Assembly (NCBI GenBank): GCA_050084985.1
Contig: JBITNC010000001.1
Coordinates: 43,834,001 to 43,898,000 of the forward strand
DNA from: Nageia nagi
Lineage: Eukaryota; Plantae; Pinophyta
Reading direction: 5' to 3'
Length of the DNA: 64,000 nucleotides
How positions within the stretch are numbered: the stretch's first letter is position 1; each line of letters starts with the position of its first letter. The position numbers and the translations under genes were made by a program. The notes under the pieces are model-generated. The model worked only from the letters and a program-made list of their open reading frames with translations. It did not search any database and was not told the origin of the DNA. This document shows, in pieces, positions 1 through 64,000 of the stretch.

Positions 1-111
1 GCAGCCCAAATATTGAAAGAAAAATTATTTATTATATATATATTTTGATATAACAAAAAACATTATTTTGAATTTTAATATATAGAACAAAAAAATAAAC
101 AATGTATTTTT

Positions 112-347
112 GTAATATATATATGTATATATATATATATACCCCTTGTTTTTCATAAGAAAGAAAAAAAACTTTATGTATAAAAAAAATGCAATTTCTA
201 TTATTGAAATATGAATGGTTTATATATATATATGTATGTATGTATGTATGTATATAAAATTGCACTTATTATATACTAACTTCTCAACAAAAGGTAAGAA
301 TAAAAAATGCAAATAAGAAGTTAGTGTGTGTGTGTGTGTGTGTGTAT
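112..347. repeat. Microsatellite cluster: (TA)n, (TATG)n, (TG)n
   Basis: Runs read directly at ~114-140, ~220-255 and ~325-346. Confidence 0.9.
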
Positions 348-574
348 ACCCTAAAAAATAATGCATCATATTATCAAAGTTGCAAAAAAATAAACTAACA
401 CATAGAACAAAATATGTTATACCAATTTGAAGGATATTATATGAAGGAGACTATACTTTCTCTTGAATTTACCTCACAATGAAGAGTAGGTTTAAGAATG
501 AAGACCTCCAAGTTGAAAATGAATCTCCAAACTAAGGATGTGAAGAGGAGCTTCCAAGGTGCTCTAATATCAAA

Positions 575-1076
575 TGAGAAAATTGAACTATAACAAGAAC
601 AATCTTAAACTCCCAAGATCATATGAAAGCTCACAATTCACATCTAACAAACTTACAAATAAGACAATCTCACAAAGTGATACAATATGTAAGTGGTTCC
701 TCCAACTAGGAGTACATCCACTAACTAGATCTCACTTCATTCACAAATAAAATTCTCTTATGATCCTCCTAATCACAAATCCTATTCTTTATTCTATAGC
801 GTAAATTTACTCCACAATTGGTGTGTGATCACAAAGAGGGAGCCTTTTATTTATAGGCCAAAATCTCTCTTTGGATCACCCTTTTATCCAATGTACAAAA
901 GCATAACATGCATATCCTTTCACCCAAGGTGCATGCTCATGACATGGAGTGTAAGATAAGTTACATTATTATATTCATTTCAATACTTAAGGTATAAAAT
1001 GATACCCTTAAGTATTAGCGAAATTACATAGTATATTAATACAAACCTTTGCAATAATGAATTATACATTCCAATA
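575..1076 (-). mobile_element. LTR of family A (copy 1) with adjacent tRNA-Met PBS
   Basis: GCTCTAATATCA at 561-572 is a degenerate reverse complement of TGGTATCAGAGC. The LTR shares blocks with 34457-34898 and 58227-58723 (cccaagat, agtacat..actaacta, ctatttatag, attatacattcca). Confidence 0.75.
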
Positions 1077-1849
1077 ACATGGCAAGAGCTTCAAATGAAT
1101 TAATTTTGTCTTATGTTATTCCCCATCTTTGACTTAGTTGCAACATGATGGAAATCTCATTATAGGAGCAATCCAAGGTAAAGAAAAAGGTACCTAAAAA
1201 GAGCTTAAACAAGAAATGTTTTTGTGAAATATATATGAAGTATAACCATTTGATCATCATGATATGGAAAGTATGATAAGTGATAAGTAAGCAAACTTAT
1301 CCTTGGTAACTTACCTACCAAGATGAGATGAAGATGATAAGTAATTTAGATTTATTAGTTTGATTTTCAAAGCTAACATATTACCATGGATTTTGATATG
1401 AATGGAACTTTCTTACAAAGATATCAAATGATAATATTGACCCTTCCTTTCAAAGGCATCTAAGATAAGAATAATTAGCTTAATTGCCCCAAGCCACCAA
1501 GTTTCCATGAATTTATTGATAAGAGCACCCCTTCCTTACAAAAGAGGCTAATGATATGAACAAAAAATGAAATACCAATTTGAAATATTTTGATAAGCAA
1601 CTTATTTAACTGAAATAAAATGAAAGTAAAGGAAAAAACTACATTTTTTGTTGATTTATCTTGATATGGAAATGAAGATCAATTTTTGAATTGTTTTGGT
1701 AAACTAAATCTAGCAACATCACCAGGAATGCAAAGACATTGCCCAATTATAAGTTCACTTTCCTAAAATGTTAGTATGAAATAATAAAGATATGTATAGT
1801 TTTATAAAAAGATTAGACATAAAACTTTTTTAGATGCATAAAATTGATT

Positions 1850-4800
1850 AGATTTTGTTCTTCTTTACCATCAATTTAAAATAATTTATACACATCTTTT
1901 TCAAAATTTGCAATGATAATGTAAGGACCTATTCAATTAGGTTTGAACTTACCTTTCTTTTTATTTTCTAGAGCCATAGTGTTAGCAAGGTTTTCCTTTA
2001 AGACTACACCACCAAATTTAAATTATTTAGGCTCGATCCTTTTGCTATAGGATCTTTAGATTTTGGAATGGTAGATACGAAGGTGTCCTAGAGTATTAGC
2101 CTAGTTTTCATCTAGGACCTCTAGTTAGGATAGTCTAGCTTTTCTTCTACCCTCATCAGGAATGAGATCATCTAGTGACACACGAAGAGATAGGATCTCT
2201 AACACAAGGGGAACTATAACTTCATTACCATACATAAAGGAGAAAGGAGTTACCCTTATGAAAATTTGTATACTTGTTCTATAAACCCAAAAAGCATAAG
2301 GGAGTTGTTCATGCCAATATTTACCATGTTTTGCAATAGTTTTAGATAATATACTCTTAATGACCTTGTTAGAAGCTTCAGCTTGACTATTACCTTAGTG
2401 ATAATATGTAGTAGAAAATTCCATTCCATATGGTATTTAGCATAAATTCTTTAACATCATTACCTTTAATGTTTGGATCATTATCCATGAATAATTTAGA
2501 AGGAACACCATATCTAGAAATGATAAATTCAATAAGAAATTCAACAATCTTACCTCCTTTTGCAGACTACATGGGTATAGCCTCCACCCATTTTGTGAAA
2601 TATTATGTAGTTGTAATGATAAAATTATGTTCATATCTTGAAATAAGGTTAATTTTACCAATAAAATCAAGTTCCTAAATAGAAAAAGGCCAATGAGATA
2701 CAATAGAATGCAAACCATGAGAAGGAGAGGGTTGAAGACTAGCATTCTTTTGACATTGTTCACATTTTTTGATATGTAATTAATAATCTTCAAGAATAGT
2801 AGGCCGATAATAACCTATTCTAAGCAAATTTTGATAAATAAATTTAACACTAAAGTGTCCACCATATTCACCATCATGAGCTTAATTAAGAGTCATATAT
2901 ACTTCATGCCTCATTATACATCTAAGAAGAGCACCATCAAAAGACCTTCTATAAAATGAATCACCTAATATGATATAATTAATATCTAGTTTTTTAAATA
3001 TAATCCTAGAATTATTATAAAAAAAAAAAGGAATAACACCTTTTTTAAGCTAATTGAAAGCATCTTAATACCATTCACATGCATTGATACAAGTAGCAGA
3101 AAAATAATGATCTTTAATAAAATCTTCAACAACAAAAACATGGGAAGAATTATCAATATTTTTGATTATGAGAATGGCCTCTTTATATTCTATGGAAGTA
3201 GGATAAAGGAAGTGACACTAGCCATGGCATCAACATACTGGTGTTGTCTCTTGGAATGTTATCGATTTCATACTCATTGAACTAGACAAGGAGATTCTCT
3301 ACCATTTTCTTGTATGGTTGCAACGTGGGATATTTGGTGTTGTTAATGTTGGATACTTGCTTCACAAGGAGCTGAGAATCACCAAATATTTTGATCCTTT
3401 TAACTTTTAGTAGTATTCCAACCTTCAAACCTAAAATAAGAGCTTCATATTTTTCCATATTGTTAGTACATTCAAAACTTGAATGATAAGCCATAGGGAT
3501 AACATCATGGTTAGGGTTGATAAGGATAATTCCTATCCCATATTTATGAATGCACTTAGAACCATTAAATATTAGGTTACATTCATCCTTTTTAGTGAAA
3601 CCAAAAAACATTTATGGATACTCATGCTCAACAATAGAACGATAGTGCATGGTTGTAATTAAAGTGCATAATTTAGGGATATTTTGGACATAAATTTTAT
3701 ATAGAAATTGTTCCTATGTGCTAGATAAATTCATTTCATGGGTGATTGGTAATAAAATATACTATAGCCTATCCCTTTATGAAATTATATGTGATAAATA
3801 CCAAATTGAATTCTTGAAGCAACATTATCCATTTTGCATCCCTTTCAAAAAATTAGGACTTAGATATGTGATATTTGAGAGGATCTTCTTAAACTATGAC
3901 ATAAGTTGTATTTCCAAGCATGTAATGTATTAATTTTTTGGTTGAGAGGACTATATAAAAATACATCTTTTCAATCAGAGTATGCCCTATCTCATAATCT
4001 CAAGTAAAGTTTTGCTAATGTAGTAGATTGATATTTACTTGCTATTATCATCCTTTGGAGCTAGCATGGCCTCTAATGCACTTAATGTTGTTGAACATAA
4101 AGTAGCAAACTCTTATCTGAATTAGAGGGTGCTAAAATTGGAGCATTAGTAAGATACCTTTTGATTTTATCCACATTTTTTTGATCCCAAATATATTTCT
4201 CACCTTTCTTCAGCAAATGAGAAAATGGAGAAGTCATATCTACTAATTGAGCAATGAACCTTTTGACTACTTATACTTTCCCTTGAATACATTTAAATTT
4301 ATTCAAGTTATTAAGAGGAGGAAAATCAATAGTATTTGAAACTTTCTTGGGGTCCACCTCTATACTTCTTCTTGAAACAAGGAACCTAAGCAATTTACTT
4401 GATGAAACTGTAAATGCATAGTTTTGAGGCTTCAATTTTAACTTATACTCTCTCATTCATTGGAATATCTTTCTCAAATATGAAATGTGGTCATCTTTGG
4501 TTATGGACTTGGCTCAACTATCATCAACATACACCTCAACACTATCATGGATTAGATCATAGAACATACTCACCATGGCTCTCTGATAAGTTGCACCTAC
4601 ATTCTTTAGACCAAAAGGTATGACCACCCAACAAAATATGCCCCAAGAAGTAACAAAATATATCTTATGTTGGTCCTCTTTATTAATACTAATTTGATTA
4701 TAGCCAAAAAATCCACCCATGAAAGATAAAACTTCATAGCCTATTGTTGAGTCTACAATCATATCAATGTTAGGCAAAGGAAAGACATCTTTTAGACATG

Positions 4801-5700
4801 CCTTGTTGATATCCCTAAAATCTATACATCTAATTTCACTATTATGTTTAGCTATGGGCATAATGTTAGAAATACATGGATAATAATGAATAATGAAACT
4901 AGTAACAAGGTACTTCTCAATTTCCTTTTTAATAGCAAAGGCTACCCTAGGATGCATCTTTCTAAGTTTTTGTTGAACAGGTTTGACATCTTCATTGATA
5001 ACTAGGCTATAAGTGAGAAAGTCAAGATAAAGACCAGGCATATTAGAATAAGATCAAGGAAATATATCATAAAACTCTTAAAAATTAGGTAGTACCTTTC
5101 TTATTCCTTCAAGGGAAACAAAGCTCCTATTTTGATCAACTATCTATCCTCTTGGGTACCAATATTAACTTTTATTATTTCTTCACTAAGTTAGGATATC
5201 TCATCACTGAGTTAGGGTGGTATAAGCACTACCCCTAGTCCTACATCCAAACTTAGACATAAGAGATGGGAATAATGGAATGATAATTCTAATAACCCAA
5301 CATTGTCACCCCATTAAGGGATGAGAAGATAGATTATGAAAGAAAGATGACCTAGACTTAGGATTGATTTGATGAAAAATGAACAAAACATGAATAAAAA
5401 TGAACACTAATGAATGAAAAATGAATAGAAATAAAGGAAATGGTGAGGCTATAACCTATAATATTTTCATCATCTATGTATACCTCCTCACCAAAGTATG
5501 CTTGATGTTGCAAGAACAATACTGTGAGTCCCTTTTCAATAGATTTGGGGAACTCACTTTGTGCCCCTAGCTTCTCAAGGATGGCATCATCAATATTGAA
5601 AATATCCACTCAAACCAAAGCTATAGGATGTAGGAATGAATCTTCATAAAGTAGATAGTACATGTCATTGTAATACAATCTTTATGATACCAACACCATG
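1850..5700 (-). mobile_element. Degenerate Ty3/gypsy pol, Tat lineage (RT-RNaseH-additional RNase H-integrase)
   Basis: RT at 4514-5041 (IDFRDINKACLKDVFPLP, PFGLKNVGATYQR, VYVDD). Additional RNase H at 3282-3611 (FECTNN..YEALILGL, GDSQLLVKQV). Integrase remnants at 2200-2900 and KKGKFKPN*IGPY near 1920-1960. Many stops and frameshifts. Confidence 0.9.
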
Positions 5701-5940
5701 AGAATAAATTCCAAATAGCCCATTCCTATGACATACATGTAAGTATAGGTAAAGTATATCATCTCAAACTTTATCATATATTATATATTTATAAAACTTA
5801 GATATTTCATGTCATGATATATATATACTTTGAAAATCTGGCATACTTTCTTATATCTATGATTTCTTCATGATTATATTTCAAATGCAATATATTTTCT
5901 ACTCATGATGTCTTCAAAAAACCATAAGCACACATGTCAA

Positions 5941-6330
5941 AAAACCCTTATTACTTTAGGGTAAGAAAGTACCCACTTTTCTTAGGGAAATAAGAAAAAT
6001 AATGAAATCCTTATTAGTTTAGGGTAATCAAGTACCCACTTTGCTTGAGGAAATATGCAAAATAGAAAAACCCTTATTACTTTGAGGCAATAAAGTACCC
6101 ATTTTTCTTAGAGACATAATTAAAGTAATAAAACCCTTATTACTTTAGGGCAAGGAAGTATCCACTTTCTTGGGGATAGAAGCAAACTTTTATATCATGT
6201 TATGTTAAGTTATATTATGTTATGTCATGTTATGCTATGTTATGTTATATCATGTTATGTTATATTATGTTATGCTATGTTAAGTCATGTTATGCTATGT
6301 TATATTATATCATGTTATGAATGCTATCAT
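5941..6330 (+). repeat. ~63-66 bp tandem repeat x4, followed by a (TTATG)n-like array
   Basis: Unit aaacccttattactttagggtaag..agtacccactttt recurs at ~5943, 6005, 6068 and 6131. Pentamer array at ~6190-6330. Confidence 0.85.
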
Positions 6331-6650
6331 CATGTTATCATTGTTATCATCTTGTTGTAATTGTCATCTTGTTATTTATTAATACTAAATTCCTTTAAAA
6401 GATATGATATATGCAAGTATGTTTCTTTCATATTTTGTAGGTTATATCTCACAATATATGTTTACCTTGGCTTCCCCATCCCTGGAGCTTTCCTAGGGAA
6501 ACCAAGTCAAAAAGGGTGCATGAAGGAGGCAATAAGTTGATAGCATACATAGATCATTCAAGGAAGTGCTCTTTAAATTCTATTGGAAATTTTTCTACAC
6601 TTCTTTAATTCTTTGGATTATGTAATTTCAATGATTTTCATTACATGTCC

Positions 6651-7390
6651 AAAGAGGGGCAAAATGTAGATGACTAAAAATGATTTATTACTTATTAATA
6701 AAAAATATTTTAAGTATCTATGCTATATATTATTTAAATAATGCAAATATCTATAATATCAAGAATAATAATTAAATGCTAAACATATGCTAATCAAGGC
6801 TAATATCTCTCTATCATGTTTATATTTAGAATTATTTTGAGAATATCATTAATATTGTATATTCTTCTATAATTTTATTGTGATGATTATTATTACTTAA
6901 AAGTTAGCTCTCACTCTCTCTTTTTTCCTTTTAATTATAAAAGAATGTTTAGAACACAATAACCCCTATTGGATCTATCTAATAGGTGGTTGTCCATATA
7001 TCGATCATACTAGACTTATGGTGTCTCTAGATGCCACCTATTTGAGGATTTGTTATGCTCTAAACTTCTATTACATGCTATACTTTGCATGTGATCTAAT
7101 TATGTGGGTTTTAAGGTCTCAATATCATAAGGTTTGCATGTTTCTCATGTTGTGATTATTGACAATCCATAGCTATAGATAAAAGAGATGATACACATAT
7201 ATTAGGTCCATTGAATATCATCCCCATGGTGACCTTTGATTCAATCCAATCCTTTATACCATACCTTGAGGATTACGTTATCATAATCAAGTGCAAACTT
7301 ATCATTTATTCATCATTATAATTGAAAAAGTACATCTTGAGTAGAATTATTTATGTTTATATTATTATTTACATAATTTGGGGTTTACCT
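6651..7390 (+). mobile_element. PPT plus 3' LTR of a Tat/Ogre-like element
   Basis: Purine tract AAAGAGGGGCAAAA (6651-6664) is followed by TGTAGA at 6665. The right boundary is approximate. Confidence 0.55.
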
Positions 7391-7609
7391 AATGAGTGAA
7401 TGAAGGAGCTTGCTTTCTAGAAGGGCATTATTGGCTTGATGTAATAGTAGAGGAGTTGAAGACATGTTGATGAGCATAGATAAAAGTGTGTGTTAGTATT
7501 TATAGTAAGAAAAATATGTATTATGTGCTCAAACTATTCAATTAACTCAGAAATATATGGTTGATATTTTTTCTTTGATCCATACACTTGATATGAATAA
7601 CATCATATT

Positions 7610-10600
7610 TGTTAACAACCCTAATATGAATACATTAGGTGTTGTATTTAATAATAATATTTTATATTTTCTACTAATGTTGTTTTGGTTATTGGGTGGT
7701 TCCTCCTATAACCTCTCTCTTTGCCTCCTTCAAATAGGAGTGTTTCATTGTAAGTTGGTGATCTCTCTCATTAAATATATTATGGAGTTTCCTTCAGATG
7801 CCATGGGTCTCTTTTAGTGGTATTAGAGCCATGTTGTGAAACTCCATGCCTTTTCTATATCCAAGGTGTGTGTATAGTTTATTTGAGATCTACATTAGCA
7901 TTTGAGTGAGGCTAGATATTATTTGCAATCCATGTTGAAAATAGGTTTGAGAAACTATTGTAAAACTTGCAGTGTCCAATTTGAATGTTAAAGTGAGGGC
8001 AAGGGTATCATGTGTATAGTATTATGAAGTGTGACCAAACCACCATGTTGTGTAAATACCTTCACCACCTCTCACACTGCACATCAAATTTCAAATTTCA
8101 AGGAATGCCAAGTTTTTTGGTAATCTAAAATTATCATATTCAATGCAAAAGCTAGTGATAAGATTGTATGATTGATTATGGACATGCTCTTGTTCAGCCA
8201 ATGGCCTACTAGATGTTGTTTTAACTTGCATCTTGGTGTTGTATGTGACTATGACATGAGGTGTGAAAACTTTATTGAAAATTTTATTACTATCAGACAT
8301 GTTGAGAACCTACTAATGTCAGACATGGTAGATAGGGTTGCATGATTATGTTGAGTCTTTGGTGACTATTCATGGAGAATAGCAGAGATTGAGTAGCAAA
8401 AGAAATGCATTAGCCCATGCTAGTATTCTAGTATCATATTGATTTTCCAATCCTTTATCTATAATGATGATTGAAAATAAAATCTAGGAGAGATGAAAAC
8501 CTACCAAAATATTCATTTTTTTTACATGTGAATTACAAAAGATTTTAGAGCACTATTTTTTGATTAATAATGATTGAGATTGCTATTTTCATATTATCTA
8601 TAGTATTTAAAAAAATTGATTTTATTTCAAATTGGGTTTTTTACATAATAGAAGTTTCATTTAAATATCAAGGCAAATAGCAAGGCAGTTTCAATAGTGT
8701 ATTGGTAAAGTTACTAAATTGACTAAAAGAGGTCATTAGTTCAAATCTTATTGAGGATATTTTTATGGGTGTTCTTTATTTTTTTGGATAAATAAGGCAT
8801 TTATTTACTATGCATACACAAGGGTGTTATAATGTACTTGTAGAACATTTGGCTTTTGTTAATTTTGAAGAATTTGATTGAGATGTTAAAATTTTTGGCT
8901 TCAAGTGGTATTTTAGAGATTGAAGATCTATGTCATTGAACATCAATTATCTTATGAGCCTTATTTTGACATAGATGTAGAATTATCTTTTGGTGAATAT
9001 GCAACAAGTTATCCTTATAGTCCTGTTATAAATGATAGTGAACCAAAAGAGAAATCTATGGGTGAAAATAATCTTGTATTAGATTCAACTCCAAAGGTAA
9101 TTGAAATATGTTATGAATCTTTTGAATCCTATGTTCTTGCACTGCAACCTCCTAATGTTTTTATCATATGTAATAATTCTAAAGAGCACCAGTTTGAACC
9201 TATGGAAATGAAACAAAATTTGATGTAAATGCTTTACTCTTTCTTACTTGATCTTTGTTAATGAGTAATGAAAGCATTTTATATTTTTGGTTTAATTTTT
9301 TCTTTGATACAAATGATATATAGTGATTTGTGTTTAAGAAACTTACCATAAACTCTCTTGTAAGCATAATCAATGTTCTTTTGACTAGTAAATAAAATTG
9401 GTCCAAATGGTACCAAATCCAAAAGAACTAGTAGTTTAGAAAGGCACATATACACTATGTCTAATGCAATCAAAATGGTCATGAGTTTACCTATCACACA
9501 CCTTGGGAGAAGATAAAAGAATATAGAGAGAAATGAGAACAACAAGGGAAGAAGAATAGGTCTTCTACATCTACTCATTTCATTATTGCCAAATGTAATG
9601 TGTGTCTTAAAGACCTTTTGAATACATCATTTGCATTTTGGAAAGATGTGTGGTTGTTTGATATTGGTGCTTCTTGTCACATGTATTTTTGAAGGGATTT
9701 TTTTAAGAACTCAATTTTGATATTGATGGAGCAATCTACTTTGTAGATAGATCACATATTAATCTATATGGGATTGTATCCATTAGGCTTTGATTACTAG
9801 GGTATCAAGATTTTATTCTTCATAATATCCTCTATCTTCCTAAACTTTGGAAAAATTTTCTTTCTCTTGTTCTTGGTTGCCAACAAGGTCACTTTATACA
9901 TATGTTTGATGGTAAAGTGGAGATAATAAGATCATCTAACAACATGGTTTTCATGAATGGTTTTGAATATGAGAAGTTGTTGAAGCTACAAGGTACTTCT
10001 GTTTGATCCAAAAACTATTATTTTTTGGCTAGCTCATCAAGAAAAAGGTACTCTTTCCTCCTATCTATTATGGCATGCTAGATTTGGCCATTTCAATTTT
10101 AATGATCTTAATTTGTTGAAGCATTGAGGTTTTTCTAGCTTACCCACTATTCCTAAGAACATTGAACCTTGTGAAGCATGTATCTTAGGAAAGCATTGCA
10201 AGCAACCCTTTGTAAATACTACATGGAGAGCATGTAGGAAACTTAAGCTCATTCACTTTGATATTTGTGGTCCACTTCCTATTCCTTCAATTATCGATAA
10301 CCACTATCTTATGAATTTCATGAATGACTATTCAATAATGTGTTGGGTTTATTTGTTAAAACATAAGTTTGATGCCTTTACCAAATTTCATGATAGTGTA
10401 GAAAATGAAGCCCAAGCTCATATTGGTACTTTTCATTTTGATAATAGGGGGAGTATACTTCTACTAAGTTTGAAACCTATTTACATCAACATGGATTCAA
10501 ACATTAGACCATTGTTTCCTATAATCCTCTACAAAATGGTGTTGCTAATGCATGAATAGGACTCTTTTGAATATGGCTCATGCAATGTTATTTTTTAAAA

Positions 10601-13139
10601 ATGTGAAATTAATGTTTTGGGATGATGCAGTTCAATGTGTTGTCTATTTGTGAAATATATGCCCTTCTCATGCTCTTGTAGATAAGACTCCTTTTGAAAT
10701 GTGGTTTGGTCATGTTTTTTGATGTGACATCTAAAGATTTTTGGTTTCACTTGTTATACCTTCATTCCTAAGGAACAATCCAACAAACTTGGTACCTGAA
10801 GTCAAAAATGCATTTTCTTGGGTATTCAGATACTAACAAAGGTTACAAACTCTATGACAAGGTAAATAAGAAATTTCTTTTTACCAAAGATGTTATTTTC
10901 TTGAATCTTCCAAGAATAATGATGTAGTGAAGTGACAACTTGATCATCTTGATTGATTTATCCATAGATATAGTTATTTTGAAGCTAAATATGAGATTCT
11001 AAATCTTGAAGGGGGTATCCCTATCCTAAAACAAAATTTGGAATATACACTTGTTCCTAAAGAGCAAGCACTTCCTCCAAAAAATGTGCCTAGTTCATCA
11101 GTTCTTGTACCAAAAAACTGATACATCAAGTGATAGAAGGTATTGGTAGGTTGAGCCTTGATGGGATTGAAGCTCCTCTTACTCAGCCATCTAAGAAACT
11201 AGGAACCTTGTACAAAGTTCCAAAATGTGTCTTTAGGACACTTGAGGATGTCATATTGATGAAATGGGAAAGATTAGAACATGGAATTCCTACCAGTCTA
11301 GAGAACATAATGAAGTAGTAGAAGATTCGGTGTCATGTATTTCAAATCATGATTTGGATTATGCTTTTGATTTGGAATTAAATTATTTTGCTAATTTTGA
11401 ACTAACTTCCTTCAAAGAGGTTATTTTTCATGATGTTTGGAAAGATGCCATGAAGAAAGAATTTTATGCTCTCATAAAGAATGGAACATGGAAGTTGATG
11501 AATCCTCCATATGGAACCAAGCCTATTGGATGTAATTGGGTCTACAAAAATAAGTATAAATCTAACATCTCACTTGAAAAACACAAAGTGAGGCTTGTGG
11601 ATAAGGTATATGCATATAAATAAGGCATTGATTATCATGATACTTTTTCTCCAATAACCAAGTGGGCAACCATTCATTCTTTGTTGGCTATGTCAACTCA
11701 ACATGGGTGGAAGGTACATCAAATGGATGTGAAGACAACATTTTAGAATGGTGATTTGAAGGAGAATGTATACATGATACAACTTGAAGGATTTATAGTA
11801 AAGGGGTAGGAACACAAGGTATGTAAACTCATCAAGTCTTTGTATGGACTTAAACAAGCACCTAATGCATGGTATGAAAAGCTTACTAAATATATTTTCA
11901 AAGTGAATTTCAAGAACTTTAATCTTGATGATGTAACTTTATTTTTCAAGAAAGTTGGCAAGACATTTGTGTATCTTGTGGTATATGTATATGATATTTT
12001 GATAACATGGAATAATGAAGGATTTATTGCATTACTAAAATAAGACTTGAAAAAGGGCTTTGAAATGATTGATATGGGGCATCTTCATTATTATTTGATT
12101 ATTGAAGTGCTTCAAGCATCTCAATATATTTTTATTTCTCAAAAGAAATATGTTGGGGAACTATTGAATAAGCTTGGCATGGTTGATTGTAATCCACTTT
12201 CCACTCCAATGGAATAGAATTTGAAGTTAACATCTATAGAAGGGAATCAATTTGAGGATGATACAAAATATATATAGTTAATTGAAAGTCTCATTTATCT
12301 AACCACTACCAAACCATATATTTCTTTTATCGTTGGAATTCTCTCAAAATTTATGCACAAACTATGTGAAGGGCATTGGATGGCCACTAAGAGAGTCCTT
12401 CATTATTTGAAAGGGATTCAAAATCTTGGTTTAAAATATTCCAAGATAGGATACTTCAATTTGATAGGATATCCTGATTCAAACTTTGATGGTGATAAGG
12501 AAAAAGGAGTTTCCACTTTTGGTTATGTTATGAGTATTGGATCAATAACCATTTCTTGGAGATCATAGAAATAAATAATTCTAGTAGATACCACTACTGA
12601 GGCTAATTATGTGGTTGCTATAGAGAAAAAAAAGGAAATTTTGTGGCTCAAGAAGATACTAGAGGACTTGTAGGAGAAATAAGAACTTCCTACTCCACTA
12701 TTGATTGATAATACTTTTGCAATCAAGTTGGCCAAGAATCCAAAATTTCATCATCGATCAAAACACATCAACATAAGTATCATTTAATTTGATATCATTT
12801 AGAGACAAAAACCATTTGGTTTAAATATTTTTTTATTGAGGATCAAACTATAGACATCTTCACCAAGTCACTTGGAAGAGAGAAGTTTGAGAGATTCAAA
12901 AAAATGCTCAAACTTACACCTACCCCTTCAGATTAAGGGGGGAATGTTAAAAACCCTAATATGAATACATTAGGTGTTGTATTTAAGAATAATATTTCAT
13001 ATTTTCTAATAATTTTATTTTGGTTATTTGGTATTTCCTCCTATAACCTCTCTCTTTGCCTCCTTCAAATTGAAGTTTTTCAATGTAATTTAGTAATCTC
13101 TCTCATTAAATACATTATGGATATAATGGATCTCTTTCA
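7610..13139 (+). mobile_element. Full-length degenerate Ty1/copia element with both LTRs
   Basis: LTRs at 7610-7816 and 12945-13139. TSD ATATT at 7605-7609 and 13140-13144. PBS TGGTATTAGAGCC at 7818-7830; PPT AAGGGGGGAA at 12935-12944. Protease WLFDIGASCHM near 9650, then GAG-pre-integrase/integrase, RT (YGLKQAPNAWY, VVYVYD) and RNase H. Confidence 0.95.
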
Positions 13140-13389
13140 ATATTGAGTTAGAAATAGAGTCATAAATAGAATCAAATGAGTCATTAATAGAGTTAGATTG
13201 CATAAAAAATAAAGGCACATTTAGTTATAAATAACATCAAAAAGTATTTAAAAAATTAAAAAAAAAATTGATTTCATCTCAACATAATGTGTTATAATTT
13301 GCATTAGGTATGTTATGTTTTGGGGTCTGACGCATAAACTAATGTAAAATGGGGTTTATATATAGTGTTTGTTACTAATAAGCTAGAAA

Positions 13390-13570
13390 AATTGTTAATT
13401 ATGATAATTTTTGAGGGTAATGATGAGAGTTTCATTACCCATCAGATAGATAAATTGTTAGTTATGATACTTGATGAGGGTAATGATGAGATTTTCATTA
13501 CCCATCAAGGATCATAATCTATGGTAAAATTTTGGCTTTTAGGGGTAATGATGAGAGTTATATTACCATC
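13390..13570 (+). repeat. Three ~63-65 bp tandem units, each carrying a hairpin
   Basis: GGGTAATGA-8 nt loop-TCATTACCC at 13415-13440 and 13478-13503, with a degenerate third copy at ~13543-13570. Confidence 0.8.
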
Positions 13571-14246
13571 AAAGTCTTTTATTATTGATAATTAATCTGA
13601 ATTAGTAAGCCCTCATCATTAATTTGAGGCCACAAGTCCTTCTTAACTAGAGGCAATCTCTTCATATAATCTTAGTGGGTAAGCCACCAAGGACATGTTT
13701 GATTTCTTATTTGCTATGCTTTAGGATATCTTTGTTATAAAGGAATGCCAAAATATTTGATATTTAATAATATTTGTGAAGTGTTATATTTTAGGATATA
13801 TTTGTTGAGATATGCCAAGATCTTTTGAGAGCTAAGAAGTTTATATGAGATGAAAGCCCTCATCTCTTTTGGTGAGGAACTCTCTTGACATCATCTTGGT
13901 GAGTAAGCCACAAAATACAAGTTTGGTATCTTTTTCTTTCATAATATATATACAATATGATGTTGAATATGTATATTTGAGATATATTATAGAAAATATT
14001 TTCTATTTAAGTGGATTATAGGTTCTTTTATATTTATCTTGGATTTCTTCTATATTAAGATGTTCATCATGTTGCAACCAAGAAAAAGAGGAGATAGAAT
14101 ATTAGCAAAACTTGGGGCATCCAAAGCTACTATTGTGAAGATATAACTCAAGGAGTATTCTTTTACTTAATATTGTTATATTTTACATTTATACTTTCAT
14201 ATTGTTTTGTCCCAAAAGTATCAAATCATATTCAAAGTGAGGAATT

Positions 14247-14640
14247 TGTTAACACCTAAAAAGGAATTTTGATTTAATTAGAATACACCTTTTAGGTATT
14301 TGTAATGATTTATTTATTTAAGTAATTTAATTATCTTTTTATTATGCACACTCAACTACCTTTATATTTTATGATAACATGTCAGCTTGATGATAAGTTG
14401 AAGAACGAGTCTTGGCCCATATTCACCATATGTCCAAGGACAAGCCTTGGCACTAGACCTAATATCTATAAAGGTGGAAGGGTTGTGACTAAGAAATCAT
14501 GACAAGATCCAAAATCCTTGATAAGTGGTAACATACTTTATCCTATTGAGTAGTATCTCTTTACGTCACTTATTATATCTAGATTTTGTTATTTTGAGTT
14601 CTACAATCTTAATTCTATGATCTAATATTAACTAGTACAC
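14247..14640 (+). mobile_element. Probable LTR preceded by a PPT-like tract
   Basis: AAAGTGAGGAA is followed by TGTTAACACCTAAAA at 14247. TATA-like ctataaag near 14466. The end point is uncertain. Confidence 0.4.
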
Positions 14641-14679
14641 CTATTTTAAATATATATTAAATGAAAGTTGTAGGTTTAA

Positions 14680-17600
14680 TATGAAGAAAATGTAGGCTTT
14701 TAAGGAAAGAGAGATGGACCCAAATGAGAAGAGAGTGGAGAGCATGGAGGGGTAAGGTGGTTCTAGTGTTACTATGAGAAATAGAGGCATGGATGGTTCA
14801 GTTCCTAAGGTTTAAGTGAGTACAGATTCTATAGGTAAGTGTAGACCCTAAATAATGCAATCATATAATTAATTAGGGGATTTAATACATGCACTATTTC
14901 ATCTATTTGTTTGTTGACATAAAGTAGGAATATGACAATAGATGATTGAGCATATAGTTTCATTTTGTTAACCTGCATATTCAATTGATTAAGGAAAGTC
15001 ACACATCAAGAATGAGTAATATCACATACATAAGCATAGCACCAATGCCCCACTAATAGTACATCATCAGTTTCATGTTAAGTATAAAACTAAAGATACA
15101 ACAAAAGCTAAAATGATAAGAAAATAAATAATTTATCAATATAACAAAAGTGTGATAATGCTTAAGATAAGAGATTCACTTATTATATATAAGAAGACCT
15201 TGTAAAGGTTTGCTTTGCAAATGATGCTTGAGTCCTTGATTCTCTATCCAATATTTAATTGATAGAAGCATTGGGTGCTTTGTAATCTACCTCTTGTCTA
15301 GTCTCCTCCTGATGATAATCCCATCATCCATCTTTGTATGTCTTGAATGCTTTTACATAGGGATGCTTCTATTATAGGATTTGACCACTTGTACATGCCA
15401 TAAGGGTCAAATACATGGCCTAAACCTTTCTTATACATTTTTAATCCATTTTTAAATGATACATTATTTAGGGATAAAATTATTTATTAAATACATAAAA
15501 GTTAATTTTGAGGCATTTGCAATAAGATTTTGATGGACCCAATCTTGGATGTGAGGGTTGATCCTAAACCTATGGATACGATTGATCATTTGGAACTAAA
15601 TACAAAAAAGAAGAAAAAATTTTCTATGCCAACTAGCAAGAGAAAAAAATGTTTCTCCTTTATATATGTGCTTTAATCTTTAAGATATGAAGGGGAAGGT
15701 TAAAATTCCTTTCAAAATTATGAATACAACAATGGAGGAAGGTGCTTTGAATCTTGTTCAGAAGTTCTTAGGACCAATTTTAGAGATAGAATCTTTGAGA
15801 GAATGGTCCTTTAAAAATTGAAAAGTGAGCAGGTGGTTTTACATAGTCACTCTTTTGTATGGTGTACCATGGATGTTTAGCTAGAGAGCTTTATTTTTGA
15901 AGAAATGGGTTTCTAATTTTGATCCAAATACCCAAATCACTACTTTAGTTTCTATTTAGGTTATACTCCTAGGTATTCCATTTCAATAATAGCATGATGA
16001 AGTCCTAGTAGGGATCAAAAATTGGATATGGGACCTCATTACCATTGGTAAGGCTACCAAGGATAAATATTGCATGATATTTGCAAGATTATGTGTTAGT
16101 ATTTTTCCACCGTGACCTCCCAAATTCCATTGACTTAAATCTCTAAGTTCAAGGAATGGTCTTAAATGATTGAATATGTAAATCCTCCTCATACATGTGA
16201 GGTATAAAAGAAGTAAGGCCATGCTTCCTCATGGTATCCTTCAAAACTGCATGAAAAATAAAAAAAAATAATAACAAGGTGGGAAAGGTCCAATCTAAAG
16301 AATAAAAAAAGTTGAAGCTTCAGGTTTGGTTCACAAGAGGGATACTATTGTGGTGTTCATGCATAATACTTTTTTAAATTTGGAGGATCAACCTCAATCT
16401 AAGGAATATTTGATTAGGGAAAAAATGTTGTTTGAGAAAGCCTTGGACCATATAGGTTAAGGACTAGTTAGTGAAGAGGCTTTGTTGGCTATGTTAGATG
16501 CTAAATAAGAGGCTAAAAAATTTTTGAAGTAGAATAAAGGTGACCAAGAAGATTATTCCTTAGATGAGGAGGTTTTGGTGATTGAGGATGAATATCAAGG
16601 AGAGTAAGAAATTATTTCTCAAACCCAAGTGGTTGTTGAGCCTCGAGCTAGTTTAATTAATGAAGTCCTAGATAGAGTTTTGGAAACTCAATTCTAGGAA
16701 CCCTTAAATATTCATCCAAAGAAGAGCCAAGATGATCCAAATCCCACTTTTGTACCTACCCCAAGAGGTACATTTTGGAGAGATGATGAGGATTCAAAAT
16801 CCCAAGAGGAAACCACTATTTCAACCCCTTTCCAAAAGGGAAAGAAGAAAAAATGAAGCTTCAATGTTTGTTTGGAAAGGATCACCCTAGTAGACCTTCT
16901 AAAGGAGTGGTGGGATAGTGAGAAATGAAAATGGATTTTGATAAAGGATCTCAAGATACCCTCTTTGCAAGAGGATAGAAGAGGGGAAAAGCATTAAAAC
17001 AATGAAAATCCTTTCTTGGAATATCAAGGGAATCTGTACCCCTAAAACACACATAAGTTTGTTAGATTTAAAAAAGATATGAAACTGGAGTTGATCCTTC
17101 TTCAAGAAATAAAAATTATTAAAGGGAAGAAAATTGCTATTAAAAATATTCTATAGAGGAATGCAAATTTTACTACTTTTCATGTAGTTGGCATGTTTTG
17201 AAGTATTTTATGCTTATGGGTTAGAAATAAATTAGAAGACAAAGTGATAGTTTTTAGTCCAAACTTTTGTTCAATTCTTTTTACTTATTTGAATACCAAG
17301 AAGACCTTCATAGTTACAAATGTGTATGCTGATGTATGAATTATGTGGAAAGAAAAATCTTATGGTATTCTTTAAATAAGTTGAGGGAATATTTTAGAGG
17401 CTTGAGTTGGATTGTGGTAGGGAATTTCAACTCTTCCTTGTACCCTTCTTATAAGAAAGGGGGTGTTGATAGTTTCACTGATAGCATGATTAGTTTATTT
17501 GATTTCTCAATATTAATAATAAAATGGACCTAGAGATTAATAGAATCAAGTATATTTTGACCAATGGTAGGTGTGGGTCTTCTCACATTGAGGAAAAAAT

Positions 17601-20600
17601 TGATAGAGTGCTCATCTCTCAAGAATGCATTACTAATTTTGGTGACTCTACTCTCATAGGCAATTCAAATACTAGTTTGGACCACAACCCCTTGCTATGG
17701 GAAACTTAGGAGAAAAGGTGATAGTTTAATGGCCCATTTCTATTTGAGTAAATATGGCTTAATCATGAGAATTTGGAGGATAACATTAAAGTGTGGTGGC
17801 AAAAAATCATTTCGGGCTCACCCTTGACCCAAATGGCCAAGAAATTAAAATTCATTAAGAAAATTCTTAAGGTATAGAATAGAGAAACCTTTGGTTTGGT
17901 CCCTAGATAAGAAAGGTTAATCTTCAAGAGAAATTGAGAATTTTGAAAGAAATTCAACTTCAAGGATGCTCAGAAAAAATTCATTGTAATAAGAGGGAGA
18001 CCTTAGGCCAATGGCATAACACCCTCAAACAAGAGGAGATAATGTGGAAGCAATATTTTAGGATCACTTGGATTAAGGAGTGGGATAGGAATACAAATTT
18101 TTTTCATGTCACCACTTTAAAACATTGAAGCTACAACTATATTAAGGAAGTCCAATGTGTGGATGGCTCTTCTACAAAGGACCTAAACAAAATTAGAGAG
18201 TAAGGAGTCTCTTTATTCTTTGATCTCTTGGAACAAAATTTGACTTCCCAAAAGGGAGTGATCATCAAAATTCTCCATAATATTATAGGATTGATGATTG
18301 AAATATTCAATAACTTTCTAAGTGGCAAGTTTGAAGAGAAAGAGATTCAAGTGACGGTGTTTGAAATGGGAGGTTCCAAATCTCCAAGTTTAGATAGATT
18401 TCTTGGATATTTTTTTTAAATATTTTTGGGAGATTATGTGTAAGGATATTGTGTAGGCCATCCAAGAATTCCAAGTCTCAAAAAATATGCTAAAAGATGT
18501 AAATTCCACCTTTATTGCTCTTATTCCTAAGGAGACTAGTGCTAATTCCTTTGGTAAGTTTTGGCCTATTAGTTTGTGTAACTTTCTTTACAAAATTATT
18601 TTGAAAGTCATGGAAAATAAGCTAAAAACCATTCTTCCACTTATCATAAGTCCTAATCAAGGGGTTTTGTACATGGGAGACAAATTTCAAATGGCATCAT
18701 TACATTTCATGAGGTTACTCATCTAGACTTTAAATCTAGAAGGGATGGAATGCTACTCAAACTTGATGTTAGTAAGGCTTATGATAGAGTAGATTTATAT
18801 TTATTTTTGCTAGTTTTGCATAAATTTGGGTTTCAAGAAGACTATATTACTTTTATTCAGGAATGTGTTTCAACTACTACCTTTTTTATGCTCATTAATA
18901 GTGAATTCACTAGCTACTTCCCTAGGAAAGGAGGCTTTCACCAGGATGATATGTTATCTCTTTTCCTCTTCATAATTTTGGTTGAAGCAATTGGGAGGAG
19001 TATTTTGGCTACTACTCAGTAGGGAAGAATTGAAGGTATAAAACCTATGGAAGATCTCTAACTAGTACCTTATCAACAATTTATGGATGATACCCTGATT
19101 TCAACTAGATCTTCTATTCCCCAAGATCATTTAATTAAGAAAATTTTAGAATTGTATGAAGGGTCCAAATATTAAAAGATTAATTTTTGAAATAGTAAAT
19201 TATTCTTTCTAAATACAAGGAGGATGGTCCAATAGATAGTAGCAAATACCTTTCATTCTACTATAGGAGAATTGGCAACCTTCTATCTTGGAATGCCCCT
19301 TTTTAAAGGTGATATGAAGGAGGTTTCATGGGATCCAGTTAGTGAACATTTATCTAAGAAATTGGTTGGTTGGAAGGGTGATCTCCTGAGATAAATAGGA
19401 AAACTTTAGTTGATCAAGTCAATTTTACAAAGTTTGTTAGTTTACTATATGTCTATCTTGAAGATGCTAATTAAGGTGTAAGAAAAGTTGATCCATATTC
19501 AAAGAGACTTCCTTTAGATCAAAAATTATTAAAAAGAAATGATGTCTTTGGTGTCTTATAATAATATCTAATTACCCTTCAAACAAGGTGGTCTAGGTAT
19601 TAAAAACATTAAGAAGATGAATCTCACTTTTATGGGGAAGGTATGATGGAAGGTGGCTACTAATGTAGACTTCCCTTGGGTCAATATTGTTAAAGCTAAA
19701 TACCTCCCTAATTACTCATGTTTAGAAATAAACCCAATGGTATGCTCTACCTTTTGTAATGGTCTACAGTGCACAAAGGTATTCCTAAAAAATCATAAGT
19801 GTTGGATCATCGATGATGGAAGAAAAGTTCACTTTTGGAAGGATATTTGGTTATTTAAGATCAGACTATAGGAGAATGACAAATTAGCCATTTTGATGAG
19901 AAATCTTATTCATAAATATGGAATTAGGGTTTCTAATTATATTTCCCATGAGAAGTGGAAGTCCTGTAAGTTGTTGACTTTCAATTAACCCACAAACCAT
20001 CAGAAGTAAGCTTCAGCTACTTTGAATAAGATGTTAAAATTTTATGCCCTCCCTCTAGGGAAGGAGTACTCTTTCATTTGGGAAGGGGAGAAACAAGGTT
20101 TATTTTTGATCAAGTTAGCTTACAAGATCCTAGATTCAACCTTATCTCTTTGGAATCTAGCATGTAAGGTTTGGGTTGAGAATCTCATCCCCATAATTGG
20201 ATTTTTTATTTTGGTGGCAAGCTAAAATAAAATTCTTATTTTGGAAAACCTAAGAGGAGAGGCTTTAGTATCGATAAAAAATGTATTTTATTTCTAAATA
20301 AAGAGGAAACAATGAACCATTTGTTGATTCATTATGATTAAATTGAGAAAGTCTTTCACTTTGTTCTATAATGGTTCTAAATGAACTGGGTGGTTCCAAA
20401 GATGGTTAAGAATTTGATACATTAATGGGAGAATATCTTATTCAATACTAAACTAAGAATATTATGGGATCTTAATCTTCCTCATATTTGGTGAGGAGTA
20501 TAAAAAAAGGAATCATTGAGTGTTTCAAGATGTTCGTATCTCAACTTATCACACTACTCTAAGCATTACACATTTCATAAAGAAAAACTTATCCATTTTC

Positions 20601-21200
20601 AAGCCCAAGATGGTATGGAAATCTCCTATGGAGGCTCCAATCCTCCTCAATTGGGGGCTAGAAAGGAGGAATGAGTTTATTGTTCAACATCTAAGAAAGA
20701 AAGCCTACTAGATTCATCCTCTTGTGGGTTGGTTATCTGTTAACTTCAATGGGTCTTCGAAAGGTAAGCTAAGCCCTGCTAGTGCAATAGGAGTGGTGAG
20801 AGATCATGTTGGTGGAATTAAATTATGTATAAACCTTTGGGTTATCAAATGAGCCATTTTTTTGAATCTTGTGTAGCCTTCATTGGTTTAACTATGCTAA
20901 GTAGGTTGAGTTGCAATAATCTGATTATCACTAGGGATTCTCTTAATGTGGTTAACATGCTCCAAGGAAATACTCCTCCAAGTTGGGATAATAATTCCAT
21001 GATTTAAGAGGCTAGAGGAATAATTACTAGTATTGATAATGTTATTATCTAGCATAATTATAGAGAGCCCAATAAAATTTACAGATTAAATTACATATAA
21101 GGTCATGGGTATGGCAGATTTCATGGTCTTGGAAAGTAATTTCCCCAAAAAATTCTTGGTTTTAGCAAGAGAGGATATGTGTTATGGTTATGGAAGGGTA
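14680..21200 (+). mobile_element. Degenerate L1 LINE: ORF1, then ORF2 (endonuclease, RT, zf-RVT, RNase H)
   Basis: ORF2 starts MKILSWNIKG at 17002. RT motifs PISLCNFLYKII, KLDVSKAYDRV and QFMDDTL (~19075). C-terminal RNase H (VNFNGSSKG..GVVRDH) near 20740. The element probably extends to ~25560 (see findings). Confidence 0.9.
14840..15521. mobile_element. Solo LTR inserted in L1 ORF1
   Basis: TGTAGA...TTTGCA termini. Flanks GTAAG (14835-14839) and ATAAG (15522-15526) match at 4 of 5 bases. L1 ORF1-like sequence resumes after it. Confidence 0.7.
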
Positions 21201-21413
21201 TAAGTTTAAAAGTAACTATTTGAATTCAAATTGGATTGAAACATTGGATTCTAATTTTAACGATGGGAAAATTTGGATGGTAAAATGTTTTGAAAACTCT
21301 TTGCTTACTCATAAGCAAACATGATTTTTTGGAATGATTAGATGGAATATTTTTTAGTGTGTATGAATCAGCACTATTTGATATAGAGTTGGATTTGTAT
21401 GGTTCTTGGCTTT

Positions 21414-22671
21414 GGGTAAGTTCAATAAGATGAGTCCCACTTGACCAAAAAGTGGAAGTATTTTTCCTAATTTTTAGGTTTGATCATACTTGATCTCAAA
21501 ATTTGAAGCACTTAGAGTATGAGTCTTGCAAAGATCACCTGCATAAAAGTGTAGTTCTTCAATTATAGTTTTCAAATATGTAATTTATTCAAATACCCAA
21601 ATGATAGAAATTAATATTTGATGGGCATGTTTAAAAGTCACTATTTAAAAAATATAGTTTCAAGACCATACCCCATTGTGTCTCGCAAGCATAATTGGAC
21701 CTAAATTAAAATTATTTTTTAAATATGTTTGAGTTAAGATACCTAACATATTAAATATTATGAAGGATATTTTTGTGATTTTTTCATGAATATTTTATTT
21801 TTTATTAGCCTTGATTATCATTTCGAAAAGTGCTCATATCCGACAAGCATAATTTGACCTAAACTTATCATTTTTAATTTGTTTATCAATTTAACTTGTG
21901 AATAATTGTATGCAAATTATGCACATATATTTATTTTTTACAATTCTAAAAAAATAAAAAATTATTAAACAAATACAAAATTTATTATTTAAAAAGTACA
22001 ATTTTAGGACCATACCCCATCATGTTCAGCAAGCATAATTGAATCTAAATTAAAATATTTTTAAATCCTTTTGGGTAAAGATACCTAGGATACTAAATAT
22101 TATGGAGGATATTGTTTTGTAATTTTTGCAAGAATATTTTATTTTTTTATTAATATTTTATTATCATTGATTATCATTTCGAAAAGTGCTCATGTTCAAC
22201 AAGCATAATTTGACCTAAACTTATCATTTTTAATTTGTTTTTTTAACTTGTGAAGAATTGTATGCAGATTATGTATATATATTTATTTTTCATAATTCTA
22301 AAAAAATAAAAAATTATTAAACAAATACAAAATCTATTTTTAAAAAAATATAATTTCAAGACCATATCCCTAAGACACTAAATACTATGGAGAATATTTT
22401 TGTAATTTCTTCATGAATATTTTATTTTCTATTAATTTTTTATTGGCCCTAACTATCATTTCAAAAGTTGCTCTTTTTTGACAAACATAATTTAACCTAA
22501 ACTTATCATTTTTAATTTATTTTTGTAACTTATGAATAATTGTATGTAGATTGTGCACATATATATATTTATAATAATTCTAAAAGAGTAAAAATTTATT
22601 AAACAAATATAAAAACCTTGTAATTTCTAATACTTCATCCAATGTGGGACTCATCTTCTTGCACTTAACCC
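21414..22671. mobile_element. Non-autonomous TIR element (MULE/MITE-like) with an internal ~345-bp triplication
   Basis: Left end GGGTAAGTTCAATAAGATGAGTCCCAC; the right end reverse-complements to GGGTTAAGTGCAAGAAGATGAGTCCCAC. Internal units begin ~21662, 22007 and 22358. Confidence 0.8.
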
Positions 22672-23201
22672 TTTTTCTATACTGGAACTTTGGATATCAA
22701 GATGTTGGACTCATATGAGATGTCAACTAGAGGAGGATCTTTCAATGTGGCACCTTGGCAGGTACTCACTCAAAGTCAAGATGGGGGTCAATAGATAAAG
22801 GCATGGGAAGCTTCATATCATAGATAATAAGGGGTTAGATGAGATGGATTTTCCCTTTTCACTTGATGTTATCCGATACTAGCACTAATATCACTAGATA
22901 TAGTTGCATCAGAATCATCTTCAGATTGAATTTATGGATGATGATGGTTGATCATAGTATAGGTGATAACCATCAAAAGGTTGAGGGGAAGGTTTGCTCT
23001 CTATAGAGTTTGGACATTGTAGTAGGTTAGCCAACCAAAAAGTCTTTTCAATCATAGATGTTAGGCACTCTGCAATACTAGGTCAAGGTGGTTAGCATTT
23101 ATATTTTCACTTGGGTACTCAAGAAGGTTCTTCATAAAATCACTTGGTTTCTTGAGAAGAACTATTTGGTGCTTATTAATTTTTGGCTCTATTTTCCTAT
23201 A

Positions 23202-25350
23202 ATGGTGCCTAAGAGAAAATAAGATGCAAATGGTTATGAGTTCATATTGGAACCAAGGAGGCTTAAGGTTACCCCTACAATTGAAAAGATTCTAGAATTA
23301 GGAGGTTTACTTAATTTTCTTAAAAATATTAATGGCCACGATGAAGACATCACTAGCCAATTCTTAGAGAGTTGGCAAAGGGGTTCAATGAAGGTGTATG
23401 GCATAACTATTCAAGTGAATCAAAAATTGCTTTTAAAACCAATGGGGCTAATAATTTTGGGGGAGATTATCTATTGAGATAACCACAACCTAAAGATCAA
23501 GTTGATTAAGTTAGGTAGAGGAGGCTTAAAGATCCTACGAGAGAAGCAAGGGATGATGGTACAATCATCTTTACCATAGCCTTGGTCGTAGGTTTCTCTC
23601 ACTATTATGAAATTCTTCATATTTGAGAGCACAAATGTTTGGGTTTGTAATTTTTATTTTAGTTTTCTAAATCACTTAAAAGGAATAAAAATGAATGCAT
23701 TTCTATATATAGAGCTCAATAAGAAAAAAAAAACTTCTAAAAGAGTAAGGGTAGCAATCTAAGCCACCAAGGCATGATTTTAATGATGTTCAAACATATA
23801 ACAATCTAGATGGGTATTTTTAAAGTGTTTAACTATCATATCTTGAAGGAATTTCCCTCCAAGGGGTCATCAATGATCTTATATGACCTTTTGCCATTGA
23901 TCTGAGTGTCAATCTATAGGGCCTTCATCTAGTACACTTGGGTTTCCCCCCCTTAGCCTTTGATTCCCAAGTTATACCATTATGTACAAAACCCTCTTCA
24001 AATCAATAGGGGATTGATCTCCAAGTTACATCATCCTGCACCTTCCTTTTGGATTGAGTATGACCCTTGGTTAGTTTAGAGTCTACTCACACCACTTATG
24101 TTTGGAGATAGATCATCACTTATCTAAGGACTTGAGACTTTATCACCTCTATTAGTGGGAGATTGAGTCTAAGGAGCATTTTATTTTTAGAAGCTCGATC
24201 TACTATGAGATAAAAGGTTGTTATCATTACCTTTTTTGGGACACATATAGTTCACTAACCACCTTCATACAATATCTAGATCAGTGTTACCTTGCACTAT
24301 ACTACTATGAGATCAAAGGTCATTATCATTACCTTTTTTTCGACACACATAGTTCACAAGCAACCTTTATATAGTATCCAGATTAGCATTAACTTGCCTT
24401 ATACTTTTGAAAGACCTTGCTTCTTTGGAAGTGCCTGTTAGCATGTGCACAACAGTCCAAGAAGGAGCGATAGATCACATTCTTTTTTAGAACCTCTTCC
24501 TTAGAGGAGATTCATCAAAGGTACTAAGAGAAGCAACCACTCCCTCTTCATCAAAATAGGAGACACATTCAGGTTACCCAGGTCATACTAAGGGAATGAT
24601 ATATTACTTCCTTCTTAGATATCATAGATTTTGTACCACCCATCCCTTAGAGTTCATGGCTTCTCTTATATGGTTGTACTAGCTTTGATTAAGCTATTTA
24701 TTTTGTTTGATTTAGAGGAATCCCAATAGGGGCTTGTTGGCATCTTATTCATGTATTGTTCACTCTAGTCCCATTAATCACTTTTGGTCACCCAAGGAAA
24801 CTAATAGACTTTCTTTATTTCTTACTTTCTATGAGAATTATGGAAGGTAAACCTATTGGAAGTATTGATAAGAAACATCATATTGAGTTTGAGCATAATG
24901 ATTGGAAACAAATGAGGGTTGAGGTGGGTTTGAAGCACTATTAGAACCAATAAGAGAGGAAAGGTGCTAGCTATGCATAAGATTTTGAAATAGAGATCGA
25001 ACCTAATATTATGGAGGTCATTGAAAAGACTTTGGAGCCCTATGAAGCTAAAGAAGAACCTCAAGAGATTAGCCTTTATCAATGGAAAGTAAATTAGAGG
25101 GGGTTCTTGAGATACTATTTATGGAGGAGAAGCACCCTTCATTAGAAGTTCCCTTAGAAATACCAACATAGAAATTAAAGGACATGGAGGATTTTGGGCA
25201 TATTCCATAAGTTTCTACGAAGGCCAAAGGTAGTCCCAATAGGAGCAATAATATACCGAGGGATAATTCAAGAAACATTGATTATAATGAAGGTATTTGA
25301 GAAAATCCTTTGGGAGATGGAAGCCAAAGCTATCAAGAAAGTTTAATGCT
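23202..25350 (+). pseudogene. Degenerate extra ORF downstream of the L1 (retrotransposon accessory-ORF-like), interrupted by an insertion at ~23825-24790
   Basis: Fragments MVPKRK..EP, GGLLNFLKNINGHDEDITSQFLESW, LP*PWS*V..IMKFFIFE, FSFLNHL and HQGMILM, then a Glu/Lys-rich tail at 24830-25350. Confidence 0.55.
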
Positions 25351-25620
25351 TGAGCTTATTCATGTTGTTATGGTTTGGGTTTGGTTTAGTGTATGTTTCA
25401 ATTTTACTATGGGGGTACCTATTTTGTTATGTTGTCTTATGATAGTAGCACTAGTTTACAATTTTTTGTAATGAAGTATTACTAGTATTCTGTTGTAAAT
25501 ATCTTTCTACCTTGTAAGGGTTTTTTTTGTATAGTCCTAATCCAATCTTTCTCTTAAGCTTAAATGCTTATTTTTGAGATAACGTAAATGGTTAATATTC
25601 CACAAAAATTCCATCCTCCA

Positions 25621-25659
<39 letters not shown>

Positions 25660-27690
25660 AATATGGAAAAGTATTAATCTTGAGGTATCTATCTTATCTT
25701 TCATATATATATAGTTAGTTAGTTAGTTAGTAATGTTTATAAATTGAATTGTGAATGTAGCAGTTGAAGTATGGTTATAAATATAAATTGATTTTAATTA
25801 GAATTTAATGAATTGCTCGTTAAACATTATATAAAGATTACTAAATATAAATACAAAAAGTAAAAATTATAAATAAAGATGCAATAAATAACACAAAGAT
25901 ATTATATATATGAAACAACAAGTATATAAAAATTAAATATGAAACAACAAGTATATAAAAAAAATAGTTGTGGATTAAATTCATCCATCCATTTATACAA
26001 ATTTTATAATTGAGGATCAATTTCAATCATTGGATAATTGTTAAACGAATGTATAAGTGATAAATGAGCTCTCTACCTTCACTATCATTTTAAAATGCTT
26101 TTAGATGTAATAAGAACCATATAACTATTTTTTCTAATTTGATAATACATAATAGCATACTAACAACACATTATAAATTACTTGATCTAATTGATAAGAA
26201 AACTTTGTCTATCAAAACTCCTTATTCTATAAAAATTAAAGAGGAACTTTCAATTGCTATTTTATGTAATAATATTATGAATCGAAAAAATATACAAAAT
26301 ACCATAATATTCCTATAAACATTAAATGATGTACAAATACACAACTTGAATCAATAATATAAATACTTTATATATTTCAATATTTATAATTTTTATTATC
26401 ATTTATCTTATATTGCTATAAACTTAGCAAATGAGTATTTATTAATAGTCATTATAAAGATTTTCTAAATACACTTACTTCTTTAAAGGTTTTAAATTTG
26501 ATCTCAAATATTTTTTAAGAGAGTTTCATGGAGGGGTTCTTAAAATAAACCTTGCTCAAACTTTATCACAACTATATTTATTTCAAAATCTTACCATCTT
26601 CTACCTTTAGCTATTCAATATTTTTGATTAGTTCTATTAAATCATATGGTTTTTTTATTTATATGAAACAACCGTTGGAGGCCAATTTCTTAAGATCTTT
26701 CTTGTAATTAGTATATTTGTCTGAGTAGTTTTTTTCAGTCAAAGTCATTCAAGTAGCATGCGACATCATCCATAGTGTTCTACACCAATATGAACAGCCA
26801 TTGATTAAACTTAACATATCCACCTAATGTAAAGGAGAAAAATTTTAAACATATAATATATTACTCAACTTTGCTTTTTTTTAACAAATATGTTAAATAA
26901 AAAAAATTAAATTAAAAATTTTAAAAATATAAATTTATAAATGAAATGCTATTTAACATATTTTTATCTAAAAAAAATATGCTACCAATTTCGAATCAAT
27001 ATACACATAATTTAATGAAGCCATGCGGAGAGATTGAAATTTTGACATAATCACAGCATTTGTGATCGAGTTTAAGCCTTCAATAGACTTCTCCATCTTT
27101 ACATGACACATAGGTCAACAAAAATCAAAGTCACTTTCGTCTCCAACTATTTCTATTTGTTGTCTCTCACATAGTACTTATTCTACTTCAGCCAGCTTCA
27201 CAATATTTTTTAATAGGAGGCCTCTATCAGAATTATCATATACCTATTTTTTGATCGATTATGGCGAAGGTGGTTTCCAACTTAAACTTACAATAGGGGA
27301 ATCTTCGTAGCTCGCCATCAAATCAATTATTGACCTACATCATAAGACGACAGTCTAATATGTCATAACTATTTTTTTATTTGTTTGAATATCGATATTA
27401 TAGAACGATTCCATGTGTAGCGATGAAGTCAGATGTTTAAACAAACATCACGCGTTGATTTGCAATGTCATTCTGAGATTCTGTTTGGAAACCTTATGAA
27501 TCACCCACAAATAAGCAAGTAGCTCTTCAATCCATATCTCCATCGTATCCCATGTTCCTGTATATCAGTCCTTGAAATCCCGGCATACTAGTATCACTCT
27601 TCGCTTTCTACCGCTCCATTAACTGCTAAATCTCTTTGCAGAACTAGTTGTAGGTGAGCTTCTGATTAAGGCATTCAAGAAATAAGCCTA

Positions 27691-27828
27691 ATGGGGGAGT
27701 GCACTCTCGAAGACTGGGTAAGGCAGAAGAAAACGAAGAAAACAGATGAGGAAGGTATTCCATCAGAGGTTTCTACTACATCATCGGATGAAGCCAAAGA
27801 CGCTAAACATCAAGAAGAAACTGATCAG
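27691..27828 (+). CDS. Probable coding exon 1 of the KT/HAK/KUP gene (46 codons, MGECTLEDWVRQKK...EETDQ)
   Basis: ATG at 27691, open frame, CAG|GTATGT donor in phase 0 matching the phase-0 acceptor at 44140. Lies in a CpG-retaining region. Hydrophilic N-terminus is plausible for HAK proteins. Confidence 0.65.
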
Positions 27829-29415
27829 GTATGTTGAATTTTTTTAGTGTTATTGTTGCTTGTTTCGTGGTCGGAATGAATTCAAGTAATCATGGAGCTT
27901 AGAATATTTTGTCGTAGTATAATTTCAACCAGACTTCGAATCTTTAATACAATACATATAAACTTGAAGTTTAAAGCTTTAATTGAACTAATATAACATC
28001 TTTAAATATTTCAGTTAGAAATTTTCTGACAATATCTGTCAGTGGAATAGAAATGGATTTTTTCGTACTCGAATAAGACATGCAAAATGTGGAAGAATAC
28101 ACAAGGCACCGGAATTGTTTGATGCAAACAAATTTTCATGGACTGCAATGATCCCAGGATATCTAACACAATTTAATTTAGAATACAATGAAAATGCCAT
28201 GAATGTGTATGCACAAAATGTTCCTTTCTATATTCGTAATCGTTATTTTCATCCAAATGAAAGCAACTAGAGGTGCGAAAGACAACATGTTCAAATCCAA
28301 AAAAACCAAAGAAAAAGACATCTGATTATATAGTCGCCACTTCTCAAAGCTAATAGAGCAAAACATAGATACGCAAGCTGAAGTAACTGAATACATAGAA
28401 AAACTAAAGGATTGCTCACAACGAAGACATGGACTTGGGACATAAAACTTCACCTCGCGAGCTGCATCTAGGCCTTGCCATCCTGGTGAACAAAATCTTT
28501 TATATATATATATGACTCTCACTATCTTCGCACATCTAATTAGAATATTTTTTCTACCCATTTCAGTAGATCAATTTAGCATAAAGGCCATTTGAGTAGA
28601 TCAAAATTTAGCATAAAGTCCTCCGCTGATTTCACTAGAGTTCCAAAAACTAGATAAAAGCAAGCACAGTAAGCATGTAACAAGCAAAGCTTACTGCATC
28701 TACTAACAAACTAAGAAAAATGACTTCAATTCTTCTAACAAATTGCACGAGCCGAATCCGACCATATATCCCTACACTATTCTGCTGATTCTACTGAAAG
28801 CCATATATCCTACACTACAGTTAATTCACAACTTTTACCTTTTCTAAAACTTCATGAGAGATTTCAGCAGGGATTTTCGAGAGCAAGGCAATCAACAATA
28901 GAAAAGTTGAAGAAACGATGAAGCAACGGAAAGCCATCCCAATATCTAAGAGACAATAACATCGGCACCTGTAACGCAGCTTCACCCACCTCGTTGCGTC
29001 GCTCCCAGCCATGTATCCACATGCATGTTAGTTTTAAATTAGGATTTGTCTTTCTTTTTTCTTTCGTCCCATGAAGGACAACATTCATATAGTTATATAT
29101 TGTTCCCCAGCGTATCGTGGCGATGGCGAATCTGTAACATTACCTGCATAGCAATTAGGTGGAGATTATTTATTCCTAATATGGACAGGTTGTAAGCTTG
29201 CAGTTCATCGATCTAATCCAGATGAACATCAATGATATGATTTATTAATTTCCGTAGACAATTAAGTTTGAAGATTTGGATTTTATTATATTGTTCTGTT
29301 AATCTTTTTGTATTATCTTTATTTATATGTTAATTTTTTTTATTATTTTTGCTAGCTATTTTTATTATTTGATTTTTTGTTGTATTATTTATATAGATAT
29401 ATTGCATACCATAGT

Positions 29416-29494
29416 TGTGAGGGGAGTTGGTGAAAAAGGGAGTTGTATAAAATCTCAAAAGGGAGGCCCTTGGTTCAAATCTTTTCCCCTCACA
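29416..29494 (+). mobile_element. tRNA-derived SINE-like head
   Basis: Perfect 10-bp inverted repeat TGTGAGGGGA/TCCCCTCACA encloses an A-box-like GGGAGTTGG and a B-box GGTTCAAATC (29472-29481). Confidence 0.45.
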
Positions 29495-29774
29495 TGCATG
29501 GTATCTAAAAATCCTATCAATCGATCCAAGGATTTTAAACAATTGGTGACCAAAAAAGTTCAATAGGACTTTAAAGTAGGACATATGCAAAGCAACAGAA
29601 GTGCCTAGTGCAACTCAAAACATAAACAAGGTCTATGAATAAGGATTTCTCCCAACATTCAAGGGTGCAAAGAAGTGAGTGATCACCTTGGTGTATCCTG
29701 GTCATGGCTTCTGGAAGCTAGAAAAATGAAGTGAGAAGTTAGGATCCTATTATCCTCTACAAACAATTACTAAG

Positions 29775-30985
29775 TAGTTTTTTTTCTAAGATTAAATAAT
29801 TCTCATATGAAAAGGGCAATGCATCTCTGGTCTTTATAATTAATCCAAGACTTCAATGTATTGGTGTCTCTGAATAAGCAATAATATCTACCTTGTATTT
29901 CTTAGTAGACAAGATAAGTGAAAATGAAATGCTCCTTGGATTCTACATCAAGATTGCACAATCTTCAAATATGTTGATCTCTAGGGAGGTGATGATCTAT
30001 CTCGATATGCAACTAGTGGGAGCAAACTTGTAGCTGAGCTAGAGGAAACTTGAGGTTATGTGGCATCTGTATAAAGTTATATTTTGAAGTAGTGATCAAA
30101 CCATTCTCTAGTTGGAGATAAAGGTGAGAGTAATGGATCAATTTTGGTGAAAGTGGTTCCTTTGGATCAGTCCAAGTAGTTTTTATATATGCTGAGTAGA
30201 TCTCATCTTGAATGTCCTTATTGGAATATGGTGTATTGATTGATGAATTAGTAGGAGGAAGTCTCGTGATGTCTAAGCCAAGAGTTTGAAGTAGAGTAGT
30301 AGTTGGAGCATACCAGCAATTCTTGACCTCTTTATTTGCCAACTGTATAGAGCACTGCAATGCTAAATATGGATATCTTCTCATATCTAGTATAGAATGG
30401 AATCTATATAGTAAAGAGATAACATGAAATAATGCAATTATAAATAATGGGTGATCACTAAACTCAGCTAGAATGATGGGATGTGGAACAGTTCTTTTGG
30501 AACAAATGAACTTGGATAATATTGAGATGAGGACCCTTTCAATACGAGACCAACCCAACTGTCTGATATTAGGGCCCAAAATTCACGAATATAGAGAAAT
30601 GTGGGGGTAATAAGAGTCAAAGAGTTTGATCTTCATACTAATATCCCTAAAACTGAAGCTAAAAGCATTGCTTATCTAAAGAGGCTAAGGTAGCATACCT
30701 TTTGTTTAACCTTACTTGAGATGCAAGGATCATGTTGAAGGTAGGTCCCATGAAAAGAACTCCCAAGTATGTGTACGATGTGACAACCTCAATAGCTTTC
30801 CTTTTGTATGTGATGTGAACAAAAGAGAGATCTTTCTTGGGTAGATTGAATGTCTTAATCTTTGTTTTATGTATATTAACTTTTAATCCATGTAAGTCAT
30901 AGTAAGTTCCAAGTATGTCTAGTTGTTGTTGAAGTCATATTGCTATGTGTGACATTAGGATAATATCATCAACAAATAGAAAATA
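29775..30985 (-). mobile_element. 5'-truncated non-L1 LINE (RTE/RTEX-like) 3' end
   Basis: FLFVDDIILMS, YTYLGV, ORF 30013-30579 ending LAQLQVCSH, then a CCHC-like remnant (RLCNLDVESKEHFIF). T-run near 29778 corresponds to a minus-strand poly(A). Confidence 0.75.
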
Positions 30986-33900
30986 TAATTAATTCAATTG
31001 TAATTATTTTCAAACAAGTTATACAAATACAAATATAGGTATAAACACAATAAGTTTGAATTAAATGTAAATAGCATCACTAGTCTATTAGAAATTAAAA
31101 AAATATAGATCATTATAATATTTTGAATATCTTGAAAGTATAACAATTATAACATAAATCTTGTACTACCTCTTGGAATTGATGATAAAAAAATGATAAT
31201 AGTAACAATAATAAGAATAAAAATAATAAGAATTTATAATAATCATAATATAGTTCTTAAAGGTTTGAGCATTTTGTTTTATAACAATAATTATAAATTA
31301 TCAAATTTAAATATAAAATTTAGATTTTAAATTTTAAATGTAAAATATAAATTTAAAATATGAAATTTTAATATAAACTTTAAATATAAATTTCTAATAT
31401 AAAATATAAATTACAATTTTTAAATATGAAATTTAAATATCATATTCAAATATAAATTTTAAATTTATTAATAATAACAACAACAACAATAATAATAATA
31501 ATAATAATAATATCAATATCATCTTTAATATGCAGTGATCTCATGATATGCACAAAATGAATTTTTTTGAAAAAACTTTATAGACCTTTAAACATATGCA
31601 ATTGTCAGGTGTAAAGTCAAATTCTACAACCCTTGCTAGCATTACTTTCAAAATGTTTAATCAAATTCCAACCATTACTTTCTAAATATTTGATAGAACA
31701 AGAAATTCAAAAAAATCTAACATGTGTACAGCTTTTGAAAATTTGCAATATAATAACAAACTTCGTAATTTTTGACATAAATTTTATTTAAAGCTTTTCC
31801 AAAATTAGCTCTAATGATTCCCTTTTTTCTTAATAATTAATCTTTTTTATTTCTTCATATTTTCATACTCTTTTAAATATTTTAAAGCTAAACATTATTT
31901 TATATATTTTACATGTAAACCCTCTTTACAATCCTTCTACATGCTTATTTACTAGCAATTTTTTTATTATATTAGCTTCAATTTTAATTTCATTTTATAA
32001 TTCTTTCATAATTTTCAACTTATTAAAATATGTATCATTATTATTGTATGATTATTGTCAACTTGAATGATTGAAATTTTTGAAACTTAATATACTTTAA
32101 AAAACCTTTCTCAACCACAAACTTTGGCACTACCTTTTTTTTTACATTTTGTAAAGTTCTTGATATTTTCATCTTCAAATGGTGATAATTCATCACCATT
32201 AAATATGTTTTTAAAGGTAGCATATCATTATTAAAATGAATGTCTCCAAGAGATGATAATTCTTTTTCAATTTTAGTTGAGATGTGTATGAAGAATAAAG
32301 TCTCTATTTTACTCTTAACTTTTAAATAAACAAAAATTAAAGGCAAGATTCAAATTCATGTAGCTCATGTAAATGAAGCTATTAATTTAATTATTGATAT
32401 ACTAAATTCTAATTACAAAACTATAGAAATAGACCCCAATGCTAATTGATGTTTAGATTAAAATTGAAATTTAAAATTAGAATATCAAGATTTAATTTCA
32501 ATAACAAGCATTTTTTGAATTCCTTAAATTGAGTGTTTAGGTGGAAAAACCCAAGGAAGCTATTAGAGAGGATACAAAATGGTAAGACATATTGTACAAT
32601 TTTCCTTTATGTATGAACAAGATATTCATGCTTTAATATACAATTAGGCTTGCATTTTGATGCTTTGTTTGAGAATATAAAAGAAAATTATTGCAAGAAC
32701 AACATAGAGAAAAATAATAGGAAGAAAACCACTATAATCGCCTTCAATCTACATCCCTTTTTGAAAGTCCACCATAGCCAATCTAATTTCATCGATACCC
32801 CATATTACAAGAACAAGCTTTTTGAGTAGCGTAGTAGCGATCATAGATGGAGACACTTCCACATAAGTGTGATTGATCATATGAGACATTTTTTGGCTAC
32901 CTCGTAGAAATCATAATTAGAGAGGACATCCTAAATTCCATCACTTTTCAAAATCAAACATTCATCAATATCAATCTTGTCCTAAGGAGGAGAAGGAGGG
33001 TTTTACAAATAGGTTGCTTGATTTTTATCTTCCTATTTAAGGAAAATCATCACAAACCTTCCCTCCTATTTTTCAAATTTGAAATTTGAATCTTTCCCAC
33101 CATTCTATGATGTGAATGATGTGACAAATTTCCATTAGATGGGAGATGGTTGATAATTAAAAGGGGAGGTGGACTAGCTAGAGGAATGAGGCAAGGGCTA
33201 TGGATCACTATTAATGGAGATGAATGTGGTCAATAAGTCACATACAACTCATAAGTTGTTTAACTTTAGCATCCCATATGAGTCCAAACTAACCTAGGGG
33301 GTTAGTACAATCATTGCCAACAATAAAATACTTAATTGGTAGCAAGGTCAAGGATATAAAATTTAAAAAAAAAAAAAAAAAAAAAAACTAACTACCCAAG
33401 GAAGATAATAACTAAATGCATCTATCAATCATTAAGAGGGGTATTATGTTGAGCATCATGATCAGATGAGGTACACTTGCAATCACCCTACATGAAATTT
33501 CAAATATTATATGAAATGGAAACTTATCTCATAGTATCATGAACAACATTAACTCTTGTATCACTCTAGCCAGTGTTAGTAGTACCTCCTATATTGCCTC
33601 AACCAATGGTGATATTAGAAGACTCCAATTATCCATCATCCCATCCCCCAAATTGGTAGGAGGAATGAGTAATAAAAATTACACTTTTTTCAAAATGGCA
33701 AGGGATGTGTCTAGTATTTGTTTATGGGAGAATTTCTATAAGCAGAGGCACACCATACATAAGAAGGAGGTCAATGACAGGAGCAAGAACATGAGCATTC
33801 CTAATAGCCATGATTTAGATGGACTTAACTGATGCTACATGAAGCATTTGCCTAATGCATTAGAATATCTTGCAAGTGATCAACCTCCATAACAAATTTG

Positions 33901-34456
33901 TTACTTTGTGTAATAATTTGTAACCAGAAGTCATGAAAAATCACTTATTAGTCAAAGATGCCAAAATAAATAAAGGGAGAGTAATTTATAAAAATGAATC
34001 TGTTACAATATTTTCAAATATGAAAAAGCAATTTAATATGCAAAATCTATAAAAATTCAAAAAAAGTAGAAGACTCATAATGATAAAATCTCCTAACAGA
34101 GCATTAGTCCATGAAACTTTGGATGAAAAGAATGGAGAGAAAATTGAAAACAACTATTATTAAGCTTATCTAGATCTACTGCAGCTTTAAAATAAGTAAA
34201 AATATGACTCAAGTTCATAATAAAAAGGATATTTAGGGTCTAAAATACCCAAATACTTCAATATATCACCTACAAGGACATCTAAATTTAAAAATCTCCA
34301 TGCAAAAAAGGTTTTTTGGGTTCCACATACGATGCCCAAACATTATGAAATCTAGAGTTCCATATAGACTTGGTAGAAACCAAATCCCACTAATCATTTA
34401 ATCTAGACACCATATGACGATCTCATGAGAACCAAGTATATCCCATGGGAGCTTTG

Positions 34457-34898
34457 TGAAGGATTTAAACCTTAAAGAATAACATTCTAATCTCCCAAGA
34501 TCACTTGAAAGCCCTCTCAACCATCAATAATTCAACATAATAACCAATATTACAAATTTAACACACATCTAAAGTGGTTTCTCTCATACAAGAGAGTACA
34601 TACACTAACTAAGATCTTTCTCATTCACAAAGTGCCTCTCCTACAACTCTTCCTACTTCTCCTAACAATCCTAAAGCATAACAACACTACAAACTTGAGT
34701 GTAAACTTAAGTGAGAAAACTAGAAGGGAGGCCCTCTATTTATAGGGCAAAATCCTCCCTTTAACTACTATTGTACCCAAGGGTTAGGTTAAGGTTACAT
34801 AATATTTTATTCACTAAACACTTAAAGATATCTAGAGATATTTTAATTTTTAAGTGGGTTACAAAGAAGAAGAAAATAATGCATTATACATTCCAATA
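34457..34898 (-). mobile_element. Solo LTR of family A (copy 2)
   Basis: Perfect TSD CTTTG at 34452-34456 and 34899-34903. Homologous to 575-1076 and 58227-58723. Confidence 0.85.
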
Positions 34899-37800
34899 CT
34901 TTGTAGTTGAATAGAGTAATATCAACATGTCATCTCTAATTAGTCCATCATGGACACTGAGAGTATACCCCAATCTTGTATAGTATAGAAAATGAGGTAA
35001 GAGTAATGATATCATCATAAGTATCTTTATTCACATTAGATAAATTAAACTTGAGTTTGAATTCATTCCAAGAGATCCAATCTCTTGTATACTGAGAAAA
35101 TAAATCAATAATAGAAACTATCCTATTTCTAAAAAATTGTAGAGCATGAATCCAATGAACATGATAAAAGGGGATTCTATGATTTAGAAGCATATGAAAC
35201 CACCAAATATTCATTTAATTCAAATAAAACTCCATGAAAAATTAAAACCTTTCCATTGCAAACAAGGAGTAAGATGTTGCCAAGCCTTCCAAATACTTTA
35301 GATGACAAAAGAGCCTTGAATCTTTACAAACATTGAAGTAATAATGAGTGAAGGAAAATCAAATCCTCTCCATGCTCGATGATTTAAAGGGAGACCTATA
35401 GATATGAAATATCAAACAAGGATCTTTTAGGACTCATTGCCTTTGAATTATCTAATCACCCATTTGGTACAACAAGCTAAGCCTTTCCATTTACAATCTA
35501 ACAACCCCATACAACCCAAAACTTTGGGGAGGTAACAAGTATCTCATGTTACTCTATTAAAGCCCTTTTTCATAGAAGAATTAGACCAAAGGAAGTTGCA
35601 AAAAAAATTTCTAATTTCTTATAACATGCTTGAGATGGCACCCAACAGGAAGAGTAATAGACATGAGTAGAAGAAAATACTTTGAAACAAATTTGAAACT
35701 TACTAGCTAAATAAAGTTTTTTTATAAACCAATAATCAACTATTTTTTCAATTTATGTATCACATAATTCCAAATTTGAGTAGGATAACCATGAAACATC
35801 AAAGGAGGACCAAGGTATTTAAAGATCTCACTAGGAAGTATCCAATTCCATTGATATCCCTAAATCCATTTAGGTAGATCATGAAGATATTTCCTATTGT
35901 GTGAAGTTTTCTTCCATTGAATGCCAAAACTTAATGCTTTACAAAAAGTTCCAAACAAGATTAAGAATTTATAACAAACCCTTCATAATCATGGAGAGTA
36001 AGAAAAAAATCATCAATAAAATGGCCATTAACCATATTATCCTGATTATGTTGAGTAATCTATTTGATAAGATCAACTGAGGTTTGATCATCCATGAGGT
36101 AATCAAGGACTTCAACAATAGGCACATAAAGAGGAAAAATAAGACAACCTTGTCAAATAAATTTAAACAAACTTATTACCTCAAGTGGAGAGTTATTCAA
36201 ATTAAGAATAGTTAAGGCATATTTGAATAGCATAGCAATTATCAAGGTGAACATAAGAGTAAATCTTCAAGCTTTGAAGATAGCTTGAATAAACCTCCAC
36301 TCAATGTTATCATAACCTTTCTCAAAATCAATTTTAAAAAAGAGCATATCCTACCTAGATATCCTAGCCATTCCATTTCCTTCTAGATAACCAAAAAATT
36401 GTCAAGAATATATCTTCCTTTGATAAAGCTAATTTTCTTATACCTAGCAATTAAATAAAGGATTGGTTTGATGCAAAGAGCTAAAGCTTTAACAATAATT
36501 TTGTAACTAACATTAAGTAATGTAACTAGTATCCAATTAGGAATCAATTCAAGATCTTCTTTCTTGGGAATAAACTTGATATTACCCATGTTGATAATTT
36601 CTCTTAGCGAACCAACATTCATAGCTTCCAAATGGACCTTATGAAGGTCAAGGCCAACCATATCCCATATACCTTTATAAAATTCACATGGTAAACTATC
36701 TAAACTTGGAGCTTTATCATTAGCCATTTAAGTTAAATCTTCTTCAAGATCCTGCAAAGAAAGCAATTTATCATATTCTACTCTATGAAATATAGAAATA
36801 TGAATAAGTACTACTATAATAAACTTTGATAAAGCTTGTTCCCTCTTAGGAATATAATATTTTTCTATAAATATATTTATATAATGATAAACAAAGGCCT
36901 CTACAACCATATTAGGAAGACCTATGAGATGAAATCCATTGGCTTGGATAACTTTAAATTGAGTAGCATGTCTAGGATATATGAATCTTTGAAATTTTTT
37001 CTTGAAGACTTTATCACCAATTTGAAGCCTATGCAAATGATCCTTAATTTAATCTCCCTTTTCATTATTGAACTCAACTAATTTTAATTCATGTCTCAAC
37101 TTATCAACATGAGAATGAAGCTCAAGATTGAAAGGAGAAGACTCTAATCGAAGAGAATATTTTGCAAGTTTATCATGAAGAGTAATTTTAGATTTTCTTA
37201 TGAACTGATACACCTTTTTACCCAAGGTGTGAAGCAAAGTAATTATTCTAACAATAACATCATTCCACCATTCAATCCATCCTAAATCACCAATAGATCT
37301 AGTAACTAAGTTCCATATTATGTGGAGGTGACATATCATGGATGGATGTTGAAGGAATGAAGTGTTATAAAAAAGATATTTTTAATACATTTGGGTCATA
37401 TCCTTCTATAAAAAGAGAAGATATTAGCAGAGCATGATCAGAGTTGGTATTACTAGAGATAGTCTCAACAACCAGGGTAGAGGCATTTTTTCTAAGAAAG
37501 AAATTGAGAATGATATGAAAGAATTGCTCTATCAAGTCTTTTGAGTATATATACATTGATAGCCTGAAAGTTAGACCATGTATACTAAATATTTTTAGAA
37601 AACTATTGGGGAGAGAAACAAGCATTAGGATCTGATATTCCTAGCTTATTTTTATACAGTACCAATCTTCTCACTCACCCATATCCCATCACATGGTAAG
37701 CTTTCCTATCTTGTCATAAGGTTTCTCAATCATATTGAAATACTTGTACATAACCCAAATAACTAGTGGTAATGATAAAGTGCATCATCATCAAAGGGTA

Positions 37801-39659
37801 TAATGCTTAGGAGCTTCATTGAAAGCATATACATTTATAATACCAAAAGAAGTTTTACTTACTTCAATCAGAATCTAAACTACCTAATTAAATGGGTCCA
37901 CATCCTAGATAACAAAATTATCTTTCCACCTAGCTATGAGGAGGATGACATCACCCCCACTACTAGTAGCATGATTGGTGGCATAAAAATATAACCAAGA
38001 AATAGAAAGGGACAAGTGCACTGTAAAATTAAATTTAAAATTTTAATTTCTTGTAAATAAAGAAAGTTAGTATTACCATAATTTCAGGAGAATAAATACT
38101 TTTTATCTCTAACCAAGTATTTATGGACTAGGTCTATCAATCCTCTGGTCTATCAATCCTCTAATGTTCTAAGATAAAAAAAATCATGTAATATGATCCA
38201 TTATCATATTAACATTAAGGTACTCAACATCTCCTATGTTTGATAGAGAATCATAAGCATTTCAAAATAACTACTTATGATTGAAACTACCAAATTCCAC
38301 TTAACACTTCTTATATGTATTCCCTATATGGTCACTTTAAAGAGGGCTATGGGAATATTATCCATTGATAAGAGGTGTATCAAGCTTCTAAGAGCTTTAT
38401 TAATGCTCAACCATTGCATGTAAAAGAGGAGAGTTAAGGGATTGAGTGGTAGTTGTAGAAGAGATAATTTCTATAATAAAAGAAACCATAGGTGGAACAC
38501 TACCAAGAGTGACCACCACATTGGAATTAGTTAGTGAAGGGGTGGCCACCACACTAGAACTAGTTGGTGATGGGGTGACTATCACTCTAGTATTAAGTGG
38601 TGGTTGACTCATATGGGGACAATTGGAACTATAAGGAGTAGCATTATTATTATCTTATTTCATAAATTTCCCTTTTTCCTAGAGCATAATCCATAAATCT
38701 TTCCCTACTTAGGAGTGAGGGAAGTATTAGAGGTAATAGGAGCTGCCTCTTTAATTTTTTTCTACCATAAGTGGGCAATCCTTAATCTTGTGAGCATTGG
38801 ATTGGTAATGATAAAAAGTAATCTATCGGTTATAAATAACTTATTATTTGAAGTGATAATTAACCATTTACATATAAACATAATCTTTAAGGTATTTGGA
38901 TAAGTAATCTTGACACATAACCTCTTTTGAGGGAAGGAGGTATAGAATCTATCCATTTCACAACAAACAAACTCCCCAATAGGTGAACATAACTATTGAT
39001 AATAGGAATAAAGTAGCAAAGGAATATTGGTGAGCTAAACCCATATCAAAACCCTCAAAGAAACCTCATTAGTGATTGAAAATATTTTGGTACATGGTTG
39101 AAAACCAAAAGGTAACTACAGACAAACCATGGCCCATGATTAAGTACTACTTGAGCTTAAGTAGGATCAAAAAATTGAAAAAGAAATAAACCTTTTATCA
39201 TATTCTAGATACCATCAACTTTGAATTGATGCCAAGTTTGTTGTATCATGGTCCTAATGATAGACTCTATAGAAATACAATCAAGAAAATAACCAACTAG
39301 TATGTGGTTTTCAATCCAAGAATAAAGATTGCTTGAGCTTAAGTGGGGTTATCAAATCAAAAAAGAAATAACCCTTTTATTATATTCTAGATATCATAAA
39401 ATTTGAATCCATGCCAAGTTTGTTGTATCATGGTCCTAATGATAGACTCTATAGGAATACGACCAAGAAAATAACCAACTAGTATGTGATTTTCAATCCA
39501 AGAACAAGTGTTATTGAACTCACTCAATGAGATAAAAACTTATTGAAGAGACATATTACCTCATGGAAGACCTTGGGAATGAACTTTTTGGGTTTCTTAT
39601 TCACCCTATGAGCCATTTCTTTCTCCTATAACTTCAACAAAAGTTGAAGATCCGTAATG

Positions 39660-42027
39660 TGTTAAGAACCCACTTTTGCATAGTAACCCAATTATTCAAA
39701 AATATACATAAAATCACTCTAATGTGCAAATATCATTCAAATATGCAAAACCATTATAAAATACCACTTAATGAAGTAACTGAATCACCTACACCACTTC
39801 AATAAGGAAACCTCTTAGAGAATAATTTATCTCCTCAAATGAAACTATATTTCTTGCTTGATTCCTTACAATTGGAAAGGCCTCATATAATTAGCCCTTT
39901 GTGATCTTTCACCTTCCAAACCTAATACATGTGGGATAAATAGCAATATGATATAAAATAACATGTTATGGGGTCATAACATCACCACCCCCTTAAGCAA
40001 GCTTTGTTCTCAAAGCTTGTACACACCATACATCAAAAGATAATAACCTACACATATTAACATAATTCCACCATATATCACAATAAAATAGCTTACTAAA
40101 CTACTAAGGAGGTTCATTACATTGCCAACCCATTTGACAAGCTTTGTCCTTAAATATTGCAAAACTACAAAGTACAATCCCTCCATAAATAATAGAGAGC
40201 TCCATAAATAATAGTAAACAACCAAGAAATCCAATTCATCCAAAGTGGCCAACAATACACCAAATCTGAATAGGAGCTCATACGAGTATCAAAATTGCAC
40301 TAAGGTAATGATAATAATATTATTAAGGAATTAGAAATAAAAATAATGATCCAAAATAGTCAACAAAGAAATTGCCACATTGTTGTTGCATTCTAAAGGC
40401 CTCTTATGATGCTTTGAAGTCTATATGTTGTACTCTAAAATCCTAGCATGAATACTTCATGAAATCATGTTGCACCATTATATCCATAGAAATATAAGTG
40501 AAAATAATATCCTTCACACTCTATAATAAGCTCCACTAAACTAGAATAAAAAGGCTCCACATAATCTATACTAATATAAGTGAGAGGAAGGGCCTCACAC
40601 TCTACAACATGCTCTTCTAAATTCAAAAGAACTACCTCCACTAGTTCCTTATGAAGAAACTCATCATCATAGAGTAGGGTATTAGGAATATGAATATGTT
40701 TCTTTTCCATTTTTGTATATTTGTTTAATATATCCTCAATATTCCTAAGTGCATCATCATCTTGTGCCAAATCATCACCCATTCTTTACAATACATCACT
40801 ATCCCTTTTAAAAAAAATATTAGAAATTAAAATTGCTCCATCATTATTAAAATAAATCAAATACTCTTGAAATTTTTAATACAAATATAAACCATGAATT
40901 AGTATCCAATTATGAAAGTGCATCAAAAAAAGATATCATATACAAAAGTTATGAAGATTTCATCTTTTCCCCTTTTTATCAATATCCTAATCACCAATTC
41001 TATCATAAATTGTCCAAAATGACTTGAAATCATCTAAAATATTTATTGAATAATCTTTATACAAATATGTAAAACCCCACTATATTTAATAAGCAAATTC
41101 AAACTAATAATAAATATGTAGTCATTTTACTCATGCCCCTTGTAGATCTTAGAGTGTTTATAAAGAGACCCTAATATTATTCACACAAAATCATCAATAC
41201 AACTCCCAAAATTCTAAAATTTAAATAATGTACTCTTGAGATAATAATTTTAAAACATTTTAAATTTCAAAATCAAACTCAAAAGGATGAAAATTATATG
41301 ATCAAATACTTTTTTCCTTTTTCACAATTCTAGATCTAGGGTTTTTAAGAGGAAATACAAATCTTCTCATACATCAACCAATATCCAAACGATTTGAAAT
41401 TTTGATAGAATGATTCTCTTATCTAAAACAAACTTCTCCAAAAATTTCAAAATCAAAATCCTTTTTTTCAAACCTATACAACCATTTTATTGCAAAACAT
41501 CAAATGCTTATCAAATCCACAAATGAGCTCCAAAATACATAAATATCTATTGATCCTTCTTGATGTGATTATCTACAAACCCTCAAAATTTAACATAAAA
41601 TTCCTTTGGATGTGTGTGATATGAATGATTCACTCAAGCTAGCCAAAAAGCCCTTCAACTTCTTCCACTTTGCCCATAAGTACTAAGATCATGATCTGAT
41701 AACAATTGTTAAGAACTCACTTTTGCATAGTAACCATATTATTCATAAATATACATTAAACCACTCCAATATGCAAACACGATTCAAATATGCAAAACCA
41801 TTACAAAATACCACTTACTAAAGTAACTGAATCACTTACACCACTTCGAGGGGGGTACCTCCTAAAGAACTGGTTCTCTCCTCAAATGAAACTATATTTC
41901 TTGCTTAATTCTTTATAATATGGAAGGCCTCATAAAAATAGCCCTTTATGACCCTTCACCTTCCAAACCTAATACATGTGGCATAAATACTAATATGAAA
42001 TAAATAAAATGTTAAGGGATCATAACA
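39660..42027 (-). mobile_element. Non-autonomous LTR element (large TRIM/LARD-like), 2.37 kb
   Basis: LTRs at 39660-39981 and 41707-42027. TSD TAATG on both sides. Degenerate Met PBS at ~41693-41704 and PPT at 39982-39996, both on the minus strand. No gag/pol motifs found. Confidence 0.9.
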
Positions 42028-42269
42028 TAATGAGTTGCATCCATATATAAAAGTGACAATCCAACAAATGGTGGAATCAATTCATTTGAAGCCAATCAAT
42101 AAATATCAAATATGAAGTCCTACACAATCTCCCAAGTGAAGTTGTGGTATGAGATATACAAAAAAATTAATGCATGAAGTTTGGCTCTCCAATGCAACAC
42201 TCAAAGTGATCTCAAAGATAAATATACAAATATTTAAAAAAAAAAAAAAAGTAAATTAAAAATAGCATT

Positions 42270-43258
42270 ACCTTTAGAGTTATCACTTTTGGATAGTTTT
42301 GGTGTTCTTATTTTCATATCTTTGATCTTCTTGTCATACTCACAAGATTTATGGTTTTACTTATCACAATAAGTACACTTTCCTTGGAACTTCAAGTTAT
42401 AGTTCTTACTATGCTTGTGTGAACTAGCTCTAAAATTACACTTCATATATTTTTCTTAGATATTGTATTAGACATTTTCCCATAAATATTAATTTATTTA
42501 AACATACAGAGCCCAATTGTGACTACTAACTTCCTTCTCTTTTTGTAATCTCTTTTCTTTGTACATCAACTTAACATATAATTCTTCAAGTTTAATACCA
42601 AATAATTTATCATCTTGAGTTTAAGGATTCCAATAATGGTTGGTAAGATATCAGAAGACTTTGTAAAATTATATGAATGAAATCTTTATCCAAGCTACAA
42701 ATGTTTTATCTCTTCTCTCAATCATCAATATATTTTTTATAATTAGATATTGTTTCCTCACTACAAATCATAAGTTTATAAGAATTCTTTGGTTTTAATA
42801 ATATCTCTATATGAAATGCTTAATCATAAAAATTCTTACCTTTTATCTTGATTTTAGTAAGAGGAATGCCAAAAAATTCTACTTCAAAAAATATTTTTAA
42901 AAAATATGAAATATAAATCATACACATAAATATTATTAAAAAGATTTAAAGCATTCTTAATGAAAGATGACCTTGCTTTTAAAGGTTATTAAGTGATCAC
43001 AAAAATAATATTCTTCATGATACAATAATGACTATGGTATCATGTTAGAAAATTGAATAAATTGAACACCAATAAATTTAATTGTTTAAAATAAAAATAG
43101 TTTAAAATAGTTTACTTTATGTTCATGAATACTAAAATTTAATATAACTTCAATGTTATAATATGTTTATTTTTGTTTCTTAAGTTGTACACCTAATATT
43201 TATACTTCTATATTTAAACTATAAATATAAAATAATAATTATATTATGCATTCCAACA
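42270..43258 (-). mobile_element. Heavily decayed LTR element: 5' LTR, PBS and gag zinc knuckle
   Basis: TGTTAG...CCAACA segment at 43043-43258, PBS-like TGATACCATAGT next to it on the minus strand, and GKCTYCDK*NHKSCE near 42340-42385. Confidence 0.55.
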
Positions 43259-44140
43259 TATTGAGAGTTGAAAGTTATTTTGCACTATCTTCACTGGTAA
43301 TTATTTATTTTGAGATATATTTTCATTTCAAAATTTAAGAGAACTTCACCTAATTGAATTACACAATAGAATAGAATTTAAATGGGATTTCTTGCTAACT
43401 CTTCACATTATATCATGATTGTTATTTACAATGAACCTGCAAATAAATATAAATAAATTACTTAATAAAATATTTGAATAGATCATAAAAAACATAGATA
43501 TAATATCAATTCATTGTAGGAAGGAATGCTACATTTCTCTATCATTTGCATGCTACAATCAAACTCTTCCTTGCTTGATCTATTGTTAATGTGCCTAATT
43601 AACAACCTTTATCCTACTAAAACTCTGACAGTGATGAGATTTGAAGGTTTCGAACACATCCATTTGAAAAATGAAAGCTAATTTTCTAACTTGTAAGAAA
43701 GCATGTCAGATATGTGGAGCCTATGACCTTCAATATCAAGGTAAATGCTATTTCCATAACCTTGAATACTTCAAATGACAATGGATGTATTTGACTTCGT
43801 TGCCAATTTCAGAGTGGCTGTAGTGGATCCACGTGTTCTAGTGAGCCTTATTGAATGTGGTAAACATCATTAGAATTTTTTGAAATGAAATTGAAAACAC
43901 TAAAACATAACTCCACAACGGTGTGAAATGTGAACTATTCATATTTGTCACCGTCTCTCATGATATTTTTTCCACCCAGATGAGTCAGCCAATGTATATC
44001 ACAACATTCTGATTTATAAAAACGATTACTCGATATTGCGAACTATCACCATTGACAGGCTGATCTTAATAATTGTTTATTTAGTTCAAATATATGTGTT
44101 ATTTACTTAAGTCTGATATATGTATCCAAATGTCTAGCAG

Positions 44141-46218
44141 CTAAAGCACGGCCCTGTAAGGATGCAGAGCAGTCTTGACAAGAAACTGATTAGGAAGAGG
44201 GAGAGCTTCAGCAAACGGCAGCCTCTGATAATGGCTTATCATATGCTTGGGGTAGTTTATGGTGACCTGAAAATTTCTTCACTTTATGTGTTCTCTCAGA
44301 CCAATATCAAACACCCAGATGAAGATGACATTCTGGGCATCTTCAGTCTCATCTTTTGGGGGCTTACACTGATTGGCCTAATCAAATATGGTGGAGGTAA
44401 GAGACCAATTTTCCTTTCTGAAGATTGGTAGACAATAGCAAAGTGATGGAAACAAAGTTATTGGCCCATATGCAATTCAGACAGCACATATAACAAATAT
44501 TTTTGCCGTTTTCAGGTGGTACATTTGCAGTTTATTCCCTTTTGTGGAGACACTTAAACATTGGCCAGATAAGTGGGCGTCACCAGTTAGATGTAATTCC
44601 ATCAACCAATCAGCCCAAAGGAACTGTTCACCTGTTGGCAGGAAGATTGCTAGAGAAAAACCAATATGTTAGAAAACTTTTGATAACCTTTGTAATGGTT
44701 GGTACTTCCATGGTTATTGTTGACGGTGTTCTGAATCCTACCATATCAGGTAACTTAAATTTTCTTAGTCTTAATTTACTTGACAGGATATTTGATGAAG
44801 CTAATGATTTGGATAAGAAGTCCATCGTTCGTAGGTTCTATGAAATTCTATAGACATATTTTTTATGAACTATGGACAGATACATAAAAATTCAAATTTC
44901 CCTTGCCTAATATCTAGTGATGACTACTTATTGTTTCCAGTGCTTTCAGCCGTCAAAGGAATCCAGTCAAAGAATCCTGAAATGGGCACAGGTAAGCAGT
45001 AGATGTAGCATGACTAATAATTTATCAAGTCAAGAGAGTAAAGTTCCAAAAAATGTCTCAGATTTGGAAATTCTGATTGATGATTGTTTTTTTCTGTTCA
45101 CAGAGGTTTTTGTGCTCATATCAACTATTATTTTGATCATTTTTTTCGTCGTGCAAAAGCATGATACCAGTAGAGTGGGCTTCGTCTTCTCACCTATAAT
45201 GGTTGCTTGGTTTCTTTTTGCTGGGATTGTTGGTGCATATAACATTATTGTGTATTATCCAAAGGTATTCAAGGGAATGTCACCTCGTTATATATTTCAT
45301 TTCTTTTCCAAGAGCCAAAAGCTTGGATGGACAATGCTAGCAGCTGTTTTCTTATCTTTAACAGGTATACTACTAACAGCTAAACATGTAGAGTTTCTTG
45401 TTCAACGTAATGCTTTTAGCCATGAAGGAATATAAATAATATGAGTACCCATTTCGTGTCATACAAAATGAATTGACTATTCTTAAATTTCTAATCAGGC
45501 CATGAAGCCATGTTTACTGATCTGGATGATTTCAAGATAGCATCAATCCAGGTTCATACTATCCTTTGACAAGTATTAATCAAGGTAGCAATGAATGTTC
45601 TATGTCTACATTTAATAAAAGATGCTTGAATTTACATTGCAGCTTCGTTTCAGGGTGGTAGTATACCCAACCTTGGTCATAATTTACGCTGGACAGGCAG
45701 CTTACCTGATCAAGCATCCAGAGCACATAGGTGATGTATTTTACAAGTCAACACCTGAAGCCTTTTTTTGGCCCATGTTCATAGTTTCAACTTTGGCATC
45801 CACTGTCACTAATCTGGGAAAGATAACTGCAACATTCTCGATCATAAAACAGTCAGTTGCATATTGTGTCCAACCTCGAAATGTTCAGAACCACAATTCT
45901 GAGGACAGTGAAGAGACTGCTGAAGGAAAAAATTCTGAGGACAGTCAGAATCACAATTCTGCTGGTGTTTCAGCTATGCATGAATCTGAAGGAAAAAGGA
46001 AGGCTAAAAATTTCAAAAGAACATCTCAGAGGAGTGAAGTTGCTTCGAAACACACCATGGAAATACTGAAACAGAATCAATTAATGCTGCAAGATATACT
46101 GGAGTCAGGGAAGAGGATGAGCAGTATGTTGATGAAAAATTTTGATGATGCATCGACCCTCTTAAAGGATATGGAGTCTAAAATCGACTCTATACGCAGC
46201 TTGGAAGATTGTCTCTGA
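44141..46218 (+). CDS. KT/HAK/KUP potassium-transporter-derived chimeric CDS; exons 44141-44396, 44516-44749, 44941-44991, 45104-45364, 45499-45551, 45643-46218
   Basis: Family motifs GVVYGDL, GGTFAVYSLL, DGVLNPTISVLSAV, FSPIMVAW, EAMFTDL, YAGQAAYL and TFSIIKQSVA. All introns are GT-AG with consistent phases. Sequence after ~45863 is not HAK. Family call is firm; whether it is functional is unknown. Confidence 0.85.
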
Positions 46219-46399
46219 TGGACATTAGTCTGGTTATTTTTATTTCTTTCTATTATTGTTTCTTACCGACGAATAGTTTGTGATGCATGTTGTTAGGTAC
46301 TAGCGTTACGGTGATTTGTTTTGTGTGCACGTTTTTGGAAATTATATGGGTATGTAGTAAAATGTCTGCGAAGCTTTCAAAAACCCCTCAAAAGGACAC
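45863..46399 (+). other. 537-bp foreign insertion (coding tail plus 3'UTR-like sequence) flanked by a 10-bp duplication
   Basis: TCAGTTGCAT at 45853-45862 and 46400-46409. The HAK reading frame resumes after the second copy. Confidence 0.85.
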
Positions 46400-46409
46400 T
46401 CAGTTGCAT

Positions 46410-46935
46410 TGAACTGCTTTCAACCAGCTACGATTGTTCATACATCTCAACTTCAGGAAGAGTACATCTACAGTCCCGAAGTCAGCTATTCTCTCATTGT
46501 TGTACGTCTTGCTTTTCTATTAGGCTTGGGAAGCCAAAAGCCAATTTGTAATACCTATGCTAATGCCAAAGATTTGAATCATCTAAAACATTTCATTCAT
46601 GCAGAAGTAGAATAAGGATTAGATGTTATGGTTTACAGTATATTATATCCTTGATAGTAAGATTAGTACCAGTTAAGGTCAATATATACAATGACAATAA
46701 TCTTTAATTCATGGTTTGTTTTTGCACAGGAGTAGTTGTGATATGGGTCATGATCACATTCCTAGTGGGTATGGACATGATCGTTATCTGCAACACCCAT
46801 ATATTGCTAGTGCTGCCCTTCTGAATGGTGTTTGGCTTCACCGAAGGATTTTTCACGGTGGCAACCATGGGCAAGTATCCAAAGGAGAGTAGGTCCTTTT
46901 GGTATTTCCGCATTGTTACTGCTCATTATTAGAGC
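46410..46935 (+). pseudogene. Orphaned, decayed 3' part of the HAK gene (rest of exon 7 and exon 8)
   Basis: LNCFQPATIVHTS..YIYSPEVSY. The expected donor at 46560 reads CT instead of GT. Exon from 46730 (GVVVIWVMIT) has TGA at 46822-46824 and a later frameshift. Confidence 0.85.
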
Positions 46936-46958
46936 TTGTTTTGAGGTTTTGTCTTAAA

Positions 46959-49900
46959 TGGTATCAGAGCCAAGTTCTGGTTCTGGACTAGAACTAAGTT
47001 TGGTTTAGAGTCGACGCTAAGTTAATATTAGGGGTTTCAGTCCCTTGGTATAGCTTAGTCGTTCCTTTGTATATGTAGTCTACTCATATATCAATATAAA
47101 GCTCTATTTTGATTTATATTTGTTCTCTGTATATCCATATAACGCTCTATTTTGATTTATATTTGTTCTCTATGATTGGAAATAAGTTTCTATTCTCGGC
47201 ATACTATTGTATACTGGTTATTAGGGTAAGTCCAAGTAAATTCTATGTTAAAGCCGATGGATAGGCGTGAAAGGACAGTGGTAGTCAAATTCCAATGACG
47301 TGAGTTTTGGTACAAATGGCACATGAGATTAGTACTTCTTCAAGCACAAAATCAGGTATGGATCTTACAAATGCTTTTATAAATTTGGGTAGTGCTCTTG
47401 ATACTATGAACAAAGCAAAAATCTTAATAGATGAAACAGAACCACTTCTTGAGTGATCTTTTCCTGCAGTAATAGTTAATGATGTTTATAGTGGTCTATC
47501 TATCTTTCATTTGCATACAAAATCATTCATTCATTATAAATAACAAATTATGCATGTTTCACAAAATAGTGATAGTCAACATTTTGTGTCTATTTTAGAA
47601 GTCGATAAAATACAAAAAATTCAAAAAAAACATTTTGCGTTTAAATTCTTGCATTTAGGCATGCTACAAGTCAGTATAACTCCTCTTACTAGAAAATGTC
47701 TACAAACCTCTTATGTAGCCTATGTTCCAAATTATCATCATAATAAGTTTTCTGATAGTTTGATAGATGCAATCAGTACATCCTTATATGATAGTCCCAA
47801 TACCATGCAAGTCTATCCAAACTATCTAGTTTCAATAAATGATCCCCATCTTGACAAAGTTCTAAAAATATGTGTTCACACACATGGGTTTGACATGAAA
47901 GCTAGTGCAAATTATCTTGCAATCCACAACAGAGTTATATATAGATTCACCAATACATTACAACCTGTATTCAAGCATGGTGTAGTGAAAGGATCTACAG
48001 TTGTGTTAAAAACTGATTCTAAAAATTAGAAAATAGAACCGCAACTCATAGAATGGAAAGATGTCCAAATCCCAAGGCAGTGGACATTAGATACAGAATT
48101 TCTTGATGAACCTATATAATAACTATTACCAAAGATCTCTATTAAAAAAGGAAAAGCTATTATAGATCTAGAAATAGAGTCTTTTCATAGTAGTAGTAGA
48201 TTTAGTGAACCAGAATTTTCAAATGAAAAACTAAAAGAAAAAGACTTTTTGGAAGGACTTCCTAAATCCCAGACATCAAGAAGATCAATTGATCATCGAT
48301 TCTGCACACACACTAGCTTGGTTCCATTAAACCAAGATTCTTTCAAATATTAGTGTCAAGAATGTTTATCTCTTCTAAAAAGATCATTTAATGTAAATAT
48401 GTTTTATAGAGAAGTTTTTGAAGATAAAGATATAGATTGGGAAATAGAAGATGATAAAAAGGTTCAATCTTGGTTTGTTTGTATAATTGCTAAAGGAGTA
48501 GAGCAATCCCCTATAAAAAAATCCAAAATTGGAATAATGTTGCAACTTCTTCTATTAATAAAAAGATTGATTCTCTAATAGATATTCTTAAGAGAGCAGA
48601 AGAAACCATAGAGAGAGCACACTCTAGAAATAGTATCATTATTGAACCATGAATAGAGTCTCTCCATGAGAAAATTGATTTATTGACTTTAAAAGTAGAA
48701 TCAAAGAAATCTACTTCATATTGGGAACCTAAAGAGTCAAGTCATGACTCTACTTCTTCTTTTGAGATTCCTACTAGTACTCAAACCTAATGTAAAGTAA
48801 AACAATTGGCTGAAAAGTTAGCTTTAGTTGAGTTCACTAAGAAATCATTTGAAAAAGATTTTCTTACAGATAAAAAGGTGAATATGGCACAATCTTACAT
48901 GTCTAAGATTTTTAATGATGAAGAAGGTTCAAGAGAAACTTCTCAAACCCAACCTATAAGTAATACAACAAGAACTCAAAATCTTTCACCTTTTTATTAT
49001 AAAATTAAATGTAAATCACCAAAACAAATCCATGAAATGATCCATGGCATGTTAGGATGGTCTAACACCTAGGTAGAATAGCTAAATAAGGATCCTTATA
49101 CTATAGCTTAGCAAGTAGCTAATAGATTTGTTGGTATTTTAAATGAGTGTTGGGATGACATCACAGAACAAAATTAGAGATTAATTCTATATAATATCAT
49201 AGTTGGCCTCTATAGTACTATTATAGCAGAATCTATTGGAAGCCTAGAATAAAATTTTGAGATTGCCAAACAAAAATTCATATTAGCTCAAATTTGTGAT
49301 ATGAGTAAACTTAAAAAGTATCGATGTAAGATGCAAGGATGGTACTATAAAATACATAATGCATTGATGAAAATAAGGTACATTAAATTATTTCTTGAAT
49401 TCTTGAAAGAGGCTTATAAAAAGAATATTGTTGTTTTAGGTCTTAATATAAAAACTCTTTCTTTTGCTCGAATCAATCAAGTTATTGATCAAACTCATAG
49501 AGAGTTGTGTCTAGAACAAAGAAAGAAGAAAGAATTAAAAAAATAGCATAAAATTTTGAGAACTTCATTCTATCAAAAAAATATAGAAGACTTTGGTTGT
49601 TCTTACAAACCAAAGAAAAAGTTTCTCAAAAGTAAACAATTTCATAAATCTTATAAGTTTTCTAAATGCATAGATTGTAAGAATTTTGGTACATCTTACA
49701 AGAAAACTCCATGGCATAAAAGGAGAGAAGTCTTCTGTAAGCAATCACATTTTTCAAAGAAACATGTTAAGTATTTTATCTATAATGGGTCACATTATGC
49801 TATGAAGTGTCCTTAAAAGGAAAAATTTAATGCCCAAAAAAAGATTAATATGATTTTTTTCTAGATTTATGTGAATATAATTATTAATTAGTGTTAGATA

Positions 49901-52900
49901 CAAGTGGATTTGATTCTAACATTGTATATATTTTCGATGAATTTCTAAATTTTAATCAGCAAAATTTTGATTCTTCTTCCAACATTGATTTTAATGTAGA
50001 TTTTTAGATCCACATGTTTAGCCTCAATAAGCCTACTATTCTTGATATCTCAAAATAGCTTCAACAAGCTTAAGAACATTTAAAAAAGCTCCTCTATTAT
50101 GATCTTGCTCAAAAGACTTATTATGAAAATTTGATTAGATCCTTATAGAATCAATATTTCAATGCTTTGACAGCTCAACGTTCTACATCTACAACACAAA
50201 AATGTGGTGAGTTAGATATAGCAATTTCCTTCTCTACAAAAATGGTAAAATAATCTGCTACTTCTAGACATTATAGGTTTTGCATTTGTAATGAATGTAT
50301 GATGTCTCAAGGTTTATTAGAACCTAAAACTAACAAAGTTACATTTAGAAAAGAAACACATTGTCTAGATGTGCCTAGAAAGCAATAGTTTGCAGAAAGG
50401 GCATAATGGAGGATAAGCAAAATAGAAAAATTGTAGAACTTCCTCACAAAGGAAAAATATGAGTTAGAAGAACTATTAAAAGAAAAAAATTATAGTGAAT
50501 CAATTTTGTATGAAATAGAATTAACAGCAGTAACTTTTTAGAGTCAAAGCCTTCCCATAGAAGCTTTAGATCTTAATATAAATTCTATCAAACATTTTTA
50601 TTCCCCTATTTGCACTATGATAATCAAAATTGATGGTTTAAAAGTTTACAACCTTTATGATCTCATTGATACAAGAGGATAATGTAGTTTTGGATGAAGA
50701 AATGCAATCCCACAAGATCCTTGGATAGTAGATAAGGTTGGTCTAACTTTTAACTCTAAAAAATCTATATCCAGTCTTTCTACAGAAGTACCCTTTCAAG
50801 TTGGTGAAAAAATAGTACTCTTTAAGTTTATGCAACATGAAATGAAAAATTATTATCTAATGATAGGTTATAATAATCTGTCTAAGTTAAGACCCTTCAG
50901 ATCATAGCAAATAATTATTTAGAATTAGGAGTTAAGTTGCCATTGAAAATCTTTTATGATTCTATTATTCTAGTCTGGCATCCAGACCCAAAGGTTAAGA
51001 ATACAAATTGGATTTCAAAATTCATAAATCTCAATTCTTCAAATTTGAATGAGATAATAAAAAAATAAAGAATAATCTATGTTCTAAAGATCCTATTGCA
51101 TTTCATCATAAAAAAGTTTATGAATGTGGGATAGAGTTAAAACTTGAAAAAAAAAGAATAGAGAAAAGGTAGAGCCCAAATTTAAGACTCACCATATTGG
51201 CCTTAGCCCTGCTTTGAGAAAAGTGTGTGATCAAGAAATCTCTAAGTTGTTAGTAAAAGAGTTGATAGAAAAATCAAACTCTCCTTGGGCATGTATAGCA
51301 TTTTATGTAAATAAAAGATCTGAACAAGTTAGAGGGAAAAAGAGGTTCATCATAAATTATGAACCTCTTAACAAATAGGTATTACCAATACAACATCCTA
51401 TTCCATCAAAAGATGAATTATTAATAAGATTTGAAAAATTTGCTATTTTTTCAAAGTTTGATCTCAAGTTTGGTTTTTGGCAAATCTTTATAAAACTGTT
51501 AGATAAGTACAAAATAGCATTTGTGGCACTTGGAGAATAGTATTAGTAGATTGTGCTTCAATTTGGATTAAAAATAGCTCCTATTTTTTAGAAAATCATA
51601 GATGATATTTGTTAACCTCATCATTCTTTTATTTATGTATATATTGATGACATTTTTGTATTTAACAAAGATATGAAATAGCATATAAAACATCTTGAAC
51701 AGTTCCATGATATTTGCTATGAAAATGATTTAGTCATAAGTGAATCAAAAAATGTGTTTTGTACAGAAGAAGTTTAGTTTCTCAAACTCCACATTAAAGC
51801 TAGAAAAGTATAGATACAAAATCATATTTTTGAAAAGATCAAAAACTTTATAGATGAGATTCTTACAGTTAATCAACTTTAGCATTTTGTTGGCTATGTA
51901 AATTATGTATCTAGTTATTATCAAGCCATTACAGTTGACCAAAAGTTATTAAACATTAGACTAAAGAAATATGCTCTTGCTTGGACTTCTGACATGATTG
52001 AAGCAATTAGAAGAATCAAAGAAAAGTGTTCAAAATTGCCTCTTATGTCTCTCATTGGATCCAATACAAAAATCATTGAAACTAATGCAAGTGATACTTT
52101 TTGGGGTGTTGTTCTAAAAGAAAAAATATAAACATGTGAAAAATTCTATAGGTATGCTTCTAGTAGTTTTTCTGGAGCTCAGTTAAGATATCCTTCTCCT
52201 CATAAGGAAATCCTTGCAATAATAAAAGCAGTTAAATCATTTCAATTTTTTGTTCAATCTAAAAAGTTTATTTTAAGATCTGATTTGAATAATATGAAAG
52301 GATTTCTAAATAAGAAGTTTGATAAAGCTTCAGATAGTAATAGAATGTTGAAGTGGAGTTTGTGGTTTGATGACTATGATATCTCTTTTGAGCATGTTCT
52401 AGGAGTTAAAACTCTTTTGCAAATTTTCTTACTCGAGAATACCATGTCAATATGGTTACACCCTGGAGAATTGATCGAATAGTTAAAATCACTTTGCCAA
52501 AACTATTTAGAGTAGACTCAAGGAATTGTACATCTTGGTATACACATGAGTTGTTTACATAACAAAGAATGGCTATTCCTCTACCAAATGGAAGAATTAT
52601 TAATGTTCTTGGCACATATCCCTTACATACTAATATTGTTAATAATTCAATGGGATCATGAGCTTTATTATGTCATCTAGGAGATATATTTTAAAGCATT
52701 ATTGGCATAATATAAATGAAGATTATTGCATAGAAAGAATGATAGTCTTTGTTAATAGGATTTATGGAATTCATCAGTGGCCAACATAAGATCCAAATCT
52801 TGAAGTTAGGATTATTGGGTTCAAACTCACTTATGAATAGTACAAAGGACATTTCTTTACCCTTCTTGCTTATCAAAATTCAATCTTTTCTCAAAATTAT

Positions 52901-53500
52901 TTTATAGGGTTTGGAATAGGTCTAAGAGATAATTTTAAAGAAATTCTTGATTGGTTCAAATAATGGTTCATGAAGTTTGGCTTAACAGTTGACCAATGTC
53001 CTCCTAAGCATCATGATCTTACACCTCATGACCACTTCAATATGATGATTGATATCCATGCCACCTAGCTATTAATATGGGAGTGGATAATTGAGAATTG
53101 AATCCTTGTAGATGAATCACTTACTAAAGTCTTATCTTACACATTTATGAATTAGCAAATAATGTGGTTGTAGAGACAATTAATGCAAATCTTATCTACT
53201 ACAAAATATCCCTTGTCCAAAAGGAATATGCTTCTTCCCTTCATCATATTGTAATTATGGTTAGAATGAGGATTCTTCCTATGAAGGCTATTCCTCTAGA
53301 AGATGTCTAGCAAGTATGGTTAAAGTGATGATTTATTTATATGAGATGAAGAATTTCATAATGGAAATATATAAAGTTTAAAATTTCATATTCTAGGTAG
53401 CAAATATCAACAAGCTATGGACAATTTTGGGATTGTAGCTTCAACTAAAATTTATATTAGGTTTAAGTAGTTTTTTTATAAATTTGGAGTAAATTAGTCC
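46959..53500 (+). mobile_element. Degenerate endogenous pararetrovirus (Caulimoviridae), near genome-length
   Basis: Perfect TGGTATCAGAGCC at 46959. ATG at 47316. Movement protein ORF 47550-48029 (FLHLGMLQVSITPLTR, YPNY.VSINDP). Coat region with zinc-knuckle remnant (HYAMKCP). Protease LIDTR near 50662. RT motifs SPWACIAFYVNKRSEQVRGK, FSKFDLK and YIDD (51640). RNase H IETNASD. No integrase and no LTRs. Confidence 0.93.
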
Positions 53501-53509
53501 TCTTACTTC

Positions 53510-53784
53510 TTGCATAAGAAGCAAATAAGAAATAGTAGCAAAAAATCAAATCATTATAAGAAGAGACAATATTTAACAAGGTTCACTCAATATGAGCTAC
53601 ATCCCTAAAGGAACTTTCAATTATTTTGCATCCATCAATCTTTCAAACCATCAAGAAATACACCAATAATGTAGACATATTGAGACACTTCAACAACATA
53701 GACTTGTTGTAACTCTTTCTTTGGTACATGAAACCTCACAACAACATGAAACCTCACAACAACATGAAACCTCACAACAACATG

Positions 53785-53840
<56 letters not shown>

Positions 53841-53848
53841 TCTCTCTC

Positions 53849-53931
<83 letters not shown>

Positions 53932-53953
53932 CTCTCTCTCTCTCCTCTCTCTT

Positions 53954-54009
<56 letters not shown>

Positions 54010-57000
54010 CTCCTCTCTCCTCTCTCTCTCTCCTCTCTCGAGATGTATGAATCTTCCCTAACTTTATTAAACCATCCTTAAATATTGATCAAATGAAGTG
54101 GTACCTAAGTTGAATGTGTTTGGTTTTTAAATGGAAGGTTGAGTTCTTTGCAATATGGATAAAACTTTGACTATCACTCCATAGCTTTGCATCTTTTTTC
54201 TCCTTATCTAGTTCCTTCAACAATCTTTATAACCAAATCAACTCCTTATTAGCCTCTATAGTAGCAACATATTCATCTTCTATGGTTGAAAGAACTATAA
54301 CTTGTTGGAGCTTGGAGATCTAACTAACTTTTGTATCACCAATGGTAAAGAGATAACCTGTAGTGCTTCTCCCACCATCAAGATCATCTACCATATCTTA
54401 ATCAACATAACCTTGTGAATAAATATTAGAACCTCCAAAAAACAAAGATTCATGACAAGTACTCCTCAAATACATGAGAATCATATTAACAACTTCCTAA
54501 TGACCCTTTCTTGGATTATTCATAAATCTCTTACAACTCCTATTGCTTGTGCTATATCTAGTCTAGTGCATACCACTACATACATTACACTCGCAATTAT
54601 TGAAGCATAGGGAATCTTAGTCATATACTCTTGTTCATATTTTATATTAGGACATAAATCTTTAGAGTTTAAAATATATTGCCAATGGTGTAGTAAGAAG
54701 TTTTTCATCTTTCATGTTAAACTATTTTAGCATCTTTTCATTATTTTCTCCTTGATTTAACTTTAATGTGTGGTTGTGTTTGTCTCTAGTGATTTCTATT
54801 CCAAGAATTTGTTTTAGCCTCACCAAAATCCTTCATTTCAAAATTTATAGTCAATTTTTCTTTAAGATCAACAATGTAATGCATACTAGTTCCTACTACC
54901 AGTATATCATCCACATACAAAAGCAAGATAACATAGTTGTAATTATTTGTCTTCTTAAAAATACACAATGATCTAATTAACATCTAATGAACTTATTATT
55001 TATCATAAAAGTGTCAAATTTAATATAACATTGTCTAGGAGCTTGTTTGAGGCCATAAAAGCTCTTTTCCAACTTACACACATAACCTTTTTTACCTTTG
55101 ATCTCGAAACCTTGAGTTGCATGTAAATATCCTCCTACAAATCCCCATGAATAAAAGCTAACTTTATAGTTATTTGTTCAATATATAAATTTTTAGCAGC
55201 CATAATACTCAATATTTCTCTAATAGAGGTCATTTTTACAATTGGAGAAAAGATCTCATCAAATTTTATATCTTTCTTTTGAGTGAAACCTTTTACCAAA
55301 AGTCTTGCTTTATACCTCTTTTTTCCATCTCCTTCATATTTCAATATATACACCCATTTTTTTGTTAGTTTCTTTTTACATTTTGGAAGCTTAACCGATT
55401 CCAAATTTGATTGTGAATTTAATAATCCATCCCATCCTTCATTACAATCTCCCACTTATATCGTAAACTTATTTGAATGACTTCATCAAAACACTTAGGT
55501 TCACCAATGTATAACACATAATGAAGCATAGGGGAAAAATTGTCAGGTAACTTACTTTTCCTTATAGACATAACATAATTAGATAAATGTTAAGGGATTC
55601 TACTTATCCTAATATATTTTCTAACAACACTTATAGAAGATTGAGATACTTGCTATTGTTGTTGTTGAACATTTTATGGTAGAGTTTGTTATTATTGTTA
55701 TGGAGGAAATTCACTTTGATCCTTTGGTTTTTCATTCTCATCAACATCATCAAGAGCTACAAACCTTGATTCCTCTTCCTTTTGCTTTTTCTTGACCTAC
55801 AAACTATATTTTTATATGAATTATTTATTGAATATTACATCTCTACTTCTAATGAGTTTTTAATTATCAACATCCCATAATCTGAAACCCAAACCATCAA
55901 TACCATATCTAAGAAGTGGCATTTTTGATACTTTGCATCAAGTTTCTTCTTGATTTCTTTATTGATGTAGATAAAATCCTCACAACCAAATACTCTAAGG
56001 AATGAGTAATTTTCCTTTTTTCCTATCTACATTTCCTTTGGAATGCCTCCATTTGGAGCAGTAAATGGATCCCTATTAATCAAATAAATAATAGTGTCAA
56101 CAACATTATCCCAAATATAGAAAGGAAAACCTACTTGTATCCTAATGCTTCTAGCTCGTTCAAAAATTATCCTATTCATTCTTTTCACAACCCCATTTTC
56201 CTGAGCTATTCTTGGAACTACGTTTATTCTTCTAATTTTATAATATGAATAAAAGGTTTCAAACTCTTTATTACAAAATTCATCATCATTATCATATTCG
56301 AGGCATTTCAACTTTAAACTTATTTTGTTTTCAACTAATTCCTTCCAAATATTAAATGTTTCAAACATATATGATTTATTGTTAATGCAATAAACCCATA
56401 TTTTCCTTTTAGATTCATTAATGAAAGTGACAAATAAGAAGAAAGCTAACTCTTTTTTATTTTTTATATATACAATCTTCATAAAGTACCATGTAAGTTT
56501 CTTTTATATTAGGAAGAAACGTCTTAGAATGTAGTAATTTCATACCTTTCTCATTCATGTCTCCAAGTCTATTATTCCATAGAATTTCATCTTCACCTGT
56601 GGATATTAGATTTATGGAGTAATCAAAGATATTTGTAAGCAAATAAAGCATGCTTACCATGCTACCCTTTGCAACCACCATTGAACCCTTTGAAACCTTC
56701 CTATTAGAGTTACCAAATGCAACCATATATCCTTCCTTATCCAATTTACTTGTTGATATGATATTTCTTTTAAGATCAAGAATATGTATATATTAATTTA
56801 GATTCCATTATATTTCATTAGTTAATTTCATTCTTATATTGCCAATAACAACAATCTTGCATGGATGTACATCACCTAATATTACTTGACCATAGTCACT
56901 AGTAATAAAATTTGTAAAATACTCTTTATGTGAAGTAACATGAAAGGAAGCACCCAATAGTCAATATTATCAAGAGACACTATCAAAGCATATTATAGTA

Positions 57001-57650
57001 TTTCATCAATTATATTTGCTTCTTGATTACTAGTACTTTCATTATTATTACTTTTCTTTTACTTTCCCTTTCTATTCCGACATTCATTTTTAATGTGACT
57101 ATTTTTACCACAATGCCAACATTCCAATTTAGTTTTACCTTTAGATTGTGATCTCCCTTTGGATTTTCCTCTTGACTTGCTTCTTCCTCTTTCCCTTGGT
57201 TTTCCCCTACTCTTGACTATGAGAGCAATGTTGAAACTTCACATGTAGACTTTCTCCTCATGTATTCATTATAATAGTTCCAAAAAACTTCATCAAAGAC
57301 CAACTTTGAATTAGAATAAGAGTTACTAACAACCATAACAAAGTTATTCCAACTATCAAGAATAGAATGCAGTATTAACAATTCTCTTTATCTCATTATC
57401 AAGATTAGTTTCAACTAAAGTTATTTGGTTTTTTACCATGTTTAACTCATTAACATGATTTTAGATTGAACTACTTGCATTCATATTCATGTTAAATAGT
57501 TTTTTCATGAAGTATACCTTGTTTGAGGTAGATGGATTTTCATACATTTTAGAAATTTTTTCCAATACACCCTTAGTAGTTATCTCATTTGAAATATTGA
57601 AGGCTACAGTAGAGCTTAAACAAAGTCTAACAACACCCAAGGTCATTTTC
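53510..57650 (-). mobile_element. Degenerate Ty1/copia (Tnt1/Tork-like) with 3' LTR at ~53510-54170; 5'-truncated
   Basis: gag at 57461-57646 (MYENPSTSNKVYFMKKLF), zinc knuckle near 57100, integrase at 56027-56482, RT (RYKARLLVKGF, LLLYVDDILV, PYASII) and partial RNase H. Confidence 0.9.
53726..54039. repeat. 18-bp repeat x3 (ACATGAAACCTCACAACA) followed by ~255 bp of imperfect (CT)n
   Basis: Read directly from the sequence. Confidence 0.95.
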
Positions 57651-57654
57651 TAAA

Positions 57655-58226
57655 ATATATATTATGTGGACAAATCCTATTTGCTCAGGTTGAGTTATTA
57701 TAGGCAAAAGGGATCTTAGCAATTATCTTGTAGCTAACATTCAATAAGGTAATAGCCCTCCAATTGGTAATACTTTTAGGGTCCCCTACCTTAGGTATAA
57801 ATTTGAAATTACCTATGTTGATGATAGAACCAAGAGAGCCACAAGCCATAGCCTCTTGTTAAACTTTGATAAGTTCAGGTTCGACCATGTCCTAAAACTC
57901 CTTATAAAATTCATTTGGATATTTGTTTGAGTTGAGAGGTTTATCATTAGCCATATGAGAAAATTATTGGGAGAGATCCTTTAGGGACAAAGGTCTATCA
58001 CAAAACTTAGATTGCTTAGTGGTGAGTCTACTAGAGAAAATAGAACAACATTCCCTTAATGCTCTTTGATGAGTAACATTAAGAGGTTGAGAAGCAAAAC
58101 TTTTTTTATAATGACTCACAAAAGATTTGAAATTTTTTGGAAAAGAGGTAAATATTCCCTCCTCCATTTAAATAGCTTGGAATTGGAAATGTTGTGTAGG
58201 AGGCCAAAATATTTTAAAATATTATT
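57655..58226 (-). mobile_element. L1 RT fragment related to the intron-1 LINE
   Basis: MANDKP..EFYK...GSIINIGNFKFIPK..NWRAITLLNVSYKII parallels ORF 36383-36727. Confidence 0.85.
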
Positions 58227-58723
58227 TGAAAACTCTAAATGATGGAATTAAGACTAAAATACCCAAGATTATATGAAAGCTCTCTCAAAAATCAATACTT
58301 AAATCATAAACAATATCATAAATTGACAACAATATAAAATGGTTCCTCCAATAATAGGAGTACATCTACTAACTAAGATATTTCTCATTCACAAAGATAA
58401 CTCTCTTATAAGACCTATTTCTTCTTCTCCTGATACTAATCTTAGAGCATAACTTTGCTTCAATATTTTGATGTGTGATCTCAAGGAGAGAGCCTTCTAT
58501 TTATAGATCAAAATCATCCCTTAGATCACCTATTTAACCATTGTACAAAGACATGACATGCTTCACCCTTTTACCCAATAGACATGCTCATGAGAAGGAA
58601 TGTAGAACAAGTTACATTATCATATTTAATTAAATACTTAAGGTATCTAGGGATACCTTTAAGTATTTGTGAATTTACAAGAACCTTACAAAAATTTACA
58701 ATAATGCATTATACATTCCAGCA
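58227..58723 (-). mobile_element. LTR of family A (copy 3)
   Basis: Collinear homology with 575-1076; ends attatacattccagCA. No TSD seen. Confidence 0.8.
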
Positions 58724-61270
58724 TTCAAAAGACTAAAATTAATTTTAAATCTTTTAATGACATATATTTTTTTAAAGGTGGAGATTTTTTAGAAAGAGAA
58801 TTTATTGTTTAAGTAAAAAGGGGGAGAATTTTTCCTAAATGTATTTCTACTTAAAAATTAGGATTAATTTTCTTATGAAATCATGTTTAATTTTTTTGTG
58901 GGGAAGAGGAAATTAAAAACTTTAGGTATCTTTTCTTCCTTATGTGTTAAAAATGTTTTTTTTTTCTTTTTTGAAGATAAAATTGATTTTTTTTCTTTAC
59001 CAAAGTTCTTTTTAAGGCAAGAAACATTTTTTTGCTAAAGTTTTTTTTTTAAGAAAAAGGGGAACTATAGTTATTGTTACCTAAAAATAGTGAACTTATG
59101 CAAAACTATGAGTGAACTTATGTGAAATTATTGGAATTTATATTTTGTAAAGAGGTCTTTTTTTGGGTTTGTGAAAAAGGACACTCTAAAATAGGTTTCA
59201 AAATTGGATGATATAATTTTTTGAGAAATTTACTTTATGTTGCTTTAAGTTTTTTCAAACTCATATATTGAAAGTGCACCCCCTAAAATGAACACATCCG
59301 CATGTATATTTCTCAATATAACTTATTTAGGGAGCCACGAAGGGAGGATAAGGCAAACTAGACCCTTCAATATGATGATCCAAATGGTGTAAAGTACGTA
59401 TTTGTTAATTTCCCCTAAGTCCTTTGTTGGTATAGACATAACTCCATATAGGTGGACAAACTTGTGCCTAGTCATACCACATGTCTACATGTAAATTCAA
59501 GGATTATCCTGATAAACTAAGAGGATAACTTGAAACCTAATCAAGATAATAATTTGGTCATTACAATATAAATCACACCCTTAGAAAATAGTTAGTACTC
59601 CTCCTTGTGAGAGTATATTATTGACCAAGGACAATTGGTTGAGGATTGGTAGGACTTGGAAAGGCATCCAAATGAAGGCTTGATTTTAAAAAGAAAAACA
59701 AGCCTTAACTTTACAACTATGTTACTTGGTTATGAAAAATATTGTATGTATGGAATATATCATGTGATTCTATTGTAAACCTCTTGCACATGTGAAATGT
59801 GTTAAACAAATTAAGCATGCTTTTTTAAATTATTCTTGGTCAAAATGTATCATTTATGATTGATTAATTCAACATGTATAGTGATTAATGTAAATAAACT
59901 TAACATGTATAGTTGATTAATTTGACTCACAAATTTACCATGCTTATGTTAGTTAACACTTTCACCTTCTTGTGAAGCAAAAGGGAGATACCTTCTTACC
60001 CAATCACACTCTTGATGATTCTTACTATGGTATTTAGGTATGCTAGATAATTAATGAGAGCCTAGTTTCTCCTACAAAAGAGAAGGCACTTGAAGCTTAT
60101 AACTCAAAGAATGAGTTATCAATCTCTATGGCTTTATATGTAATATCATACAAAGTGTTTTTTATGATCTCTTCATCAATATCTACAAAGGAAACTTGGG
60201 ATAGGCTTTAGAAAATCTACCTAGGGTTCAAATTTTCAATAAGGTTCACCACTATTCAAAAGTCACTTCAATATCTTCAAAGGGAAGATAAAAATATTTC
60301 CATATATTTGAATAAGATCATTGACCTTAGGATCCAACTTGCTAGTTGCAGTTGCAACTGGATCAATGACGAGTTCATGATTTTCATCATTATTCAAAGG
60401 CTTTCTTTAAATTTCAATAACTTTGTGATAGTTATTGAGACTACACTTGATGATAAAAAAGAATTCTTATTTCTCAAGAACTTTTCAAAACTTCTTCTAA
60501 AGCGTGAGAAAAATCTTTACAAAAAGTGTTGATTTCTTTGCCAAAGTACAATAGCATTGCTCAAGGACAACCAAAACTCCTTTAAAGAAGAAGTTTGAGC
60601 ATCAAAAGAAGTCGTTTCTTGTTACCTCCAAGAAGTTTGAAAAGAAAAATAATAATAGCTACAAACAAAGAGATGGAAAGGGAAAGATAAGTAAACCAAA
60701 GACCAAGAAAAAATTTGATGGTAACTGTAACTTTTGTGGTGGCTATGGCCATCAAGAATTTGATTGCTACAAGAAGAAAATAATAAGAGAAATGGAATTG
60801 TAAAGAACTTTAAAGGGAATAAAAATATTAGAGCTAGTTTTGTTTGTAGCCTTTCCTCCATATCTCGTAGTTTCTCTACTAATTGGATTATTGACATTGG
60901 ATGTACAAATCATATGTGTTTTGAAAAGAATAAGTTTAAAAATTTTAATAAGCATAAAAATGATGCAATTGTGATAGGTGATAATTTAATCCTTGAAATC
61001 TAAAGGTTGGAAGTATATTTATTCACAAAAATGTTCTTGAAAATATGCTCTATGTGCCTAAGCTTAGTATGAATCTTCTTTTTATAATTCAAGTTACAAG
61101 GAAAGGATATTGATTTGAGTTCAACTCATACTCTTGATGCATTAAGAAGAGACTTTCCACTTTGGTGAAATGATAAGTGAAACATGGTCTTTACATTATG
61201 GATCAAGTTCTAAAAAAGATGTACAACCTTGCTATGAATGTTTTCTCAAGGAGAAATGTTATCAATATAA
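58724..61270 (+). mobile_element. Ty1/copia 5' portion: long leader, gag, zinc knuckle, protease; truncated by a gypsy LTR
   Basis: gag-like ORF at 60308-60532, CNFCGGYGHQEFDC near 60725-60768, NWIIDIGCTNHMC and LYVPKLSMNLL. Confidence 0.8.
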
Positions 61271-64000
61271 TGTAACCTCAAGGGTTTGGTCTAATCGTAT
61301 TCTCCATTGATCATAACAATAGGGTACTTGAAAGAGCAGAAGGTGGTGGAAATGCACTCATGTTGGTCTTCTACTCAATCTTTGGGTTTTAGGTTGGTTT
61401 CTACCTATTATGAAGGTTAAAAGTAATAGGAAAGAGATGAAAAGGTTAAGAGTAATAAGAAAGAGATGAACACATTAAACTAAAAATAAACTAAAACTAT
61501 ATAGCCTGAACATTCCAACATAGAAAGCAATCCATAACCAAGATTAAGAATAGTGAACTATCTTACCCTTGGGATCTCACAATCATAATATACAACCATA
61601 ACTTATGATAGCTCTTCTTACATAACTTCCATAAAGTGTAACAGACAACCACATGTTGCAAAGGGAAAAGCATTATTATTTTACATTATCATATACAAAA
61701 GTATCTTACAAACTTGAGAAAATTTGCTAGAAATTTTTACCCTTGGACTTACAATAGTCCATTATTTACATATTTACATCCATATTTGGCTAATTATTTA
61801 TCATTAATACACTTAACTACTCTACTGATTGAAAGCAATAAAAGAAACTATTCATAAATGTACAATTCCAATCACAACTATGTCAAATTACGTAATGAAC
61901 AAGTACAATTAGTGCTAAGGTTTGGGAACTTGATATCTCTAAGCAATTATACTATCAAGGTGCAATCCTTCTAATTTTTTGTTGACTATATTCTCTTAGG
62001 TTTATAATTGATTGAAGATGCACTATCTATAGGCTTGATTGGTACAATCTGGCACTATATTCTATTAGCAGCTATATACTTCTTTGTAACCATTAATGAT
62101 AAGCACTATAGTTCTTGGTTGCATAGAGTGATGAGGGTAATGAATGGTATATCATTGAATTCTTGGGATAAACTACTACTATGATGTGAAAATGAGTTAT
62201 GATTGACACACTGACTGAGCCTCAAGGCTTAAACACTCATGACCAAGTGGAATTGGGTGTTCCTTCCTACCATTATTCCTCCTATTTGGTAGGTTTTGTC
62301 TCTTTTTGATGAGCTATAATGATGGTTAGAACTCACTTAACACTCATTAATTTTAGGCAAAAGGTGTGACATCATCATTCAAAATTGATGGGCTCTACTT
62401 AATTTTCTTCATGAAATATCTCTTATTGAATGTGGTACTACTTGCCACTTGTTATACCTCCTACTGAATGTGGTATTACCCATCACTTACTATCTTAGGA
62501 CCCACTAATTTTGAGAAAAGGTTATGACATCATCACTCAAAATCGATGAGCTTTATTTAATTTTTCTTTTGAAATATCCCCCACTTTATGACATACTTTC
62601 CATTTAATGTCATACCTCCCATTGAATGTGAGCAAAAAGTATGATGTCATTATTCAAAATTGATGGGATTTATCTAGTTATCTTCATGAAATACTTCCCA
62701 TAGATTTTTGATGTATGGTGAAGACTTTGTTCTAGAAATCGATGGGCTCTAAAACATCTCCCACTAGTGACTTGGACTGAATCAAGCTCTTATTTACAAT
62801 AATTCTTAGAACTTCTATACTTCTATAACTCCCAAAATTTGACTTAGACACTTACTTCCCTAATAGATTACAATACTACCCAAACATATTACATTAGTTC
62901 CTAAACATGATTTAGAAAAAAATTATATAACCTATGATTCTTTTTTATATATAGTTACTGAAAAATAGTTAAATTGACTAAGACTAGTTCCTATGACTTA
63001 CTACAACATCCACTAGATAGTGGTTAGACTTTTGAAGTAAAAATGGTAAAGACTGTCATACATATAAATAGTGCCCAAAATTCATTAGACTTGACCAAAT
63101 TTTGATAAAAAGACTAAGTACATAGAAAAGAATAATATGAAAGGGGAAAAGAAAGTGGGAATTAGGAAACACTTATTGAAATGAATAAAAGAATAAGGAA
63201 TACCATAATATTACCATGTTCCCAGAGTGTAATTCTAAAATAATAGAATCTTCTAGAGGCTCTTGAAGTCTTTTCCTAAAAGAGAATGGAACCCTCTACT
63301 TACTACTCGCACCTATCTATCAAGATGAAGCTTTTGTAGGAGTCTTAGGTGATAGAATTAGCTCTATGGGGAGGAACGATTGAATCTTCTTATTCAAATC
63401 TTTCAAGTCCTGATAATCAACCTATGATAAAATAGGGGAAGTTTGTATTTTCATCATATCCACTCTAAACCCTATTAGTACATTCTGTAGCCTCCCAACA
63501 TGTAAGAATCTTACAATTACCTCCTAAGGGAGGTCATTTATTTTTTGTAGGTATAAGATTTATTTCTTAGGAAAAGATTATTCTAAAAATTGAATGGTAT
63601 TGGCCACCCATCTGGTAGCACTATCCTATACATCTTGCTCCTCCCATAATTTAGGAGCTTTCAATTCTATAAAAGAATGAAATAATTTATTTATAAAACC
63701 AATCTATGTATTGAGCTATTGTTTATTAATTTTCATATTGAATACCAAATTTTGGAGTTTATAGATATCCCAAGTTCTCCTTAAAAATCTTTGCCTAGGC
63801 CTAGGAGTAATAGTAGATATATCCCTCTTTATAAGGGCTCTTAACCAACTTTGCATTCTTTTAAGTACTAACCTTGGTATATCTAGAGCTAATTTATGAA
63901 GAGTAGTTTGAGTAATGAATTGTTTGATAGCTTGTTTCATCTGATTTTTCAATAAATGTAATTGCAAAAAACTTACCAACTTCTCTCTAATCTATTCCAC
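61271..64000 (-). mobile_element. Ty3/gypsy 3' end: long 3' LTR (~61271-63005) plus decayed integrase/chromodomain-like region
   Basis: TGTAAC...TTACTACA termini, minus-strand purine-rich flank at ~63006-63020, and integrase C-terminal-like remnants at 63300-64000. The LTR contains ~120-160 bp repeats at 62360-62750. Confidence 0.6.

Follow-up and report, generated by a model that had tools for sequence, protein, structure and literature searches.

A probable transcribed pseudogene of a HAK/KUP/KT potassium transporter with an in-frame insert in exon 7

Exons of a potassium transporter

The window, by which we mean the whole stretch of 64,000 nucleotides analysed here, carries on its forward strand part of a gene of the HAK/KUP/KT family, interrupted by a foreign fragment. 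A sequence-only reading had joined seven stretches (138+256+234+51+261+53+576 = 1569 nt) into one open spliced frame. We checked phase exon by exon, leaving the exons unjoined, and reproduced the intact GT-AG sites and the clean upstream coding sequence: AG/GT is present at every internal boundary, the entry phases are 0,0,1,1,1,1,0, the exon frames contain no internal stop, the four codons shared between neighbouring exons are GGT, GTG, GAG and GGC, and the chimeric frame terminates at TGA 46216-46218. Searches were likewise run with single exons, and fold prediction was confined to exon 7. Homology to HAK transporters, together with the GT-AG sites and stop-free frames, upholds the proposed structure for exons 2-7; exon 1 lacks this homology.

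The Pfam family K_trans (PF02705) matches exons 2, 3 and 5, the HAK part of exon 7 and a remnant at 46409-46612, and gives no match to exon 1 or to the tail encoded by the insert. Exon 2 (44141..44396; E = 1.2e-12, 47.5 bits against a gathering cut-off of 24.8) covers TM1-TM2 and aligns with AtHAK5 chain 63-127. Exon 3 (44516..44749; chain 141-222) was found by Pfam and by alignment, and its junction 44396/44516 occurs in contigs of X3, a run from a related organism. Exon 4 (44941..44991) rests on the phase check and on the X3 junctions 44749/44941 and 44991/45104, and exon 6 (45499..45551) on the phase check and on the junctions 45364/45499 and 45551/45643 in a low-depth X3 contig. Exon 5 (45104..45364; E = 1.4e-21, 76.9 bits) corresponds to chain 239-322, and the HAK part of exon 7 (45643..45861; E = 4.2e-19, 68.8 bits), which ends in ...KQSVA, to chain 342-412. 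Exons 2-7 are real HAK/KUP/KT exons.

The proposed exon 1 (27691..27828; 46 codons from an ATG to a GT) has no Pfam match, and both homology and read support are absent. An in-frame TAG (44135-44137) lies immediately 5' of the proposed exon-2 acceptor, upstream of which stops are abundant in all three frames, and comparison with the paralogue reveals a 1-nt indel at 44155, within the 21 nt that would join exon 1 to ATG 44162. The 16.3-kb 'intron 1' contains decayed transposon ORFs, whose Pfam search (E up to 0.01) returned no family. We therefore see no support for counting exon 1 in the gene; it is simply an ATG-to-GT open stretch 16 kb upstream, and the native start is likely ATG 44162. From there the predicted product would run to about 469 residues, some eight membrane helices being followed by a disordered, acidic linker and one long helix.

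At its 3' end, exon 2 carries a 30-nt in-frame deletion, where relatives have 34-35 additional letters between 44389/44390 and 44514, coding for a conserved stretch of about 10 residues. The deletion is spanned by a same-species contig (X1, 99.7% identical). It is the sole upstream indel, and its length is a multiple of three.

In AtHAK5, the K+-coordinating and essential residues are D72, T75, S76, Y79, D201, T205, S209, E312 and Y450 (PMC11450230). The equivalents of D72, S76, Y79, D201, S209 and E312 are retained, the last in an exon 6 whose motif nevertheless reads GHEAMFTDLDDF. Altered positions are G74 (to K), T75 (to I) and T205 (to N), of which T75 and T205 are K+ ligands, so that the coordinating set is incomplete, and the Y450 equivalent is positioned behind the insert stop. 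The equivalent of chain 128-140 has shrunk to GGG. The open frame spans K_trans profile positions 2-323 of a full domain of 1-454, with a hole at about 58-70; it scores above the family's gathering threshold, yet nothing past AtHAK5 chain 412 precedes the stop, and the last membrane helices and the cytosolic C-terminal domain are missing. Such an open frame cannot be classified as a working transporter.

The insert and the sequence 3' of it

The inserted fragment (45863..46395, forward strand) comprises tail coding sequence (45862-46215), a stop (46216-46218) and T-rich non-coding sequence; beyond the stop, T content climbs from 24% to 40%. It is flanked by a direct repeat, ACAGTCAGTTGCAT at 45849..45862 and ACACTCAGTTGCAT at 46396..46409, whose copies stand 547 nt apart and form a target-site duplication (10 nt perfect, 13/14 overall), and the HAK frame picks up again exactly at 46409. 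The repeat and the resumed frame confirm what had been read from the letters, namely a foreign in-frame insert of about 118 amino acids after KQSVA, and the insert does supply its own stop. An open run of 118 codons arose from the entry frame in 2/20,000 dinucleotide shuffles (3% for any of the six frames); the frame within the insert is not chance.

The tail had also been called captured, a description for which we found no detectable parent: it had no match in Pfam (E up to 0.1), in a phmmer search of 1.84 billion protein representatives or in the ESM Atlas, and tblastn and blastn against the window returned neither a parent nor a second copy. A length-filtered search for relatives of exon 7 plus tail, with full-length HAKs outside its reach, yielded only two distant genomic HAK fragments (P0001, P0002), both tail-less and with an intact, continuous exon 7. 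An AlphaFold single-sequence model of exon 7 predicts disorder for ORF residues 80-111 and a single long helix over residues 114-190. The proposed heptad pattern is only moderate, with hydrophobic residues at 0.55 of a/d positions against 0.31 overall.

The 10-14-nt target duplication falls within the 5-20 nt expected of LINE-mediated retroposition, but the 3' poly(A) that should accompany it is absent, and the fragment ends in ...CAAAAACCCCTCAAAAGG(ACAC). Judged as a Pack-MULE or other element with terminal inverted repeats (TIRs), it has a 10-nt duplication, inverted ends of only 6 nt (GTGTCC...GGACAC, with a 3-nt offset on the left), no longer TIR and a single copy in the window.

Behind the stop, the rest of HAK exon 7 (46409..46559, forward strand; chain 414-464, with the Y450 equivalent) is still open. 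Its canonical donor has become CT (46560-46561), and a cryptic GT lies at 46502. The next HAK exon (46730..46929) is decayed: it contains a TGA (46822-46824), has lost 1 nt near 46872 and is cut at 46929/46930; a comparison of 46732-46820 with PDB gave no alignment match. The deletion is defined against the intact paralogue: the additional A is confined to paralogue-type contigs, and insert-bearing contigs agree with the window. At 46930..46971 a caulimovirid-like element begins, with a tRNA-Met primer-binding site (TGGTATCAGAGCC) at 46959-46971. Contigs of relatives depart from the window at 46894-46929 into other sequence, and the window lacks a 30-nt continuation that one relative has; the element thus terminates HAK homology in this genome only. 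Beyond it, a six-frame scan to position 64000 found no HAK C-terminal motifs. Every element of the decay noted earlier for this side of the insert (donor, TGA, deletion and viral truncation) was confirmed.

Relatives, transcription and substitution pattern

Looking for the junction in related species, as had been suggested, we found the same insertion in contigs of three related organisms, X2 (record 7, 45773-46398), X3 (records 14 and 15, 45798-46151 and 46149-46441) and X5 (record 22, 45968-46900). Since these are only about 92-93% identical to the window, the insertion is old. Record 14 of X3 spans the junction plus 290 nt of tail with no gap. An insert-free paralogue exists alongside (X3 record 13 skips 45847->46395), and each related organism has an intact paralogue that is expressed more highly. 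The skip does not represent removal of the insert as an intron: no GT..AG is available within the 11-nt ambiguity, its ends being AA..AG, and DNA runs contain both forms at different divergence.

Run X3 behaves as RNA: each of the five introns is skipped at GT..AG, depth in intron bins is close to zero, and depth across the insert is 4-8. The insert-bearing copy is thus transcribed and spliced through the junction in a relative. Expression of the chimera, which the sequence-only reading had suggested, is seen in this relative's RNA-like run; a search of sequencing runs of any kind yielded no RNA from the species itself. The transcript reaches roughly a quarter to half of the paralogue's k-mer depth, and the exons are 87-93% identical to the paralogue. 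It was further proposed that the insert provides a 3'UTR-like tail, but the relative's transcript does not end there: the X3 joint 46501->46730 uses the cryptic donor and carries the transcript about 280 nt beyond the insert stop. A transcript that runs past its stop into a decayed exon has a premature-stop layout; with a splice junction this far behind the stop, nonsense-mediated decay would be expected in plants.

Coding differences comprise 18 non-synonymous and 5 synonymous sites, against a neutral expectation of 2.84:1, in a small sample (23 sites among the differences listed, 41/313) that mixes orthologue and paralogue comparisons. These 23 listed sites reject omega <=0.3 (p = 0.0017), while for omega 0.5 the result is marginal (p = 0.04). 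A dN/dS near 1 in the upstream exons had been named beforehand as evidence against a functional chimera, and 18:5 against 2.84:1 is approximately that; the omega below 1 that purifying selection on a functional chimeric gene would leave does not appear in this small and partial sample. Exon-only X3 records differ from the window at 58/596 nt (9.7%) and non-coding paralogue contigs at about 12%, so that exon divergence is about 0.8 of non-coding divergence. Relatives keep canonical residues where the window deviates, with C rather than W at 44547, G rather than D at 45164, and GTSS in TM1. The substitution pattern appears neutral-like, as if the protein were unconstrained.

The lesions, in contrast, are distributed asymmetrically. 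Upstream, no stop or frameshift occurs in 1041 coding nt, and all ten splice sites are free of lesions; downstream there are 3-4 small lesions in 357 nt and two splice sites. If lesions fell uniformly, the chance of all of them lying downstream would be about 0.003-0.01. At 3.65% per-lineage divergence the probability of no stop is 0.19, and that of no frameshift about 0.03-0.2, depending on the assumed indel rate, which gives the upstream frame an overall neutral survival of roughly 0.1-3%, judged after the fact. A lesion-free upstream kilobase is mildly surprising under neutrality.

Interpretation and comparison with known systems

We consider the locus most likely to be a transcribed chimeric pseudogene, in preference to a new gene, and put the probability that its open frame is a survivor and not a maintained protein at about 0.6. 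We favor this reading because the substitution pattern is neutral-like, and the locus has what is described for transcribed pseudogenes: a premature stop by insertion, a lost donor, a TGA, a frameshift, truncation and spliced RNA-like contigs in X3. Comparison with relatives suggests the following events. A duplicated gymnosperm HAK/KUP/KT gene would have been disabled long ago and have lost the conserved segment after TM2 through the 30-nt in-frame deletion. An insertion of 533-537 bp, probably derived from the 3' part of a coding sequence and the untranslated tail behind it, would have landed in exon 7 and duplicated 10-14 nt of target; that the host frame continues into it for 118 codons would be happenstance. 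The exon-7 donor would then have been lost and the next exon frameshifted, and later, in this lineage only, the caulimovirid-like element would have severed the remainder. In at least one related species the promoter and the 5'-half splice sites remain functional, and an RNA is made. Of this account, the anatomy, the age of the insert and its presence in relatives, transcription and splicing in one of them and the loss of transport residues are shown, whereas the sequence in which things happened, the source of the insert and the lack of function are inferred.

The asymmetry of lesions could instead reflect selection that kept the frame open while tolerating many replacements. The product would then be a retained new gene, a transport-dead HAK anchor or partner of intact HAK subunits with a new interaction surface formed by the acidic linker and the long helix. 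Besides the asymmetry, this is favored by an open frame of about 1.4 kb surviving since before the split of at least 4 taxa, by splice sites that are all intact and used in a relative, by the gap-free passage of X3 record 14 over the junction and 290 nt of tail, by the in-frame upstream deletion, and by the coding-like composition of the tail with its confidently predicted 77-residue helix. The neutral-like N:S ratio and exon divergence, the loss of K+ ligands and of the conserved segment, the decay-prone layout of the relative's mRNA, a tail without homologue in Pfam, the 1.84 billion representatives or the ESM Atlas, and the only moderate heptad pattern make it unlikely. Retention as a new membrane-anchored protein, the main proposal of the sequence-only reading, is hence not borne out by the N:S ratio and the lost transport residues. 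We are similarly doubtful of its more specific form, in which a transport-dead eight-helix module with captured linker and helix would have stayed translatable from a time before several gymnosperm species diverged and would act as a membrane-anchored scaffold or HAK modulator.

Two further explanations dispense with selection on the frame. Gene conversion from the intact paralogue might keep the upstream part lesion-free, with the 547-bp heterology bounding the tracts; an intact paralogue is at hand in each related organism, and conversion between HAK duplicates is mechanistically plausible. It is nonetheless very improbable: between 44381 and 44962 the window differs by 8.1-8.3% from orthologue-type contigs but by 11-14% from paralogue-type ones, and it retains states peculiar to this copy (W at 44547, the 30-nt deletion and the aberrant exon 6), which speaks against recent conversion there. 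Equally hard to credit is a role at the RNA level, as a pseudogene-derived non-coding or decoy RNA acting on the intact paralogue, for which the frame would be irrelevant: the spliced transcript in the relative, its depth and the exon identity to the paralogue would suit it, but these data would look the same if a pseudogene whose promoter is still active were simply being transcribed as noise.

If the transcribed-pseudogene reading is right, the locus exemplifies the ordinary, well-documented decay of a duplicated transporter whose promoter and splice sites are live, and it shows that in a gymnosperm genome, large and slow to turn over, finding a spliced frame open says little about function. 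Were the chimera retained, a new protein would have come from a gene broken by insertion; if orthologues in the related species all keep the frame, this would be a dated example of a gene born when a coding exon took up an insertion, its membrane module put to a use other than transport.

Mutator-like elements make target duplications of 9-11 nt. The insert resembles a Pack-MULE in its 10-nt duplication and gene-fragment-like cargo, and differs from one in its 6-nt inverted ends, without long TIRs or a second copy in the window.

Compared with plant HAK/KUP/KT K+/H+ symporters (AtHAK5, PDB 25jn, 25le and others), the sequence from exon 2 to the HAK part of exon 7 is colinear over chain 63-412, and its intron positions are borne out by the relatives' spliced contigs; it differs in the loss of about 10 conserved residues after TM2, in G74K/T75I/T205N and in the absence of everything past residue ~412. 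Plant chimeric genes that arose through retroposition or by capturing fragments (rice retrogenes, PMC6881317; PMC3673630; L1-like, PMC4838847) share with the locus a coding-like fragment with its own stop, untranslated tail and target duplication, and host exons in frame. Here, in contrast, there is no poly(A) or identifiable parent, and the insert falls short of a full retrocopy. In functional chimeric genes, moreover, omega is below 1 and expression is found in the species itself, whereas here N:S is neutral-like and transcription is known from a relative. The transcribed duplicated pseudogenes of plants (PMC7935947) are likewise duplicates of intact, expressed genes with multiple lesions and neutral-like change that are transcribed and spliced; the present locus differs from them in that its first stop comes from a foreign fragment adding 118 in-frame codons, and in a 5' kilobase that is unusually clean for its age.

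Exon structure and HAK identity

In this AT-rich window (G+C ~30%), the seven-exon model was checked one exon at a time with book-keeping of the phase, and searches and folding were run on separate exons. All internal boundaries carry AG/GT, the exons together make 1569 nt, the four codons divided between exons are GGT, GTG, GAG and GGC, and no exon contains an in-frame stop before the frame closes at TGA 46216-46218. Pfam K_trans (PF02705) matched exons 2 (44141-44396), 3 (44516-44749) and 5 (45104-45364), the HAK part of exon 7 (45643-45861) and the remnant of that exon 3' of the insert (46409-46612); exon 1 and the captured tail gave no match to it. In alignments, these pieces are colinear with the solved structures of the potassium transporter AtHAK5, corresponding to chain residues 63-127, 141-222, 239-322, 342-412 and 414-464, respectively (chain number = native number + 13).

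The sequence-only reading of an uninterrupted frame holds for the lengths, splice sites and openness of the seven stretches, but not for the membership of exon 1 (27691-27828), which nothing in the evidence backs as part of the gene. It had no homology in the Pfam search, and a 46-codon open stretch from ATG to GT is easily found within 16 kb. A TAG at 44135-44137 closes the frame 5' of the proposed exon 2 acceptor, all frames further upstream of that acceptor are stop-rich, and the paralogue differs from the window by a 1-nt indel at 44155, within the 21 nt that the linkage to exon 1 needs as coding sequence. A more economical start is ATG 44162 (A at -3), which gives ~469 codons; an unseen exon may also lie 5' of exon 2. 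Within the supposed 16-kb first intron, the minus strand at 34900-37650 holds a chain of 85-114-aa ORFs that resembles a decayed LINE reverse transcriptase, with no Pfam family at E-values up to 0.01.

Origin and age of the insert

The foreign insert proposed after KQSVA is borne out by a 14-nt direct repeat (13/14 identical, 10 perfect) at 45849-45862 and 46396-46409, 547 nt apart, which puts the inserted fragment itself at 533-537 bp. Deleting one copy with the intervening sequence restores the canonical HAK reading ...KQSVA-LNCFQPATIVHTS..., and exon 7 is continuous and uninterrupted in two distant genomic HAK fragments. The entry frame of the insert is open for 118 codons, as in 2 of 20,000 dinucleotide shuffles (3% when any of the six frames is counted); first codon positions are purine-rich, and T content rises from 24% before the stop to 40% after it. 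These features make the insert resemble a coding-sequence end with its untranslated tail. It contains no poly(A), its inverted ends comprise only 6 nt, and the 64-kb window holds no second copy. Searches with the encoded tail found no Pfam family, no Atlas neighbour and no match in 1.84 billion protein representatives. AlphaFold, run on the single sequence of exon 7, predicts an acidic, disordered stretch at residues 80-111 and one long helix at residues 114-190 (pLDDT 87-97); the heptad signal of the tail is moderate.

The read runs matching the window, none of them recorded as RNA, did so for at most 13% of sampled words each. One run, with 99.7% identity over 353 nt spanning the exon 2 deletion, is probably from the same species. 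Three related organisms (X2, X3, X5) are 85-95% identical to the window and each yielded two kinds of contig. The first, at k-mer depth 10-16, represents an intact paralogue: it differs from the window by 11-14% in non-coding parts, lacks the insert (X3 record 13 skips from 45847 to 46395) and has an extra A at 46872. The second, at depth 4-7, represents the orthologue of the window copy, with 7-8% difference, the window's state at 46839-46872 and the insert, which is found in X2 record 7 (45773-46398), X3 records 14 and 15 (45798-46151, 46149-46441) and X5 record 22 (45968-46900). The insert-bearing form is present in related species, and the two kinds of contig indicate that the duplication, the insertion, the loss of the exon 7 donor and the frameshift are all older than the split of these organisms. 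Within 46149-46398, the insert-bearing contigs of X2 and X3 have 19 letters more than the window; if this excess precedes the stop at 46216, the C-terminus of the tail would vary among species.

At 46894-46929, the relatives' contigs part from the window and go on into sequence absent from it, whereas the window continues from 46930 into a caulimovirid-like element with a tRNA-Met primer-binding site (TGGTATCAGAGCC, 46959-46971). The absence of this element from orthologous and paralogous contigs of the three organisms indicates a lineage-specific insertion, younger than the 547-bp insert and than about 7-8% pairwise divergence. No HAK C-terminal motifs were found up to 64000. At 53730-54040, an 18-nt unit (AACAACATGAAACCTCAC) occurs three times in tandem, followed by an imperfect (CT)n microsatellite of ~270 nt, and the AT-rich minus strand at 54100-56000, downstream of the viral element, has the appearance of a decayed copia-type retrotransposon coding region.

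Transcription in a related species

The X3 run behaves as RNA. Its GT..AG skips match the model junctions exactly (44396/44516, 44749/44941, 44991/45104, 45364/45499, 45551/45643), and its depth is near zero in intron bins and 4-8 across the whole insert, including the non-coding part. The five introns of the model are therefore verified, and mature RNA from a related species contains the junction between exon 7 and the insert (KQSVA|YCVQPR, 45861/45862). Expression of the chimera is upheld for this relative. A low-depth joint in X3 (46501 to 46730) pairs a cryptic donor, the GT at 46502, with the usual acceptor at 46729, as expected only from a copy without the canonical donor (the window has CT at 46560-46561); the insert, despite its 3'UTR-like tail, therefore does not terminate the transcript. 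We infer that the low-depth contigs belong to one molecule, which contigs alone cannot demonstrate. The resulting splice junction lies ~280 nt 3' of the stop at 46216. In plants, a splice junction so placed is expected to mark an mRNA for nonsense-mediated decay.

At 44389-44516, three related HAK transcripts seem to be present in X3. The conserved segment is kept, in slightly differing versions, by two of them (k-mer depths 14.3 and 3.8), and in the third (depth 6.3) 44396 is joined to 44516, the same junction as in the window. More than two copies of this HAK subfamily may be expressed.

Constraint and status of the chimera

Among the differences listed, a subset selected by the tool that mixes orthologue and paralogue comparisons and leaves out 272 others, 23 fall within exons 2 to 7 up to the insert; 18 change the amino acid and 5 are silent, against a neutral expectation of 2.84:1 from the observed mutation spectrum. 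For these 23 sites, ω ≤0.3 is rejected (p = 0.0017) and ω of 0.5 marginally so (p = 0.04), so that purifying selection on the upstream exons is not apparent. Exon-only records of X3 show 58 differences from the window in 596 positions (9.7%), compared to ~12% in non-coding paralogue contigs, the ratio that would follow from constraint acting on one lineage but not on that of the window. The relatives keep the family consensus C at 44547 and G at 45164, where the window has W and D, and GTSS in TM1, where it has KISS.

In AtHAK5, K+ binding or an essential role has been shown for residues including D72, T75, S76, Y79, D201, T205, S209, E312 and Y450 (PMC11450230). The window copy retains the equivalents of D72, S76, Y79, D201, S209 and E312; T75 is changed to Ile, T205 to Asn and G74 to Lys, the Y450 equivalent sits 3' of the stop, and an in-frame 30-nt deletion cuts the equivalent of chain residues 128-140 to GGG. 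Given these changes, the HAK half cannot function as a transporter, and its sequence drifts.

The contrast between clean upstream and decayed downstream exons was correctly noted. Upstream, 1041 coding nt with 10 splice sites are lesion-free, the single indel there having a length divisible by three; downstream, 357 coding nt with 2 splice sites have lost the donor, acquired TGA 46822-46824 and one or two frameshifts, and are cut off by the viral element at 46930. Under a uniform distribution of lesions, every small one would lie downstream with a probability of ~0.003-0.01. With 4.3% of neutral substitutions making stops, the chance of no stop at 3.65% per-lineage divergence is 0.19; for an absence of frameshifts it is perhaps 0.03-0.2, according to whether the indel rate of neighbouring introns also applies to exons, and overall the upstream frame would survive neutrality in roughly 0.1-3% of cases. 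This asymmetry, judged post hoc since the locus was chosen for its open frame, is the one result favouring a functional chimera whose open frame is retained as a protein, and it stands in tension with the neutral-like substitutions. Overall, a functional chimera is considered unlikely. Gene conversion from the paralogue could also have kept the upstream exons free of lesions, but it is unlikely for 44381-44962, where the window is nearer the orthologue-type contigs and keeps copy-specific states.

The sequence-only reading thus finds partial support. The chimera is genuine and old, and a related organism transcribes it; its retention as a protein is unsupported, given the substitution pattern and the lost transport residues. 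The locus fits the known category of transcribed chimeric pseudogenes and could represent an incipient chimeric gene like those surveyed in rice (PMC6881317, PMC3673630).
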